Below, in pieces: positions 1 through 64,000 of a DNA stretch of 64,000 nt. The notes beneath the pieces are model-generated. The model had not been told where the DNA came from, did no database searches, and worked only from the letters and a program-made list of their open reading frames with translations. Both the position numbers and the translations under genes were made by a program. Positions within the stretch are counted from its first letter, which is position 1. Each line of letters opens with the position of its first letter. Origin of the DNA: an uncultured Planctomycetaceae bacterium (GTDB lineage: Bacteria; Planctomycetota; Planctomycetia; Planctomycetales; Planctomycetaceae); the NCBI GenBank assembly GCA_963815195.1, contig CAWFGE010000012.1, forward strand, positions 544,001 through 608,000, given 5' to 3'.

Positions 1-131
1 TCTCATTCTCGGTTTTGCGCGACTTTTGGAATGCAGGGCGAGCGGGAGGTGTCAGCCTCCCGGTTTTGTCGAGTTTTGGGTTGATCCGCGTGACCGGAGG
101 GCTTTCGCCCTCCGCGCGCCTTCTTGATCCT

Positions 132-3479
<3,348 letters not shown>

Positions 3480-3596
3480 GTTAGGTTCCTTGGTTTCGCT
3501 GGCGATGCGCCCGCTTCCTCATGAGGCCGGCTCGCGTCCGACGGCAGCGCTCGGGTTTCTCGAAATTTGGATGGATTCGCGATGGGAAACGCCAAA

Positions 3597-4010
3597 TTAT
3601 CGGGTGAGGCTGGGGACCTCCACCTCGGCGGCTTCTTCCGGGGTTTCAATAATCTGGAGCTTGGGATTCTTCTCTTGGATGGCCTGGAGGCCCTGTTCCG
3701 ACAACTTCGACTTCTTTTGCTCGGCCTCCCACCCAGCCAGCTTCGCTTCGTAATGCTGCCGCTCGAGCGCGCCGTAGATGTATTCATAAAAGAACGGCAT
3801 CATAAAGAACGTGCCGGCAAACAGCACCAGCCCGATCTTGAAGGCGTATTCCTTCAGCCTGAGTCCCCGGGCAATCAGCACCCCCAAACCGTAGGGCACC
3901 AGAAACACTCCGATCGCGAGCAACAGCTTAATCCCGTTGGGAACGATCTCTTCGACGGCTTCGGCTTCCGTGGCCGCCCAGACCGCCCAATGGCCAAGAT
4001 GAGGAATCAT
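3597..4010 (-). CDS. Small two-TM membrane protein between yajC and secDF
   Basis: 137-aa ORF with two hydrophobic segments; AGGA..GGGA Shine-Dalgarno-like sequence upstream; same strand as its neighbours. Confidence 0.7.
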   Translation of the reverse strand: MIPHLGHWAVWAATEAEAVEEIVPNGIKLLLAIGVFLVPYGLGVLIARGLRLKEYAFKIGLVLFAGTFFMMPFFYEYIYGALERQHYEAKLAGWEAEQKKSKLSEQGLQAIQEKNPKLQIIETPEEAAEVEVPSLTR

Positions 4011-4071
4011 CGAGTCCCTTCCTGCAAGGTATTCAAGTGAAATTCGAGAATCAATGGGATTATCCGGCGCG

Positions 4072-4479
4072 CTATTTCGATTCCGCCGGGGGCGGTTCGG
4101 GCTTGGCTTCTTGGGCGCCTTTGCCGTCTTTCGCGTCGGGTTTCGGAATCACCATCACGCTCCGCATTTGCACGCGGAGCTTGGTGTTGTCGTCGACCTT
4201 GATGGTCACTTCGTTTTTCTCAGGTGAGACATTGGCGACCGTGCCGATGATCCCGCCCGCCGTGACCACCGGATCGTTTTTCTTCAAGGTGGTTTTGAGG
4301 GCGTCAATGTGCTTTTGCTCCCGCTTTTGCGGGTTGGGAACAAACAGCCACTGAAACAGCAGCAGGATGATCAAAAATGGCAGCATGGTGAGAATCAAAT
4401 CGCCGATTCCCATCCCCCCCTGTCCGCCCTTGGGAGCTTCTTCCGCGAGTAACGCCAACCAATAAAAAGACATAGACAT
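4072..4479 (-). CDS. yajC: Preprotein translocase subunit YajC
   Basis: TM segment followed by LKKNDPVVTAGGIIGTV motif; tgt-yajC-secDF synteny. Confidence 0.95.
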   Translation of the reverse strand: MSMSFYWLALLAEEAPKGGQGGMGIGDLILTMLPFLIILLLFQWLFVPNPQKREQKHIDALKTTLKKNDPVVTAGGIIGTVANVSPEKNEVTIKVDDNTKLRVQMRSVMVIPKPDAKDGKGAQEAKPEPPPAESK

Positions 4480-4671
4480 CAACCGACTGGATTATTTGGG
4501 TGCCACTGACCGCTTGTTTGCCAGTGCTTATATCACGTGAGCCATCCAAATTCCGCCCAACACTGACAACACGTTGCCATTGGCAGCCGATCACTCATCC
4601 TGAACTGCCATTCGTTACGGGAGGCGGGAATCTTAGCCGAAACGCACCTTTTTCGCAGACCAGCGCGTATC

Positions 4672-5826
<1,155 letters not shown>

Positions 5827-5955
5827 CTAGCGCCTTGCCGCTCAGAATAAAACGAGAAATCACTCAGCGGAATGGCGCTAGCCACCGGCTCGTCGAATAC
5901 CGAAAGCAGGAGGCTATCGCCTTGCCGCTCAGAATAATCCGAAAACAGACCGCTC

Positions 5956-6380
5956 CTACTCTCCCGCTTTCTTTTTCGGAACGACGAAGGACTTCTCGGT
6001 GTCTTCTTTAGGGAAATCGAAGGAGGTTTCATAAGGCGAGAACAGCGGCTGCCCGTCCGGAAGGACTTCGCCTTCCATTTTCGTTTCCACGCCGTCGAAG
6101 CCGGTGATCTTGACGCGATGAGGTCCTCCGACGATCCCTTTGCCGGGGGGCGTCTCGTATTCGCCTTCGACAATGGGAGCGCCCGAGCCTGGCCCCTGAT
6201 TGCCTTGGGAGTCGTCGGGTTCAAAGAGGATAAAGCCTTTGGGAATGGGCCGGCCATCGTACGTGGCATTGCCGCTGACATGGTAACGATCGGGGCCGTC
6301 GTTGGCCGCGCCGCAACCGTAAATCCACACGATCAACACAGCCCCGGCGAGCCAGGGAACGAGGCTGCGATTTTGGGACA

Positions 6381-6384
<4 letters not shown>
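5956..6384 (-). CDS. Planctomycete lipoprotein, DUF1559 companion (carboxypeptidase-regulatory-like)
   Basis: Lipobox IYGC, VSGNATYDGRPI motif; overlaps the DUF1559 gene stop. Confidence 0.75.
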
Positions 6385-7289
<905 letters not shown>

Positions 7290-7591
7290 CGACGAGTCCT
7301 GTTGGAAAGCGACAACAATACAAACAAAAAAAAGGGCAACCCTATCGAGAAACCCCGTTCGGAACGAAAAGTTCCGCGCGGAGACGCATGTTCCAGAGAA
7401 ATCTCGCCAATTTCTCAACACATAAAGCGTTTGAGCCACGCGGGTTGGGCCGCACCAACGTCGCGGCGGCATCTTGCCGGGTCGATCCATCTCGGGAACG
7501 AGAAGCCGTTACGGAAGATGTGCGCCTCGGGATGAAGTCTCACACTCAATCGCGACGTTTGTGAGACAGGCCGCCTTTCGGATTTGAAACG

Positions 7592-7948
7592 CTATTCGGT
7601 CGTCTCTTCCGGGTTGGCGGCCGGTCCGCGGGGTTGGGGGTCCGGGACGTGGACTTGGATCTCGTCGCCGACGACTCGAACTTCGTACGCGTCGGTTTTC
7701 ACGCGGGGATTGTCCAGCCAGGTGCCGTCGCTCACGCAGAACCGCCAGGCGTGCCAGGGGCAATAGACCGCGTCGCCTTCCAGGCTTCCCGCCGAGAGCG
7801 ACGCCCCCATGTGCGGGCAGGTGTCGTTGATGGCCTTGTAACCGCCCGCCAAATGAAACACGCCGACCATCCGCCCGTTGACGGCATAGGACCGGCCTTC
7901 GCCCAAGGGAATCTCGCCCACCTTGGCCACGGTTTCAAAATCCGACAT
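7592..7948 (-). CDS. Rieske 2Fe-2S ferredoxin
   Basis: CPHMG...CPWHAWRF Rieske motifs. Confidence 0.92.
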   Translation of the reverse strand: MSDFETVAKVGEIPLGEGRSYAVNGRMVGVFHLAGGYKAINDTCPHMGASLSAGSLEGDAVYCPWHAWRFCVSDGTWLDNPRVKTDAYEVRVVGDEIQVHVPDPQPRGPAANPEETTE

Positions 7949-7998
7949 CGACAATCCTTCTGGATCAGTTTTTTGTTTCGACAGAGCCTCCGAAACTT

Positions 7999-9138
7999 TT
8001 ACCTTAGTTCTTCGGCAATCGTGGGACAACTCCTGCCGATCCGCCTTGGCGGTTCGTGGTGTCGACCCACCGGATTGGGCGTGGCGATCGCGGCGACAAT
8101 GCCCTTCGTTCCACAGTGTTGACGGTTCGTGACCTCGACCAGACGGGCCAAGAGTTCGGTCGTTTTGCCTTGGTCGATCGCTTCCACGGCCGCTTTAACG
8201 CCTTGCTCCAACGTTTCCAGGTGTTCCGAGACCACGAGGGCGGCGGCGGCGTTGGCGAGCACGATGTCCCGCGGCGGTCCGGTTTCTCCTGCCAGGACGC
8301 TTCGAATCAGCGCGGCACTTTCCGACGCGGAGCTCACTTGCAGATCCTCCACCCGGCAAGGGGCGAGGCCGAGGTCGGCGGGCGTCCAAGTTTCCTCGGT
8401 GACGATGTTGTACTCGACGCGAAACGCGGAGGTCTCACCCCAGAGGCTGACTTCGTCGAGCTGATCCGCCCCGCAGACGACGAAGGCCCGCTTGCGGCCG
8501 AGTTCCGCGAGAGCCCAGGCCAATTTCTCGGCGGTGTGCCTGGTGGCGGATCCCAAAAGCTGATACTCCGCCCCCGCGGGATTCGTGAGCGGGCCGAGCA
8601 GATTGAACAGCGTGCGAAATCCCAAAACCTTCCGGACAGGCATCGCGTGTTTCATTGAAGCATGGCACAGCGGGGCGAAGCAAAACCCGATGCCCAACTC
8701 ATCGACAGAGCGGCCGACTTGTTCCGGCGTGAGTTGCACGTTCACGCCCAGCGCTTCCAGCACGTCGGCCGAGCCGCTGGAACTGGACACGCTGCGGTTG
8801 CCGTGCTTGGCGACCGGGACGCCCGCCGAGGCGGCGACCAACGCGGCGGCGGTGCTGATGTTGAACGTGTGGAGTTCGTCGCCGCCGGTGCCGCAGGTGT
8901 CGAGCAAACCCCGGCGTGTCGTGGGGATGCGCGCAGCGCAGGCGATCATCGCCCGGGCCGCCCCGACGATTTCCGAAACCGCTTCGCCCTTCACCCGGAG
9001 CGCTGCAAGCAACGCCGCGAGCAGCCGGTCGTCCGCTTCGCCGCGCATGACTTCGCTCACCGCGGCTTCCATCAATTCCGCGGGAACGTCCCGGCCCTTC
9101 ACGGCGAACGAAACCGCTTGCCCTATCGAGCTCGTCAT
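7999..9138 (-). CDS. trpD: Anthranilate phosphoribosyltransferase
   Basis: DTCGTGGD, FNIST, KHGNRSVSSSSGSAD, GPLTNPA motifs. Confidence 0.96.
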   Translation of the reverse strand: MTSSIGQAVSFAVKGRDVPAELMEAAVSEVMRGEADDRLLAALLAALRVKGEAVSEIVGAARAMIACAARIPTTRRGLLDTCGTGGDELHTFNISTAAALVAASAGVPVAKHGNRSVSSSSGSADVLEALGVNVQLTPEQVGRSVDELGIGFCFAPLCHASMKHAMPVRKVLGFRTLFNLLGPLTNPAGAEYQLLGSATRHTAEKLAWALAELGRKRAFVVCGADQLDEVSLWGETSAFRVEYNIVTEETWTPADLGLAPCRVEDLQVSSASESAALIRSVLAGETGPPRDIVLANAAAALVVSEHLETLEQGVKAAVEAIDQGKTTELLARLVEVTNRQHCGTKGIVAAIATPNPVGRHHEPPRRIGRSCPTIAEELR

Positions 9139-9163
9139 AGACACCTGCCTCGATTTGACAAAA

Positions 9164-9299
9164 GGCGAGCGGGAGGCGTAAGCCTCCTGGTCACCCACAT
9201 CAACCAAAAAACGTCACGAAACCGGTGATCACGCCTCCGGTTCAATCCACGTCGGTCCAAAACTCCACGAAACCGGGAGGCTTACGCCTCCCGCTCGCC
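9164..9299. repeat. REP-like inverted repeat pair
   Basis: gcgagcgggaggcgtaagcctcc and its reverse complement ggaggcttacgcctcccgctcgc between trpD and maf. Confidence 0.7.
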
Positions 9300-9403
9300 T
9301 TGATCTCTCGAACTTCAAACGATGCCCTGCCGCCCTTCGCATGTTAGAATGCCCGGTTCACAATGAAAACCGAACGGGGCCATTGGCCGAAGTGGGAGCC
9401 GTT

Positions 9404-10060
9404 ATGGACTTCTCTCATATCAACATCATGTTAGGTTCGCGGTCGCCGCGGCGGTTGGGGCTGTTGGGGGAGATTGTACCCGCCGAGCGGATCAGCGTTT
9501 GCCCGCCGAGGACCGCGGAGGAAGCGGGATTCGAGGGGCTTTCGACTTGGGCGGAGATTGAAGCACGCCTCTTGCACATTGCCCGCGAGAAATGTGAGGA
9601 CGTGCTCGCACAACTTGCGGGGCAGCCGACGAAAGAATCCGCGGAAAGGATCTTAGTGCTCACCGCGGACACGGTGATTGTCGCGGGCGAGAAAGATCGG
9701 CCTTTGGTGCTCGGGCAGCCGCCGGAACCTGATTGGCGGGACACGGTGCGGATGTGGTTCGAGGAATACCTTCTGGGCAAAACGCACCGGGCGGCGTCGG
9801 CGGTGTGCCTCGCGGATTTGCCCGGGAATCGGCGGGAACGCGTGGCGGTCTCCGAGGTCACGTTTTCCGCGGATGCCTCCGGGATTTTGGAATGGTATCT
9901 CGACACGGGGGAACCGCAAGGCAAAGCCGGGGGTTACGGAATCCAAGGGGCCGGCAGCGTGTTTGTTTCCGAACTCAAAGGCAGTTTGAGCAACGTGATC
10001 GGCCTGCCTCTGCGGGATGTGCTGGAAATGTTGGAGGAACTCGCCGGGCTCTCGCGTTAA
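9404..10060 (+). CDS. maf: Maf family nucleotide pyrophosphatase
   Basis: LGSRSPRR, ADTVIV, GKAGGYGIQG, NVIGLP motifs; start codon uncertain (9341 or 9404). Confidence 0.92.
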   Translation: MDFSHINIMLGSRSPRRLGLLGEIVPAERISVCPPRTAEEAGFEGLSTWAEIEARLLHIAREKCEDVLAQLAGQPTKESAERILVLTADTVIVAGEKDRPLVLGQPPEPDWRDTVRMWFEEYLLGKTHRAASAVCLADLPGNRRERVAVSEVTFSADASGILEWYLDTGEPQGKAGGYGIQGAGSVFVSELKGSLSNVIGLPLRDVLEMLEELAGLSR

Positions 10061-10250
10061 GACCGAGTTTGCAAATCGACCGGCGGCTAGTGCCGTTCCG
10101 CTCACGCGCGGATCGGCCGATGTTTTCCATTGAACGGACCCCGCTCCCGGTTTAGGATGACGAAGTCCTTTCGGTGCTTTTCATTTCCCTTGGCACCCGG
10201 CATTCAAACTCAGGCGACTCTCTTTTTTTCATTTTTGCGGAGAGAGAAAT

Positions 10251-11150
10251 ATGGAATCCAATCCGGCTCGCTACTATCGGCCCTCCGGGGCGGTGCCCGT
10301 TGTGGGTACGATTATGATGCAGTTGTTCGGCGCGGCCGCCGCCTTTATGCTGGGCGGCCTGTACGCGGCGGCGGATCTCTACAGTCCGTCTGTGTGGTTG
10401 ACGGGATTCGCCGTGTTCTTTTTTGGAGCGGGCGTGGGTTTCGCCGTCCGCGTCGGCGCCAAAATCGGCAAAGTCCGCAATCACGGATTTGTGCTCCTCC
10501 TCGGCCTCGTGATCGGCTTGCTTGCCGTCTATGTTGCCTGGGTGATCTACATTCACCTGTTCTTTCGCCGGCTGAACGTGCCGGGAATTTGGGCATGGTC
10601 TCCCGGGCAGATTCTCGTCATCATGAAGACGTTTGCGGCCAACGGAATTTGGTCCATGAAATCCTGGACGCCCACCGGCTGGGCGCTTTATGCGTTTTGG
10701 ATTGCCGAGGCGCTGTGTGTGGTGTTGCTTTCCGTCGCGGTCGCGGCGTCGGATGAAACGCCTTACTGCGATTACTGCGGCGTGTGGACGAAAAAGCAAA
10801 AGGACGTGGCGAGTTTCGCCCTCGCGGATCCCGAACACTTGAAAACGGAATTGGAAGAGGAACGCTACGAACTCCTCGACAAACTCCACAGTCAGCCGGC
10901 GCATCCGAAAAACTGCCTGAAAGCGAGCATCCACTGCTGCCCGCGCTGCGAAGATTCGGACTTCTTGACGGTCTCGCATTCCGTGGTGACGGTGGACGGC
11001 GACGGCAAGGAATCCACCAACGAAACCGCCCTGGTCAAGCAGTTGCGGGTGCCGCGCGACGTTGCGGAACATCTCGTCGAATTAGGCCAGTTACCGAACG
11101 TTCCCTTGGAGGACTCGGCCTCCGCTCCGGAAGACGAGATGACGATTTGA
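10251..11150 (+). CDS. Hypothetical membrane protein with C-terminal CxxC pairs
   Basis: Four hydrophobic segments followed by CDYC and CPRC. Confidence 0.75.
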   Translation: MESNPARYYRPSGAVPVVGTIMMQLFGAAAAFMLGGLYAAADLYSPSVWLTGFAVFFFGAGVGFAVRVGAKIGKVRNHGFVLLLGLVIGLLAVYVAWVIYIHLFFRRLNVPGIWAWSPGQILVIMKTFAANGIWSMKSWTPTGWALYAFWIAEALCVVLLSVAVAASDETPYCDYCGVWTKKQKDVASFALADPEHLKTELEEERYELLDKLHSQPAHPKNCLKASIHCCPRCEDSDFLTVSHSVVTVDGDGKESTNETALVKQLRVPRDVAEHLVELGQLPNVPLEDSASAPEDEMTI

Positions 11151-11178
11151 AGGTGCCGAGCCGAGCGGAGGAAATCCG

Positions 11179-11718
11179 ATGATCGCGCAATTTGGCGTGT
11201 GCCGGTTGGAGTTGGTGCAGGGCGACATCACCGAGCAAGAGGTGGATGCCGTCGTCAACGCGGCCAATCAAAAGCTCGCGGGCGGCGGCGGCGTGGACGG
11301 GGCGGTTCACCGCGCGGGCGGGCCGACGCTCATGCAGGAAACCGACGAGCACTATCCCGACGGTTGCCCCACCGGGAGCGCGGTGGCGACCTCGGCGGGG
11401 AAACTTCCCGCGAAATATGTGTTCCATGCCGTGGGCCCCTGGTGGAACGGCGGGCACAAAGGCGAGCGGGATCTGCTCAAGTCCGCGTACCTGACGTGCC
11501 TGGATTTGGCCGTCCAGCACCAATGCAAATCGATCGCCTTCCCCGCCATCAGCACGGGGGTGTACCGTTATCCTTTGGACTTGGCCGCCGAGGATTCCTT
11601 GTCCGTGACGCGCGATTTTCTGCTCGAACATCAACAGCCGGCGCTCGTGCGGTTTGTGCTCTTCGGCGAAGGGGCCTACGGAGCCTTTGCCCGCGTCTTG
11701 GAAACCATGACGGAATAA
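11179..11718 (+). CDS. Macro domain protein (O-acetyl-ADP-ribose deacetylase, YmdB-like)
   Basis: GDIT, VNAAN..LAGGGGVDGAVHRAGG, FPAISTGVY motifs. Confidence 0.93.
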   Translation: MIAQFGVCRLELVQGDITEQEVDAVVNAANQKLAGGGGVDGAVHRAGGPTLMQETDEHYPDGCPTGSAVATSAGKLPAKYVFHAVGPWWNGGHKGERDLLKSAYLTCLDLAVQHQCKSIAFPAISTGVYRYPLDLAAEDSLSVTRDFLLEHQQPALVRFVLFGEGAYGAFARVLETMTE

Positions 11719-12623
11719 TGGCGGAACCCCTGGCTCAAACCCTCCTCGATAAAATCGGCATCAGGCCGCCCGGGCATTCTTTTTATACCGCTTCGGACGG
11801 CTACCGCTTGCACTATCGGCACTGGCAGCCGAACGGAACGCCCCGCGGGTATGTCGTCGCAGTGCATGGTATTCAGAGCCACTCGGGATGGTACGAGTAT
11901 TCGAGTGGCCGGATGCGTTCCGCGGGGTATGAGGTGCGGTTTCTGGATCGGCGGGGTTCGGGAGAGAATTCCCCAGACCGCGGCCACGCAGCGCACCCGG
12001 AGCGTTTGATCCACGATGTCACGCAGGTGCTGGCGGACGTGTGTTGGGAGCGAGATCACAAAACGCCCAAGGCTCCGGTCATCTTGCTGGGCGTGAGCTG
12101 GGGCGGAAAGCTGGCAGCCGCCACCGCCGCCCGCCGGCCGGACCTTGTGGACGGATTGGCGTTATTGTATCCGGGTTTGCGCAGCCGGGTCGGGCCGCGG
12201 TTTTATCAGCGCTGGCTGTTGGATTTGGGAATCCACTTGGGACAAGACCGCAAGCTCGTGCGGATTCCGCTCGATGATCCCGCGCTGTTTACGGGCGTCT
12301 CCGCGTGGCAGGATTTCATTCGGCAGGACCCTTTGGCCCTCCACGAGGCCACGCTGTCATTTCTGAAGGCGAGTCTTTTATTAGATCAAGAACTCGATCG
12401 ATTGGCCGAGGGGGTTTCGCAGGCGACGTTGGTGATGCTCGCGGGCCGGGATCAGATCATCGACAACCGGGCCACGCGCCGGTTGTTGGATCGCTGGGGA
12501 TCGCCGCATTTGGCGGTCAAGGAGTATCCCGAGGCCCGGCACACACTGGAATTCGAACCCGGCCGCGAGGCGATTTTTTCGGACCTGATCGCCTGGCTTC
12601 AAACGGTTCCGCGGCATGGATGA
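11718..12623 (+). CDS. Alpha/beta hydrolase (lysophospholipase-like)
   Basis: HGIQSH, DRRGSG, GVSWGG nucleophile elbow; ATG overlaps the upstream TAA. Confidence 0.9.
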   Translation: MAEPLAQTLLDKIGIRPPGHSFYTASDGYRLHYRHWQPNGTPRGYVVAVHGIQSHSGWYEYSSGRMRSAGYEVRFLDRRGSGENSPDRGHAAHPERLIHDVTQVLADVCWERDHKTPKAPVILLGVSWGGKLAAATAARRPDLVDGLALLYPGLRSRVGPRFYQRWLLDLGIHLGQDRKLVRIPLDDPALFTGVSAWQDFIRQDPLALHEATLSFLKASLLLDQELDRLAEGVSQATLVMLAGRDQIIDNRATRRLLDRWGSPHLAVKEYPEARHTLEFEPGREAIFSDLIAWLQTVPRHG

Positions 12624-12787
12624 ACATTTTTTGTCCAGGCCGGTTGGGATTTTCGCCACGGCCTTTGACCTGATAAACTTTAGTGAGCCGCACGTTGCGA
12701 AATTTCGCCCCGTCGAGCCGTGGGAATGCGGGTTGCATGAGGCGTCGGGCGGATCCATTCTCTTCCCCCAAACAGGAGCCCATCCCC

Positions 12788-13705
12788 ATGTTTCGTTTTG
12801 CCCTGCCGATACTGGCCGTCCTCATGTCGTGGACCGTCAGCCCGGCCCAGGATCAGACCGCGAAGTCCGAAACCAAAAAACCCGCAAAGCCGGTGCCCCT
12901 CAACAAACAGGGAACGATCCTGCTGGACGCGGCGAACAAGAAGGTGATCCTCAAAACCCAAGTGGTTCTGCGGGACGGGTTTTTGGAGATGTTTTTGTGC
13001 CGGAAGCACACCAAGGAGCACGAGTCCGTTCTCGCAATCGACGGGCGGGCGTTGGATATTCATACGGGCCTGTTGGCGATCGGGGCGGAACCGGGGCACC
13101 CCATGATCTACAAAGATGAAAAATACACCCCGCCCACGGGTCAGAAGCTCAAGATCATCGTCAAATGGGAAGACAAGGAAGGCAAGCCGCACGAAGCGAA
13201 CGCCAAGACGTGGATCCGCTCCGCGACCCGGCGGTATTTCGTGGAGAACCTGGACAGCCTGCCGGCCGGGGTGAAGATTCCCGAAAACAGCGATATGCGC
13301 TACGACAAGAAGTTCAAGGAGCTCGCGTGGTTCGGTCCCATGACGGAGAATCAGCGGGATTTTTGGCTGAAGAAATCGGATGACAAGGCGTTTCAGAAAG
13401 TCGTCAAGTCGATCTACAAACGCACGCAGCCGCACGAGATGACCGCCGATTGGGTGTTCGCCGGCAGCGGGTTTTACGTGGAGACCGAAGGCCCGGACAA
13501 GGGAAAGAAGTATTACAAAGCCGAGGGCGGCGATGTGATCTGCGTGGCGAACTTTCCGACGGCGATGATCGATGTGAACGAGGAAAGCACGTCCAGCGGC
13601 GAAGCCAATCTGGTCTACGAAACCTGGACGGAGCGGATCCCGCCGTTGGAAACGCCGGTGACCGTGGAAATCTCCCCTATCGCCGAAAAGAAAAAGACCC
13701 CCTAG
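12788..13705 (+). CDS. Secreted YdjY-like domain protein
   Basis: Signal peptide; KEHES and WVFAGSGF...GGDVICVANF motifs. Confidence 0.7.
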   Translation: MFRFALPILAVLMSWTVSPAQDQTAKSETKKPAKPVPLNKQGTILLDAANKKVILKTQVVLRDGFLEMFLCRKHTKEHESVLAIDGRALDIHTGLLAIGAEPGHPMIYKDEKYTPPTGQKLKIIVKWEDKEGKPHEANAKTWIRSATRRYFVENLDSLPAGVKIPENSDMRYDKKFKELAWFGPMTENQRDFWLKKSDDKAFQKVVKSIYKRTQPHEMTADWVFAGSGFYVETEGPDKGKKYYKAEGGDVICVANFPTAMIDVNEESTSSGEANLVYETWTERIPPLETPVTVEISPIAEKKKTP

Positions 13706-13800
13706 GCCGCCGAGATGGTGCCCGCCTAGAATTAGAGAAACGATGAATTAGAATTCGATGGCGGTTTTCGCCGTTTCTCCTCGAACGTGTGGCCCTGACG

Positions 13801-14382
13801 ATGATGGATGCGCTGACAAATCGGGCTCCAAACACCGCGGGCGGTTTCGCCTTGCGGTACTTTCACGTCCTGGTTCTGGTGTTTGTGGCGGCCGGGGGCT
13901 TGGGAGCCGGGCTGATTTATTTGCTGCCGGCGTTCGCGGCCCCGGCGACGTTTTCGCTGCCCGGGGCGTTTTGGATCAGCAGCGGATTTCTCGGCGTGAG
14001 CAGCTTGATGCAGCACCGCTCGATCCTCGCCGTCCGCCTGGAGCGGCAGCGGATCTTCCGCCGGCGGTTGCTGCTCGCCCTCGTCGCGGGCATCGGCTTT
14101 GTCGCCGTCCAAAGCTACGGGTTGTGGTGCCTGCTCCAATTCCAACCCCGCACCGCCCAGGCGGTCTCCACGGGGCCGGAGGCCTTTGTGTTCGTGCTGA
14201 CGATGCTCCACGGCATGCATGTGACCATCGCCCTCATGTTCTTGACCTACGTGTTTCTGAAAAGCCTCACCTATCGCTACGACCACGAGTATTATTGGGG
14301 CGTGACGTTCTGCTCGTGGTTCTGGCACGGGTTGGGAATGGTGTGGCTGGCGATTCTCGCCGTGTTTTTGATCGCGATTTGA
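13801..14382 (+). CDS. Cytochrome c oxidase subunit III-like membrane protein
   Basis: Multi-TM protein with LHGMHV and FWH motifs. Confidence 0.75.
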   Translation: MMDALTNRAPNTAGGFALRYFHVLVLVFVAAGGLGAGLIYLLPAFAAPATFSLPGAFWISSGFLGVSSLMQHRSILAVRLERQRIFRRRLLLALVAGIGFVAVQSYGLWCLLQFQPRTAQAVSTGPEAFVFVLTMLHGMHVTIALMFLTYVFLKSLTYRYDHEYYWGVTFCSWFWHGLGMVWLAILAVFLIAI

Positions 14383-14425
14383 GCGGGCCCAGGCTCGCGA
14401 TTCCCAAACGACAGGCGGGCCAACG

Positions 14426-15175
14426 ATGTGGGTTTATGCGGCGATCGTGTTCTCCGCCTTCGCTTTGGCGGCGTTAGTCTATCGATACGATCTTTATGAC
14501 AAAGAACCCTGGCCTTTGCTGCTGTTGGTGTTTTTCGCCGGGATGCTGAGCGGTTGGGCGGCCGGGCGGCTGGAAGACGCCGCCCTCCTCTATTTGGGCC
14601 AGCGCGGCGAATCCGTGGCGGTGCAGGCGGCCTTGGCTTCGCTCACAGAAGAATCGTTAAAACTCCTGGTGGTGCTGGCGGTGGCGTTTTTGTTCCGCCG
14701 GGAGTTCAACGATCCCTTGGACGGCTTGATCTACGGAGCGTTCGCCGGGCTGGGGGCGGCCGTCGAGGAATCCTGGTTCTACGTTGCGCTTTCCGACGAC
14801 TTGCCATTCGCCCTCGTGGGAACGGAAATCATCCGCTTGATTTTGCACGTGTTCTTGGGGGGCCTGGCCGGATTGGGCGTCGGCCTGGTGCGGTTTCGCA
14901 TTCCCTATTGGCCGGCGATTTTTCTCGGGGCGCTCGCGGCCGATCTGCTGATTCACTTTGCTTGGGATTCGCTGTGCGGCATCCCGGCGATGTCCGGGGA
15001 AGCGATGCTCGTTCAGCGAATCATCGCCATCGGCTTGATGCTCGCCGGCTTGGGCGTGTTTGGGCTGTCGGTGTTTTGGGGCAGCCGCTGGTCCCGCGCC
15101 GTTTTTGCCCCCCGCAGTTCGAAACGGCTTTGGGGTTGGCCGTTCTCCCTGATCTTCGGATCCAAACCGGACTGA
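14426..15175 (+). CDS. PrsW family intramembrane metalloprotease
   Basis: DKEP, EESLK, GAFAGLGAAVEES and IHFAWD motifs. Confidence 0.88.
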   Translation: MWVYAAIVFSAFALAALVYRYDLYDKEPWPLLLLVFFAGMLSGWAAGRLEDAALLYLGQRGESVAVQAALASLTEESLKLLVVLAVAFLFRREFNDPLDGLIYGAFAGLGAAVEESWFYVALSDDLPFALVGTEIIRLILHVFLGGLAGLGVGLVRFRIPYWPAIFLGALAADLLIHFAWDSLCGIPAMSGEAMLVQRIIAIGLMLAGLGVFGLSVFWGSRWSRAVFAPRSSKRLWGWPFSLIFGSKPD

Positions 15176-15184
15176 AGCATTCCG

Positions 15185-15817
15185 TCACTGGAGAACGTAC
15201 GTGTCCAAAAGGTCGTCGAGCACCTCCTCGGTCAACTCGTGGCCGTCCTGGAGCGGAAACCCTTCCCAGCGGACGATTCCCCAGGGATCGACCAAAATCA
15301 CGTGCGGGATATTTCGGATCTCCAGGGCGTTTGCCATCCGCCGCTTGGGATCGACGGCGACGAAATAATGCATCTTCGCCCCCCGGTGTTCGCGGACCGT
15401 ATCGGCCGGTTCGTCGCTCACGCCGACGACCACCAACCGATCCTTGTGCTTGCGGTGGAACTGGTTGAGCTTGGGAATCGCCTCGAGGCACGGCCCGCAC
15501 CAGGTGGCCCAGAAATCGATCAACACCATTTTCCCTTCGCGGTCCGGCTGTTTGGTGAGCCATTCTTCCACCACAAATTCCGGGGCGGGCTTGTTGATGA
15601 AGGATTTCGCAAACAGCCGCTTCACCGGCACCTCGGCATCCGGCAGCGACGGCGGCGGCGTTTTGAACCGCGGCACGATCTCCACCCCTGCCTCGGCCGC
15701 TGCATGCTCCTCCTGCGAAGCCGAAGATTTATTCGCGGACGGTTCGACGGAATCGGAACCGCACCCGACGAACGCCGTCATGAAAATCAATCCCATCACG
15801 TAGATGACTCGTCGCAT
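15185..15817 (-). CDS. TlpA-family thioredoxin-like lipoprotein
   Basis: DFWATWCGPC motif; FVGC lipobox; start uncertain. Confidence 0.88.
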   Translation of the reverse strand: MRRVIYVMGLIFMTAFVGCGSDSVEPSANKSSASQEEHAAAEAGVEIVPRFKTPPPSLPDAEVPVKRLFAKSFINKPAPEFVVEEWLTKQPDREGKMVLIDFWATWCGPCLEAIPKLNQFHRKHKDRLVVVGVSDEPADTVREHRGAKMHYFVAVDPKRRMANALEIRNIPHVILVDPWGIVRWEGFPLQDGHELTEEVLDDLLDTYVLQ

Positions 15818-15855
15818 CGTCGCCGGCTCCGGTTCACAAAACTTGCCCATCCCCA

Positions 15856-17298
<1,443 letters not shown>

Positions 17299-17492
17299 TG
17301 GAAAGCCCTCTGAGAAAAACCGACGTTCAATCCCCCAATCAGCATACCAGCAGGCCGGCGCGGGGAACAGACAACGCGATCAGTCGGAACGCGTTAGCGT
17401 TGCATCAAACCAAAAACTTGGGGTTGAAAAAATCAGCCGCAGGGCGCTAGCCCCGGTTTTCGGTGCGCGAACCGGAGGCTTGCGCGTTCCGC

Positions 17493-18026
17493 CTATTTCG
17501 CTTCGTCATCGGAAGGCGGGATCAAGAGATCCTCGATGCGGATCCGGATTGGCAAAACCGGGCGGCCGGGGACGGTGACGGTGGGATCGCTGGGCGGGTT
17601 GGAAATCAAGTCGCCCGCGAGATTCGCGAGTTTTTCGTTGTTCGCTTTCAAAAACAATTCCCGGACGCGGCGGGCATGGCGGACGACGCCCGCGGGATTG
17701 CCTTCGCGGGCTTTGACGCCAGCCGCCGACAGGCGGATTAAACCTTTCAGAAAATCGGCGAGGCAGCCCACGCGGCCGCACGCATGCCAGAGGCCTTCCC
17801 AGACTTCGTGGGCTTCCCAATAGTAGCCGCGATTGAACAAATCCACGCCGAAGCGAAAATCGGCATGCCCGGCGAGCGGCTCGGCCCCGGGCACAAAATC
17901 CGCGTGCTCGCGCCGGCCGACGCTGTGGCCCGCCGGATCGCTTACGGGGTGCGGGTGTTGTCCCGGCACGTAAGCATAGGGCGGAAACGGGATTTCGGGA
18001 GCGTAGCGCGGCACGGTTTCGGTCAT
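17493..18026 (-). CDS. DUF309 domain protein
   Basis: LFNRGYYWEAHEVWEGLW motif. Confidence 0.85.
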   Translation of the reverse strand: MTETVPRYAPEIPFPPYAYVPGQHPHPVSDPAGHSVGRREHADFVPGAEPLAGHADFRFGVDLFNRGYYWEAHEVWEGLWHACGRVGCLADFLKGLIRLSAAGVKAREGNPAGVVRHARRVRELFLKANNEKLANLAGDLISNPPSDPTVTVPGRPVLPIRIRIEDLLIPPSDDEAK

Positions 18027-18204
18027 GGCGATGTTGTTCCGTTCTTCCCGATAATCAGTGCAACGACGATGGTGTTAAAATATCTTGTCCGCACTCGTTC
18101 ACCTCCCCCAAGGGCCCAAAGGGGAGGTGAAATCCATCATTCATTGATCATCACACAAAAAGATCATCCGCGTCCACCGCCTCCCAATTCGCCTGAAGGG
18201 CCTT

Positions 18205-19257
18205 TTATTCCGGCCCGGCGACTTTATCCGTCACGCGAAACTCGTTTTTATTGGCGATCAGCTTTTGGCCGGCGGTCACTTTCACGGACGGTTGCTCGGA
18301 GAGTTCCGGCTGCACATTGACCACGCCTTCGATGACTTCCAGCCGGCATTCTTCGCCGTCGACCGCGAGCACCAGGCGGGTTCCCAAAACCTTGGCCGAG
18401 AGGGCCAGGGTTTTGAAAATCATCGGGCGTCCGGGCGGCTGCTTTTGGACCTCGGCTTTCAGTTTCCCATCTTGAAGAACAACCTCCTTGGCCTGAAGCG
18501 CCGAAATCATCCCCGGCAAACGGGCGGCGTCCGGTTGGAGTTCGGCCCTTGTGTTTGGGTAAAATTCAATCTGTGTTTGATCTTTGTAGACGATGGTCAC
18601 GCGGGCGTTTTCGGGGACGCGAACTTCATCGCCCGGGAGAACCCGCATTCCGGGCGCCGCGACATAGCCTACGCCGTTGCGGTAGAGAAAGGCCGTGCCG
18701 GTGTTTTTTCCCACCGTGGCCACCTGGCGGGCAGCGGGCGTGAATTCCAGCCAGGCCAATCCGCCCGCGATCAAGAACAGCACCGCCATCACGCCAAAAA
18801 ACGTCCGCCAGGGATGCCCCGCCTCTTCGGTCGGCGGGGGAGCAGCCGGCGGCGGCGTGGCTTGCAGCTTCGTGCCGGCCGCGTGTGTTTCCGCCGCACT
18901 CTGGTGCGAACCGTTGGCGGGAACCCGCGAGGATTCTCCATTCGTGTGCGGCTCGGTCCCGGAAAGCCGGTAGGTTTCGATGGGGTTCTCGTTGGAAGCC
19001 GACGGATCGCCGGCGGCGTTCGGCATCTCTTTCTGCAATCGCGCTTGGAACCGGGCGATGAACTCCTGCCGACCCGCGGCAAACTGCTGAGCGAGCAGAT
19101 CATCCATGATGAGGTGGTCCTTCAATCGCTCGGCCAGTTGCGGCTGGGTGCGCAGGGCGTTCAATAGCTCCTGAAACTCGGCGTCGGAAAGCCCTTCGCG
19201 GTCTTCCAAGAACCGATGCAAAAGAGCATCGAAATCCAAATTCGGCGGATCGCTCAT
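18205..19257 (-). CDS. FecR-domain anti-sigma factor
   Basis: Single TM segment; AKVLGTRL...VIEGVV FecR motif; downstream of an ECF sigma gene. Confidence 0.82.
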   Translation of the reverse strand: MSDPPNLDFDALLHRFLEDREGLSDAEFQELLNALRTQPQLAERLKDHLIMDDLLAQQFAAGRQEFIARFQARLQKEMPNAAGDPSASNENPIETYRLSGTEPHTNGESSRVPANGSHQSAAETHAAGTKLQATPPPAAPPPTEEAGHPWRTFFGVMAVLFLIAGGLAWLEFTPAARQVATVGKNTGTAFLYRNGVGYVAAPGMRVLPGDEVRVPENARVTIVYKDQTQIEFYPNTRAELQPDAARLPGMISALQAKEVVLQDGKLKAEVQKQPPGRPMIFKTLALSAKVLGTRLVLAVDGEECRLEVIEGVVNVQPELSEQPSVKVTAGQKLIANKNEFRVTDKVAGPE

Positions 19258-19356
19258 GGTGGTCCGTTGTTAGCCCCGAGTATTGATTAGCCCGAGGGCG
19301 CCAGCCCCGGTTTCGTCTTTCGCCGACACGGCATGCGCAGGCTCGCTTCGTCCAAG

Positions 19357-19884
19357 TTACATCGCTTTGCCCAGTTTTTGGAGAACGCAATCCCTGAGAC
19401 CCGCGCGGATGCGGTGCAGAGCCACACGCACGGCTTCGGCGGTGGATTGGGTTTTCTCCGCAATGGCGTCGGAGGCCATGTCCTGGACGTACCGCAGCTC
19501 CAGCATGTCCCGGCGTTGGGCGGGGAGTTTGGTCAAGCAATCCGCAACCGCGGTTTCCAGGGCGTCGGGACTTGCCGCGCGATCGAAATTCGTCGAGGTG
19601 TTGGCGAGAATCTCCGCGAGGGTGTGGCGATGCAGCCGGCCGCGGCGGGCCGCCTTTCGCAAATGATTGAGACACACTTTTTTCGCCATCCCGATCACCC
19701 AAACGTCGGCCGAAACCTCTGCGGGGATGTTCTCGATGTCGCGATACAACTGCAGGAAGGTTTCTTGAGCCAAATCGTCCACCTCGGCCGGGGCGATTCC
19801 CAAGCCGGCGATCAAGGCTCGCACCCGGGCCTGTGTTTGCCCCAGAATCTCATCGAAGTTCCGGGTGCCTGGCGATCGCGTCAT
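19357..19884 (-). CDS. ECF-type sigma-70 factor
   Basis: DDLAQETF region 2; LP..RR..LELRY...IA......AVRVALHRIR region 4. Confidence 0.9.
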   Translation of the reverse strand: MTRSPGTRNFDEILGQTQARVRALIAGLGIAPAEVDDLAQETFLQLYRDIENIPAEVSADVWVIGMAKKVCLNHLRKAARRGRLHRHTLAEILANTSTNFDRAASPDALETAVADCLTKLPAQRRDMLELRYVQDMASDAIAEKTQSTAEAVRVALHRIRAGLRDCVLQKLGKAM

Positions 19885-20137
19885 GGTGCAAGCATCCTCA
19901 AGAGGTAATGGTCGCCGAGGGCCGATCATGTTACTACGAATGCTGGGGCTGTGGCCGGGCGAGAAAAATCTCACACGGCCCCAGGCCTCACATCTGCTTT
20001 TTCCTTGGAACATTCCTTTGCGCCCCAGCCACCGTGCACTTTCGACTTACAGTTTACAGTTTGAGATTTTAGTCGCTGGAACGGCGCGGGGCGATCCACT
20101 ACGCTGAAATGTGGGGAACCTTCGCGGCATTTTTTGG

Positions 20138-22198
20138 ATGTTCTGGGATCGCATGAAACATTGGGGTGCGGGGATCGCCTGGTTGACGTTCGGGCTGGCG
20201 CTGTCGGGCCTGTTTTACAGCGGCTTTTGGCGCGGCGAGGGATTGATCGGCGGCGATCTTTATCCCTATTTCCTCCCGCAGAAAGTCTACTACGCCGAGC
20301 GGCTGGCGGCGGGCGAGTTTCCGCTGTGGAACAACGAGGCCGGCCACGGCTACCCCTTGGTCGCGGAAAGCCAGACCGGGGCGTTTTATCCGCCCAACGT
20401 TGTGGCCTACCAGCTTTGGGACGTGACCACCGCTTACAACATCGTCCAGATCCTCCACTTTGCCCTCGCCTTCGCCTTCACCGTCGCCCTCGCGCGGGCG
20501 CTGGGTTTCTCCGCAGCGGCGTCCACCTTGGCGGGGCTGGTGTATGTTTACGGTTGGTTTCCCGCGCGGATCACCCTCGAATGGGCCATCCTCACGGGAG
20601 CCTGGCTGCCGGCCGCAATCTGGTGCGTGGAAAAACTCATCACGAAGGGGCGCTGGCGGTACGCGGGCGGATTGGCGATCGTGCTCGCGATGCAAATGCT
20701 CGCCGGGCATTTTCATTTGGCCTTCATCACGCAAGTCCTCGTCGCGTGCTACGCCTTGGGACGGGTTTTGATCATGTCGTCCCCACCCAAGCCGACGGCT
20801 CCGCCGTCGGAACCGACACCCAAGCCGACGGCTTGGATTCGTTGGAAACGATTCGGTTTGGTTTTGATCGCCGCGGGATTGGGCTTCGGACTCGCGGCGG
20901 TGCAGCTCGCTCCCACCTGGGAACTCAAGACCTTGAGCCAGCGAAGCGCGGTGGGGACCTATTACGATCCCGCTTACGGACGCATCCCGGTTTGGTACTT
21001 GACCCAGATCGTCGCTCCGTTTGTGTGGTACGGAACCGGAGCCGACTTGAACGCCGGCCGATCGCCCGGCACCCCCGGCACCAACGCGGTCGAAGCCCAT
21101 CTGTATTTCGGATTGGTGCCCGTGCTGTTGCTGTTGTATGGTCTCGGCGCGGGCGTCTTTTGGCGGGACCGCAGGTGGTGGTTGTGGGGGCTGTTGGGAG
21201 TTTTGGCGCTGATCTATGCCACCGGCGTGTTGGCCCCGCTGACGAAATCCCTGCCGGGCTTTCACTATTTCCGAGGCGTGGGGCGATGGGGGATTGTCAC
21301 GACCTTGGCCGCGGCGATCTTGAGTGGGGCGGCTTTCGACGGCCTGCTCTCTCATCGACGGTCCCGCATCATCGCCTGGGGATTGGCCGCGGTCGTTTTA
21401 AGTTTGACGCTGACCGATTTGCGGATCGTGAGCGGCTTCGTGGGCGATGGGTTCTTCGTGGAAAACCCGCCGGTGGGCCGCCTTGACGAAAGCCCCGTCG
21501 GCAAACGGCTCAAGGAATATCGAGAGCCCGTGCGGTTGTTCTGCCGGGGTCCGAACTTGGCGACGTTGTTGGGGGTTTCGTCCACGCCGGAATACTTGGG
21601 CATCGGTCCGGATCAGTATTTCGATCCGAAAACCAAAATTCCGGAACCGAAGCCTTTCGACCAACCGCCCACGCCCGCGCAATGGGATTGGCTCCGACGG
21701 GCGGGCGTGACGCACGTCTTGAGCTTCAAGCCGCTCGATTGGCCTGCGCAGACGGTGGAGCCGGTGTGGTCCGGCGACGACCCGGTTCTCCGCCAGGCTT
21801 GGGGGCGTCTTCCGAACGAATGGTTTTATCTCTATCGACTCAAAAAAAGCCGCGGCCGCGCCGCCTGGCAGGATCCCCGGCAACACCAAGCCGGTCCCGA
21901 AGTCCGCGAACTCGCCGCGAACCGCGTGGTGATTCACGCCGCGTCCGATCGGGCGGGCACGCTGATCCTCACGTCGCTGATGTACCCTGGCTGGCAGGTC
22001 GCGGTCGATGACCGGCCCGCCGAGCCGGTCACGATCGAAGGCATGTACCGCGGCGTGAAACTCCCGCCGGGCGATCACACCGTCACCTGGACCTACCGTC
22101 CGGAGTCTCTCCGCTGGGGGATGTGGATCAGCGGAGCCTCCACCCTGCTGCTCGCCGGCTTTGCGGTTTTCGGTCGGCGAGAGCCGCGCACGAAGTAA
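20138..22198 (+). CDS. YfhO-family membrane glycosyltransferase-like protein
   Basis: GEFPLWN..GHGYP, multiple TM segments, YPGW.V.VD...G.H.V.W.YRP C-terminus; start uncertain. Confidence 0.85.
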   Translation: MFWDRMKHWGAGIAWLTFGLALSGLFYSGFWRGEGLIGGDLYPYFLPQKVYYAERLAAGEFPLWNNEAGHGYPLVAESQTGAFYPPNVVAYQLWDVTTAYNIVQILHFALAFAFTVALARALGFSAAASTLAGLVYVYGWFPARITLEWAILTGAWLPAAIWCVEKLITKGRWRYAGGLAIVLAMQMLAGHFHLAFITQVLVACYALGRVLIMSSPPKPTAPPSEPTPKPTAWIRWKRFGLVLIAAGLGFGLAAVQLAPTWELKTLSQRSAVGTYYDPAYGRIPVWYLTQIVAPFVWYGTGADLNAGRSPGTPGTNAVEAHLYFGLVPVLLLLYGLGAGVFWRDRRWWLWGLLGVLALIYATGVLAPLTKSLPGFHYFRGVGRWGIVTTLAAAILSGAAFDGLLSHRRSRIIAWGLAAVVLSLTLTDLRIVSGFVGDGFFVENPPVGRLDESPVGKRLKEYREPVRLFCRGPNLATLLGVSSTPEYLGIGPDQYFDPKTKIPEPKPFDQPPTPAQWDWLRRAGVTHVLSFKPLDWPAQTVEPVWSGDDPVLRQAWGRLPNEWFYLYRLKKSRGRAAWQDPRQHQAGPEVRELAANRVVIHAASDRAGTLILTSLMYPGWQVAVDDRPAEPVTIEGMYRGVKLPPGDHTVTWTYRPESLRWGMWISGASTLLLAGFAVFGRREPRTK

Positions 22199-22363
22199 GC
22201 GGTCTTGCAAAAAAGGCGATTGCAAAAAAGGCGAGAGCCGCGCACGAAGTAAGCGGTCTTGCGATCTCCTTTTTCAAAAAACCGCTTACTTCGTGCGCGG
22301 CTCTAACGAAACGATCGGCAGCTCTCTTTTTTCAAAAAACCGCTTACTTCGTGCGCGGCTCTA
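22179..22363. repeat. Cluster of four REP-like units (two direct, two inverted)
   Basis: agagccgcgcacgaagtaagcggt twice, then accgcttacttcgtgcgcggctct twice, between convergent genes. Confidence 0.85.
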
Positions 22364-22382
22364 ACGAAACGACCATCAGCGG

Positions 22383-23036
22383 TTATCTTTCGAGGCGTTC
22401 GCGGACGATGCGTTCCAGGCGGTCGACGACGTCCTCGAGTTCCAGCGAAGTGGTGTCGATGACCTGGGCGTCCGGGGCGGGCTTCAGCGGGCCGACTTTC
22501 CGCGAGGCGTCGCGCTCGTCGCGTTCGCGGATCTGCTCGAGCACTTCGTTGAAATCCGCGGGGTGGCCGTCGTCTTGCAGATCGCGCACTCGCCGGCGGG
22601 CGCGCTCTTTGGGGTCGGCGGTGACGAAGAATTTGCACTCGGCCGCGGGAAACACCACGCTGCCCTGGTCGCGGCCTTCCGTGACCATGTCCTTGCCGCG
22701 GGCCAGTTGCCGTTGGAGGTCGGCGAGCGCCTCCCGCACCGAGGCCAGAACCGCCACCCGCGAGGCGGCGGCTGTGACTTCCGGCGTCCGTAAGCGGCCC
22801 GTGACATCCTCTCCGTTCATGAGCAATCGGCCGTGGGCAAACGCCATGCGCAGCGAATGAGCCAACGCACCGATCGCGGCTTCATCATTCCAGGATACGT
22901 TCGCGTCCAAACAGGCGAGCGCCACCGCGCGATACATCGCCCCGGTGTCGAGGAAGGCAAATCCGAGCCGCTCGGCCAACCGCCGGGCCACGCTGCTTTT
23001 TCCCGAACCGGCCGGCCCATCGATAGTGACTATCAT
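22383..23036 (-). CDS. cmk: Cytidylate kinase
   Basis: IDGPAGSGKSS, LDTGAMYRA, EGRD motifs. Confidence 0.96.
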   Translation of the reverse strand: MIVTIDGPAGSGKSSVARRLAERLGFAFLDTGAMYRAVALACLDANVSWNDEAAIGALAHSLRMAFAHGRLLMNGEDVTGRLRTPEVTAAASRVAVLASVREALADLQRQLARGKDMVTEGRDQGSVVFPAAECKFFVTADPKERARRRVRDLQDDGHPADFNEVLEQIRERDERDASRKVGPLKPAPDAQVIDTTSLELEDVVDRLERIVRERLER

Positions 23037-23160
23037 CAGATCCCGCGTCGTGACAAGCAAACAAAACCCCGCAAGACTCTACGGAGGATTGTAACGGCCG
23101 GAAGCCCGATTGACAGCCAAGCGGAGTGTGTGTTTCCAACCGGATTCACATCGAAGCGGA

Positions 23161-23260
23161 TTGGGTGGCACGAGGTGGAAGGGCACGTCCCTGAGCCGAG
23201 CGAAGGGCGTGGCAAAGCGCAACGACCACGCCCTTCGTTCCTCAGGGACGTGCCACCCAA
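23161..23260. repeat. REP-like palindromic element (second copy at 44201-44290)
   Basis: ggcacgtccctgag..cgaagggcgtgg and ccacgcccttcg..ctcagggacgtgcc arms. Confidence 0.75.
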
Positions 23261-23570
23261 ATCGTGCCTGTTTTCTGAAACACACATACCTTTCAGCCGG
23301 ATTCACATCGACGCGTTGCGAAGCGGAGCTTCGCGAGAGTGTGTTCCCAAGCAGAGTTTGGGAACGCGGGGAGGAATTCATCACAGAATCATGGTTCACA
23401 AAATCATATTCTGTGAACCATGATTCTGTTGGATCGCCTCCGCCCGAATCGCGGAGAGAGGGGTTGACAGGCAAGGCGAATTCGGGGGATAACAAATGGC
23501 GGCTTGTGCCGACTCTTCTTGACCTATTTCTTCGATTGCTTCTTTAGTTTTTCATCGAGCGAGTGGGACG

Positions 23571-26500
23571 ATGCCGATTCGGGTGGAATGCGATGTTTGT
23601 GGGGCGAAATACCGCGTGGATGACCGCCGGGCGGGGACGGAGATTCCCTGCAAGAACTGCGATGCCGACATCTGGGTGCCCGAACCCCGGCGGCGCGGTC
23701 CGGAGCGGGGCGGCCGGCGCGGACGGCCGGCGGCCTATGAGTTGGATGATGACGATTTCGATGACGACGATTTCGACGACGAGGAAAGCGGCGGTCTCAC
23801 CCCGCTCCTGTTCATCGGCGGTTTGATCGGCTGCGGGTTATTGCTGGCGGGGCTGATCTTCTTCGTGATGCGCGCCGTGAAAGACGATGGGCCTCCTCCG
23901 CCCGATCAGGTCGCGGACAATAACGCAGATAACAAACCCGCTGCCCCGGCGCGTCCCCCGGCCAACCGCCCGCGGCCGAATCAGTTTGCCCCCCGGCCGA
24001 ATATTCGCAATCAGAATATCCGGCCAGCGAATCCCGCCCAGCCGGTTGTCGATCCCAACCCGGATCCCAACCCGAACCCCGTTCCGCAGCCTCGGCCCCG
24101 GCCGCAGAATCCGGTCGTCAATAATCGGCCGAACGAAAACCCTCCGCCGCCGAGGGGATTTCTGCCGCCGGACGAAAACCAGGCCGGTCTGCCGCCGGAT
24201 TTGGGAGGCGAATGGAAGGTGGCGTTCGATGCGGTTCCGGAGGCGATCGCGTTCGAAGACGGCCGCAAGCTGCGGATGTCGCTGCCCGCGGGGGCCGACG
24301 TGGAGGATGTGCTTTGGCCCACGTCGCCTAGTTTTTTCGTGGCCTTGGGGCGGAACGCGCGGGAGAACGAAGTCCGCGAGGTGTACGACATTCGGACCCG
24401 GCAGAAAATCGGCCGCATCGGCGGCTTCAAAGGCTTGGGGGGCACGTCGGTGCTCAGCCCCGACGGCAAGTTCTTTGCCCTCTCCAACAACGATTCCAAC
24501 GGCATTTATGTTTGGGACGTGGCGGAAAGCAAGCCCAAGGGCACGCTGCCGCTCGCGAGCAACAGCCCCGCGAGCGTGCTCAACTTTGCCGGTCCGAACC
24601 GCCTCGCCGCGGCCGCGGGATCGAAGTCGCCTTTACAGATCTGGAGCCTGCCCGACGGCACGCCGCAGCGCACGATCCCGCTGCCGGACAATTACGTCGC
24701 GGAGTCCGTTGCCTTCAGCCACGGCGGAAAATACGCGGCCGTTTACAGCAAGGATTCCGACAATCCCGCGATTCATATCATGGATCTCGACAGCGGGGAG
24801 ACCGCGGGCGTCATGAGCGTGCCGAAGAAGGGCCGGTTTTGGGCGGCCGACTGCCGCGCGCTGATGTTCTCGCCCGACGGCGAAGAAATCGCGGGCCTCT
24901 TCGAGGAATCGTCCGAAGGCGAGCTTTTGTATGTCTTCAGCCTGCGGGACGGGCAGTTAAATTTTGAATATAAGTTCGAGGACCGGCTGCGGTTCACGTG
25001 GGGCCGGGCCTCCAACACACCCATCCAATGGTTCCCGCACAGACAGCGGTTGCTGATCTATGGGAATCTCATCATCGACCGCGGCGTGGGCAAAGTCGTT
25101 TGGCAGTTCGCCAAAGATCGGCAGGGCATCGATTTCGCGGCGGGCCGGCGGGTTTTAAACAACGACCAGATGATGGCCGTGCTCAATCGCAACAACAAGC
25201 TCTCGCTCGAAAGCTTTTCCGTCGAGGAAGACAAGATCGCGAAGGTCGCGGACGCCGTGGGATCCGGCGGGCAACTCGTGGATGCCAAGCTCCCGCCGCT
25301 CACCGCGATCGATCGTTCGGGGGTGCGGGAACTCGCGCTCGATGCGGGCGTCGGCAACTGGAACGCCAAACCGGACCCCGCCCCTGCCGGCGAATCGGCG
25401 CTCAAAGACAGCGTTTCCGTCACGGCGACCGGCGGGCGGATGACGGGCCTGCTGTTGTCCAATCCCGAGGCCGGCCTCGCGGCCGTGTATTCGCAGCTGC
25501 AAGGTCCCGGCATTCCCCGGCCGCGCGGTTCCACGTCCAAAAACGTCTTCGCCCATATCGACGTTTACAACCTCCGCACAAGCCGGCGGACCGACCAGAT
25601 GGATTTTGAGTTCCCCACCCAAATGGCCGCGTTCAGTCCCAAAGGAACCCGTCTGGCGAGCGTTCTTCATCCCGACCAGGAACGCGTCGATCTCTGGTCC
25701 GCCGCGGACGGGAAGCACGTCCTGGCACTCCGGCCGTATAACGAGGAGGACAAAGGCAAGCGGAAAATCACCGCCGCCACCTTCGTCGATGATGAGCATC
25801 TTTTAACATTGAACAACGAGAAGAAACTCGTGCTCTGGAAACTGCCCGAATGCAAGGCGATCTATGAAATCCCCGAAGCGACCCAGCCGGGCTTAAGTCC
25901 CAACCAGCAGTACCTGGCCGTCAGCACGGGCCGCGGCTATTTGCTGTTGGACTCCCGCACCGGAGACCAGGTGGGCAGCTTCAATATCGAAGGCGTAATG
26001 CACGCGGCGGCGTTTCATCCCGACGGCACCCGCTTCGCCGCGTCCTGCCAGGGTCTGCGCGGGCCGAGCCTTGTCGTGTGGAGCATGGAAGATGGCTCGG
26101 TGCTGACGGAGTTTCCCATTCAAAGCGTCGCCAACCAACTGCACTTCTGCGACAAGAACCATCTCCTCATGAACGACGACACGCTCGTCGATGCCGAGCA
26201 CCGGATGATCGTGTGGAAATATCGGCTCGCCACCGGAGCCCATTCGCCGCAAAGCCCCGACGGCCGGCATTGGTACGTTACGCCGCGGGGCGTCAGCGGG
26301 GCGGAACTGGTCGCGGCGACGCTTCCGGAACCGCAAGTCGCCCAATCACTCGCGAGCCGGAGTTTGAAGCCGGAATACCTCTTGGAGCCCGGCGGCAACC
26401 TGTCGGTGCAGATCAACATTCCCGAATCCGGACCCGGCCAGGAAAACCTCCGCCAGCGGGCTTTGAAGAACCTCATCGACAAGTACCAGATCCACGGCAC

Positions 26501-26915
26501 GTCGGTGGGCGGCGGATCGGCGCTGGTGCTGCAAATGGATTGGCAGGAACGCGACACCGGCAAGACGGAAGAATTGACCGTCCGCCGCCGAGGCCGACTA
26601 CCAACCTTCGGCGGAGGCGAGTCGTTCACGTCGAACATCAAGGAAATCGATTGCAAAATCACGTTTCTGTATAAGAAAGAAGTCGTCCATGTCCAATCGA
26701 CCAAGGCCTCGAGCGCCCTGGGATTTTTTTCGCAAGCGCTTCCCGACGGCAAATCGCCCGAGGAGGTGCTGAACGAAAAAATGTGGGGCGGGGCCGCGGC
26801 GTTCTTCACGCTCTATTCACCGCCCGTTTACGTGTTCCGCGATTTTGAAGGCAAAGGCTTCGGCGGTTCCATCCTCACCGACCGCGGCCCGCAACCGCTG
26901 GGCATCGGCAGGTAA
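23571..26915 (+). CDS. Zinc-ribbon/TM/Pro-rich/WD40 beta-propeller protein
   Basis: N-terminal CDVC..CKNC, acidic tract, TM segment, Pro-Asn linker, repeated FSPDG/FHPDG blades. Confidence 0.85.
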   Translation: MPIRVECDVCGAKYRVDDRRAGTEIPCKNCDADIWVPEPRRRGPERGGRRGRPAAYELDDDDFDDDDFDDEESGGLTPLLFIGGLIGCGLLLAGLIFFVMRAVKDDGPPPPDQVADNNADNKPAAPARPPANRPRPNQFAPRPNIRNQNIRPANPAQPVVDPNPDPNPNPVPQPRPRPQNPVVNNRPNENPPPPRGFLPPDENQAGLPPDLGGEWKVAFDAVPEAIAFEDGRKLRMSLPAGADVEDVLWPTSPSFFVALGRNARENEVREVYDIRTRQKIGRIGGFKGLGGTSVLSPDGKFFALSNNDSNGIYVWDVAESKPKGTLPLASNSPASVLNFAGPNRLAAAAGSKSPLQIWSLPDGTPQRTIPLPDNYVAESVAFSHGGKYAAVYSKDSDNPAIHIMDLDSGETAGVMSVPKKGRFWAADCRALMFSPDGEEIAGLFEESSEGELLYVFSLRDGQLNFEYKFEDRLRFTWGRASNTPIQWFPHRQRLLIYGNLIIDRGVGKVVWQFAKDRQGIDFAAGRRVLNNDQMMAVLNRNNKLSLESFSVEEDKIAKVADAVGSGGQLVDAKLPPLTAIDRSGVRELALDAGVGNWNAKPDPAPAGESALKDSVSVTATGGRMTGLLLSNPEAGLAAVYSQLQGPGIPRPRGSTSKNVFAHIDVYNLRTSRRTDQMDFEFPTQMAAFSPKGTRLASVLHPDQERVDLWSAADGKHVLALRPYNEEDKGKRKITAATFVDDEHLLTLNNEKKLVLWKLPECKAIYEIPEATQPGLSPNQQYLAVSTGRGYLLLDSRTGDQVGSFNIEGVMHAAAFHPDGTRFAASCQGLRGPSLVVWSMEDGSVLTEFPIQSVANQLHFCDKNHLLMNDDTLVDAEHRMIVWKYRLATGAHSPQSPDGRHWYVTPRGVSGAELVAATLPEPQVAQSLASRSLKPEYLLEPGGNLSVQINIPESGPGQENLRQRALKNLIDKYQIHGTSVGGGSALVLQMDWQERDTGKTEELTVRRRGRLPTFGGGESFTSNIKEIDCKITFLYKKEVVHVQSTKASSALGFFSQALPDGKSPEEVLNEKMWGGAAAFFTLYSPPVYVFRDFEGKGFGGSILTDRGPQPLGIGR

Positions 26916-26935
26916 TCGACCGAAAAGGATCTCCC

Positions 26936-27892
26936 ATGTTCTTCCCCCGCTGGTGTTGTCTTTCAGTTCTTCTTCTGTGTTTCTTCGGATCGATCACGAG
27001 CCGCAGTTCGGCCGACGCAAGCGAAAACGCCGCCGTGGCGGAACCCGCCCCGCAGCGCGCCCGCTACAGCGTCACGAAGCCGCCCGCTGCCCTCGGCTTG
27101 CCGGACTATTATGAGAAGTACGTGGATGCGAGCGGGTATCCCGTGATTTCGTCCGGCAAGGTGAATGACTTTGCCCTCAAGGAGGCGGCCTATCTCGTCG
27201 ATTTGATGCTCGCGAAGCGGCCCGATGTCCGCCAGGCGATGGTCGAGAGCGGGTCCCGGCTGATCGTGATCGCCCACACCGAGTACACGACGGACATTCC
27301 CGAGTACGCCCGCCTCAAACCCAAAGATTACTGGGACGCGCGGGCGCGGGGCTTGGGAGGGTCTCGCACCGATCCCGTCTGCTCGTGCGCCGAAGAAAAC
27401 ATGCTCGCCTACCCGGGCGATCCGTACCGTGCGGAAAACATTCTGATTCACGAGTTCGCCCACAACATCCATCTCCGCGGCATGGTCCGCGTGGACCAGA
27501 CCTTCGACCGCCGGCTGAAGAAAGCCTACGACTCGGCGATGGCCCAGGGATTGTGGGCGGGCGTGTATGCTTCGACCAATCATCACGAATACTTCGCCGA
27601 GGGCGTGCAGTCGTGGTTCAACAACAATCGGCCGCCGGACCACGATCACAACCATGTCGACACCCGCAAGGAACTCCGCGAATACGATCCGGGACTGGCC
27701 GATCTTTGCGAAGAGGTCTTCGGAGACACCAAGTTGGTTTATACGAAACCCGCGACCCGGCTGACGGGCCATCTGGCCGGTTACGATCCGAAAACCGCCC
27801 CGAAATTCAACTGGCCGGAACGGTTGCAGAAACAACGCGACGAAATCCGCAAAAAAGCCCAGGCCCGCCGCGCCAAGGCGACCGGCCAATGA
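26936..27892 (+). CDS. Secreted zinc metallopeptidase-like protein
   Basis: Signal peptide; IHEFAH (HExxH) and EYFAEGVQSWF. Confidence 0.75.
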   Translation: MFFPRWCCLSVLLLCFFGSITSRSSADASENAAVAEPAPQRARYSVTKPPAALGLPDYYEKYVDASGYPVISSGKVNDFALKEAAYLVDLMLAKRPDVRQAMVESGSRLIVIAHTEYTTDIPEYARLKPKDYWDARARGLGGSRTDPVCSCAEENMLAYPGDPYRAENILIHEFAHNIHLRGMVRVDQTFDRRLKKAYDSAMAQGLWAGVYASTNHHEYFAEGVQSWFNNNRPPDHDHNHVDTRKELREYDPGLADLCEEVFGDTKLVYTKPATRLTGHLAGYDPKTAPKFNWPERLQKQRDEIRKKAQARRAKATGQ

Positions 27893-29082
27893 TTCTCCAC
27901 GTCGATATGGATGCGTTTTATGCTTCGGTCGAAGAGCGGGAGAATCCCCGACTCGTCGGAAAGCCGTTGATCGTCGGCGGCACGCCCGCAGGACGCGGCG
28001 TCGTCGCGGCGGCCAACTATGTCGTGCGGACGTTTGGCGTCCACAGCGCCATGCCCACCCGGACGGCGCTCCGGCTTTGCCCGGAGGCGATCGTGCTCCC
28101 GCCGCGGATGGAGTATTACGCCGAGACTTCCCGGCAGATTCGCGACGTGCTCTTCCGGTATACGCCTTTCGTCGAACCGCTCTCCTTGGACGAGGCCTTC
28201 CTCGATGTGACGGCGAGCGCAAAGCTGTTCGGCTCGGGGGCCGAAATCGCCAGGCAAATCAAGCAGGATATTCTCCGGGAAACCCGCCTGGTGGCGTCCG
28301 TGGGCGTGGCTCCCAACAAGTTCCTGGCGAAGATCGCCAGCGACCTGCAAAAACCCGACGGCCTGGTTGTCGTGGAACCGGACCGGATCGCCGAGTTTCT
28401 CGACCCCTTGCCCGTGGGCCGATTGTGGGGCGTCGGCAAAGTGACCGGCAGCGTGTTCGACCGCTGGGGCATCACCACCATCGGCGAACTGCGGCGGCTC
28501 GATCCAAAGATCCTGCACCAACAGTTCGGCCAGCAGGGAGAGCATTTCGCCAAACTGGCGCGGGGACTCGATGACCGCTCGGTCGTTCCCGATCGCGAAG
28601 CCAAGTCGATTTCCCACGAGACGACATTTGCCGCGGACATCTCCAACCGCGAGGCCCTCCGAGCGTGGTTATTGGAGCTGACGGAACACGTAGCCCGGCG
28701 GATGCGGCAGCAACAGCGGCGCGGCCGGACCGTGAACCTCAAGCTCCGCTTCGCCAACTTTCGCACGATCACGCGGGCTAAGACCTTGCCCCGCAGCACA
28801 AACGTGACGCAGGAAATTTGGCAAGCGGCGAGCGAATTGTTAATGCGCCACCTGCCCGAGTCGCATGCGGGCATCCGATTGTTGGGCGTCGGCGTCAGCA
28901 ACTTTTCGGCGGGCGAGGCTGTGCAGAAATCCCTGTTTGCGGAGGAAACGCATCAAAAACAGCAGCAACTCGACGAAGTGGCCGATGCAGTGCGGGCCAA
29001 GTTCGGGAACACCGCGCTCAACCGCGGCAGCGGTTTGCTCCACAACGCCCGGCACCGCCCCGAGCCCAAACCGAACGAATAA
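27889..29082 (+). CDS. dinB: DNA polymerase IV
   Basis: ILHVDMDAFYASVE, SLDEAFLD, KFLAKIASDLQKPDG motifs. Confidence 0.96.
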   Translation: MILHVDMDAFYASVEERENPRLVGKPLIVGGTPAGRGVVAAANYVVRTFGVHSAMPTRTALRLCPEAIVLPPRMEYYAETSRQIRDVLFRYTPFVEPLSLDEAFLDVTASAKLFGSGAEIARQIKQDILRETRLVASVGVAPNKFLAKIASDLQKPDGLVVVEPDRIAEFLDPLPVGRLWGVGKVTGSVFDRWGITTIGELRRLDPKILHQQFGQQGEHFAKLARGLDDRSVVPDREAKSISHETTFAADISNREALRAWLLELTEHVARRMRQQQRRGRTVNLKLRFANFRTITRAKTLPRSTNVTQEIWQAASELLMRHLPESHAGIRLLGVGVSNFSAGEAVQKSLFAEETHQKQQQLDEVADAVRAKFGNTALNRGSGLLHNARHRPEPKPNE

Positions 29083-29171
29083 AAAACTCCTGGAAAAGGC
29101 CGAGGAAACTTAAGAATTCGCCGAATCCTGAATCACCCCAGCGCATATATTGTTCTGTCGCCCAAAACCTG

Positions 29172-29200
29172 GCGAACCATTTCGCGGGTTGTGCGTCTAA
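29172..29200 (+). promoter_or_regulatory. Putative ECF sigma promoter for the tRNA/Y-RNA/TROVE locus
   Basis: GAACC-N15-CGTCTAA ending 8 nt before tRNA-Trp; resembles the ECF -35 GAAC / -10 CGTC consensus. Confidence 0.55.
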
Positions 29201-29208
29201 CCCTTCAC

Positions 29209-29279
29209 ACGCCTCTAGTGTAATGGCAGCATGACTGGCTCCAACCCAGTTGGTCAGGGTTCAAATCCTTGGGGGCGTG
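29209..29279 (+). tRNA. tRNA-Trp(CCA)
   Basis: Acceptor ACGCCTC/GGGGCGT; ACTGG-CTCCAAC-CCAGT; T-loop TTCAAAT. Confidence 0.9.
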
Positions 29280-29307
29280 CTGGCGAACGAACCTTCGCTC
29301 GCCAAAT

Positions 29308-29378
29308 GGGCTCATCGTCCAACAGGAAGATGCCGGTGTCGCAAGCCGGAGATCCCGGTGCAATTCCGGGTGGGTCCA
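29308..29378 (+). tRNA. tRNA-Ala(CGC)
   Basis: GGGCTCA/TGGGTCC with G3:U70; CCGGT-GTCGCAA-GCCGG; atypical T-loop TGCAATT. Confidence 0.85.
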
Positions 29379-29389
29379 CTCCTCAATAC

Positions 29390-29462
29390 AGTCCTGTGGC
29401 CTAGCGGCGAAGGCAGCTCCCTTACAAGGAGACGAGCGGGGGTTCGAGTCCCTCCAGGACTA
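29390..29462 (+). tRNA. tRNA-Val(TAC)
   Basis: AGTCCTG/CAGGACT; loop CTTACAA; T-loop TTCGAGT. Confidence 0.9.
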
Positions 29463-29470
29463 CTCACCAC

Positions 29471-29544
29471 GCCCAGATACCCCAACCGGCAGAGCGACTC
29501 GGCTTAAAACCGAGTGTTTGCAGGTTCGATTCCTGCTCTGGGTC
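29471..29544 (+). tRNA. tRNA-Leu(TAA), short variable loop
   Basis: GCCCAGA/TCTGGGT; CTCGG-CTTAAAA-CCGAG; 5-nt variable region; discriminator appears to be C. Confidence 0.8.
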
Positions 29545-29558
29545 GTGAAGACAAACTC

Positions 29559-29632
29559 GGCTCGGTAGGCAAATGGCAGACCACCTTGGCTTAGAACTAG
29601 GGATGCTGTGGGTTCGAGTCCCACCTGAGCCA
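29559..29632 (+). tRNA. tRNA-Leu(TAG), short variable loop
   Basis: GGCTCGG/CTGAGCC; CTTGG-CTTAGAA-CTAGG; T-loop TTCGAGT. Confidence 0.87.
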
Positions 29633-29645
29633 CTCAAACAAATAC

Positions 29646-29718
29646 GCCCTCGTGGAGCAGCGGAGTGCTCGCCTGCCTGTCACGCAGGAGATCGTCGGTT
29701 CAAATCCGATCGGGGGTG
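29646..29718 (+). tRNA. tRNA-Asp(GTC)
   Basis: GCCCTCG/CGGGGGT; CCTGC-CTGTCAC-GCAGG; G73. Confidence 0.92.
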
Positions 29719-29725
29719 CTGAAAT

Positions 29726-29802
29726 GGCACGGTACGCAAATGGAAAAGCGGCGAAGCTCAAACCTTCGTGATTGTCTGTGGGTTCGACTCCCTCCCGTGC
29801 TA
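29726..29802 (+). tRNA. tRNA-Leu(CAA)
   Basis: GGCACGG/CCGTGCT; CGAAG-CTCAAAC-CTTCG; reduced 9-nt variable region. Confidence 0.87.
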
Positions 29803-29815
29803 CTCAAATGATGAT

Positions 29816-29896
29816 GCGTCGGCTGGGCATTGGCGAGCCCAAGTGGCTGTAACCCACCCGCCTATCGCTGTGGCGGTTCGACTCCGTCCCGACGCA
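29816..29896 (+). tRNA. tRNA-Tyr(GTA)
   Basis: GCGTCGG/CCGACGC; loop CTGTAAC; 13-nt variable arm. Confidence 0.88.
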
Positions 29897-29904
29897 CTCA
29901 AAAA

Positions 29905-29977
29905 GGCCCGTTCGTCTATCGGTTAAGGACACCAGCCTCTCACGCTGGAAAGATGGGTTCGATTCCCGTACGGGTCA
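29905..29977 (+). tRNA. tRNA-Glu(CTC)
   Basis: GGCCCGT/ACGGGTC; CCAGC-CTCTCAC-GCTGG. Confidence 0.92.
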
Positions 29978-29984
29978 CTGACTT

Positions 29985-30054
29985 TGCAGGTGCGGCAGGT
30001 GCCCAATCGGCTTTCATAAGGCCGGTGTGCTCGGCTCGATACCGGGACCTGCAA
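29985..30054 (+). tRNA. Atypical tRNA(CAT) (Met or Ile2), reduced D-arm
   Basis: TGCAGGT/ACCTGCA; CGGCT-TTCATAA-GGCCG; T-loop CTCGATA. Confidence 0.7.
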
Positions 30055-30069
30055 CTTATCCAACATTGA

Positions 30070-30138
30070 CGCGGGTGAGCCAGTGCTCATTCAGGCCTCA
30101 TAAGCCAGAACAGCCGGGTGCGACTCCCGGACCCGCTA
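30070..30138 (+). tRNA. Atypical initiator-like tRNA(CAT)
   Basis: CGCGGGT/ACCCGCT with C1xU72 mismatch; loop CTCATAA; 4-nt D-loop; T-loop TGCGACT. Confidence 0.7.
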
Positions 30139-30146
30139 CTTGTCCA

Positions 30147-30221
30147 GGCCGGGTACGCAAACCGGAAAAGCGGGCAGGTCGAGAACGTGCGATTCTGTGG
30201 GTTCGACTCCCACTCTGGTCA
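30147..30221 (+). tRNA. tRNA-Leu(GAG), short variable loop, C33
   Basis: GGCCGGG/TCTGGTC; loop TCGAGAA; one G.G mismatch in the anticodon stem. Confidence 0.75.
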
Positions 30222-30228
30222 CTCGAAT

Positions 30229-30301
30229 GATCCCGTGGTCCAGTGGCGAAGACGCCTGGATGACACCCAGGAGATCGGTAGTTCGATTCTACCCGGGATC
30301 A
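30229..30301 (+). tRNA. tRNA-Val(GAC)
   Basis: GATCCCG/CGGGATC; CCTGG-ATGACAC-CCAGG. Confidence 0.9.
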
Positions 30302-30313
30302 CTTGCGACAACT

Positions 30314-30384
30314 GGTCTGTAGGTGTTGTGGCCGCACGCCGCTGTGGTAAGGCGGAAGACCGGGTTCAATCCCCGGACGGACCT
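30314..30384 (+). tRNA. tRNA-Thr(GGT)
   Basis: GGTCTGT/ACGGACC; CCGCT-GTGGTAA-GGCGG. Confidence 0.85.
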
Positions 30385-30394
30385 CTCGACAAAT

Positions 30395-30485
30395 GGGCCT
30401 GCATGCCGATGGAGGCGACTGATCCTTGCAAGATCGGTGGACCACCCCAAGGGGCGGTGCCCCGGTTCAACTCCGATCAGGTCCA
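30395..30485 (+). tRNA. tRNA-Ala(TGC) with an inserted hairpin in the variable region
   Basis: GGGCCTG/CAGGTCC with G3:U70; TGATC-CTTGCAA-GATCG; ~23-nt variable region; imperfect T-stem. Confidence 0.7.
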
Positions 30486-30496
30486 CTGAAGGAAAC

Positions 30497-30567
30497 GGGC
30501 TGATGGTCCAAGGGGAAGACACCGCCCTGGCGTGGCGGAAATCCGAGTTCGACTCTCGGTCAGTCCA
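30497..30567 (+). tRNA. tRNA-Ala(GGC)
   Basis: GGGCTGA/TCAGTCC with G3:U70; CCGCC-CTGGCGT-GGCGG. Confidence 0.87.
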
Positions 30568-30576
30568 CTCACATAC

Positions 30577-30664
30577 GGAAGGTAACCGAATTGGCTTAGG
30601 AAACTGGGTGCTAACCAGTCGCCCTGGAACTGGGGTTGGATGGGTTCGATTCCCCCACCTTCCG
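30577..30664 (+). tRNA. tRNA-Ser(GCT)
   Basis: GGAAGGT/ACCTTCC, G73; ACTGG-GTGCTAA-CCAGT; long variable arm. Confidence 0.82.
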
Positions 30665-30669
30665 CTTAT

Positions 30670-30741
30670 GGCTCGATGGTGAAACGGACATCATGTCTCG
30701 CTTCTAACGAGATGTTCCAGGTTCAAATCCTGGTCGAGCTA
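30670..30741 (+). tRNA. tRNA-Arg(TCT)
   Basis: GGCTCGA/TCGAGCT; TCTCG-CTTCTAA-CGAGA. Confidence 0.9.
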
Positions 30742-30775
30742 TTCCACATCACTGTGGAGGAAAAACTATCAACAT

Positions 30776-30849
30776 GGTGTCCGTGGTGTATGCGGTAGGC
30801 ACGCCTGCCTGTGAAGCAGGAAGTGAGGGTTCAACTCCCTTCGGTCACC
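30776..30849 (+). tRNA. tRNA-His(GTG)
   Basis: G-1:C73 pair; CCTGC-CTGTGAA-GCAGG. Confidence 0.9.
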
Positions 30850-30864
30850 CTTCGACAACGTCAT

Positions 30865-30938
30865 GCCGACGTGGCTCGACTAAGAAAGGCGCCGCTCTTG
30901 TAAAGCGGCTTATGCTGGTGCAAATCCAGTCGTCGGCT
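30865..30938 (+). tRNA. tRNA-Thr(TGT)
   Basis: GCCGACG/CGTCGGC; CCGCT-CTTGTAA-AGCGG; D-loop lacks GG; T-loop TGCAAAT. Confidence 0.82.
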
Positions 30939-31023
30939 CTTTTTGGTTTTGGTGGCTGAAATGTCGATTCACCATTATTCGCTTACGCGGCGCTGAGCTA
31001 TGTTCTGTCATGTGATTGAAAAA

Positions 31024-31095
31024 GTCCCGATGGTGTAACGGACAACACGAGACTTTCCTAAAGTTTCGATCCTGGTTCGATTCCAGGTCGGGATA
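31024..31095 (+). tRNA. tRNA-Arg(CCT)
   Basis: GTCCCGA/TCGGGAT; AGACT-TTCCTAA-AGTTT. Confidence 0.87.
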
Positions 31096-31106
31096 CTCAA
31101 CAACTG

Positions 31107-31177
31107 GCCTTGCGAGTGTGAGGGACGCACGGCGGTCTTCGGAACCGCAAGACGGGGTTCGACTCCCTGGCGAGGTG
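31107..31177 (+). tRNA. tRNA-Arg(TCG)
   Basis: GCCTTGC/GCGAGGT; GCGGT-CTTCGGA-ACCGC. Confidence 0.85.
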
Positions 31178-31265
31178 CTTGCAGAAGCGGAGAGCCAAGG
31201 GCGGAGAGCACAGAGCCAAACCGATTATATACCAAGCGTTCCGGCTCTCAACTCTCCGCTGTTTT

Positions 31266-31338
31266 GTCCTTGGAGTGTGCCGGATTCGCACGCGAGCCCG
31301 CGAAGCTCGCAGACCAGGTTCAATTCCTGGCGAGGACA
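31266..31338 (+). tRNA. tRNA-Arg(GCG), rare anticodon, C33
   Basis: GTCCTTG/CGAGGAC; CGAGC-CCGCGAA-GCTCG; T-loop TTCAATT. Confidence 0.8.
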
Positions 31339-31349
31339 TTTTCGATATG

Positions 31350-31421
31350 GACGCTGGAGCCGGATGGTGAGGCGGCTGCCTGCAAAGCAGCCAGAAGTGG
31401 GTTCGATTCCCACCGGCGTCT
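31350..31421 (+). tRNA. tRNA-Cys(GCA)
   Basis: GACGCTG/CGGCGTC, U73; GCTGC-CTGCAAA-GCAGC. Confidence 0.9.
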
Positions 31422-31423
31422 CT

Positions 31424-31496
31424 GACCGACCAACTGCCGGTTCGGACTACATCCTGTAAAGAGGCGTGTCTGAACTTATTCCTTCGTTGGAAGGTC
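31424..31496 (+). ncRNA. Y-RNA-like cassette A (minimal insert)
   Basis: CCAAC-TGCCG-GTTCGGAC-TACAT...GTCTGAAC-TTATTCCTTC-GTTGG closing stem shared with cassettes B-G. Confidence 0.65.
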
Positions 31497-31505
31497 GCGA
31501 TAAAA

Positions 31506-31679
31506 GCCCAACTGCCGGCTGGGAGTCCATGACGGTCCTAAGGTAGCGATGCCGGGCGACCGGCTAGTGAATGGCGCTCGAGTCTCTCCGAGATGAAGGG
31601 GCCAGTCAACAGTCAGCGATTGACTTCGCTGATACGGACGGCCGAAGCGAAAGCATCTCTTGGCCACCCTTCGTTGGGT
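31506..31679 (+). ncRNA. Y-RNA-like cassette B carrying a circularly permuted 23S rRNA H67-H71 mimic
   Basis: Shared closing stem GCCCAAC/GTTGGGT and GGCTGGGAG/CTCTTGGCC; insert contains ACGGTCCTAAGGTAGCGA, GAATGGCG and a terminal GACGGCCG. Confidence 0.7.
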
Positions 31680-31690
31680 CACAACAAAAC

Positions 31691-31800
31691 GGCGACTGCC
31701 AGTTCGGAATACATCGGCTGTCCAGTGAGTCTGGCGATCGCTTTGCGATTGGCGGGTTCGATTCCCGTACGGAATTGTTTCTGACCACAACTTCGTCGCC
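31691..31800 (+). ncRNA. Y-RNA-like cassette C (two hairpins plus a tRNA T-arm)
   Basis: GGCGAC/GTCGCC closing stem; insert CCAG-tgagt-CTGG, CGATCGC-ttt-GCGATTG, GCGGG-TTCGATT-CCCGT. Confidence 0.65.
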
Positions 31801-31810
31801 ACCAAAAAAC

Positions 31811-31946
31811 GACCGACTGCCGAATTGGAGTCCATGGCTCATAACCCGGGAGTGTGGGTTCGAATCCCACCGGCGCCACTTGAAACCGAGCGCCGTAGCT
31901 TAATGGCAGAGCACCGTAAGTCTCTGGTTCAACCACCTCGTCGGTC
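31811..31946 (+). ncRNA. YrlA-like Y RNA, cassette D (circularly permuted tRNA with CAT anticodon-loop remnant)
   Basis: GACCGAC/GTCGGTC closing stem; order CTCATAA, T-arm GTGGG-TTCGAAT-CCCAC, loop-closed acceptor CGGCGC/GCGCCG, D-arm GCTT-AATGGCA-GAGC. Confidence 0.85.
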
Positions 31947-32093
31947 ATCTTGCATTTGAGGATAAAGGATTGAGCAATGTGTGTCCGTGTGGCGAGTTAC
32001 GCGATGCTATTTACAGGCGGCCACTGATCGTCGTCTGCATCGCGTGAATCGTACCACGACCATTCCATCCTTTTTGACTCAAGCGTGAGAACT

Positions 32094-32462
32094 ATGAACA
32101 CCACGACAGAAATCTGCCCTGAAACGACGGTCGCTGCGCGGATCGCGGGTGAGGACATCGCCTGCGGTGACTTTGTCAGCGTCCTCAACGAGGTCATCGA
32201 GTTGCCTTCGTTCCTATGGAACGGCTCTGCGGTTTCGCTCACAGCGGAAGAACCCGTTCGCATCCGTTACGCGGCGAGCGACGCCGGCCAGCCTTACCAG
32301 GTGATCGGCATTTGCCTGCCCTTCGTCTATGCCAAGACGCCGGGCGGGTCTGTTGCGACCATCGACACGCGCCAGCGCCAGTTGGTGCGACTCGACGAAA
32401 ACTGCGCCCGCAGGGTTTGGCAAGAACTGACGAAACCGCGTTCCGAGAAGAAGCGAAAATAG
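32094..32462 (+). CDS. Hypothetical protein embedded in the Y-RNA cassette array
   Basis: 122-aa ORF with a plausible globular composition, co-oriented with the RNA locus; no family recognised. Confidence 0.7.
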   Translation: MNTTTEICPETTVAARIAGEDIACGDFVSVLNEVIELPSFLWNGSAVSLTAEEPVRIRYAASDAGQPYQVIGICLPFVYAKTPGGSVATIDTRQRQLVRLDENCARRVWQELTKPRSEKKRK

Positions 32463-32474
32463 ATTTTGAAAACA

Positions 32475-32620
32475 CCCGACTGCTTGCTGGAGTCCATAAA
32501 ACTGTTGTTTTCGAAAACGAAGACCGTGGGTTCGAATCCCACCAAACACTTTCCATCGAAAGTTGTTTGTGGCGGAGCGGCCAAACGCGACAGAAAACCT
32601 CTGACATACTCTTCGTCGGG
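32475..32620 (+). ncRNA. YrlA-like Y RNA, cassette E (circularly permuted class II tRNA)
   Basis: CCCGAC/GTCGGG closing stem; CTGT/ACAG anticodon stem, variable hairpin GTTTT-CG-AAAAC, T-arm, closed acceptor CAAACA/TGTTTG, D-arm GCG-GAGCGGCCAAA-CGC. Confidence 0.82.
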
Positions 32621-32637
32621 ATTTTGAAACGAAAACC

Positions 32638-32759
32638 CACTCGACTGCCGGTGTGGAGTACATGGCAAAGGATCGAAAGATCTAGCGGGTTCAAATCCCG
32701 CCCCGTCCGCTCCAAGAAAACGAACGGACGGGTTCTCTGTCCCAAAACTTCGTCGAGTG
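32638..32759 (+). ncRNA. Y-RNA-like cassette F (T-arm plus closed acceptor-like stem, no D-arm)
   Basis: CACTCGAC/GTCGAGTG closing stem; GATC-GAAA-GATC, GCGGG-TTCAAAT-CCCGC, CCCGTCCG/CGGACGGG. Confidence 0.72.
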
Positions 32760-32774
32760 TTTTTTTAAGAAAAC

Positions 32775-32829
32775 GATCCGACTGCCGGTGTGGAGTCGGA
32801 TCATTCCCTTCGTCGAGTTCGTGCTCGAC
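32775..32829 (+). ncRNA. Insert-less cassette G in the leader of the TROVE gene
   Basis: CCGACTGCCGGTGTGGAGT and CCCTTCGTCG motifs with no cargo between them; alternative hairpins GATCCGAC/GTCGGATC and GTCGAG/CTCGAC. Confidence 0.5.
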
Positions 32830-32852
32830 TGCATTTAAGAAAGGAAAGAAAG

Positions 32853-34463
32853 ATGGCCAACAAGACTTTGTTTTCCAGCAGCAAGAATTCTCTGCCGCGG
32901 ACGGATACCTATAACGAGGCCGGAGGCCAGGCTTACCAGTTTTCGCCGAAGCATGCGCTGGCGCAGATGGCGGCGACCGGCTGCTTCAATGGGGTTTTCT
33001 ACGCGAGCGCCAAGAGCCAACTGGATGAGACGCGGAAGCTGATCGACCAGGTGGATGACAACGTCTTCCTGGCGAAGCTGGCGGTTTACGCGCGTGAGCG
33101 AGCCTACATGAAGGACATGCCGGCGGCGCTGTTGGTCGTTCTGTCCAAGCGGGACACCGAACTGTTGCACCGCGTGTTCGATCGGGTGGTGGACAACGGC
33201 CGCGTGCTGCGAACCATGTTTCAGATGATCCGTTCGGGACAGTTCGGCCGCACCAGCCTGTCGTCCAGTTTGCAGCGGGCGTTCCAGCGGTGGTTGAACG
33301 AGGCGTCGGTCGGGAAGCTCTTGTCGGCTTCGATCGGAAACGATCCGAGTCTGCGGGACGTGCTGCGGATGGCTCGACCAACGCCGAAAGATAACGAACG
33401 GCGTGCGCTGTTCGGTTGGCTGACGGACAAGGAGACCGAGAAGTGGGCTCCCGCCACCCAAGCCGACCTGCCGGCGCAGGTCCAGTCGCTGATCGCGTAC
33501 CGCCAGGCGGAAACCGCCGAGATGCAGGCGCTCATCCTGGGCGATCTGTCGGTGCGTTGGGATCTCTTGGCGGATGCGGCCAAGGGTCCGCTGGTCTGGA
33601 AGGGCATCGCCCGCCAGATGGGACCGCAGGCCCTGCGGATGAACCTCAACACGCTTCTGCGTCACGAGGTTCTGAAGGATGCCGAGATGGTGGATTACGT
33701 GGCCAGCCGCCTGGCGGATGCGAATGAAATCCATCGCTCGCGGCAGTTTCCGTACCAGTTCCTGGCGGCATACCTGAACGCCTCGGCTGAGGTTCCGCAA
33801 AAGATCAAGGCCGCTTTGCATCAGGCGGCTGAGATTGCTTGCGGCAACGTGCCAGAATTGCCGGGTCCGGTCGTCATCGGTCTGGACACGTCCGGTTCGA
33901 TGTCCATGCCGGCCACGGGTTGGCGGGGCCGCGGTGCGACCAGCAAGATGCGGTGCGTCGATGTGGCGGCTTTGTTCGCCGCGGCGATTCTCCGCCGCAA
34001 CCCAGACAGCGTGATCGTTCCATTCGACACGCAAGCGTACGACGTCCGCATCGATCCGGCCGACTCGATCCTGAGCCTGTCGGAGCGGCTGGCGAAGTAC
34101 GGCGGCGGGGGAACGGACTGTTCGATTCCCCTCCGCACGGCCAACACAAAGTTCAATAGGCAAGCGTTTGCGGGCTGCGTGCTGGTCAGCGACAACGAGA
34201 GTTGGGTCGGCACGGGCCGCTACGGCTCGACCGGCGTGATGACCGAGTGGCAGACGTTCGTCAAGAACCAGACGCTCTTGGGCATCGCCGATCCAAAGCT
34301 GGTTTGCATCGACATCCAGCCCTATGGTTCGACGCAGGCTCCCGAGCGAGACAACATCCTGAACATCGGCGGCTTCAGTGACGCGGTGTTCCACGTCGTC
34401 GCCTCGTACCTCGCAGGCGACGCCGCCCGGTTCGTCGCCGAGGTGGAGTCGATCGAGCTGTAA
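32853..34463 (+). CDS. rsr: Ro60/Rsr-like TROVE domain RNA-binding protein with C-terminal vWA domain
   Basis: [10 protein letters not shown]-terminus, [23 protein letters not shown] motif [38 protein letters not shown] upstream. Confidence 0.93.
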
Positions 34464-34478
34464 TGGCTCTGTTGAATG

Positions 34479-34520
34479 GAAACGCCCCTGGTCTGAGCGA
34501 TCGGACCCGGGGCGTTTTTC
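34479..34520 (+). terminator. Intrinsic terminator after the TROVE gene
   Basis: AAACGCCCC-t-GGTCTGA-gcga-TCGGACC-c-GGGGCGTTT hairpin followed by a T run. Confidence 0.75.
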
Positions 34521-34648
34521 GTTCTGACAAGGAGTAAAAGGCCTTTTTTGACGGCCCTGGCGATTATTTCCAAAAATATTTCAGATATATTATTGACATG
34601 ACAATAGATTATATGTCAAGTTATTGCGAAGGAGGTGACTCAGAACCC

Positions 34649-35131
34649 ATGGCGCGCAGCAGACTTCAAGATGAGCTGAAAAAGAAACGATCGTTCGATT
34701 CGCTGGAGCAGCCGGCGATTTTGAACATCCTGCGGACGAGCGATCAGTTTCAGAATCGTTTCGGGCGATTGTTTCGGGAATACGGTCTGACCTCATCCCA
34801 GTACAACGTGCTGCGAATCCTCCGGGGCGAAGGCCGGCCGATGCCTTGCCTGGAAATTGCCGAGCGGATGATACAAGTGGTTCCGGCCATGACGGGGCTC
34901 TTGGATCGGTTGGAGAAGCAGGGACTCGTGTCGCGGGAACGCTGCACGGAAGACCGCCGCGTGGTTTACGTGGACCTGACAAAGAAGGCGAAGGAATTGC
35001 TCAAGGAGATGGACGCTCCCGTGAGCGAACTCCACCACGAACTTGTCGGCCATCTCACGCGGGCGGAACTGAAAGAACTCAGCCGCCTGTTGGAAAAGGC
35101 GCGAACGGCTCTTGATGAAAGCCAAGGTTGA
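34649..35131 (+). CDS. MarR family transcriptional regulator
   Basis: YGLTSSQYNVLRIL...LLDRLEKQGLVSR...DRRVVYVDLT; GAAGGAGG RBS. Confidence 0.93.
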   Translation: MARSRLQDELKKKRSFDSLEQPAILNILRTSDQFQNRFGRLFREYGLTSSQYNVLRILRGEGRPMPCLEIAERMIQVVPAMTGLLDRLEKQGLVSRERCTEDRRVVYVDLTKKAKELLKEMDAPVSELHHELVGHLTRAELKELSRLLEKARTALDESQG

Positions 35132-35199
35132 TCTTTTTTTGGCCGTTTACATTATATGTAAACTGACTATATAAAATCTAATTAAAGAAAGGCGAAACG

Positions 35200-35955
35200 A
35201 TGAGCTTAAGGGGAAAAGTGGCTTTGGTGACAGGCGGAACGTCCGGCATTGGCAAGGAAACGGCACTTGAGCTTGCAAAGGCGGGGGCAAAGGTTGTCCT
35301 GGCGGGCCGCCGGGCGGAGGAGGGGAATGCCGTGGCGGCCGAGATCGCCTCGGCGGGCGGGGAGGCGATTTTCGTCGAAACCGACGTGACGAAAGAGGAT
35401 CAGGTCCGGCGCCTGGTGGAGGAAGCCGTCCGGCATTTTGGCCGTTTGGACATTGCCTTCAACAATGCCGGGGTCGAACAGACCGGACCGATCGCGGAGT
35501 TTACCGAACAGGACTACCGCAGGGTGTTTGACATCAACGTCCTCGGCGTGTTCCTCAGCTTGAAATACGAGATTCCCGCCATGCTCCAAACCGGGGGCGG
35601 CTCGATCATCAATACGTCGAGCATCCTCGGCCGCGTCGCCGTCCCGGGGGCCGGCATCTACAACGCCTCGAAGCACGCCGTGGAAGGCATCACCAAGACG
35701 GCCGCCCTCGAACTGGCGGGGCAAGGCATTCGGGTCAATGCCGTCGCTCCCGGTGCCGTCGCCACGGATATGATCGATCGTTTCGCCGGTGAAGAGGGCA
35801 GCGAACATCGGGAACAGCTCGCTTCGCAGCATCCGATGGGACGGCTCGGACATTCCCGGGAAATCGCCGCGGCCGTGCTCTATTTGGCGTCGGATGCCGC
35901 GTCGTTCACGACGGGGATGTCGCTGCCCGTCGATGGCGGGTACCTGGCGAAATAA
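35200..35955 (+). CDS. SDR family oxidoreductase
   Basis: TGGTSGIG, NNAG, YNASK motifs. Confidence 0.95.
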   Translation: MSLRGKVALVTGGTSGIGKETALELAKAGAKVVLAGRRAEEGNAVAAEIASAGGEAIFVETDVTKEDQVRRLVEEAVRHFGRLDIAFNNAGVEQTGPIAEFTEQDYRRVFDINVLGVFLSLKYEIPAMLQTGGGSIINTSSILGRVAVPGAGIYNASKHAVEGITKTAALELAGQGIRVNAVAPGAVATDMIDRFAGEEGSEHREQLASQHPMGRLGHSREIAAAVLYLASDAASFTTGMSLPVDGGYLAK

Positions 35956-35988
35956 TCACACACAACAAACCGATTTCGAGGTGATGAC

Positions 35989-36687
35989 ATGATTCAAGTT
36001 CGCAAAGCGCACGAGCGCGGCCATGCCGACCACGGCTGGCTCGAGACGTACCACACATTTTCATTTTCAACCTACCACGACCCGAACCACATGCGGTTTC
36101 GGTCGCTACGGGTGATGAACGAGGACTTTGTCGCCCCGGGGCAAGGCTTCGGGACGCATCCCCATCATGACATGGAGATCGTCACGTACGTGCTCGAAGG
36201 GGCGCTCGAACACAAGGACTCGATGGGCCACGGCGAAGTCCTGCGGCCCGGAGAGTTTCAGCGAATGTCCGCGGGAACCGGAATCACGCACAGCGAATTC
36301 AACCCTTCCCCCACCGAGCCGGTTCATCTCTACCAGATTTGGCTGTTTCCCGAACGCAAAGGGATCGAGCCCAGTTACGAGCAGAAGCGATTTCCCGAGG
36401 AACAGCGGCACAATCGGCTGCAGCTGGTGGCTTCTCGGGAGGGAGTTGACGGCTCATTGCTCATCCACCAGGATGCCCGCATCTATTTGTCGAGCCTTGA
36501 TGAAGGCCGGGCCGTTTCCCACGAACTTTCGCCGGGCCGGCACGCGTGGCTGCAAGTGCTCCGAGGCGATGTTTCCCTCAATGGCCTCGAACTTATGACA
36601 GGCGACGCCGCCGGCGTCAGCGGCGAAAGCACGCTGGAGATCCTGGCGAACCGGCCGGCCGAGATCATGCTCTTCGATCTGAATTAG
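35989..36687 (+). CDS. Pirin family protein (YhhW-like)
   Basis: GFGTHPHHDMEI, HKDSMG, MSAGTGITHSE motifs. Confidence 0.95.
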   Translation: MIQVRKAHERGHADHGWLETYHTFSFSTYHDPNHMRFRSLRVMNEDFVAPGQGFGTHPHHDMEIVTYVLEGALEHKDSMGHGEVLRPGEFQRMSAGTGITHSEFNPSPTEPVHLYQIWLFPERKGIEPSYEQKRFPEEQRHNRLQLVASREGVDGSLLIHQDARIYLSSLDEGRAVSHELSPGRHAWLQVLRGDVSLNGLELMTGDAAGVSGESTLEILANRPAEIMLFDLN

Positions 36688-36922
36688 ACCCGGGTCTTGC
36701 GGTTTTTCGTGTGCATGATTCTATTCCTTCTGCACAATCTCCGAAGGGGAGGTAAGATCCGTGGTTGATCATCACACAAAAAGATCATCAGCGTCCGCCC
36801 CCGATTCGCCGGAAGACCCCCTTTTCTCATGTTGTCACCTATCCAGGGGATCGCTATGATGCGAAACGGGGACGGAATCTGTTTCGATCAACGGCAGTCG
36901 TAAAGGAGGCACGTCAGTTCCT

Positions 36923-37405
36923 ATGCGAATCGGATTGGGACACGATGTGCACCGGCTGGTCGAGGGCCGCACGCTGGTTTTGGGCGGCGTGGCGATTGAA
37001 TACCACCTGGGGCCCGACGGACACAGCGATGGCGATGTGCTTTTGCATGCCCTGACCGATGCCGTGTTGGGAGCCGCCGGCCTGGGCGACATCGGCACGT
37101 GGTTCCCGGACACCGACCCGAAGTGGAAAGATGCCGATTCCGCGCAGTTTCTCGAAGCCGCGGTCGCGCTGGTTCGCGAACGGGGCTGGAGAATTGGCAA
37201 TGTCGATTGCACAATTTTCGCCGAACAGCCGAAACTGAAAGAAGATAAACCCAGAATTCGCGGCCGGGTGGCGGAGATTCTGGGCATAAGCGCGGACGCG
37301 GTGAACATCAAAGCCAAGACCGGCGAGAAGGTCGGCCCCATCGGCCGCGGAGAAGCCATCGCCGCCGACGCCGTGGTTTTGTTGTTGCCTATGACATCAG
37401 AGTGA
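36923..37405 (+). CDS. ispF: 2-C-methyl-D-erythritol 2,4-cyclodiphosphate synthase
   Basis: MRIGLGHDVH, GHSDGDVLLHA, GDIG.WFPDTD motifs. Confidence 0.96.
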   Translation: MRIGLGHDVHRLVEGRTLVLGGVAIEYHLGPDGHSDGDVLLHALTDAVLGAAGLGDIGTWFPDTDPKWKDADSAQFLEAAVALVRERGWRIGNVDCTIFAEQPKLKEDKPRIRGRVAEILGISADAVNIKAKTGEKVGPIGRGEAIAADAVVLLLPMTSE

Positions 37406-37579
37406 TTCGAAAGTCGCCGATCGCTCCGCGATCGTAGCGCGGACGTGAGTAAAGGTGCAATTTCAATAGTTGATTCGATAGGGTATCGAACTGTCGAAAC
37501 GCTACGTTCGCGGAGCGAACGGCGACTTACCTTGCCGCAGACAAAACCATCACCAACACGAGACGGATTTCTCACCACA

Positions 37580-39137
37580 ATGACACTTCGCGTTTACAAC
37601 ACGTTGACTCGCCAGAAGGAAGATTTTCAGACCGTCCAGCCGGGCAAGGTTACGATGTATCTGTGCGGGCCGACGGTGTATAAGCCCGCCCACATCGGGC
37701 ATCTGGTGGGGCCGGTGATTTTCGATACGATCAAACGTTATCTCACCTACAACGGCTATCAGGTGACGTGGGTCATCAACATCACCGATGTGGACGATAA
37801 ACTCATTGCCGGGGCGAAAAAAAACGGCACCACCGTGGAAGCCCTCGCCAAGCAAATGACCGACGACTACTTCGACAACCTGGGGACAATGGGCGTCGAC
37901 ACCGTCGATCATTTCCCCTACGCCACGGCGCACATCGGCGACATGCTGGAGATGATTGGCTCGTTAGTCGAACAGGGCTATGCCTACCCGCTCGATGGCG
38001 ACGTGTATTTTGAAGTCTCCAAGGATGAGGACTACGGCAAGCTCAGCCGGCGGAACATCGAGGAAATGCTCGCCGGCACGCGGGCCGAGACCAACGAGAA
38101 AAAACGCAATCCCGCCGACTTCGCCCTCTGGAAAAAATCGAAGCCCGGCGAACCGGCGTGGAACAGCCCCTGGGGACCGGGCCGGCCCGGTTGGCATATC
38201 GAATGCTCCGCCATGAGCCAAAAACTCCTGGGCGAATCCATCGACATTCACGGCGGCGGGTTGGATTTGATGTTCCCCCACCACGAGAACGAACTTGCCC
38301 AGTCCGAATGCTGCTCCGGCAAGCCCTTCGCCCGGTATTGGATGCACAACGGCCTGATGCAAGCCGGCAGCCAATCCGGAAAACTCGGCGGCCAGCACAG
38401 CCGCGCAGGCGATAAGATTCCCGACCAGGCCGCGCAAGAAGCGGGCAAGCTCGCCGGTTCCGCGGGGGCGGAGTCGGTCAAGACGGCGGTGTTCGCGAAA
38501 CATCACCCCGAAACCGTGCGGTTCTTTTTGCTCTCGACCCATTACCGCAGCCCGATCGACTTCAGCGATGAAAACATCGCAGGCACCGGCAAGAGCCTCG
38601 AAGGGTTTTACCGGCTGTTTGGAACTTTCGGACGCATCACCGGACAGGTTTTTTATGCCCTCAAAGCTCCAGAGGTTCGAAGCGATTCGAAACCGATCGC
38701 GGGGAACGATGCGGAGTTCGCGGAGGAGATGAACCATCTCCACGCCCGGTTTTTGGAAGCGATGGATGACGACTTCAACACCGGCGGGGCCGTGGGCAAT
38801 TTGTTCGAGATGCGAAAGGCCTTAAACGGTTACATCGCCCGGCACAACCTGGAAACGGGCAAAACCCAGCCGGCCGACGTGGAAACGCTGACGGCCGGGA
38901 TGACGATGCTCAAGGAACTGGCGAACCTGTTGGGCGTGTTCCGCAAACCGATCGAGAAATCGGCCGGCGGGGACGATGAGTTCGTGGGCGGCTTGATGCA
39001 GCTCATCATCCGCCTCAGGGCGGATGCGCAAAACCAAGAACTGGGACATGGCCGACAAAATCCGCGACGGCCTCGCCGCCCTCAAAGTCACCTTGGAAGA
39101 CCGCCCCGAAGAAACGGTTTGGCGGCGAGACGGATAG
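37580..39137 (+). CDS. cysS: Cysteine--tRNA ligase with an apparent frameshift near 39030
   Basis: [38 protein letters not shown]; canonical C-terminus [15 protein letters not shown]...W lies in another frame and ends at TAG 39137. Confidence 0.93.
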
Positions 39138-39140
39138 AAG

Positions 39141-39320
39141 AAAATCCGAAATCCGAATCTCGAAATCCGAAATAAATCCGAATGTTCGAAATTCGAAATT
39201 CCAATCTCAAAACGGAGGGTGACGTTCACGAAACAAAAATCGGCCTCGCTGCAAGGTTTGAGACATTGGAGTTTGAGATTTTGAATTTGTTTCGGATTTC
39301 GATATTCGAGATTCGAATTT
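39141..39320. repeat. Degenerate heptamer (AAATYCG-like) tandem repeats arranged as an inverted pair
   Basis: aaatccgaaatccgaatctcgaaatccgaaa ... tttcggatttcgatattcgagattcgaattt. Confidence 0.7.
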
Positions 39321-39377
39321 GAACCCAAAACGTGTTCAATCATCTGAGGGCGGAAATCGATGGCATTTGCAGAGCCG

Positions 39378-39893
39378 ATGAGCCAAAAGACGCCCGCCCG
39401 ACCGGTGGATCGCTACCTGGGCGTCGATCCCGGTTTGAACCGCACGGGGTATGCCTTGATCGAACGCACGCCCGGTGGTCCCGTTTTGCGGGAAGGCGGC
39501 ATCGTGCGGTCTTCGCGGTCCGATTCGCTCGCCCAGCGGGTTCTGGAAATCGGCCGCGGCGTCCGGGAGATGATCGAAGAATACCGCCCGCAACTCATGG
39601 CGGTCGAGCAGGTGTTTTCCTACGGCCGAAATCCGAAGACGGCGCTTTTGATGGCGCACGCCCGCGGTGCGATTTTGTTGGTGGCCGCCGAAAAGCAGAT
39701 TCCAGTGCTCCATTACACGCCCACGCACGTCAAGAAGCTCCTCACGGGCAACGGGCGGGCTTCCAAAGAGCAGATTCAATACGCGATCAAAAGCGAATTG
39801 GGTTTGGCGGAGATTCTCGAACCCAACGACGTGGCCGACGCGTCTGCGGTCGCCTTGTGTCTGTATCACAGCATCCGCCACGCCGTGACTTAA
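39378..39893 (+). CDS. ruvC: Holliday junction resolvase RuvC
   Basis: LGVDPGLNRTGY, AVEQVF, GNGRASKEQI, DVADA motifs. Confidence 0.95.
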   Translation: MSQKTPARPVDRYLGVDPGLNRTGYALIERTPGGPVLREGGIVRSSRSDSLAQRVLEIGRGVREMIEEYRPQLMAVEQVFSYGRNPKTALLMAHARGAILLVAAEKQIPVLHYTPTHVKKLLTGNGRASKEQIQYAIKSELGLAEILEPNDVADASAVALCLYHSIRHAVT

Positions 39894-42800
39894 ACGGCCG
39901 ACTCACCGACCGGCGAGATGTCCGCGGTGGGTTGCGAATCCTGGACGAGTTTCAAATCGTACGCGGCTTCGCATGCTGTGAAGCGTCTCTCGGCGGCCTC
40001 GCGGTGCGCGTGTTGCGAGTGGGGATCGGACACATGTTGGGCCAAACGCCAATGGGCGAGGCCTTGCTCGTAGAGCATATTCAATCCCTCCGCGGCGGCG
40101 AGGCTTTCTTTCCAACGGCCGATCGCTTTTTCACGCTGACCTTCGAGCCTCGCCCGTTCGCCTTGCCAGAGATGAAAGCGAGGTTTGCCGATCGGGAAAA
40201 CGTGGGCGTAGGTTTTCATCGCCTTGAGCGCGGACCGCACGGCCGCCCGGTTTTTCTTGTCGGATGGTTCGCGGGTTTCGGATTCCCAGCGGGCAAGATA
40301 GATTTCCACGACGGCCGAGTAGCCTTCGAGCAAGACATAACTCGTGGGCCGGCCCAGGCGGCGGATTCTCTCGAACACCGCGTCGGCTTCGGACAGGGCG
40401 GCGAGCAAATCGTGTTCCCGCAGCCTCGCCACCGCCAACACGCCTTGCACCATGATCTCGGAAATCCGGTCGGTGTTGACCTTGAACATCGCGAGGGCGG
40501 CCTCGGCGTGCGCGATGGTTTCCGCAAAATCGCCCAGCCGGAGTTGATTGAGCGCGGACCCCCCGTGCCCCCACGCCTGATGCAGCACATCGTCCCGGCG
40601 GAGCGATCGCTCGTGATGTTCCGACCAGATCCGAAAACCCTCGCGGAAGTTCCCCGCGAAATAATACGAGCCCCCCAAGACGGTGGAGGTCGTGGCGTAT
40701 TTCCGGTAGTCGCCAAGCTGCTTGTAGAGGTCCATCGCCCGCGTGAGGTTGTCCCGGGCGACGACCCAATTTCCGACCCCCACGTGATAGATGCCCGTCG
40801 TGAGCGACACCCACGCCGAGGACGGCAAGTGCTCGACCTGATCGACGGTCGCCCGCGCCTGCCGCATGTACGAAGCCGCCAAAGTCCGGCACGGGATGGC
40901 CGCGGCGGTCAGGCCCATGTTGGCGAACGCCCGCGCGAGTTCGGGCGTGGGGCCGGCCTGTTCCGCCAGGTTGAGCATCCGCAAGCAGGCGTACAAAAAC
41001 CGCAGCGTATCGTTGCCCAGGTAATGGATTTCGGCAAGCTGCTCCCAAACGTGGACGGTTTCGAGCAGGGCCTCTTCTTTTGAGGGCTTTCTCACTTGGC
41101 CTTTCCGCAGCCGATGCCAAACCTGCCTCGCGGACTGCTGCAAGAGCCGGCCGGCGCAGCTTGCGGGCCGGACGGGGGCCGGTTCGCCGATCCATTGGAG
41201 AGCCGCGACGCATTCGTCCCGGCTGTCCTCCAGTCGTCCGAGCCCCATCAGTGAAGCGGCGAAGCGGCGGTGCAGGCTCGCCCGGTGCAATCGCTCCGCC
41301 GGACCGAAGTCCGCCGGTGCCCCCGGCTCCAAGCGGTGGAGGACCGACTGAAAGAACTCGGTGGCTTCCTGATAGGCCCCGTTTTTGAGCGCATGATCGC
41401 CGGCCTGCTCCTGATACAGCCGGGCTTTGTTCTCGACGCCCGCCTGATTCCAATGGTGGGCCAGGAGCGCGAAGGTCGCGGCGGGCCGGCGCTCCGCGGA
41501 GGCTTCGTACCATTCCGCAATTGCCCGGTGCAACTCGCGGCGCTGTTGGAAAAGCATCAGATGATAGGCCACCTCTTGGATGATGATGTGCTTGAAGGCA
41601 TAACTCAATTCCGGCGTTTGGGCCGTTCGCAGGATGAGGTCCCGCTGGCAGACCGTGTCGATGTGAATGGGCAATTCATCCCGGTCGTCCGGAACCGGAT
41701 ACGCGTGGTAGAGCACCGGAAACTCGAAGCTCCGCCCGATGACGCTCGCGGTCTTCATCGTCAACAGCTCCGGCGGCCTGAGCCGGTCGAACCGGCTGCG
41801 GATCACCCCGTGCAGCGCATTGGGAAAATCCAAAGCGGCCAGTTCGGAGGGCGGGCACGCCAGCACCGCCTGGTCCTCTTCCACGCGGACCTTCTTCGAG
41901 TCCCGAAGCACGAACACGAGTTCTTCCGAGTAGAGCGGATTGCCCTCGGCACGATTGTAGATCCAATCCGCAACTTCCGCGGGAACGTCGGCGACGCCCA
42001 GGCGTTCGCAAATCAATTGGCGGACTTCCTGCGCGGAAAGGGGCGTGAGCAGGATCGCGATCGTTTGATCCAACTCTTTCAAAGCCGAATAGTCGGCGGG
42101 CACGGGATCGTCAAGGGGCCGCGTGGCCACGGCGAGCATCAGCGAAGGCACCTGCCGGGCCACTTGCCGGGCGATGGCCCAGGACGCCGAGTCAAACCAC
42201 TGCCCGTCGTCGAGCACGATCAACAGCGGGTTTTCGCTCGATTTTTTCCGCAACAGTCGCACGATCAACTTCTGCAGGTTGTCGGCCCGGACCTGGCCCA
42301 CCATGTCCCGCGTCGTGGGATTTTCCGGCAGGTCCAAAGGCAGAATGCTGTTGAGCAACGGAGCCAGCGTGATCAGCTGATCTTCCGATTCGAGCCACGC
42401 AAGGAGCCGATCCCGGGGAGCCGCCGGGGCCGCCGCCTCGAGGCCGAGTTCTTCCAAAAGCCCGGCCATCACCGGCCGCCAGACGTGGTACGGGGACGAT
42501 TCCTCAATCGAATCCCCCCGGCCGGCGAGCACGCTGAAGCCCCGGCTTCGGGCGGCGTCGGTCAGGTGTTGCACCAGCCGCGATTTCCCGATGCCCGCAT
42601 CGCCTTCGATGAGGAGCACGCAGGCCGAGTTCCGTCCGCGGCAGTCGTCCAGAATCTTCTGGATCATCTCGCGCTGCTGGTCGTGGCCGAACGTGGCGGA
42701 ATGCGAGGCTTGCGAGGTTTGCCGCTGCTTGATGGGTTCAAAGATCGCGACCTGCTTGCCGGCCTTCCCTTTGACCTGGATGGATTTATGAACCACAAAC

Positions 42801-44008
42801 CAGAACCGGTGATGCGTCAGATTGTGAGTCAAATCGTCGCAGAGAATACGATTTTCGGCGTGCTGCATCAGCCGGGCCGCGAGATTGACCGTGTCGCCGA
42901 TCATCGTGTACTCCCGGCGCTGGCCGCTGCCCACGGAACCGCAAAAACAGTCGCCCGTGGTGATGCCGATTTGCGGGGCGTGGGTCTCGTCCGTCAACGC
43001 GTCTTTCAGATCCCGCGCGGCGAGCACGGCGCGCACGGCGTCGTCTTCGTGCGTCAAGGGCGGCAAACCGAAGGCGACCACCGCCGTGACGCCTTTGTCG
43101 TCCATGCTGAGCTTGTTCAGACTCCCCTGGTACTGCGTGACGGTGCGTTCGAGGACTTCCACGACGGACTGCGCGGTCGCCAAGGGGATTTGCGATTTGA
43201 GCCAGGACAAATTCACGAACATCACCGTAATCCGGCGCAGCTCGGCCATCCAATCGTGTTGGCCCGCGGAGATCCGCCCAAACACGACCGCGGGAAGCGC
43301 TCCACAGAGGCCGGCTTCCATTTCGGGCTTCAATTGAACCGGTGGCCGCGGCGAGATGGAGACGGGCTTGCCGACGCGCCCGAGAATCACGCAGCCGCCT
43401 TGGACCGTTTGGCCTTCGCAATGACTTTCCAGCGATTTCCACGCCTGGGGGCTGACGACGACTTTGCCCACTTCGGCCGCCTTGCCTGCGGATTGCAATT
43501 CGATGATCGGGTCGCCCGCGAGCAGCAATTCCCACCGCCCCTCCACGCCGCCCAATTCCAGGATGCGAAAGTCGCCCGCGGCGAGGCTGATTCTGAGCTT
43601 CAGCGGCTTATTGCCGGCCTGGTAGTTTGCGAGCTGCTTTTGAATCGTCAAGGCGCACTGGGCGGCTTGGAGCGTCGCGGTTTCCGGCGTTTTCCCGGAG
43701 TCGCCCGCGATCCAAACGGCGAGGAGCGCGTCCCCCGCGAACTTGACCACGTCCCCGCCGTGATGATGAACCAGCCGGATCAAGTGGCCGAAATAATCGT
43801 TGAGCAGCCCGGTCAGTTCCTCGGCCCCGGCGGGATTGTCTTGCGCAAGCTGATCGGCCAACCGCGAGAAGCCCGCAATGTCGGCAAACAACACCGCTCC
43901 CGTGAGATGCTCTTCGCGCGGCTGCGAAAGCGGCGCGGGATCCTTCTCCAACCGCTCGATCACCAAGCGCGGAACATAGCTGGCCAACGTGTCGAGCGGA
44001 ACCGTCAT
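39890..44008 (-). CDS. Class III nucleotide cyclase (two cyclase domains) + AAA ATPase + TPR-like protein
   Basis: LFADIAGFS, KFAGDA, DDKG, YTMIGDTVNLAARLM, Walker A GDAGIGKS, helical C-terminus. Confidence 0.92.
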   Translation of the reverse strand: MTVPLDTLASYVPRLVIERLEKDPAPLSQPREEHLTGAVLFADIAGFSRLADQLAQDNPAGAEELTGLLNDYFGHLIRLVHHHGGDVVKFAGDALLAVWIAGDSGKTPETATLQAAQCALTIQKQLANYQAGNKPLKLRISLAAGDFRILELGGVEGRWELLLAGDPIIELQSAGKAAEVGKVVVSPQAWKSLESHCEGQTVQGGCVILGRVGKPVSISPRPPVQLKPEMEAGLCGALPAVVFGRISAGQHDWMAELRRITVMFVNLSWLKSQIPLATAQSVVEVLERTVTQYQGSLNKLSMDDKGVTAVVAFGLPPLTHEDDAVRAVLAARDLKDALTDETHAPQIGITTGDCFCGSVGSGQRREYTMIGDTVNLAARLMQHAENRILCDDLTHNLTHHRFWFVVHKSIQVKGKAGKQVAIFEPIKQRQTSQASHSATFGHDQQREMIQKILDDCRGRNSACVLLIEGDAGIGKSRLVQHLTDAARSRGFSVLAGRGDSIEESSPYHVWRPVMAGLLEELGLEAAAPAAPRDRLLAWLESEDQLITLAPLLNSILPLDLPENPTTRDMVGQVRADNLQKLIVRLLRKKSSENPLLIVLDDGQWFDSASWAIARQVARQVPSLMLAVATRPLDDPVPADYSALKELDQTIAILLTPLSAQEVRQLICERLGVADVPAEVADWIYNRAEGNPLYSEELVFVLRDSKKVRVEEDQAVLACPPSELAALDFPNALHGVIRSRFDRLRPPELLTMKTASVIGRSFEFPVLYHAYPVPDDRDELPIHIDTVCQRDLILRTAQTPELSYAFKHIIIQEVAYHLMLFQQRRELHRAIAEWYEASAERRPAATFALLAHHWNQAGVENKARLYQEQAGDHALKNGAYQEATEFFQSVLHRLEPGAPADFGPAERLHRASLHRRFAASLMGLGRLEDSRDECVAALQWIGEPAPVRPASCAGRLLQQSARQVWHRLRKGQVRKPSKEEALLETVHVWEQLAEIHYLGNDTLRFLYACLRMLNLAEQAGPTPELARAFANMGLTAAAIPCRTLAASYMRQARATVDQVEHLPSSAWVSLTTGIYHVGVGNWVVARDNLTRAMDLYKQLGDYRKYATTSTVLGGSYYFAGNFREGFRIWSEHHERSLRRDDVLHQAWGHGGSALNQLRLGDFAETIAHAEAALAMFKVNTDRISEIMVQGVLAVARLREHDLLAALSEADAVFERIRRLGRPTSYVLLEGYSAVVEIYLARWESETREPSDKKNRAAVRSALKAMKTYAHVFPIGKPRFHLWQGERARLEGQREKAIGRWKESLAAAEGLNMLYEQGLAHWRLAQHVSDPHSQHAHREAAERRFTACEAAYDLKLVQDSQPTADISPVGESAV

Positions 44009-44200
44009 CGCATAGAGCTCGCGGCGGGATTCTCCGAGACCGGGAATCACAAAAGGGCTGCCGGCGCATTTCCCGGCAAGCCGAAATGGAAGAAATGTTT
44101 GGCCCTCCAAATTTCTTGTAGTTCTCCCTTCTGGGAAAGTCAAGAATTGCCGTCGATGCGTTGGCTCGCGTGCGTGTCTCGTCGAAAAAAGTGTGAACCT

Positions 44201-44290
44201 GGGTGGCACGCCCTGAGGAACGAAGGGCGTGGTCCTAAGGATCGCCCCGCTCTTCGCTCCTCAAGGACGTGCCACCCGTGCCACCCAATC
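44201..44290. repeat. REP-like palindromic element (copy of 23161-23260)
   Basis: gggtggcacgccctgaggaacgaagggcgtggtc...cgtgccacccaatc. Confidence 0.72.
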
Positions 44291-44457
44291 CACTGAAAAA
44301 TAGCGCGAAAGATTTTCCGCCTTTTTTGTGAGACACACGCTCCGTTCTCCGTTGACGGCCGGGTTGTTTCCAGTTTCCGCCGGGAACTTTTATAGTGGGA
44401 TTCCTTGGAACGACCGATGTCTGTTGAACCGTGCATCCAACGACCGGAGGATTTGAA

Positions 44458-46284
44458 ATGGGCCAGCGCTTGTGTGGATTGATCATCGGGGCGGGTGCGT
44501 GGATTTCTGTTTTAGGAAATCCGGTTTGGGCGGGGGAGGCGACCATTCGGATCGACACGCCTCTGCCGCCGCCGGCGTGGGCCGTGCTCGAGCGCGAGTT
44601 GCTGCGGGCCAACACGCGGGCGTGCCGGGAGTTCTTTGAAAAGTACTTCGACGAGCGGGGCTATCTGCGGTGCGTCGAGCGGTGGGGCGGGGACGACGGG
44701 CCCGACGATGCCATCGAAAACTGTGCCGACTGGCCGATCCTCCACGCCCTCGGTGCGCCGGACAGCGTTCTGGAAATGTACAAGAAAGCCTGGGAAGGGC
44801 ACCTTCGGCAATACACCGAGGCCAAGACGGTGGAGGTCCCCTTCGCCCGTGATGGGATGTACTACAAAGAGTTCCCCTGCATGATGGATTGGATGCACAA
44901 CGGCGAGGGCTTGAGGGTGTTCAATCTGCAAGGGCTCTCGGATCCCAATGACCGAAGCTTCGCCCGGCGGGTGCGTCGGTTTGCGGGGTTCTATATGAAC
45001 GAGGATCACGGAGCGCCCAATTACGATCCAAAGCACAAGATCATCCGCAGCCTGTTCAACGGCAGCCGGGGACCGCTATTGCGAAAAGCCACCGGACTCG
45101 ATTGGGCGGGCGATCCCATCGAGATCGAAAACCGCTTCCAACTCGGCCACGGCGAGCGGAATTACGAGGAAATGCTCGCCCACTTCAAAGACTATAACGA
45201 CATCTTAGGCGACCATCCGCAAAACCTCTCCGCCACCACGCTCGCCGCGAATGCGTTCCTGCTCACCGGCGAAGCGAAATACAAAACATGGCTGCTCGAA
45301 TACGTGGATGCCTGGCTCGAGCGGACCCAGGCCAACGGCGGCATCATTCCCAGCAACATCGGCTTGGATGGAACGATCGGCGGAGCCACCGGCGGGAAAT
45401 GGTACGGCGGCGTTTACGGATGGGGCTTTTCGGTCAAAGTCCCGCAAACCGGTGCCATCGCCCACCGCAGCCGGGTCGATCGCGGTTTGATCGGCTTTGG
45501 GAATGCCTACCTCCTCACCGGCGATCGGCGGTACATCGATGCGTGGACCCGCATGATCGATCAGATCAGCTCCCATCAAAAGACGATCGATGGAAAGACG
45601 ATGTATCCCCACATGTTCGGGGATCAAGGCTGGTATGCTTATGCCCCGGCCCCTTGGTCCGCGGGGGCTTTGGAATGTTATTTTTGGACCTGCGATCCGA
45701 AAGACAAATCCCGTGTCAAAGACAACGCCTGGCTGAAGTTTCTGGATGGGGACGATCCCGATTATCCCGTCCGCGCCTTGCAGCGGGATTTCGAAACGAT
45801 CCGAAAGAAAGTCGCCGGGATGCGGAACGATCCCACCACGCCGGACACGCGGTTGGCGGATGATCCTATGGAATACAACCCCGCCACCGTCGAGTCGCTT
45901 CGCCAACTGATGCTGGCGGGACTCGATCCGGGACGCGGGGGCGGCCCGTTTCATTGCCGATTGCGATATTTCGATCCGTTCCATCGCCGGGCCGGTCTTC
46001 CCGACGATGTGGCCGCCCTCGTGGACCGAATGACCGGCACAGAGGTCGCGGTGACGCTTGTCAACTTGAACCAGTCAGAACCGCGGACACTCGTCGTGCA
46101 AATGGGAGCCTACGCCGAGCACACATGTCAAAGCGTGGAGTGGGACGGGAAGAGAGTTGAGGTCGAAAACTCGAGATTCCGCGTGCAGTTGCAGCCGGGC
46201 TCAGGCGGCCGGTTGGTGATCGAAAACCGGCGCTACGCCAACGTGCCCACCCTGAAATTCCCCTGGGATCGCACTTCCGAATGA
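44458..46284 (+). CDS. Secreted hypothetical protein
   Basis: Long ORF with signal peptide and GGAGG RBS; family not recognised. Confidence 0.8.
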   Translation: MGQRLCGLIIGAGAWISVLGNPVWAGEATIRIDTPLPPPAWAVLERELLRANTRACREFFEKYFDERGYLRCVERWGGDDGPDDAIENCADWPILHALGAPDSVLEMYKKAWEGHLRQYTEAKTVEVPFARDGMYYKEFPCMMDWMHNGEGLRVFNLQGLSDPNDRSFARRVRRFAGFYMNEDHGAPNYDPKHKIIRSLFNGSRGPLLRKATGLDWAGDPIEIENRFQLGHGERNYEEMLAHFKDYNDILGDHPQNLSATTLAANAFLLTGEAKYKTWLLEYVDAWLERTQANGGIIPSNIGLDGTIGGATGGKWYGGVYGWGFSVKVPQTGAIAHRSRVDRGLIGFGNAYLLTGDRRYIDAWTRMIDQISSHQKTIDGKTMYPHMFGDQGWYAYAPAPWSAGALECYFWTCDPKDKSRVKDNAWLKFLDGDDPDYPVRALQRDFETIRKKVAGMRNDPTTPDTRLADDPMEYNPATVESLRQLMLAGLDPGRGGGPFHCRLRYFDPFHRRAGLPDDVAALVDRMTGTEVAVTLVNLNQSEPRTLVVQMGAYAEHTCQSVEWDGKRVEVENSRFRVQLQPGSGGRLVIENRRYANVPTLKFPWDRTSE

Positions 46285-46348
46285 ATCGATCTCGCGGCTC
46301 GAAGCCGCCGCTACGAAAAACGAGGCGTCCGGCCCTCGATGGCTGTTC

Positions 46349-46711
46349 TCACGATTCGCCCTTCAGCCGGATCGGCAGGTCGTTGATTTTGGCGGCCATC
46401 ACGAAGTCGTTTTCCGAAAGGCCGCCGATCGCGTGGGTCGTCAATTCGACCGAAAGATGCCGGTAGCCCGTCAGATGCAGATCGGGATGATGGCCTTCGT
46501 CCTCGGCCAGTTGCGCAACGCGCTGGATAAAGTCCACGCCGGCCATAAAGTCTTTCACGACCCATTCCCGGCAGATTCGCTTGCCGTCGCCGTCCAATTC
46601 CCAACCGGGCAATTCCTTGAGCCAGCGGGAGGCATCTTCCAGGCCCACTTCGGGAACGCCGCCTTCGCAGGGCACGCATTTTTTGGATTTGAGTTCTTGC
46701 ACATCGACCAT
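46349..46711 (-). CDS. Pterin-4-alpha-carbinolamine dehydratase
   Basis: AEDEGHHPD, TTHAIGGLSENDF motifs. Confidence 0.93.
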   Translation of the reverse strand: MVDVQELKSKKCVPCEGGVPEVGLEDASRWLKELPGWELDGDGKRICREWVVKDFMAGVDFIQRVAQLAEDEGHHPDLHLTGYRHLSVELTTHAIGGLSENDFVMAAKINDLPIRLKGES

Positions 46712-46794
46712 GGTTAAACCTCCGCGGAAGTGCTATTGAATCCCCGTGAGCCGAGTCCACGGGCCTAACGGTTTTTTTGACCTTCACGATCAGT

Positions 46795-47985
46795 TTACGC
46801 GTTCATGCCCGGCATTGCGATCGCCGAGGTTGGGCCGCGGAGAATCGCGGCGGCGGGGGACCGGTCGGGAAGATTTCCCGGGGGAACGGCGACGACGTTT
46901 GCTCCCGTGCGGAGGGCAAACACGGCCGCCAGATTCAGCAGATCGACCGAGCGGGCCGACTCCCGCCCCATCCGAATCTGGCCGGTCTCCGTGTTGAAGG
47001 TCCCCGCCAGCCGAGCCCCGTCCGCGAGCAGCAAGGTCTCCACCATCCCGTCCCGGCAAGCGGGCACGATCATCGCCAAGGCGTTGGTTGCCCGATCGAG
47101 GGTCTTCGCTCCGTGATATTCCTCCCACAGGCGGTCGATTTCCCGTTTGTGGTACGCTTCCACAAGCGGCCAGGCCTGTTGATGCAGTTGGCGTCCCGAC
47201 AATTTGTCCGGATTGCCGGCGATGTGCTCGGGAATCAGGCCCACGGATCCATACACCTTCTGAAAGATCGGAAACAATTCGTCCACGCCCGCAAACACCA
47301 GCGACTCCGGCTGGTTATACAACATCGACTCCAAAGGCTCCGCGACTTTTCGAAGATAAGCGGTCAGATCGATGGATTTGGCATCCTCTTGATGCCCGTG
47401 AAACAGCGCGGCATCGGCCTGGCCTCTCCGCTGGCCGTGGAAGCTCAATTCCCGTTCCCGCCACCAGCCCAAGGCCGATTCCAAATCTTTCGGCAGGTCG
47501 GACGACTCGACCTCCTCCAGTTGGAATTGATTTCCCCGAAACACCCGGCACGACTTCTGGCTGACCGCCAACAGATAAAACGATTGGCCCGGCCGCAACA
47601 GCGAGACGATCGGCGTGACCAGGAAATGTTCCCCGACTTCGATCGTTTGATCGAACGGGGCCGGCAGGCGGAACGTGTGATGGGACCCGTCCCCAAGGAA
47701 CAGGGCCAGCCCCTCGCTTTGGTGGGTCCAGAAAAACTCGTCCCCCACCAGGTCCCGGGCCGGCTGGAGCCGATGCGCCACCTCGGGCCGGCGGAGTCCG
47801 TTCCGTTTGAGCAACGACTCCTCCGCCTCGTCGAGCATGTTTCTCAAGCGAACCGGATCCTGGCGGGATTCCGGCGCGGAGGGATGCGTCGGCAAGTAAA
47901 ACGAAACGCAAACGTCCTCTTTGATCTCCGCGAGTTCCCGCAGGTCCGCCTCGGCGATCATATCGTGCGATTGAACAGTCTTCAT
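46795..47985 (-). CDS. Bacterial archaeo-eukaryotic release factor (baeRF3/7)-like protein
   Basis: CVSFYLPTH N-terminus, GLALF, IAGNPD, GMVETLLL and TGANVVAV features typical of baeRF proteins. Confidence 0.75.
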   Translation of the reverse strand: MKTVQSHDMIAEADLRELAEIKEDVCVSFYLPTHPSAPESRQDPVRLRNMLDEAEESLLKRNGLRRPEVAHRLQPARDLVGDEFFWTHQSEGLALFLGDGSHHTFRLPAPFDQTIEVGEHFLVTPIVSLLRPGQSFYLLAVSQKSCRVFRGNQFQLEEVESSDLPKDLESALGWWRERELSFHGQRRGQADAALFHGHQEDAKSIDLTAYLRKVAEPLESMLYNQPESLVFAGVDELFPIFQKVYGSVGLIPEHIAGNPDKLSGRQLHQQAWPLVEAYHKREIDRLWEEYHGAKTLDRATNALAMIVPACRDGMVETLLLADGARLAGTFNTETGQIRMGRESARSVDLLNLAAVFALRTGANVVAVPPGNLPDRSPAAAILRGPTSAIAMPGMNA

Positions 47986-48195
47986 TGGTGAAAGCCTCCT
48001 GATCTCGGCGATTGGAATGCGGATTGCATTTGAGAGACCGTGCAGAGGGAAATACTTGGGCAAATCATGTTCCGCTCGTTGGGAGTTCTCCGGGAATCTT
48101 CTCAGGCTCCCATGGTTCCCTCGGAATGTCGGATGATCGGGCAATCCGCCCGCTCAAGCCGCAATTGTTGTCCGCATCTTCCTATCGGGGAGCAA

Positions 48196-48681
48196 ATGAT
48201 GTCCGTCGAACAAGAAAAGCGTCGGTTTTGGAAATCCCATCAAGCGCAGCTCCACGGAGCGCTCGACCGATTTGAAGAATGCGCGGAAACGCCGTTCGTT
48301 CCCGGGGAATTGGAGAGCTGGCTCCAAGCGACCGAGGAGGCGCTTTATATTTTGATCCCGTTGCTGAAGGAACAGGCCGACTCGATTCATGCCGGCGAAT
48401 TTGAGGAGATTGCCGAAGCAAATCCGGGGCTTCTCTCGCGCGTGGAGGAAATGCGGGCCGAAGACCGGGCGATTAGGGAGCAGAAAGACAAAATCGTGGA
48501 TTGGTTATACGGTCTTGGGGCCCGGTTGAAACACGGGGCCAGCGAGACCGACCTCAAAAGCGACCTCGATCTGTTTGTCTCGGCCGCGCTGGAACTCGTG
48601 ATGCGGATCCACAAACAGGAGGTCGTCGTGCGGACCTGGCTGGTCGAGGCGTTCGATCGGGACCGCGGGACGGTCGATTAA
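48196..48681 (+). CDS. Hypothetical helical protein (hemerythrin-like)
   Basis: Acidic helical ORF with spaced His residues; GGAG RBS. Confidence 0.65.
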   Translation: MMSVEQEKRRFWKSHQAQLHGALDRFEECAETPFVPGELESWLQATEEALYILIPLLKEQADSIHAGEFEEIAEANPGLLSRVEEMRAEDRAIREQKDKIVDWLYGLGARLKHGASETDLKSDLDLFVSAALELVMRIHKQEVVVRTWLVEAFDRDRGTVD

Positions 48682-48724
48682 AACCCGGCTTGCGGTTGCG
48701 ACTCCTTCAGGGATTTCATCCGGC

Positions 48725-50223
48725 CTAGTCCTTGGCTTTCTGGGCGTCCGCGAGCCGGACTTCCTGTTCGAGCTCGATTCCGAAGGCATGAATGCGGTCC
48801 GCGACCTTGCCGCGCCCGATGCCGAGAATTTCCGCGGCTTGCGATTGGTTGCCGTGCGTTTCCCGCAGGACGCGGGTCAACAGGTAGCGTTCCATGCGTT
48901 CCACGACGGCGGCATACAAATCGTGCGCCCCTCTTTCAAAGCTTGTTCGACGAAGGGGGACAGATCGGCGGTGGGCAGATCGGGACCCTCCGCCAGGCCT
49001 CCGTTTTGCGACCCATCGCCGCGAGACGTCGCCGACGCCGCTTGGGAGGCCTTGCGGATTTCGTCCGGCAGGCAATCGGGCACGATGACCGGTCCCGTCA
49101 CGCTCAACAGGGCTTTGCGAATGACGCTCTGCAGCTCGCGGACGTTCCCCGGCCACGTGTAGTTCAATAAAAGCTCCACGGCGTCGGGCGAAATGCCTTC
49201 GACAAACTGCCGGTTCAGATCGTGCCCCAGCCGGCCCAGAAAATACTCGAGCAGATGAATCACGTCGCTGCCCCGTTCGCGGAGCGGCGGAAGCTGGATC
49301 GTAAACCCATTGAGGCGATAGAACAAATCTTCGCGGTACGCTCCCTTGGAGACCATGTTTTCCAGATCGCGATTGGTCGCCGCCAGGATTCGCACGTTGG
49401 TGCGGATCGTCTCGTTGCCTCCCACGCGCTCGAACTCCTGCTGCTGCAAGAGCCGGAGCACTTTGCCCTGCGTGGGGGGCGACATGTCGCCGATCTCGTC
49501 GAGAAAGATGGTCCCGTTGTGGCATTGCTCGAACTTGCCGATCCGCCGGCGGTCGGCTCCGGTGAAGGCGCCTTTCTCGTGGCCGAAGAGTTCGCTTTCG
49601 AGCAGCGTATCCGGGAGGGCCGCGCAGTTGACCGCCAGAAACGGGCCGTCTTTGCGCGGGCTGTGGTGATAGATCGCGCGGGCGACCAGTTCCTTTCCGG
49701 TGCCGCTTTCTCCGCGGATCAACACGGTCACATTTTGCGTGGCGACCCGGCCCACGGCTTTGTAGACATCCAACATCCGCGGGCTGCGTCCCACGAGCCG
49801 ATCCGCGGGGGACACCTCGCGCTCCAGGGGAATCTCGACGGGCGTTTGCATCATCACCCGCGTCGCAATCGCCCGGTCCACCAGGGCCGACAGATTCTTC
49901 AGATCCAAAGGCTTGATGAGATAGTCGTACGCCCCCAGCATCATGGCGTCGATGGCCGTGTCGCTTTCGGTATCGGCCGTGATGAAGATCACCGGCAGCC
50001 GGGAATCGAAGGCGGAAATCTGTCGAAAGACATCCAGTCCCGAATCGTGCGGCAGGACAATATCCAAAAGCACCACGTCCGGCGGATGCCGCCGCATCGC
50101 GGCCAGGCCTTCCTCCGCCGAACTCGCTTCGATCACCTCAATGGGAGGCGTGCGGTCCTCGAACGCCCCCCGCACGATGCGGCGAATACTGCGGTCATCG
50201 TCAATGACAAGCAATCTGGCCAT
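48725..50223 (-). CDS. Sigma-54-dependent response regulator (NtrC-like), frameshift near 48925
   Basis: Receiver domain, GESGTGKE, GAFTGA; Fis HTH (GNQSQAAEILGI) lies in another frame. Confidence 0.9.
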
Positions 50224-50411
50224 AAACACAAACTCTCAATGCAAACGACATCCGATAAGAACGCGTTTGAGAATATATTCCTCCGCAAACGTGAGCGGTA
50301 CGCCGCTAGCCGCCGGCGTTGATTTTGTGAGCATCCTTTCATCGAAGCCGGAGGCTAGCGCCTACCGCTCACGTTTTCAAGTTCGCGTCGATTATAGCCG
50401 ATTTCGCCGGG

Positions 50412-51530
50412 TCATGCTGCGTGGGCCACGTCTTTCGCGGGAGGTTTTGCGTGCTTCCCTTGTGTTGCCGAGCGGATCATCACGTATTCCCCGACGTTTT
50501 CCATCGTAAGAACCCCTACAAGCTCGCCGTCGCCGAACACGGGCAGGGATTGCAGCCCCAAATGCCGCATCAATTCCAGCGCGTTCCGCAAGAGTTCGTT
50601 TTCGTCCGGGATGGTCTCGACGGGAGTGATGACCGAGTCGATTGGCGACTCGGCCCCGTCCCGGCGGATCGCTTCGACCAGGTCCTGCCGCCGCAAGATT
50701 CCGCGAAAACCCGACTCGTCCACCACCGGGAAATCGTGCTGCGCTCCGGCGAGCAATTCATCGACGGCTTTTTGCAGCGTATCGCCGGGAGCGAGCGTGC
50801 GAAAGCGGGTCATCATGGCGGATCGTACCGGCGCATCGCCCAGGACGTCGCGGAGTTCGACGGTCTGGCTCTCGGCTTCGGCCCCGATATACACGAACAA
50901 CGCGATAAACAGCAGCCAGAAATCATAAAACAGCCCCGCAATGCCGAAGAGAATCGCCATGAATTGCCCGATGCCCGCGGCGATCTGAGTGGCGCGGACA
51001 TAGGGCATCCGCGTGGCCAGGAGTGCCCGCAGGATCCGGCCGCCGTCCATCGGAAACGCCGGCAGCACGTTGAAGGCGACGAGCAGCACGTTCACCCACA
51101 TCAAATTCACCAGGAACGACTTGGTGAAGGAGAATTCGTTCCCGAATGCCCCCAAGCCCCGCTCGGCATAGACGAATAGAAACAGACCCAGCGCAATCAC
51201 CACATTCACCGCCGGCCCCGCCACCGCGATCCAAAACTCCTGCCAGGGTTGCGACGGGATCCGCTGCATGCGGGCCATTCCGCCGATGGGCAGGAGGGTG
51301 ATGTCTTCGGTTTCGACGCCGTACCGTCGGGCGGTGAGGGCGTGTCCCGTTTCGTGCAGAATGATGCACGCAAAAATCGCCAGCACAAAGACGACGCCCT
51401 CCACGGCCGCTTTAAGACCCCCGCCGGCCATCGAATAGCTCACCGCAACCCACGCCAGGAGCAGCAGAAACGTCCAGTGCATCCGAATGCGAATACCGGC
51501 GATGCGTCCGACGGTCCAAGACCATTTCAT
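50412..51530 (-). CDS. Site-2 protease (M50) with CBS domains
   Basis: HETGH, AGPAVN, FNVLPAFPMDGGR motifs, C-terminal CBS pair. Confidence 0.93.
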   Translation of the reverse strand: MKWSWTVGRIAGIRIRMHWTFLLLLAWVAVSYSMAGGGLKAAVEGVVFVLAIFACIILHETGHALTARRYGVETEDITLLPIGGMARMQRIPSQPWQEFWIAVAGPAVNVVIALGLFLFVYAERGLGAFGNEFSFTKSFLVNLMWVNVLLVAFNVLPAFPMDGGRILRALLATRMPYVRATQIAAGIGQFMAILFGIAGLFYDFWLLFIALFVYIGAEAESQTVELRDVLGDAPVRSAMMTRFRTLAPGDTLQKAVDELLAGAQHDFPVVDESGFRGILRRQDLVEAIRRDGAESPIDSVITPVETIPDENELLRNALELMRHLGLQSLPVFGDGELVGVLTMENVGEYVMIRSATQGKHAKPPAKDVAHAA

Positions 51531-51883
51531 GGGGTTCTCCTTTGGGTTGGGGATGCCGACTTGTTCAGGAAGGAAAGCAGCACGTTCCATGCCCGGGCAT
51601 TATCCGCAGTGCTCCCCGTGGTCATTGTACGATCGTCGCGCAATCTGGTGGGCCGGGAATCACCCATTTTAGACCAAAATGCCATTCCTGCGTTGTCAAC
51701 CAGGAAAGGTTCTTCGGACCGGACAGTCGGCACATAAGTTGCGTGAAGGCCGAACAAGCATTCGTTCTTTCAATCTTTGTTTGACGTGTGACGCGGGGTT
51801 TCACAGGGGCAACCGAGGATTGTGGAAGCTTCAGGGGAGCCGGTTCCCCCCGCCCGATTGACTGAAAATACTTTCCCAAGGAG

Positions 51884-52588
51884 ATGAAAGAAATGGCAAT
51901 CACCACAAGCACCGAGAAAGCCACGGTTATGATCGTGGACGACCAGCCCATCGTGCGGCAGGGGTTTGCGATGCTGCTGGACATCCAGCCGGATCTCGAA
52001 ATGTGCAGCGAAGCGTCGGACCTGACCGAGGCCCTCCGGTGTTATCGGGAATTCCGGCCCGACCTCGTCGTGATCGACGTCTCCTTGAAAGAAGGAAACG
52101 GTTTGGAACTCACGAAAGACCTGGTGGCGATGGACCCCGGCTGCAAAATCCTGATGTGTTCCATCCACGACGAGACGCTTTACGCCGAGCGGGCGCTCAG
52201 GGCCGGCGCGAAAGGCTACGTCAGCAAAGACGCCGAGTCGCAAGTGCTGCTCGCGGCGATGCGGCGCGTCCTCGACGGGCAACTCTACCTGAGCAAGCGG
52301 ATGACCGACCGCATGCTGGTCCGGGTCGTCGGCGGGAACAAAGACGAATGGAAGATTTCTCCGATGGAATCGCTCTCGGACCGGGAACTGGAAGTCTTCG
52401 AGGAAATCGGGCACGGCTTCACCACCCGCCAGATCGCCCACAAGCTCAGCTTGTCTCCCAAGACGATCGAAACCTATCGCGAGAACCTCAAGCAGAAGCT
52501 CAACTTGCGAAACGCGACCGAACTCACGCAGCATGCCGTCAAATGGATGCTGGAAAACACCGAACGCGCGGGCGTGCAGTCCGCTTGA
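51884..52588 (+). CDS. NarL/LuxR family response regulator
   Basis: Receiver domain plus LSDRELEVF...LSPKTIETYRENLKQKL HTH. Confidence 0.94.
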   Translation: MKEMAITTSTEKATVMIVDDQPIVRQGFAMLLDIQPDLEMCSEASDLTEALRCYREFRPDLVVIDVSLKEGNGLELTKDLVAMDPGCKILMCSIHDETLYAERALRAGAKGYVSKDAESQVLLAAMRRVLDGQLYLSKRMTDRMLVRVVGGNKDEWKISPMESLSDRELEVFEEIGHGFTTRQIAHKLSLSPKTIETYRENLKQKLNLRNATELTQHAVKWMLENTERAGVQSA

Positions 52589-52639
52589 ACGATTGACAGA
52601 CAGAGATTGTCCGCGGAATGGGAAATGGGAGTCCAACCA

Positions 52640-52866
52640 TGGGAATGAGAACGCTCGTTGCAACCGCTTGTTTTTCGCTGGATGTGGCCTCGTGGATCGG
52701 CCACCATGTCTTGGGAGGCGTATTCGCCCTGATCGCCAGCCTGGTCTCCTTATGTTATGTGGGACTCACGCATCCGGGCGTGCATTCGCTGGCCGACCGC
52801 TGGACCGGCTTCAGCTTGCCGGACGCGATGGAGTCCGAGCCGGAGGCGAACGAGGCCAACGCGTGA
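52640..52866 (+). CDS. Small hypothetical membrane protein
   Basis: Short ORF with one hydrophobic segment between the regulator and the aconitase. Confidence 0.4.
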
Positions 52867-52887
52867 CGAAAGGGAGCACGACCGACG

Positions 52888-54847
52888 ATGGCGAAGTCGC
52901 TGACGCACAAGCTGATCGAGTCGCACCTTGTGGATGGAGAACTGGAGCCCGGCGAGGAAATCTCGCTCCGGATCGACCAGACCCTCACCCAGGATGCCAC
53001 GGGCACGCTCGTGATGCTCGAACTGGAAGCGATGGGATTGGACCGCGTCCATACAGAGGTCTCCGCCCAATACGTCGATCACAACTTGATTCAGGAAGAT
53101 TATAAGAACCCCGACGATCATCTCTTTTTGGAAAGTGCCTGCCGGCGGTATGGGATTTGGTATTCCCGCCCAGGAAACGGCGTAAGCCATCCGGTGCATC
53201 AGGAGCGGTTCGGGCGGCCGGGGAAGACCCTGTTGGGATCGGACAGCCACACGCCCGCCGCCGGGGCCTTGGGCATGCTGGCGATTGGAGCGGGGGGACT
53301 GGAAGTGGCGCTCGCGATGGCCGGGATGCCGTTCTCCGTCAAGATGCCCCGCGTGTGGGGCGTGCATTTGACGGGCGAACTGCCGGACTGGGTCAGCGCG
53401 AAGGATGTGGTCCTCGAGATGCTGCGCCGGCACGATGTGGACGGCGGCGTGGGGTATGTCTTCGAGTATTTCGGGCCGGGACTCGAACATCTCTCGGCGA
53501 TGGATCGGCACGTCATCGCCAACATGGGCACCGAACTCGGAGCGACGTCCACCGTATTTCCCGCCGACGACGAAATCGAGCGCTATCTCGCGGCTCAACA
53601 TCGCGGCGGCGATTACGAACCCTGGTTGGCGGACGACGGGTGCGACTATGATCGTCTGGAGGAGATCGATCTTTCCACCCTGGAGCCATTGATTGCCTTG
53701 CCTTCGAGTCCTGGAAATGTCGTGCCCGTGGCCGAGGTCGCGGGCCGCGAGATTTACCAGGCCTACATCGGTTCCTCCGCCAATCCGGGGTATCGCGACT
53801 TCGCCGTCGCCGCCCGGATTCTCCAAGGCCGGACCGCGGACGTTCGCGTTTCGCTCGATGTGAACCCCACGTCCCGGCAGTTGTTGATTCAGCTCATCCG
53901 CGACGGCCATTTGTCTTCGTTGATCGAATCCGGCGCGGATCCATCAAGCCGGCTGCAACGGCTGCATCGGCATGGGGCAGGCCCCCGCCACCGGCAAGTT
54001 TAGTGTGCGGACCGTGCCCCGCAACTTTCCGGGACGCTCGGGAACCCCGGACGACCAGGTGGCCCTCGTCAGCCCCGAAACGGCCGCCGCGTCCGCGCTC
54101 TCGGGAAAGATCACCGATCCCCGCACGCTGGAAATCGATTATCCCCAAATCGAAGAACCCGAACCGGCGGGCGATCAAAATGCGCTTATGGAGCCGCCGC
54201 TGCCCGAAGACCAGGCTCGAGATGTCGAGCTGCGAAAAGGCCCGAACATCGCCAGCTTGCCGGTGCTCGAGCCGCTTCCCGATGCGTGCGAATTGCCCGT
54301 GCTGCTCAAAGTTCACGACGACATTTCCACAGATGAGATCCTGCCCGCCGGGACGCGCGTGCTGCCTTATCGCAGCAACATCCCCAAAATCGCGGAGTTC
54401 GCCTTCGACATCGTCGATTCGAGCTACGCGGACCGGGCCAAACAATGCCAGGCGTCCAACGGCACGGGCCATGTCGTCGTGGGGGGCGAGAATTACGGCC
54501 AAGGCTCCAGCCGGGAACACGCGGCCTTGGCCCCCCGATATTTGGGTTTGCGGATCGTCTTGGCGAAAAGCTTCGCCCGCATCCATTGGCAAAACCTGAT
54601 CAACTTCGGCATTCTTCCGTTGACCTTCCAGCGCGGCGAAGACTACGATGTCCTCGAACCCGATGACGAGTTGTCCTTCGAGGGACTGCACAGACTCTCG
54701 CACGATCGAACCGAGATCGCCGTTCGCAACAAAACCCAGGGCCGCCAATTCACGGTCGCGCACACCCTGTCTCCCCGCCAAGTCGAGGTACTGCGGAAAG
54801 GCGGGCTTATCAATTGGGCGAGGGCCCATACGGCGGCCGCGAAATAA
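52888..54847 (+). CDS. Aconitate hydratase, frameshift near 53937
   Basis: TLTQDATGT, GSDSHT, IGSSAN, then GCNGCIGMGQAP, RNFPGRSG, GENYGQGSSREHA in the second frame. Confidence 0.92.
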
Positions 54848-54914
54848 CCGCCGAACCGCCCTGAGGCAAAGACAGACCATCAAACCCGCCAATTGGCTCC
54901 CGCAGGATTCCCGC

Positions 54915-55289
54915 TTGGAAAAGGTCCCCTATTCCACATTGTTGCGCCGCGCCGCCGGATTGCGCTGCCCGCGGTGCGGCGGCGGGAAGCTCTTTCAGGG
55001 CTGGTTTCGCATGTACGAGCGCTGCCCCAACTGCAAGCTGAAGTACGAACGGGGCCCCGGCTACTTTCTCGGCTCGGCCTATTTGAACTACGGCCTCACC
55101 GCGGTGATTATCACGGCCAGCTATATCACGCTGCGGTTCGCCGCCGGCGTTCCCAGCCGGTATCTGCTTTGGGGCCTGGGCGCGTTTTGTGTGGTCTTCC
55201 CGCTGTTTTTCTTCCGCTACGCCCGCGCCTGGTGGCTGGCCCTGGATTGCCACTTCGACACCGAAGGCTTCGATCCCAAACACGATTGA
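54915..55289 (+). CDS. DUF983 domain protein
   Basis: LRCPRCGGGKLF...CPNC...ERGPGYFLG plus two TM segments; TTG start inferred. Confidence 0.8.
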   Translation: MEKVPYSTLLRRAAGLRCPRCGGGKLFQGWFRMYERCPNCKLKYERGPGYFLGSAYLNYGLTAVIITASYITLRFAAGVPSRYLLWGLGAFCVVFPLFFFRYARAWWLALDCHFDTEGFDPKHD

Positions 55290-55308
55290 TTCGAACCGGG
55301 CCCGCCCC

Positions 55309-56872
55309 GTGTCTGGCCGTTTTCTATGGCGCGAACTGGGTAGAGTGTGTAAAGTAGGCAATCCTGTCGTCCGCGATGTGCGGGGGCGAGTTGATTTCAC
55401 TTCCAGTGGAGGGATTGCGATGCAGGAACCCCGAGTTGCCAAAGAGGTTTATATTGAGTCGATGCGGTCGGAACTGGAGGGGTTGTTGGGCGAAGTGATG
55501 GAGGTCGTGAATGAGGCACCGGGCGGTCGCGTGATTGCCGACAGTGAGGAGGAGGTGCGGCAGTTGATGCACGAGTTTCGCCGCCGGGCTTACGAGCGGG
55601 CCGTGCAGATGCGAGCGGACTCAGCCGAGTCCGCTTTTCCCCCCTCCGGAGAACGAAGCGACGGGAACACCCATGCGCAACAAAGGTCGCCAGAAGCACA
55701 CCGTGATGACGGTCAACGGGCGGGTTAAGCTTCGCCGGATTCGCTGGCAACCAGCCGGCGGCGGCAGCGTGACGCCGCTGGATGAGTGGTTGGACGAAGC
55801 CTGCCAGCAGTTCACGCAAGGCGTCGTCGAATTGGCCTGCCGATTGAACCGTTGCGAAAGCAGTTTTCTGGAACTGTCCGTGACCCTGAAGCGTGCGGCG
55901 GGGCTTTCGATCGGCAAGGAAACGCTCCGGCAATTGATCGAAGCCGAAGGCCAAACGGTCTTGGAACAAACGCGTCGCAACGAACTGAGGCCCGACTGGG
56001 AGGCGTCGGATTGCCAAACCCCTGAGGGCGAAACTCGCGTGTATTTCGGTTGTGACGGCGTGAAGGTTCCCGTGATCACGGAGACGGAAAAGAAGCAGCG
56101 GCGGGCTCAGGTCGTCGAGAAACGGAAAGAACGCAAATCCGAGGGCCGCTCTCTCAATCCGTTGGAACGATTGAAGCCGGGCGCCGACGGCCCGTACAAG
56201 GAATTTCGTCTGGTGCAGTTTTATTCGGAAGACCAGGAAAACCGCTGGATCAGCGTCAGCCGGGGCGACCATGAAGTGGTCGGGCGGGTGATGCGCCGGG
56301 ACGCCTCGCGGATTCAGTTGGATCAGGCGGACGCTTCGATCGGGATTTATGACGGGGCCGTGTGGATCGATCGCCAAGCGGAGAAACAAGGCCTGCGGTT
56401 GACCGCCCGCGGACTCGACTTCTGGCATCTTCGGGATTATGCGCAAAAGACGCGGCGGTCGCTTTACGGAGACGACGAAGCCGGCAAAAGCTGGCTGGAC
56501 GAATTGATGCACACCTTCAAGCATGAAGGTTACGAAACGGCGTGGGATCAGCTGACGACCCAGCGGGCCCAACTGGAAAACGAAACGAAAAAGCAAGCCC
56601 TGGATGGACTCTTGCACTACATGGCCGAACGCAGCCATCTGATTAAATACCCCGAGTTCCGCGCGAACGGGTGGCAAATCGGCAGCGGTCCAACCGAAGC
56701 CCAATGCCGCACGACCACCAGCCGCATCAAAGGCAAAGGCCGCCGCTGGGATCCCGACAACGCCCTGGCCGTAATGGCCTTGGAAGCCCTCCACCAAAGC
56801 CACGCCTGGGACTCTCACTGGAACCTCAATTGACCAACCAACTTAACCCCGCCAGAATTTCCGGCCACACAC
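55309..56872 (+). mobile_element. ISKra4-like insertion sequence (1564 bp) with 9-bp target-site duplication
   Basis: Imperfect terminal IRs GTGTCTGGCCG..TGGCG / CGCCA..CGGCCACACAC; flanking direct repeat GCCCGCCCC at 55300-55308 and 56873-56881. Confidence 0.88.
55420..56833 (+). CDS. ISKra4-family DDE transposase in two overlapping frames
   Basis: CDG, YDGAVWI, LDFWHL and IGSGPTEA motifs; orfA/orfB junction at TTTTCCCCCC (55635-55644). Confidence 0.85.
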
Positions 56873-56985
56873 GCCCGCCCCGGCGGCCCGCGCTTTCCTT
56901 TTCAGCCCGGCGGGACTGGGTTACATTGGGGGAACCTGATGTTACCGGAATTCCACCCAGCGGATTTGATGAAAAGGGGATCGGC

Positions 56986-58302
56986 ATGAGTTTCCAACGT
57001 CGCGATTTTTTGAAAAGCAGCATCGTCCTGGCGGCGGGCGGCGTGTGCCCCCGGTTCGCTTATTCGGCACTCGCCAACGGCAAACTGCGGACGGCCCACA
57101 TCGGCGTCGGCGGCATGGGCGCGGGGGACTTGGGGTCCGTCTCGTCGCATAAGCAGGTCGAAGTCGCAGCGCTCTGCGATGTGGATGCCAACCGCCTGGA
57201 GGAAGCCCGCAAGAAACATCCCGGCGCCAAAACCTTTGCCGACTTTCGCGAGATGTTCGATCGGATGGGTGATTCCCTCGATGCCGTCGTCGTCTCCACG
57301 CCCGACCACACCCACGCCCCCGCCGCGATGTCGGCCCTCAACTTAGGCAAGCCCGTCTATTGCCAAAAACCGTTGACCCACGAAGTCTTTGAAGCCCGCC
57401 AGCTTCGCCTCGCCGCCGAGAAAAAAGCCCTGCCCACGCAGATGGGGATTCAAGTGCATTCGAGTTCGACCTACCGCCGGGCCGTGGCGATGATTCAAAG
57501 CGGCGTCATCGGCAAAGTCAGCCAGGTGCATGCCTGGTCCGGAAAGAACTGGGGCTACGACGGCGGACCGTTCACAAAGACCGCCCAGCCGCCCGAATCT
57601 CTCTCCTGGAACCTCTGGCTCGGAACCGCCGAAGACCGGCCCTTCGTGCCCAAGGTGTATCATCCCGCGCAGTGGCGAAAGCTGATCGACTTCGGCACCG
57701 GCACGTTGGGCGACATGGGCGTGCATATTTTCGATACGCCCTACGCGGCCCTCGAACTCACCGCCCCCAAGTGGGCCAAAACCACCTGCCGAAAGCCCAC
57801 CGGCATCGGCCATCCGGAAAAGAACATCGTCCAATACGAGTTCCCCGGCACGAAACACACGACCCAATCGCTGATCTGGACCTGGTACGACGGGGGCTAT
57901 GCTCCGCCCAAAGGCGATGAAGTCGATCTGCCCGAAGGCCTCAAACTGCCGGGCCAGGGTTCGCTGTTTATCGGCGAAGGCGGGATGATGCTGCTCCCGC
58001 ACGTCGGCGAAGCCCGGCTCTTTCCCGAAGAGAAATTCAAAGACTACAAACGCCCCGAGGTCTCCAATAACAACCATTATCACCAATGGGTCGATGCCTG
58101 CCTCGGCAAAGGCGAAACCAGTGCGAGCTTCAGCTACGGCGGCCCCTTGACGGAAGCCCTTTTATTAGGCGTCGTCGCCAATCGCTTCCCCGAACAAAAA
58201 CTGATGTGGGACGCGGAGAAGCTGAAGGTCACGAACCTCCCGGAAGCCAACGCCCTCATCAAACGCCACTACCGCAAAGATTTCCAGGTGGCGGGCCTAT
58301 AA
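56986..58302 (+). CDS. Gfo/Idh/MocA family oxidoreductase with Tat signal
   Basis: RRDFLK, IGVGGMG, STPDHTHA, YCQKPL, GDMGVH motifs. Confidence 0.94.
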   Translation: MSFQRRDFLKSSIVLAAGGVCPRFAYSALANGKLRTAHIGVGGMGAGDLGSVSSHKQVEVAALCDVDANRLEEARKKHPGAKTFADFREMFDRMGDSLDAVVVSTPDHTHAPAAMSALNLGKPVYCQKPLTHEVFEARQLRLAAEKKALPTQMGIQVHSSSTYRRAVAMIQSGVIGKVSQVHAWSGKNWGYDGGPFTKTAQPPESLSWNLWLGTAEDRPFVPKVYHPAQWRKLIDFGTGTLGDMGVHIFDTPYAALELTAPKWAKTTCRKPTGIGHPEKNIVQYEFPGTKHTTQSLIWTWYDGGYAPPKGDEVDLPEGLKLPGQGSLFIGEGGMMLLPHVGEARLFPEEKFKDYKRPEVSNNNHYHQWVDACLGKGETSASFSYGGPLTEALLLGVVANRFPEQKLMWDAEKLKVTNLPEANALIKRHYRKDFQVAGL

Positions 58303-58352
58303 GGAAAAAACGTCGCCCATACCTCCGAGGCTGTGATTTTTGCCATGCATTC

Positions 58353-58425
58353 GTAGCGGTGGCTTCCAGCCGCCGAAAATTAGGGGATTCATGCTCTCCA
58401 GTCGGCGGCTGGAAGCCACCGCTAC
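58353..58425. repeat. REP-like palindrome
   Basis: gtagcggtggcttccagccgccg / cggcggctggaagccaccgctac. Confidence 0.8.
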
Positions 58426-58465
58426 GAAAAAAATCACAGCCGCTCCGCGGAGCAATCGGGTCACG

Positions 58466-59274
58466 CTATTTGAGCCCGAGCGTGGCCTTATGCTCGACTT
58501 CGCATTCGGGGAATTGTTTTTTGAATTCCAGCGCGGCTTTGTCGCTGACTTTGGTGTCAAGGAGCGACACGTACTTCAGCTTCTTCAATTGGGCAAGCTG
58601 CTTCAGGCCTTCATCCGTGATTGGCGTATGGGCCAACCCGATCATTTCCAGGTTTTTCATCTTGGCGATGTGCACGAGATGCTGATCTGTAATGGGATTG
58701 TGATAGAGAAACAATTTCTTAAGGTGTTTCAGTTTCACAAGATGCTCGAACCCGTCTCCGTTAATTTGGTTCTTCGTTAAACTGAGACTTTCAAGATTCG
58801 ACCAGCCCTCAAGCTGTGAAAGGCCCTTGTCGGTCAGGGCATTATCCCTCAATGTGAGGATTTCAATGTTTTTCAGTACGCCGAGACGTGCGAAGTGCTT
58901 ATCAGTAAGCCCGCATGATGTCATATAGATCGTGCGCAGACTGGAATCTCCACGATGGGGACTAAATCTTTGGGTTTGATCTTTGTTTCGATGAGGCTCA
59001 AATGCGTCGGGGGCGACTCAAGGTCTTCCTCTGAGTCGTTGCGAAAAATCTTAAACCCTAGCTTTCGCAATGTTTGAATGGCCTGCTCCCGGCGCTGGAC
59101 TTTATCCAACTCAATCTTTTCAATAGGCGGCTCGGCGGACTTTTGTTTCTTTTCGGAAAGATCGTCATCCGCTTTTGCATAAGGACTCAAACCAAACAAA
59201 ATGGCAAGTCCAATAGCCGCCATTAGTCCAAGGCATCCGTGAGGCGATATTCGGTCAAGTTTCAATCGAATCAT
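58466..59274 (-). CDS. Leucine-rich repeat protein, split by a frameshift near 58943
   Basis: Signal peptide in the upstream ORF and LRRs (L..L.L....ITD.GL) in the downstream ORF; restoring one C joins them as IPSLRTIYMTSCGLTD. Confidence 0.75.
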
Positions 59275-59370
59275 GACGGAACCTCGTAACTCATCGTGTT
59301 GGAGAGACAACCGAAGCGGGGGGAATAAATCGTACCCGCAGCTTGTTCGGTTGTCACTCCCTTTTGAAAG

Positions 59371-60260
59371 TTACTTGGCGGCCAAAACCTCTTTGATCGG
59401 TTTGCCCTCGGCGATGCGGAAGGGGCGGCCGATGTCGGAGAGGTTTTGTTTTCGCGGATCGATGCCCAGCGCCCCGCAGAGCGTCGCCAAGAGATCACCC
59501 ACGTCGGTTTGGCCGTCGGCGACGCTCATGCCGTCGGCGCTGGTGTTCCCATAAGCCTGGCCGCCATTGATGCCGCCGCCGGCGAGCACCGTGGTCCACG
59601 CGGCGGGGAAGTGATCGCGGCCGGCGTTCCCATTGATGCGGGGCGTGCGGCCGAACTCGCCCATCCAGAGAATCGTCGTGGATTCGAGCAGGCCCCGGTC
59701 TTTGAGATCCGAAAGCAGCGAACTCCAGCCGGCGTCCAGACTTTCCGAAAGGGCTTTGACCGTCTGAAAGTTTTGCTGGTGCGTGTCCCACAAAGCCGAG
59801 TCGCCCAGCGTGACTTCCACAAACGAAACGCCCTTCTCCACCAGTCGGCGGGCGAGCAAACAGCCCTGCCCGAACACGGTGGGGCCGTAACGCTCGCGGA
59901 CCTTTGCGGGTTCTTTCGAGAGGTCGAACGCCTGGGCTTCCTTGCCGTTCATCAGCCGCACGGACCGGTTCAAGGTCGTCGTGTGGGCTTCGGAGAGCGG
60001 GCTGCCGTTCTTCTTGTTGAAATCGTCTTGCACTTTGTCCAGAAGCTTCAATCGCTCTTCGGATTGCTTGGGGCCGACACCCGCCGCGGGCTTGAGGTTA
60101 TCGACGCCGAAGTCGGGGAAGTTGCCCGGTCCGGAGGGGCCCTGTTTGGCTTTCACGATAAGCGGCGCATACCTCGGTCCCAAAAACCCCGGCGAGCCGG
60201 CCTGCGGATTGAACATCGAAGTGACGTAGGGCCGGCTGGGCCGGCCGTTGTGCAGCATAT
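59371..60260 (-). pseudogene. C-terminal part of a DUF1501 protein
   Basis: FGQGCLLARRLVEKGV.FVEV, WDTH, GEFGRTP..N...GRDH motifs; the usual Tat signal and GG.S..D N-terminal part are absent. Confidence 0.7.
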
Positions 60261-60283
60261 TTGTCAACGGGGCCAATGCCAAG

Positions 60284-63200
60284 CTACTCCCCCGTCGTTT
60301 TCGCTTCCTCACCCACCTTGGTTTGCTCCCCCGCGGGTTTCTTTTCTAACAGCCTTTGGCGGTAGCGGTGGTAGAAGCGGATTTGGCGGCTGTCGGGGGC
60401 GTAGGGTTTGCCGGCGATGAAGGTGCCTTTGATGTTCGACGTGTGCTGCAAGGGGCCGCCGTCGAGGATCACGAGGTTCGCGGTTTTTTCCGGCGTCAGC
60501 GAGCCGGCTTGACCCGCGATGCCCAGGATTTCCGCGGCCGAGAGGGTCACGGCTTTGAGGCCCTCTTCCGGCGGGAGGCCATACGCCACGGCCATTGCGG
60601 ATTCAAACGGCGTGTTCCGGCTGTTGGACGCGTTGTCCGAGCGTATGCAGAACTTCACGCCCGCTTCATAGAGCCGCCCCGGATTGGCATAGGGGGCGTC
60701 CGACGGATCGGAACCCGACATCGGGCGCGCATCACCGGGCCGACGATCACCGGGACCTTGCGGGCCTTGAGTTCCTCGGCGAGTTTCCAAGCGTCCGTGC
60801 CGCCGGTGAGGATGATCTTCAGTTTTTCCTTCTCGGCGAACAAGAGGGCCTCGGCGATCGCTTTCTGGGAATCCGCTTCGACGAACACCGGCTTTTGGCG
60901 GGTGACATAAGGCCTTAAGGCTTCGAGTCGCGGATCGGTGATGGGGCCGAGGCTGTTTTGTTCTTTGGCTTTCGTTTGCAGGCGGTCGTAGAGGCGGGCT
61001 TCTTCCAGAAACTCGCTGAGTTCCTCCTGCTGTTTCTTTGATGAGGGCCAGATGATTTGCAGGCCCGCTTCGTAGTTTTGCACCATTTCGGGGGCGGTCC
61101 AGCCGCTGAGTTGGGCGATCGAAGTTTGCCCGGCGATCACGCCGCCGGTGGGCCGGATCATGATCGAGGTGATCCCGCCCGCGCGGGCGACGGGGATGAG
61201 TTCGGAATCGACATTCAGCCCCACGCCGGCCCGCAGGTCGGGTTGAAATTGCCCGCCCTCGGCGTCGTCGTGCGTCTCGCGGACCTTCCCGATTTCGACG
61301 AGGCCCAGCTGCGTGCCGGCGTCGATAAAGCCGGGGGCGATGTGCATCCCGCTGCAATCGATGATCTTCACGCCGGCGGGGATTTCGAGGTTCCTTCCGA
61401 TCCCGGCGATTTTGCCGTCTTCGATCAACAGCGTGCCCTCGGCAATCACCGGAGCGTCCACGGGATAGAGGGTTGCGTTCGTGAGAGCATAGCGGCCGTT
61501 CGCGGTTTCGCTCAAATCGAGCGTCCGATTGCGGGCTGCAAGCGATGCGAACTCGAGCTTCGGCGGCGTGGCGGAACGGGCTTTCGCTTGTTCGGACATC
61601 GCGGTCGGAGCGTGGGCGCGGTCGAAGTAAATTTCGCCTTCGATGATCGTCATCTCGCACCGCGAAAACGCATCGAGCGGGTGCCCGTTGTAGATCGCCA
61701 GATCGCCGTCTTTGCCGACTTCCAGAGAACCCATGCGGTCGTCGAGCCCCAGCTCGCGGGCGGAGTTTAAGGTGATGGTTTTGATGGCATCGTCCACGGG
61801 CATGTTGCCGTAGCGGACGGTCTTGGCGGCTTCGTGATAGAGGTGCCTGATGAGTTCCGCATCGTCGCTTTTAATGACGATGTTCGCCCCGGCTTCGTTC
61901 AGAAGCGCGGCGTTATAAGGTGTCGCATCGTAGGCTTCGACCTTGTAGGCCCACCAGTCGGCGAAGGTGCTGCAACTGGCACCGTGGGCGACGATTTCGG
62001 GGGCGATTTTATACCCTTCCAAGACATGCTGCAGCGACCACACGCGAATGCCCAAATCGTTGGCGATGCGGAGCAGCATCAAAATCTCATCCGCGCGGTA
62101 GCAGTGCGAGTGGATGAATTTTTTGTGGTTGACGATGTCCGCGAGCGCTTCGAGCCGCAGGTCGCGGCGGGGAGGCAATGTCATTTCGGACTTTTGGCGT
62201 TCGTATTCGTTCCACTTCCGGCGGTAGTCGAGGCTTTCCATGAAGGCCCGGTTGAGCGTGGCTTCGACGCCGAGCCGGGTGTTGGGAAACCGCGTGGGGC
62301 GGTACTTCACGTTTTCCCCGAGGGCGAATTTCACGCCTTGCGGGGCATTGTACAGGATGTGCTCCCGCGCGGTCTTGCCGTGCTTGAGCTTGACGACCGC
62401 ATCCTGCCCGCCGATGACGTTTGCCGACCCGTGCAGGATCCGCGCGGCCGTCACGCCGCCGGCGAGGGCGCGGTATTCGGAAGGATCATCGGTGTTGATC
62501 ACATCTTTAATCCGCACCTCGGGCACGATCGACTGCGTGTATTCGTTGATCCCGTCGGTGATCATGATGTGGCTGTGCGTATCGATGATGCCCGGCATCA
62601 CATACCGCCCGGCGGCATCGATCACCCGCATCCCCGCATCGGGTTTGAGATTCTTTCCGATCGCCGCCACTTTGCCATTGCGAATGAGAACCGAACCCCC
62701 TTCCAATGTTTCGCCCGTGCCGGTGATGATGGTGCCGTTATGAATCAGCACATTCCCGCTGGTGTGGAAAGGACGCGAGGAAACGCGGTCGGAATCGAGT
62801 TCGGTCGGTAACTGATCGGCCGGCAATCGCTCAGCGACGGCGGGCGACGGGTTGGGCTCTTTGACAGAAGAATCATCTCGGACGGCGGTCCACTCCGAGC
62901 CGCCGCCGAAGGGATATTTCATTTCGCCGGCAAGTTTGCTGTCTTCGAGCTTGCCGGTGAATTGGAACTGCACCGCATCCTCGTTCGTCTTGCCGAACCG
63001 CACGGCGAACTCGATTTTTTCCTGGTTGATCTGGCCCGACGTGATGCTGCCGTTGCCCTGGGAACTTTTGAACGTGCCGCCGAGTTTCTTGCCGTCGCGT
63101 GTGAGTTGGAGCGTGGCCTTGGTGGGGGCGGGTTGGTTTTGAATCGTGAGTTTCCAGGTCCCGATCACAGGACTTTCCGCGATGGCGGGTTGGAATTGTT

Positions 63201-64000
63201 CGTTCTTGCTCTTCTCGGCGATGGTGGGTTTTTCGTTCTGGTTGTATTCGAACTGCCGGCCATCGACGAACAGATGCCGCACTTTGGTGTTTTTATCGTC
63301 GAACGGTTTCGTGAGGACCACCACGCTGCCGAGCTTGCCGGCTTCCAGAGTTCCCAGGCGATCGGCGACCCCCAGGATCTCGGCGGGTGAAGTCGTCAGC
63401 GCGGCGAGGGCGGCGTCTTTTGGCAAACCAGTCTCGATGAGCGTTCGCACCGCCGCGAGCACGTCGGCGTGGGTTTTCATTTCGCGGGAAGTCAGGCCGA
63501 ACCGCAGGCCGCGTTCGTGGAGTTCCGCAAAGCCCTGCAGGCGCTTGAGCCATTTCGCTTGCCGATCGTGCTCCAGGCGGAGCGGATCTTTGATGTTGGC
63601 GGAGAGTTTTTTGTCGTCCGCTGGTTTTTCGAGCTTGGGCATTTCGCCGAAGTCGAGCTGCAGGATCAGGTCGGTTTTGTTTTTTGTTAATCGATCGAGG
63701 CAGCGGTGCGCATCGCGGCCGCCCCAGATCACGGGCTTCAGATGCTGCTCCTCGCAAAAGTCCAAGGCCCGGTGGATGTCGTCCCGGCTCTCGGCGAGAA
63801 ACACCGACCGGCGTTTGCCGATCTGCACTTGATGCAAAGTTTCCAAAGCCGCATCGACCGGCGGGCGGGCGATCGCGGTTTTCGATTCGCGGTAGAGCTT
63901 CCAATGGTCGGCGTAATGCCCGGCGTCCAAAAACGCCTGCCGCAAGTGGGCCGTCGTTCCCATGAGCGTGGAAGGATAGGTGTCCCCGCCCAGCCGGTTG
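60284..64000 (-). CDS. Multi-domain amidohydrolase family protein (5' end beyond window; frameshift near 60725)
   Basis: Repeated amidohydrolase modules (MPGIIDTHSH, GSLEVGKDGDL, APGFID); C-terminus YANPGRL...GSLTPEKTANL in another frame. Confidence 0.88.

What the first reader, a model, noticed from the sequence alone, without database searches (positions are those of the whole stretch)
29172..34520. Whole locus: ECF promoter, 24-tRNA array, mimic RNAs, Ro60 and terminator as a putative translation-stress/defence operon
Seen: all parts are on the + strand and tightly packed, with a promoter-like motif at the start and a terminator after the TROVE gene. No integrase or phage genes flank the locus. 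Known: cryptic tRNA arrays induced by translational stress are described in cyanobacteria, and Ro60/Y RNA loci respond to tRNA damage and are often linked to rtcB. No rtcB is visible in this window. Inference: an inducible system that supplies replacement tRNAs and decoy RNAs when tRNA or rRNA is attacked.
Basis: partly seen in the sequence, partly recalled or inferred. Interest (0 to 1): 0.85.

Follow-up and report, generated by a model that had tools for sequence, protein, structure and literature searches.

The report
Spare-tRNA, Y RNA and Ro60 island
A 5.4-kb horizontally spread island in a planctomycete chromosome packs 24 spare tRNA genes, several tRNA-mimicking Y RNAs and the RNA quality-control protein Ro60 behind one stress-type promoter, which looks like a back-up kit for a damaged translation apparatus.

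Summary
Window 29100-34520 (+) carries, in order: an ECF-type promoter motif, 24 tRNA(-like) genes, 6-7 YrlA-type Y RNA modules, a 122-aa ORF of unknown family, an intact Ro60/Rsr gene and a strong terminator.

It is one copy of an island found patchily across Planctomycetota. DNA similarity to relatives starts at the first tRNA and stops at the terminator, and the flanks are unrelated. Of 52 related Ro60 loci with at least 3 kb upstream, 40 have same-strand tRNAs upstream; arrays reach 40 genes.

The promoter motif has 5 exact hits in the 8.9-Mb genome. Four precede tRNA-array elements, and it recurs at the same place in 10 relatives.

Full-length relatives carry a conserved ~33-codon leader ORF between promoter and first tRNA. 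Its stop codon lies in a box complementary to a terminator hairpin, which fits a translation-sensing attenuator. The window copy has lost this leader and the first third of the array.

Co-transcription, induction and any decoy or defence role are untested; no RNA data were found.

tRNA arrays and Y RNA/Ro60 loci are each known. I did not find their fusion, promoter or leader in print. This scan noted the array-Ro60 linkage before in another genome.

The parts
29100..29173 (+). Island 5' edge: region upstream of the -35 element, with a GCGCAT box (29141-29146), a GAATTC-centred palindrome-like stretch and an A-rich tract
   Evidence: Side-by-side view of 14 promoter regions: GCGCAT(C) and GGAATAATTCC-like boxes recur upstream of the motif in several relatives. 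Seen by eye only, not tested statistically.
29174..29199 (+). ECF-type promoter motif: -35 GAACC (29174-29178), 15-nt spacer, -10 CGTCTA (29194-29199). The predicted start lies a few nt before tRNA-Trp.
   Evidence: Unique in the window. Only 5 exact hits in the 8.87-Mb genome, 4 of them in front of tRNA-array elements. 10 of 12 hits in the 80 related loci lie 215-310 nt upstream of the array leader hairpin. 'ECF-type' is my recalled reading of the GAAC/CGTC pattern; no tool tested it.
29209..31422 (+). Array of 24 tRNA(-like) genes: Trp, Ala(CGC)-like, Val-TAC, Leu-TAA, Leu-TAG, Asp, Leu-CAA, Tyr, Glu-CTC, two CAU elements, Leu-GAG, Val-GAC, Thr-GGT, Ala-TGC, Ala-GGC, Ser-GCT, Arg-TCT, His, Thr-TGT, Arg-CCT, Arg-TCG, Arg-GCG, Cys. 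About 11 genes per kb.
   Evidence: ARAGORN 21; Rfam; folds. Colinear with arrays of relatives. 55-70% identical to housekeeping isoacceptors, except Glu-CTC (96%) and Cys (88%).
29984..30140 (+). Two atypical CAU-anticodon tRNA-like elements (29984-30060, 30066-30140)
   Evidence: Cloverleaf-like minimum-energy folds, z -2.1 and -1.8. Rfam Tymo_tRNA-like 33.3 bits, below its threshold of 40. Missed by ARAGORN in the window but called as 69-71-nt Met-CAT at the same position in relatives.
31179..31264 (.). 86-nt spacer between Arg-TCG and Arg-GCG, probably a scar. Relatives have Arg-CCG or inserted genes among these Arg tRNAs.
   Evidence: Long hairpin, -29.7 kcal/mol, z -2.5. A sigma-70-like match (11 of 12) on the minus strand at 31251-31224. 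SPFH and other genes are inserted among the Arg tRNAs in relatives.
31430..31490 (+). Y-like module M1: short, no T-arm, starts 8 nt after tRNA-Cys
   Evidence: Signature plus closing-stem scan; fold; class found in 15 related loci.
31506..31679 (+). Y-like module M2 (174 nt)
   Evidence: class found in 17 related loci.
31691..31800 (+). Y-like module M3, with a T-arm-like hairpin
   Evidence: class found in 5 related loci.
31811..31946 (+). Y RNA module M4: YrlA-type tRNA mimic with closing stem, junction stem, T-arm, acceptor-like stem and D-arm
   Evidence: Rfam YrlA 31.9 bits, E 1e-4, below the threshold of 69. 44 members in 37 loci. In a 41-sequence alignment, 16 of 28 consensus pairs show compensatory changes.
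32094..32462 (+). orf122: conserved protein of unknown family, embedded among the Y modules
   Evidence: 223 homologues at E<=1e-3, all unnamed, from Planctomycetota where labelled. No Pfam or NCBIfam match. AlphaFold2 pLDDT 77: six strands plus a C-terminal helix. No significant fold match; weak SH3/KOW-like ribosomal-protein hits at E>=0.1. Found at this place in 11 of 80 loci.
32475..32620 (+). Y-like module M5, with a T-arm
32638..32759 (+). Y-like module M6, with a T-arm
   Evidence: Fold z -4.5; class found in 12 related loci.
32775..32830 (+). M7: short Y-signature hairpin in the rsr 5' leader, 23 nt before the start codon
   Evidence: Fold z -3.8. Not picked up by the module scan. In most relatives the last module's 3' strand, CTTCGTCGGATC plus a T-run, directly precedes the GGAGG ribosome-binding site of rsr.
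32853..34463 (+). rsr: Ro60/TROVE protein, 536 aa, intact
   Evidence: Pfam vWA_Ro60 1.5e-13 and TROVE 1.8e-11. Matches 2NVO over residues 15-523, E 1e-19. DTSGS (DxSxS) motif read from the translation. 149 relatives; the 80 kept are 70-91% identical.
34480..34520 (+). Intrinsic terminator, which is also the 3' edge of the island
   Evidence: -37.2 kcal/mol, z -6.9. DNA similarity to relatives ends at 34516-34529.

Best explanation
The locus is a 5'-truncated, leaderless copy of a horizontally spread Planctomycetota island. The full island is a single-strand operon: ECF-type promoter, then leader-peptide attenuator, then a long array of supernumerary tRNAs, then tandem YrlA-type Y RNAs (with or without a small protein), then Ro60, then a terminator.

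Shown:
- the parts and their order;
- island boundaries at about 29100/29206 and 34529;
- unrelated flanks;
- patchy distribution;
- tRNAs of a lineage foreign to the housekeeping set but structurally conserved;
- Y RNA structure with covariation;
- a promoter motif specific to array starts.

Inferred:
- An alternative (ECF) sigma factor starts transcription a few nt before tRNA-Trp.
- One precursor is cut by the tRNA-processing enzymes into 24 tRNAs and the Y RNAs. tRNA-Cys would act as the punctuation that frees the first Y RNA.
- The distal part of the transcript serves as mRNA for orf122 and Ro60.
- The products are a spare decoding set plus a Ro60-Y RNA particle that handles damaged or misfolded tRNA or rRNA when translation is under attack or stress.

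In full-length relatives, read-through into the array is predicted to occur when ribosomes fail to reach the leader ORF's stop codon. That leaves the GUGACAC box free to pair with the 5' arm of the terminator. In this window that switch is deleted, so control would rest on the sigma factor only.
For: Anatomy.

Boundaries and flanks:
- blastn of window 27000-37000 against 80 loci gives coverage from 29206 to 34529 and none in the flanks, apart from one DinB hit.
- MarR, pirin, IspF and CysS are found in 0 of 80 loci.

Linkage: of 52 loci with at least 3 kb upstream, 40 have at least 1 same-strand tRNA, 31 at least 5, 23 at least 10 and 15 at least 20. The last tRNA is nearly always Cys.

Y modules:
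- found in 57 of 60 loci, against 2 modules in 62 control regions downstream of Ro60;
- 6 of the 7 genome-wide signature hits lie in this locus;
- 16 of 28 pairs are compensatory in the YrlA-like class.

Promoter: 4 of 5 genome-wide hits precede array elements. 10 of 12 hits in relatives are at the conserved position. The surrounding promoter sequence is also alike.

Attenuator in relatives and in this genome's C5 and C8 arrays:
- 21 of 23 leaders have an ATG-started ORF of 23 or more codons ending at the TGA inside the GTGAC box, 32-51 nt before the hairpin; the peptides are alike (MMSLWSS...PLRL).
- Terminator helix: 95% of cells paired, against 26-45% when slid.
- Alternative box:arm helix: 87.5% paired, against 28-48% when slid; 4 of 10 pairs show compensatory changes; covariation is reached by 3 of 500 shuffles.

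Foreign and supernumerary tRNAs: 55 other tRNAs cover 44 anticodons; the array is 55-70% identical to them.

tRNA structure is kept: for example Cys 14 of 20 and Asp 17 of 21 pairs are compensatory across loci.

Horizontal spread:
- Ro60 is matched in 20 of 201 phylum genomes and 0 of 8 same-family genomes.
- DinB within the family is only 55-69% identical, against 70-91% for Ro60 across the kept loci.
- An HNH endonuclease sits inside the arrays of 10 relatives.

tRNA-damage theme:
- RtcB lies directly after Ro60 in L053 and G190, and an RNA ligase lies inside the G190 island.
- The other planctomycete Ro60 clade (43-45% identical) sits beside RtcR, RtcB or RtcA in 4 of 7 loci and has no array in 7 of 7.
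Against: - No expression data of any kind, so co-transcription, processing, charging and induction are all inferred.
- The window copy lacks the leader and about the first 17 tRNAs. A second Ro60 copy in this genome is a pseudogene with 3 in-frame TGA. Arrays in relatives range from 40 genes to none. Decay is therefore common, and array and Ro60 can each persist alone: 12 of 52 loci have no upstream tRNA, and the C5 and C8 arrays have no Ro60.
- 5 of the 22 firm tRNAs, and both CAU elements, miss Rfam's tRNA threshold. Two have C where U33 is universal. The Leu tRNAs lack the long variable arm.
- The structural-conservation figures are biased, because only ARAGORN-detected genes were counted.
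- YrlA membership by Rfam score is not met.
- The sigma factor is unidentified. 'ECF-type' is a recalled consensus.
- The antiterminator covariation rests on few events (5 cells), and one leader (L021) breaks a pair.
Confidence: 0.6

Rival explanations
1. Decaying selfish cargo. The island spreads by homing-endonuclease-assisted recombination and is neutral or slightly costly. This copy is a silent remnant on its way to loss, with no role in the host.
For: - The copy is truncated and its leader is lost.
- The other copies in the genome are fragmentary, and the second Ro60 is a pseudogene.
- Array size in relatives ranges from 40 genes to none.
- An HNH endonuclease lies in the arrays of 10 relatives.
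- Distribution is patchy.
- Kim et al. 2016 call such clusters degenerate and possibly dispensable (PMC4807772: passages of the main text and of S2 Text).
Against: - The Ro60 ORF is intact and 91% identical to its best relative.
- The promoter motif is retained exactly and abuts the first tRNA.
- The terminator is retained.
- Abundant compensatory changes in tRNAs and Y RNAs show long-term selection on structure.
- Identity elements that I read by eye (G3:U70 in the three Ala tRNAs, U73 in Cys) are kept.
Confidence: 0.2
2. Self-service quality control. Ro60 and the Y RNAs travel with the array because the array's own aberrant, misfolding-prone tRNAs and its long precursor need triage. They would not be there to rescue host translation.
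For: - Array tRNAs deviate from canonical form: low Rfam scores, C33, short Leu tRNAs, a 92-nt Ala.
- Ro60 is known to bind misfolded small RNAs (established knowledge, recalled).
- The linkage is tight and always in one orientation.
Against: - Y RNAs plus Ro60 persist without any array in 12 of 52 loci, still with Y modules.
- Arrays persist without Ro60 (C5 and C8).
- The leader-peptide switch points to sensing of cellular translation.
Confidence: 0.1
3. Codon supplementation. The array is kept because it supplies decoders for rare codons of horizontally acquired genes. The Ro60 linkage would be incidental.
For: - Kim et al. 2016 propose this for tRNA-Ile-UAU, which in planctomycetes occurs only in such clusters.
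- This array adds Arg-GCG, an anticodon absent from the other 55 tRNAs.
Against: - 20 of 21 ARAGORN-called anticodons duplicate housekeeping ones.
- Ile-UAU is not in this copy; it is on contig C8.
- This idea does not explain the conserved Y RNAs, Ro60, promoter or attenuator.
Confidence: 0.05
4. Prophage or phage-derived anti-defence cargo. The island would be a remnant of a large planctomycete phage that carried tRNAs, Y RNA and Ro60, as actinobacteriophages do, to outrun host tRNA nucleases.
For: - 375 phage records encode Ro60-like proteins, mostly large Mycobacterium and Streptomyces phages. That these phages are tRNA-rich is my recollection; one search did not test it.
- Phage tRNAs that evade tRNA-cleaving defences are described (PMC11555353, PMC13096335: search listing and start of abstract only).
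- 16 of 20 array tRNAs have anticodon loops that differ from their housekeeping isoacceptors.
Against: - The best phage Ro60 is only 41% identical (Myxococcus phage Mx1).
- No relative was found in IMG/VR with the patterns used.
- No phage or integrase genes in this window or among 102 flank ORFs from relatives' loci.
- In Bxz1 the Ro-like gene has only 2 tRNAs, 3 kb away.
Confidence: 0.05

Closest known systems
[quoted passage not shown] PCC 7120 (Santamaria-Gomez et al. 2021, PMC8421152: abstract and passages read)
   Same: Dozens of same-strand, tightly spaced, supernumerary tRNA genes. Patchy distribution ascribed to horizontal transfer. An HNH homing endonuclease is associated (here in 10 relatives, not in the window). 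The paper lists Planctomycetes among phyla with L-arrays. Induction by impaired translation is shown there and only predicted here, from the leader of relatives.
   Different: The words Ro60, TROVE, Rsr, Y RNA, attenuat-, leader peptide and terminator do not occur in that paper's main text. A later paper gives the Anabaena operon a repressor, TrcR (PMC10272220: start of abstract only). Here there is an ECF-type promoter plus, in full-length copies, a leader-ORF/terminator switch, and the array runs on into Y RNAs and rsr.
rsr-yrlBA-rtcBA RNA repair operon of Salmonella, and YrlA RNAs next to Ro60 (Chen et al. 2014, PMC4201824: abstract and passages read; Hughes et al. 2020, PMC7790460: start of abstract only)
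   Same: Ro60 with tandem tRNA-like Y RNAs encoded next to it. M4 has the YrlA order of T-arm, acceptor-like stem and D-arm inside a closing stem. The thematic tie to tRNA damage is shared. RtcB follows Ro60 in 2 island relatives.
   Different: The Y RNAs lie upstream on the same strand, 6-7 per locus. The Rfam YrlA score is below threshold. The 5'-strand motif reads NCGACUG rather than GNCGAA(N)G. There is no RtcR or sigma-54 control and no RtcA/B in this window; a tRNA array takes that place. Chen et al. discarded hits that overlapped tandem tRNA genes, and 'Planctomyc' does not occur in their main text.
Degenerate tRNA gene clusters of Planctomycetes (Kim et al. 2016, PMC4807772: passages of the main text and of S2 Text read)
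   Same: Very likely the same objects: clusters of 2-28 low-scoring tRNA genes, fast-evolving, thought to be horizontally acquired, and carrying the only tRNA-Ile-UAU.
   Different: That work treats them as degraded and possibly dispensable, apart from Ile-UAU. It does not mention Ro60/TROVE in connection with them: there is none in the main text or in S2 Text, and TROVE appears only in a gene-family table. Supplementary file 13 was not searched.
tRNA array units and Ro-like proteins of large actinobacteriophages and mycobacterial plasmids (Morgado & Vicente 2018, PMC5966550; PMC12803027: listings and starts of abstracts only; Bxz1 record AY129337)
   Same: Many tRNAs and a Ro60 homologue occur together in one mobile genome. 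Such arrays are discussed as anti-defence cargo.
   Different: The proteins are only about 23% identical. In Bxz1 the Ro-like gene is not joined to an array. No phage context here.
Leader-peptide transcription attenuators (trp, his, erm-type; recalled textbook knowledge)
   Same: In full-length relatives: a short translated ORF, alternative RNA pairings, and an intrinsic terminator just before the structural genes.
   Different: Here the stop codon itself lies in the antiterminator strand, so finishing translation would favour termination, and any stall or lack of translation would favour read-through. No run of regulatory codons was seen. This element is absent from the window copy.

Membership tests
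Ro60 / TROVE (Rsr) | TROVE domain followed by a vWA domain, at family score thresholds | tested here: met
   PF05731 44.3 bits (cut-off 23) and PF25045 51.4 bits (cut-off 27.7).
Ro60 / TROVE (Rsr) | Full-length similarity to a solved bacterial Ro60 | tested here: met
   2NVO_A: residues 15-523 against 23-533, E 1.1e-19. Also matches phage and Xenopus Ro60.
Ro60 / TROVE (Rsr) | DxSxS metal-site motif in the vWA domain (motif recalled) | tested here: met
   GLDTSGSMS read in the translation.
YrlA (Rfam RF02553) | Score at or above the family's gathering threshold | tested here: not met
   Best module (31834-31935) scores 31.9 bits against 69. The other modules give no YrlA hit at E<=10.
YrlA (Rfam RF02553) | Architecture: closing stem, then a junction enclosing a T-arm, an acceptor-like stem and a D-arm | tested here: met
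   The Rfam alignment covers model positions 1-114. In the 41-sequence alignment all five helices are present and 16 of 28 pairs have compensatory changes. This holds for the M4 class only.
YrlA (Rfam RF02553) | Encoded within 4 kb of a Ro60 gene (criterion of Chen et al. 2014) | tested here: met
   All modules lie 23-1423 nt upstream of rsr.
YrlA (Rfam RF02553) | GNCGAAN0-1G motif in the 5' strand (Chen et al. 2014) | tested here: not met
   The invariant 5' strand reads CGACUGC (alignment): C instead of the second A, and the first G is not conserved.
YrlA (Rfam RF02553) | Bound by Ro60; carries tRNA modifications | not testable with these tools
   Needs immunoprecipitation and RNA chemistry.
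tRNA array unit / L-array | At least 20 tRNA genes at 2 or more per kb (Tran et al. 2016 definition, from the abstract), in the same orientation | tested here: met
   21-24 genes in 2.2 kb, all on the + strand.
tRNA array unit / L-array | Supernumerary to a complete housekeeping set | tested here: met
   55 other tRNAs with 44 standard anticodons covering all isotypes found. The array adds only Arg-GCG.
tRNA array unit / L-array | Sporadic distribution indicating horizontal transfer | tested here: met
   Linked Ro60 matched in 20 of 201 phylum genomes and 0 of 8 same-family genomes. Flanks unrelated. This is measured on Ro60, not on the arrays themselves.
tRNA array unit / L-array | Induction by translational stress (Anabaena) | not testable with these tools
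   No RNA run listed.
ECF sigma-dependent promoter | -35 GAAC and -10 CGTC-type elements about 15-17 nt apart (consensus recalled) | tested here: met
   GAACC-N15-CGTCTA, conserved in 14 aligned copies.
ECF sigma-dependent promoter | Recognition by an identified ECF sigma factor; mapped transcription start | not testable with these tools
   45 sigma-70-family genes in the genome. Only loose look-alike motifs upstream of two of them (C13:858332 and C8:600875).
Operon (single transcription unit) | One transcript spanning the array, the Y RNAs and rsr | not testable with these tools
   Indirect only: one strand, gaps mostly 3-15 nt, no + strand terminator-like site with a convincing stem inside the locus, and promoter and leader retained in front of shortened arrays and of an array-less Y RNA-rsr locus (L021).

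The most novel reading that the evidence does not exclude
The island is a self-contained, transferable 'translation rescue' module. An ECF-type promoter and a ribosome-progress-sensing leader peptide release, only when decoding falters, three things:
- an orthogonal set of tRNAs whose divergent anticodon stem-loops escape the tRNA nucleases or toxins that caused the stall;
- a battery of Y RNAs;
- Ro60, which clears or sequesters the damaged tRNAs.

This would 'replace' where the rtc operon 'repairs'. The arrangement also suggests that YrlA-type Y RNAs arose from, and are still matured as part of, tRNA arrays.
Probability: 0.2. Interest if true: 0.9.

Novelty: new variant of a known kind. Interest (0 to 1): 0.72.

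Why it matters
Two puzzles are physically joined here: what bacterial Ro60-Y RNA particles are for, and why bacteria keep 'cryptic' long tRNA arrays. The join is conserved in dozens of genomes under shared control elements.

That gives concrete, testable predictions:
- a defined promoter motif;
- a 33-codon leader whose translation should gate read-through;
- tRNA-Cys as a processing signal for Y RNAs;
- a natural contrast between rtc-linked and array-linked Ro60 clades in one phylum.

Cultured carriers are available for experiments (Stieleria marina, Aeoliella straminimaris, per record titles).

If the rescue model holds, it would be a new logic for coping with tRNA-targeting stress. It would also point to a plausible evolutionary cradle for tRNA-like Y RNAs.

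Tried and rejected
- Expression data: the look-up of sequencing runs listed no RNA holder for the locus.
- A loose motif scan of the genome for the Y signature was uninformative (hundreds of chance hits). It was replaced by the paired-signature scan.
- Insertion-site reconstruction from same-family genomes failed. DinB was matched in only 5 of 12 of them, and the SDR query hit many paralogues.
- Sigma-70-type promoter scan: no + strand site upstream of the array.
- Sigma-54 reading of the promoter region: rejected by eye, because the TGG/GC elements are not conserved among the copies.
- The nearby ECF sigma/FecR pair in the window (18205-20010, minus strand): its upstream region does not show the motif, and it is not linked to the island in relatives.
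- Function of orf122: Pfam, NCBIfam, Foldseek against the PDB, and the ESM Atlas gave no family.
- Rfam on a full-length leader (L001 1990-2300): no family at E<=1.
- IMG/VR: no relative of this Ro60 with the six peptide patterns used.
- The idea that the Y modules are on the minus strand (their 3' strand is the reverse complement of GACGAAG): rejected, because the T-loops are canonical only on the + strand and the Rfam hit is on the + strand.
- Cognate sigma factor: only two loose look-alike motifs upstream of 45 sigma genes; not pursued.
- Literature searches for the array-Ro60 link returned nothing relevant. The two papers holding both 'Planctomycet' and 'Ro60' concern autoimmunity.

Full report
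**What is there**

ARAGORN finds 21 tRNA genes in the 64-kb window, all on the + strand between 29209 and 31422. Rfam adds one at 29308-29378 (44 bits). Two CAU-anticodon elements at 29984-30060 and 30066-30140 fold as cloverleaf-like structures. They occupy the place of 69-71-nt 'Met-CAT' genes in relatives. Seven of the 24 miss Rfam's tRNA threshold.

Directly after tRNA-Cys come repeated modules. Each starts with (stem)GAC-UGCCGGUKU-GGAGU and ends with CUUCGUC(stem), and the closing stems co-vary among the copies. A 122-codon ORF lies among the modules.

rsr (32853-34463) encodes an intact Ro60:
- Pfam TROVE and vWA_Ro60 are both above cut-off.
- It matches D. radiodurans Rsr over its full length.
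- It carries a DTSGS motif.

A strong intrinsic terminator follows (-37.2 kcal/mol, z -6.9). The neighbours are ordinary chromosomal genes. DinB ends at 29082. MarR, an SDR, pirin, IspF and CysS follow. No integrase, phage gene or RtcB is among the 60 ORFs scanned. Pfam families such as DUF1559, DUF1501 and sulfatase place the organism among the Planctomycetota.

**It is an island**

The genome holds 97 tRNAs. The 55 outside the three arrays form a complete set with 44 standard anticodons. The array tRNAs are only 55-70% identical to their housekeeping isoacceptors, with two exceptions: Glu-CTC (96%) and Cys (88%). The array adds one anticodon, Arg-GCG.

The Ro60 protein has 149 relatives in the species-level genome collection. 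The 80 kept are 70-91% identical and, by record title, all planctomycete.

- blastn of window 27000-37000 against those loci gives coverage that begins at 29206 and ends at 34516-34529, with none in the flanks apart from one DinB hit.
- The downstream genes of the window occur in 0 of 80 loci.
- 102 flank ORFs from relatives' loci are a mixed bag of chromosomal genes, with no integrase or phage gene.
- In an even sample of the phylum, Ro60 is matched in 20 of 201 genomes, in 0 of 8 same-family genomes (all at least 99% complete), and at 70% identity or more in only one other genome.
- DinB within the family is only 55-69% identical.

I read this as horizontal spread. It is an inference from distribution, not from a tree.

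Among the 52 related loci with at least 3 kb of DNA upstream of Ro60:

| Same-strand tRNAs upstream | Loci |
|---|---|
| at least 1 | 40 |
| at least 5 | 31 |
| at least 10 | 23 |
| at least 20 | 15 |
| none | 12 |

The largest arrays have 40 genes (L034) and 36 genes (L001). Gene order is colinear across loci and ends with Arg-Arg-Arg-Cys. The window's array corresponds to the part from Trp onward.

Y-type modules are found upstream of Ro60 in 57 of 60 loci with at least 1.5 kb upstream, at 1-9 per locus. The control, 62 regions downstream of Ro60, gave 2 modules. In this genome, 6 of the 7 signature hits lie in the locus. So the linkage is conserved, but the arrays are in all states of decay and the core of Y RNAs plus Ro60 can stand alone.

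**The RNAs are real**

The M4 class has 44 members in 37 loci. A 41-sequence alignment gives a consensus with 28 pairs, 16 of which show compensatory changes. The consensus has:
- a lower stem;
- a junction stem;
- a T-arm;
- an acceptor-like stem;
- a D-arm.

This is the YrlA layout, and Rfam aligns M4 to YrlA end to end. The score, however, is only 31.9 bits against a threshold of 69. The 5'-strand motif also differs from the published GNCGAA(N)G (PMC4201824, passages). I therefore call these YrlA-like in architecture, not members by the curated score.

Array tRNA families aligned across loci keep the cloverleaf with many compensatory pairs, for example Cys 14 of 20, Arg-TCG 14 of 21 and Asp 17 of 21. 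The caveat is that only ARAGORN-called genes entered these alignments.

**The promoter**

Genome-wide the exact pattern GAACC-N14-17-CGTCTA occurs 5 times; reversed-sequence controls gave 27.

| Hit | Position relative to array elements |
|---|---|
| This locus | 10 nt before tRNA-Trp |
| Contig C5 | about 200 nt before the leader hairpin of the C5 array |
| Contig C8 | about 220 nt before the leader hairpin of the C8 array |
| Contig C21 | 47 nt before an orphan tRNA-Cys that is 88% identical to the array's Cys |
| Fifth hit | not in front of an array element |

In the 80 related loci there are 12 hits. Ten of them are on the + strand, 215-310 nt upstream of the array leader. The surrounding sequence is also alike. 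The island thus brings its own promoter. Calling it ECF-type rests on my recalled GAAC/CGTC consensus, and the sigma factor is unknown.

**A leader that the window copy has lost**

In full-length arrays the first tRNA (Phe) is preceded by a conserved GTGACAC box, about 35 nt of spacer, a GC-rich hairpin (CCCGGTGTC...GACACCGGG) and a T-run.

- In 21 of 23 leaders, including this genome's C5 and C8 arrays, an ATG-started ORF of 23 or more codons ends exactly at the TGA inside the box. The peptides are related: MMSLWSS...G(R/Y)FA(D/E)Q...PLRL.
- The box is complementary to the 5' arm of the hairpin.
- The terminator helix is 95.4% paired, against 26-45% in slid controls.
- The alternative box:arm helix is 87.5% paired, against 28-48% when slid. 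Four of its 10 pairs show compensatory changes, and its covariation score is reached by 3 of 500 shuffles.

My reading is inferred. A ribosome that reaches the stop codon covers the box, so the terminator forms. A ribosome that stalls earlier, or absent translation, leaves the box free to pair, and transcription runs into the array. That would make the island respond to failing translation, as was shown experimentally for the Anabaena L-array (PMC8421152, abstract), though by a different device. No Rfam family matches the leader.

In the window the promoter is fused directly to tRNA-Trp. The leader and roughly 17 tRNAs are missing.

**Other cargo and the tRNA-damage theme**

Relatives carry the following genes inside the arrays; none of them is in the window:
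- an HNH endonuclease, between His and Thr-TGT or Trp (10 loci);
- an SPFH protein (5 loci);
- a four-helix-bundle '23S IVS' protein (10 loci).

orf122 has 223 unnamed homologues. It gives a six-strand-plus-helix model (pLDDT 77). Neither fold nor feature searches find a match.

RtcB follows Ro60 in L053 and in G190, and G190 also has an RNA ligase inside the island. Seven planctomycete loci of the other Ro60 clade (43-45% identical) have no array. Four of them sit next to RtcR, RtcB or RtcA. So within one phylum Ro60 travels either with repair enzymes or with spare tRNAs.

**What is known, and what I could not find in print**

- Long arrays, including in Planctomycetes, and their horizontal spread are published (PMC8421152; PMC4758250, listing only).
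- Planctomycete 'degenerate tRNA clusters' are published (PMC4807772, passages and S2 Text).
- YrlA RNAs beside Ro60 are published (PMC4201824).
- Searches combining tRNA array, Ro60, Y RNA, Rsr, TROVE, YrlA and Planctomycet- found no paper that links them.
- One supplementary file of PMC4807772 (file 13) was not searched.
- This scan had already noted, on another genome, a decayed array upstream of Y RNAs and Ro60 in planctomycetes (e1-2630880). My results agree with it and add the promoter, the leader and the clade contrast.

**Verdict**

The unit, its promoter and the conserved linkage are well founded. The inducible back-up function is a reasoned inference, strengthened by the leader in relatives, but it is untested and the leader is absent from this particular copy. 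The decoy and defence roles remain speculation.

Noticed in passing
G000 contigs C5:30370-32190 (-) and C8:349717-353170 (-): Two further partial arrays (9 and 12 tRNAs), each with the promoter motif, the leader ORF and the hairpin but no Ro60. C8's Trp and Leu-TAA are 94-95% identical to those at the start of the window's array. This suggests a split or recombination between island copies.
   Followed up: partly
G000:C10:430116-431348 (-): A second Ro60 copy, 81% identical, with 3 in-frame TGA. It has no Y-module signature and no tRNAs nearby, so it is probably a pseudogene.
   Followed up: partly
G000:C21:28547-28932: The promoter motif lies 47 nt before an orphan tRNA-Cys that is 88% identical to the array's Cys. 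An odd tRNA-like element with a 4-nt anticodon call lies 190 nt further on. This may be a minimal remnant of the island.
   Followed up: no
G000:C1:69247-70553: The genome's only RtcB match is split into two overlapping frames, with a TAA inside the first. It may be frameshifted or an assembly error.
   Followed up: no
window 29471-30222 (Leu genes) and 30395-30486 (Ala-TGC): All four Leu tRNAs of the array are 74-78 nt and lack the long variable arm of the housekeeping Leu tRNAs (82-86 nt); this is conserved across relatives. Ala-TGC is 92 nt with an insertion in the variable region (88-94 nt in L002). Leu-GAG and Arg-GCG have C at position 33.
   Followed up: partly
window 31224-31251 (-): The best sigma-70-like match of the locus (TTGAGA-16-TATAAT, 11 of 12) lies on the minus strand inside the 86-nt scar between two Arg tRNAs.
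   Followed up: no
window 30940-31023: An 84-nt spacer after tRNA-Thr-TGT begins with TTTTTGGTTTTGG and has no stable fold (z -0.2). It might be a weak internal stop or a scar. In relatives the HNH gene lies just upstream of this tRNA.
   Followed up: no
L001-L046, the 110 nt before the Ro60 start: In most relatives the last Y module ends with CTTCGTCGGATC plus a T-run about 10 nt before the GGAGG ribosome-binding site of rsr. This arrangement could attenuate rsr expression or let Ro60 regulate its own expression.
   Followed up: no
window 46795-48141 (-): ORF with bacterial archaeo-eukaryotic release-factor-like domains (baeRF families 3, 7 and 6; E down to 1.7e-33), 12 kb downstream of the island.
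   Followed up: no
L013:5761-6957 and L015:2088-3284: A full EF-Tu gene lies within 2 kb downstream of Ro60 in two relatives.
   Followed up: no
L096 (G190:C3) 7797-8576 (-) and 3321-4727 (-): In the one same-class genome with a 75%-identical Ro60, an RNA ligase (PF09414) lies between the 16-tRNA array and the Y region, and RtcB follows Ro60.
   Followed up: partly
window 29100-29173, and the same region in relatives: Upstream of the -35 element several copies share a GCGCAT(C) box and a GGAATAATTCC-like palindrome, which could be an operator.
   Followed up: no

What the first reader, a model, noticed from the sequence alone, without database searches (positions are those of the whole stretch)
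31811..31946. Permuted tRNA mimic that keeps a complete CAT anticodon loop sequence at the opening point
Seen: GG-CTCATAA-CCCGG precedes the T-arm, the acceptor stem is closed by a 13-nt loop, and the D-arm is followed by CCG, which can pair with CGG. The fold resembles a Met/Ile2 tRNA opened just 5' of the anticodon loop and grafted onto the cassette stem. Known: YrlA has this T-before-D topology, and some toxins such as enteric VapC cleave tRNA-fMet in the anticodon stem-loop. Inference: a decoy or sensor for Met-tRNA-specific nucleases.
Basis: partly seen in the sequence, partly recalled or inferred. Interest (0 to 1): 0.7.

Follow-up and report, generated by a model that had tools for sequence, protein, structure and literature searches.

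The report
Y RNA with full tRNA mimic
This is a small non-coding RNA of the known Y-RNA (YrlA) kind, lying just upstream of the gene for its partner protein Ro60, and its tRNA-shaped part is unusually complete because it also keeps an anticodon-like hairpin; the CAT in that loop is not a conserved methionine signal.

Summary
Window 31810-31946 (+) is a 137-nt YrlA-class Y RNA. It is the fourth of six or seven tandem Y-RNA cassettes lying between a 21-gene tRNA array and rsr (Ro60) in a Pirellulaceae genome. Its order is terminal stem, 2-bp/7-nt hairpin (GG-CUCAUAA-CC), CGG, T arm, closed acceptor stem (6 bp, 13-nt loop), D arm, CCG, terminal stem.

Fifty-four distinct homologues support every helix: 97.4% of cells are paired and 17 pairs show compensatory change. 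The tiny hairpin is supported too (31:39 = C:G 30, G:C 18, A:U 6, none unpaired). Hairpin plus CGG/CCG rebuild a 5-bp anticodon stem. After in-silico re-permutation ARAGORN of 54 as tRNAs, against 0 of 57 natively.

The Met reading fails. The loop consensus is Y-U-C-A-N-R-A. CAU occurs in 18 of 53 loops, CAG in 17, and the exact heptamer in 6. The body is no closer to this genome's tRNA-Met genes than to other tRNAs.

The family was already listed as putative YrlA in 2014, but published YrlA "lacks the anticodon loop". This is therefore a new variant of a known kind. The nuclease-decoy idea is untested. It is not excluded in a general form, but it cannot be Met-specific.

The parts
31811..31817 (+). 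P1, 5' strand of the terminal stem (pairs with 31940-31946)
   Evidence: 7 pairs, 98.9% paired, 5 with compensatory changes on 54 distinct sequences
31818..31835 (+). Conserved 5' strand of the presumed Rsr-binding module (CUGCCG...GGAGUCCAU). It includes P2 at 31823-31830 and the linker UCCAU at 31831-31835.
   Evidence: Repeated in 4 cassettes (family D1). Near-invariant in 57 homologues. P2 is 89.7% paired, and RNAalifold chose a different small hairpin here. Near match to the published GNCGAAN0-1G motif.
31836..31846 (+). Anticodon-like hairpin: G30 G31 / C32 U33 C34 A35 U36 A37 A38 / C39 C40
   Evidence: 30:40 is G:C in 54 of 54. 31:39 is C:G 30, G:C 18, A:U 6, none unpaired. Predicted independently by RNAalifold. 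Loop statistics.
31847..31849 (+). 3' strand of the lower anticodon stem (positions 41-43), pairs with 31914-31916
   Evidence: 100% paired. The outer pair shows G:C 46, C:G 5, A:U 2, U:A 1.
31850..31853 (+). Variable loop (GAGU); its last base is the Levitt partner of A15
   Evidence: 15:48 is A:U in 39 and G:C in 15 of 54, with no exception
31854..31870 (+). T arm (5 bp, loop UUCGAAU)
   Evidence: 100% paired, 3 pairs with compensatory changes. The loop is UUCGANU in 53 of 54.
31871..31895 (+). Acceptor-like stem (6 bp) closed by a 13-nt loop (31877-31889)
   Evidence: 99.7% paired, 3 covarying pairs. 1:72 is unpaired in 45 of 54. A73 in 49 of 54, U75 in 49 of 54. Loop length 13-43 nt.
31896..31913 (+). 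U8 A9, D arm (4 bp, loop AAUGGCA), A26
   Evidence: U8 in 53 of 54, A14 in 54 of 54, G18G19 in 53 of 54. The D stem is 100% paired.
31914..31916 (+). 5' strand of the lower anticodon stem (positions 27-29)
31917..31946 (+). 3' linker (UAAGU), 3' strand of P2 (31922-31929), conserved internal-loop strand (..CCUCG) and 3' strand of P1 (31940-31946)
31427..31492 (+). Cassette 1: short Y-like stem-loop with the same stem strands
   Evidence: R1 model 27.3 bits; repeat family D1
31505..31679 (+). Cassette 2: the same stem with a 118-nt insert
   Evidence: R1 26.3 bits
31689..31801 (+). Cassette 3: the same stem, with a T-arm-like hairpin only
   Evidence: R1 36.8 bits
32473..32621 (+). Cassette 5: tRNA-like domain with a long variable-arm hairpin and no anticodon hairpin
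   Evidence: R1 45.3 bits; sequence read
32638..32758 (+). Cassette 6: GNRA hairpin, T arm and 8-bp stem-loop, no D arm
   Evidence: R1 52.9 bits; sequence read
32775..32835 (+). Minimal Y-like stem in the rsr leader
   Evidence: R1 8.8 bits, E 0.035, weak. Both conserved strands are visible.
32790..34463 (+). rsr (Ro60 orthologue); the likely true start is the ATG at 32853, which follows a purine-rich (GGAAAG) stretch
   Evidence: Pfam vWA_Ro60 1.7e-13 and TROVE 1.8e-11. D. radiodurans Rsr 2nvo_A at E 7.5e-20 over residues 35-544. Relatives align from residue 13-22 onward.
29209..31422 (+). Array of 21 tRNA genes directly upstream of the cassettes
   Evidence: ARAGORN, 21 genes; Rfam tRNA, 15 at gathering score

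Best explanation
The element is a YrlA-class bacterial Y RNA. Its two ends pair into a stem whose conserved strands are shared by all neighbouring cassettes. I infer that this stem is the binding site of the Ro60 orthologue Rsr, which is encoded about 0.9 kb downstream on the same strand.

The rest is a circularly permuted tRNA: T arm, then an acceptor stem closed by a loop, then the D arm. Salmonella YrlA has no anticodon loop. In this RNA the 5' strand first makes a 2-bp/7-nt hairpin. The hairpin shares a continuous strand (positions 39-43) with the 3-bp CGG/CCG helix. I infer that it stacks on that helix, rebuilding a 5-bp anticodon stem with a U-turn loop. The domain is then a whole tRNA shape, and the Rsr-binding stem leaves through a nick between positions 29 and 30.

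Inferred function, as for other Y RNAs: Rsr holds the stem while the tRNA-shaped module is the effector or recognition face. It would recruit or occupy a protein that normally reads tRNA, such as PNPase, modification enzymes or another tRNA-binding factor. The anticodon arm would be a required part of that surface.

The triplet CAU is one of four CAN variants of a loop constrained to Y-U-C-A-N-R-A. It is not a methionine identity element.

Shown: sequence, position, family, helices, loop constraints. Inferred: Rsr binding, stacking, effector role. Expression has not been shown.
For: Context: rsr is downstream on the same strand. There are six cassettes at E <= 0.003 plus a weak seventh, all sharing the stem strands. 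The cassette motif is found 6 times within 1.3 kb here against 24 loose matches in the other 17.7 Mb of both strands.

Family: the Rfam YrlA match has the T, acceptor and D helices aligned. The putative R. maiorica YrlA listed by Chen et al. 2014 (ANOG01000509 7269-7425; supplement file 4) is the same RNA as my locus hit L096:391-537 (142.8 bits).

Structure: 97.4% of cells are paired and 17 pairs show compensatory change. All five measures exceed all 500 shuffles and all slid controls. RNAalifold finds the hairpin and the lower stem unprompted. The Levitt pair 15:48 covaries A:U 39 / G:C 15 with no exception. U8, A14, G18G19 and the T loop are near-invariant.

Completeness: 54 of 54 distinct sequences are called tRNAs by ARAGORN after re-permutation, with the anticodon placed in the hairpin loop; 0 of 57 are called natively. 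A sister subtype opens one pair earlier (3-bp hairpin plus 2-bp lower stem), so the sum stays at 5 bp.

Loop: U33 and R35 together in 48 of 53, R37 in 50 of 53, CAN in 42 of 53, N36 entropy 1.76 bits. On a quick tree built without the hairpin columns, the 31:39 pair changes state at least 15 times and is always paired (the tree is weakly resolved).
Against: There is no expression or binding evidence of any kind.

The Rfam YrlA score (31.9 bits) is far below the gathering score of 69. No YrlA match at gathering score was found in 16 related loci (113,787 bases), where all 87 matches were tRNA.

A 2-bp hairpin adds nothing in the nearest-neighbour model (-35.0 kcal/mol with or without it). The single-sequence MFE (-48.9) is a different fold. 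The element's z-score is only -1.81, and 12 of 200 shuffles fold as well.

The presumed Rsr-binding helix P2 is the least supported helix (89.7% paired), and RNAalifold preferred another small hairpin there. The published 5'-strand motif GNCGAAN0-1G is matched only approximately (GCCGAAUUG).

Conservation of C34 and A35 goes beyond what a U-turn needs, since a U-turn constrains only U33 and R35 (recalled rule). A purely structural role does not explain it.

The sequences are related, so cell counts overstate the number of independent events.
Confidence: 0.75

Rival explanations
1. Bait, decoy or competitive inhibitor for tRNA anticodon nucleases. The exposed anticodon arm occupies, or is cut by, toxins that attack tRNA anticodon loops. 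This would protect real tRNAs, or change the Rsr-Y RNA particle when cut.
For: The domain is a complete tRNA shape including the loop that such nucleases cut. Hughes et al. 2020 suggest that the Salmonella YrlA tRNA-like domain may competitively inhibit the SOS-induced anticodon nuclease (PMC7790460, passages). The cassettes lie directly behind a redundant spare set of tRNAs, and 33 anticodons occur both in arrays and outside them. Where one locus has two complete tRNA-like cassettes, their triplets differ: CAG and UUU in L036, UGA and CAG in L040, CAU and CAA in L075, CAU and CAG in L100.
Against: CAU is not conserved (18 of 53), so a Met-specific target is unlikely. C34 and A35 are conserved in 42 of 53, which is not what a library of baits would show. 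None of the 13 ORFs scanned between 23571 and 44209 has a nuclease or toxin domain. RtcB is on another contig. In Salmonella no YrlA fragments were seen after nuclease induction (PMC7790460), although that RNA has no loop to cut.
Confidence: 0.15
2. Initiator-tRNA (P-site) mimic. The CAN loop reads NUG start codons, and the G:C-rich stem copies the initiator hallmark. The mimic would steer Rsr and its nuclease partner to the small ribosomal subunit for rRNA quality control or decay.
For: Forty-two of 53 loops are CAN. G29:C41 and G30:C40 are invariant in 54 of 54, and 31:39 is G:C in 18, including this window. The 7-nt loop equals that of this genome's initiator-like tRNA on contig 8. Rsr acts on rRNA in D. 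radiodurans (PMC4201824, abstract and introduction). That three consecutive G:C pairs mark bacterial initiators is recalled knowledge.
Against: 11:24 is C:G in 49 of 54, not the A:U recalled for bacterial initiators. 31:39 is mostly C:G (30 of 54). The other two CAU tRNAs with typical stems carry the same loop. The Rsr stem leaves the anticodon stem where the 30S subunit would contact it. The sister subtype has CUU, UCU, UUU, UCC and GUU loops. There are no data on ribosome binding.
Confidence: 0.05
3. A true permuted tRNA gene. The transcript would be opened at the acceptor loop, the stem removed and positions 29/30 joined, giving a working tRNA-Met.
For: ARAGORN calls the re-permuted sequence tRNA-Met. 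M. smegmatis YrlA is cut by RNase P and receives CCA (PMC4201824, passages).
Against: The triplet differs among close relatives while the body stays the same. 1:72 is unpaired in 45 of 54, so the acceptor stem has only 6 bp; Chen et al. name 7 bp as the RNase P determinant. The loop begins ACU, not CCA. The stem strands are the most conserved part of the RNA, which is not expected for a discarded leader and trailer. No bacterial pathway for such splicing is known to me (recalled). The genome already has four CAU tRNAs.
Confidence: 0.02
4. Chance resemblance or a decayed tRNA remnant at the end of the tRNA array, with no function.
For: It lies behind a tRNA array. Its T arm and acceptor strand are 88% identical over 24 nt to the neighbouring tRNA-Cys (family D3). 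Single-sequence folding is not significant.
Against: It is conserved full-length upstream of rsr in dozens of genomes, with compensatory changes in every helix.
Confidence: 0.01

Closest known systems
YrlA (Y RNA-like A) of Salmonella Typhimurium, M. smegmatis and about 250 other bacteria (Chen et al. 2014, PMC4201824; Wang et al. 2018, bioRxiv 10.1101/312249; Rfam RF02553)
   Same: Encoded within 4 kb of rsr on the same strand. Terminal stem plus a tRNA-like domain in the order T arm, closed acceptor stem, D arm. tRNA tertiary nucleotides are present and the Levitt pair covaries between A:U and G:C. Putative YrlA entries for Pirellula staleyi, Planctomyces brasiliensis, Rhodopirellula baltica and R. 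maiorica are already in the 2014 supplement, and the R. maiorica entry coincides with a member of this family.
   Different: Published YrlA 'lacks the anticodon loop', and its anticodon-like stem runs straight into the Ro60-binding stem. Here a covarying 2-bp/7-nt hairpin completes a 5-bp anticodon stem, and the Ro60 stem branches off at 29/30. The Rfam score is 31.9 against a gathering score of 69. The 5'-strand motif is CUGCCG..GGAG rather than GNCGAAN0-1G. Other Planctomycetota families do have GGCGAAUG, and mostly lack the hairpin (2 of 12 inspected have one). It occurs in tandem arrays of up to about 10 cassettes, and is not linked to rtcBA.
Yrn1 of Deinococcus radiodurans (Chen et al. 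2014, passages)
   Same: A Y RNA bound by Rsr. It can be drawn with a potential 5-bp 'anticodon arm' and a T-like arm.
   Different: In Yrn1 the stem-loop between the arms takes the anticodon position, its loop has 6 nt, there is no full D arm and no variable loop, and the orientation is different. Here all four tRNA arms are present.
Permuted tRNA genes of the red alga Cyanidioschyzon merolae, and two-piece (permuted) tmRNA genes (recalled knowledge, no call)
   Same: The 3' half of a tRNA fold is encoded upstream of the 5' half.
   Different: Those are matured into working tRNA or tmRNA. Here the ends form a conserved protein-binding stem, the acceptor end stays closed in the gene, and the triplet is not conserved. 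ARAGORN found no tmRNA, and Rfam tmRNA scored 20.4 against a gathering score of 47.
[quoted passage not shown] 2015, PMC4758250; Santamaria-Gomez et al. 2021, PMC8421152; passages)
   Same: The neighbouring 21-tRNA array fits the definition. Both papers list Planctomycetes among the phyla that have such arrays.
   Different: In the passages searched, neither paper mentions Y RNA ('Y RNA' and 'tRNA-like' each 0 occurrences in PMC8421152). The conserved order tRNA array, Y-RNA array, rsr seen here was not found in print (0 papers with 'tRNA array' and 'Ro60').

Membership tests
YrlA (Chen et al. 2014; Rfam RF02553) | Encoded within about 4 kb of the Ro60 orthologue, on the same strand | tested here: met
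   The element ends at 31946. The rsr ORF starts at 32790 and the likely ATG is at 32853, both on the + strand.
YrlA (Chen et al. 2014; Rfam RF02553) | tRNA-like domain in the order T arm, closed acceptor-like stem, D arm, with tRNA tertiary nucleotides and a covarying Levitt pair | tested here: met
   15:48 is A:U 39 / G:C 15; U8 in 53 of 54; A14 in 54 of 54; G18G19 in 53 of 54.
YrlA (Chen et al. 2014; Rfam RF02553) | Score at or above Rfam's gathering threshold (69 bits) | tested here: not met
   31.9 bits, E 5.9e-5. No YrlA match at gathering score in the window or in 16 related loci. This is a curation threshold, not a structural feature.
YrlA (Chen et al. 2014; Rfam RF02553) | Ro60-binding stem with GNCGAAN0-1G on the 5' strand | tested here: inconclusive
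   Window 31819-31827 reads GCCGAAUUG, one N too many. The family consensus is CUGCCG(N3-5)GGAG. Other Planctomycetota relatives carry GGCGAAUG.
YrlA (Chen et al. 2014; Rfam RF02553) | Bound by Rsr in cells; carries pseudouridine 55 and dihydrouridine | not testable with these tools
   No RNA run was listed for this sequence.
YrlA (Chen et al. 2014; Rfam RF02553) | No anticodon loop; the anticodon-like stem is continuous with the Ro60 stem (Wang et al. 2018) | tested here: not met
   A covarying 7-nt-loop hairpin is present. This is the point on which the RNA is a variant.
Canonical tRNA gene | Collinear cloverleaf detected by ARAGORN or Rfam RF00005 | tested here: not met
   Not called at 31810-31946. 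0 of 57 native family members are called.
tRNA-Met / tRNA-Ile2 / initiator tRNA derivative | CAU conserved, and the body closest to CAU tRNAs | tested here: not met
   CAU in 18 of 53 loops. The best-matching tRNAs of the genome are Leu(UAG) and Thr(UGU), and the four CAU tRNAs score no higher.
Two-piece tmRNA | tRNA-Ala-like domain plus a tag reading frame | tested here: not met
   ARAGORN found no tmRNA. The Rfam tmRNA match is 20.4 bits against a gathering score of 47 and covers the T arm and acceptor only.

The most novel reading that the evidence does not exclude
In Pirellulales the Ro60 system carries whole, circularly permuted tRNAs with a real anticodon arm. They sit in arrays of up to about ten Y RNAs directly behind a spare 20-plus-gene tRNA array. 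Under this reading the island is a tRNA-centred stress or conflict module. The anticodon arm of the Y RNA would be read as a tRNA. Either tRNA-cutting toxins read it, so that it acts as bait, sensor or competitive inhibitor. Or, because the loop is constrained to CAN (which reads NUG start codons) above two invariant G:C pairs, the ribosomal P site reads it. In the second case the Y RNA aims Rsr and its nuclease at small ribosomal subunits.
Probability: 0.12. Interest if true: 0.85.

Novelty: new variant of a known kind. Interest (0 to 1): 0.6.

Why it matters
The purpose of the tRNA-like domain of bacterial Y RNAs has been open since 2014. The published view is that YrlA mimics tRNA but has no anticodon loop and no free CCA end.

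This lineage shows that the mimic can be a complete tRNA, opened inside the anticodon stem. The anticodon arm is kept by selection: there are compensatory changes, and the stem stays at 5 bp whether the opening is at 28/29 or 29/30.

Hairpin-bearing and hairpin-less cassettes occur side by side in one array. They are natural controls for asking which partner reads the anticodon arm.

The finding also supports a tRNA origin of YrlA. It shows that Rfam's threshold misses this whole clade. It links Ro60/Y RNAs physically to long tRNA arrays, whose own role under translational stress is only beginning to be studied.

Tried and rejected
**Single-sequence folding.** It recovers P1, the T arm and the acceptor stem but not the D arm, P3 or P4. 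The z-score is -1.81, so this was dropped as evidence either way.

**Energy of the proposed fold.** The fold evaluates to -35.0 kcal/mol, and the hairpin contributes 0.0.

**Another pairing partner for the loop or linker columns.** Only the 31:39 pair truly covaries, so no pseudoknot is proposed. That screen was noisy, because wobble pairs with invariant columns pass its filter.

**Kissing between the loop and loops of the other cassettes.** By eye there is no consistent complementarity.

**Similarity of the two halves to the genome's 97 tRNAs.** There is no special likeness to the CAU tRNAs.

**A 'C-type' hairpin class.** Fifteen rows proved to be an alignment artefact. Their real structure is a 4-bp GNRA hairpin in the variable position. 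They are left out of all loop counts, which rest on alignment A2.

**Expression.** No RNA holder was listed, and read laying was not used.

**Promoter and terminator scan of 28800-34700.** It gave 3 promoter-like sites against 1.7 expected and 9 terminator-like sites against 6.3 expected, none informative.

**Earlier findings of this scan.** None.

**tmRNA and plastid/group II Rfam hits.** These are weak T-arm matches and were rejected.

**Papers on mycobacterial mobilomes and ncRNAs.** They only list yrlA.

**The Annual Review on bacterial Ro60 (PMC10870794).** It is not held, so I could not check whether it mentions anticodon arms or arrays. Supplement file 6 of Chen et al. 2014 and its supplemental figures could not be searched either, and they may show planctomycete structures.

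Full report
**What is there**

On the + strand, window 31810-31946 reads in this order:
- a 7-nt stem strand (31811-31817);
- a conserved strand CUGCCGAAUUGGAGUCCAU;
- a hairpin GG/CUCAUAA/CC (31836-31846);
- CGG (31847-31849);
- a 4-nt variable loop;
- a T arm (31854-31870, loop UUCGAAU);
- a 6-bp stem closed by a 13-nt loop (31871-31895);
- UA;
- a D arm (31898-31912, loop AAUGGCA);
- A, then CCG (31914-31916), which pairs with the CGG;
- a short linker, a conserved strand, and the partner of the first stem strand (31940-31946).

**Context**

- ARAGORN finds 21 tRNA genes at 29209-31422, all on the + strand.
- The ORF 32790-34463 (+) carries the Ro60 vWA and TROVE domains. It aligns over residues 35-544 with the solved D. 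radiodurans Rsr (2nvo_A, E 7.5e-20).
- The likely start is the ATG at 32853. It follows a purine-rich stretch, and relatives align from residue 13-22 onward.
- Between the tRNA array and rsr, a covariance model built from the family (R1) finds six cassettes with the same stem strands: 31427-31492, 31505-31679, 31689-31801, 31810-31946 (134.7 bits), 32473-32621 and 32638-32758. It also finds a weak seventh in the rsr leader.
- The genome is a Pirellulaceae member, judged from the titles of its nearest rsr loci.

**Relatives and structure**

- A DNA search of 61 related genomes gave full-length matches in four, at 80-87% identity, and a partial match in a fifth.
- The Rsr protein led to 80 further loci. 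Most carry the element upstream of rsr on the same strand.
- Fifty-seven full-length members, 54 of them distinct, were aligned (A2).

On the structure I wrote from the window sequence:
- 97.4% of 1885 pair cells are standard pairs. Shuffles give 88.2% and slid partners give 35-47%.
- 17 of 35 pairs show changes on both sides.
- None of 500 shuffles reaches any of the five measures.

The two helices that matter for the finding are both fully paired:
- **Hairpin:** 30:40 is G:C in all 54. 31:39 is C:G 30, G:C 18, A:U 6.
- **Lower stem:** two invariant pairs, and one pair with G:C 46, C:G 5, A:U 2, U:A 1.

Further support:
- RNAalifold, given only the alignment, predicted both helices as well as the T, acceptor and D helices.
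- The same-genus relative has A:U where this genome has G:C at 31:39.
- On a quick tree built without the hairpin columns, the 31:39 state changes at least 15 times. The tree is short and weakly resolved, so this is a rough figure.
- tRNA tertiary positions are kept: U8 in 53 of 54, A14 in 54 of 54, G18G19 in 53 of 54. The Levitt pair 15:48 is A:U 39 / G:C 15 without exception.

**A complete permuted tRNA**

The hairpin (2 bp) and the CGG/CCG helix (3 bp) share a continuous 3' strand (positions 39-43). Together they give the 5 bp of an anticodon stem, opened between positions 29 and 30.

- I re-permuted the 54 distinct sequences in a script, placing the 5' half before the 3' half. ARAGORN then called 54 of 54 as tRNAs with the anticodon in the hairpin loop. 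It called 0 of 57 native sequences.
- A sister subtype in the same arrays has a 3-bp hairpin and a 2-bp lower stem. It opens at 28/29 and again sums to 5 bp. Its loops have the form CUNNNAA, with CUU, UCU, UUU, UCC or GUU.
- Other cassettes keep the lower stem but have only a 5-7-nt linker in place of the hairpin.
- Among 12 YrlA-like RNAs inspected from other families of the phylum, 2 have a comparable hairpin and the rest run straight from the stem into the T arm.

**The loop is not a Met signal**

Among 53 seven-nt loops:
- U33 in 50, R35 in 50, R37 in 50, A38 in 46 and Y32 in 48.
- C34-A35 in 42.
- By triplet: CAU 18, CAG 17, CAC 4, CAA 3, and nine other triplets 11.
- The exact CUCAUAA in 6.

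Position 36 has 1.76 bits of entropy, as much as the acceptor loop, while U33 is nearly fixed. A looser motif scan of 85 loci gave the same picture: CAU 20 and CAG 20 of 59.

The two halves of the window element match this genome's Leu(UAG) and Thr(UGU) tRNAs as well as, or better than, its four CAU tRNAs. The loop CUCAUAA does equal the loop of this genome's initiator-like tRNA, but also that of the other two CAU tRNAs with typical stems.

So CAU here is one of four CAN states of a constrained loop. U33 with R35 fits the U-turn rule UNR (recalled knowledge). Real tRNAs of this genome have R35 in only 45 of 94.

**Relation to what is known**

- The Rfam YrlA model aligns 31834-31935 with the T, acceptor and D helices in register, at 31.9 bits (E 5.9e-5). 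That is below its gathering score of 69.
- At gathering score, neither the window nor 16 related loci give any YrlA match.
- Chen et al. 2014 (passages, section 5 and supplement file 4 read) list putative YrlA RNAs for four planctomycetes.
- Their R. maiorica entry (ANOG01000509, 7269-7425) is the RNA I find at L096:391-537. The gene family is therefore already on record as YrlA.
- Their text does not mention an anticodon loop in YrlA. Wang et al. 2018 (preprint, passages) state that 'YrlA lacks the anticodon loop' and that its anticodon-like stem leads to the Ro60 stem.
- Searches for 'YrlA' with 'anticodon' (8 papers), 'YrlA' alone (37 papers) and 'Y RNA' with 'Ro60' and 'Planctomycetes' (0 papers) turned up no description of such a hairpin.
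- The Annual Review of 2020 is not held. The 2014 supplemental figures and file 6 could not be seen.

**How it most likely works**

- Shown: the RNA gene, its family, its helices and the constraints on its loop.
- Inferred from the Y-RNA literature: Rsr binds the terminal stem, whose strands are the most conserved part and are shared by all cassettes. The tRNA-shaped domain is the face offered to a second factor.
- My own inference: the anticodon arm belongs to that face, because selection keeps it paired and keeps the stem at 5 bp.
- Which factor reads it is unknown.

Hughes et al. 2020 (passages) proposed competitive inhibition of an anticodon nuclease for the loop-less Salmonella YrlA, and a loop-bearing mimic would suit that role better. 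However, the conserved C34-A35 and the free N36 argue against a Met-specific target and against a free library of baits.

A bolder reading notes three things: CAN reads NUG start codons, G29:C41 and G30:C40 are invariant, and the window has three G:C pairs in a row. This would make it an initiator-like arm that could dock in the 30S P site. The C11:G24 pair, the C:G majority at 31:39 and the branch point in the anticodon stem argue against it.

**Limits**

- There are no expression data (one search listed no RNA holder), no binding data and no probing data.
- The hairpin is energy-neutral in the nearest-neighbour model, and single-sequence folding prefers another fold.
- The helix I call P2 is the weakest (89.7% paired).
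- The sequences are related, so counts of cells are not counts of events.

**Verdict**

The element is a YrlA-class Y RNA with a complete, permuted tRNA mimic including an anticodon arm. It is a new variant of a known kind, and it sits in a conserved layout of tRNA array, Y-RNA array and rsr that I did not find described.

Noticed in passing
window 29209-31422, with loci L031-L110: The order long tRNA array, then Y-RNA cassettes, then rsr is conserved. Of 84 other rsr loci, 56 hold tRNA calls in the upstream flank held (at most 3.5 kb) and 27 hold five or more. 366 of 367 calls are on the rsr strand. The last tRNA is Cys(GCA) in 44 loci, and the gene order is largely shared. This genome has 97 tRNA calls, 41 of them in three arrays, and 33 anticodons occur both inside and outside arrays. 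No paper with both 'tRNA array' and 'Ro60' was found.
   Followed up: partly
window 31427-32835 and related loci: Y-RNA cassettes come in tandem arrays. There are six or seven here, and a loose motif count in 85 other loci gives 0-10 (79 loci have at least one; the commonest count is 5). The modules differ widely: bare stem-loop, T arm only, whole tRNA mimic, tRNA mimic with a long variable arm, and GNRA hairpin plus T arm.
   Followed up: partly
window 32094-32462 (+): A 122-aa ORF sits inside the cassette array. tblastn finds it at 47-81% identity in 27 other rsr loci. It has no Pfam family. Protein Atlas neighbours are hypothetical proteins, commonest in Planctomycetota. It may be a partner of the Rsr/Y-RNA system.
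   Followed up: partly
window 32775-32835 (+): A minimal copy of the two conserved stem strands lies in the rsr leader, 18 nt before the purine-rich stretch and the ATG at 32853. The model match is weak (8.8 bits, E 0.035). It could let Rsr regulate its own mRNA.
   Followed up: no
G000 contig C10:430116-431348 (-): A second rsr copy, 81% identical over residues 52-463, is interrupted by three TGA codons. No Y-RNA cassette was found beside it. It is probably a pseudogene.
   Followed up: no
G000 contig C1:69247-70553 (+): The only RtcB match of the genome is in two overlapping pieces with a TAA between them, and it is not linked to rsr. In Salmonella, by contrast, rsr, the Y RNAs and rtcBA form one operon.
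   Followed up: no
window 31877-31880 and alignment A2: Inside the otherwise free acceptor loop the first bases are kept: A73 in 49 of 54, C74 in 41 of 54 and U75 in 49 of 54. The 1:72 position is unpaired in 45 of 54. This leaves a discriminator-like A and an ACU where a tRNA has ACC.
   Followed up: partly
window 29978-30147, 30939-31024 and 31178-31265: There are gaps of 85-170 nt inside the otherwise tight tRNA array. Related arrays carry Leu(CAG) and Met(CAU) genes between Glu and Leu(GAG), where the window has its largest gap. These may be decayed tRNA genes.
   Followed up: no
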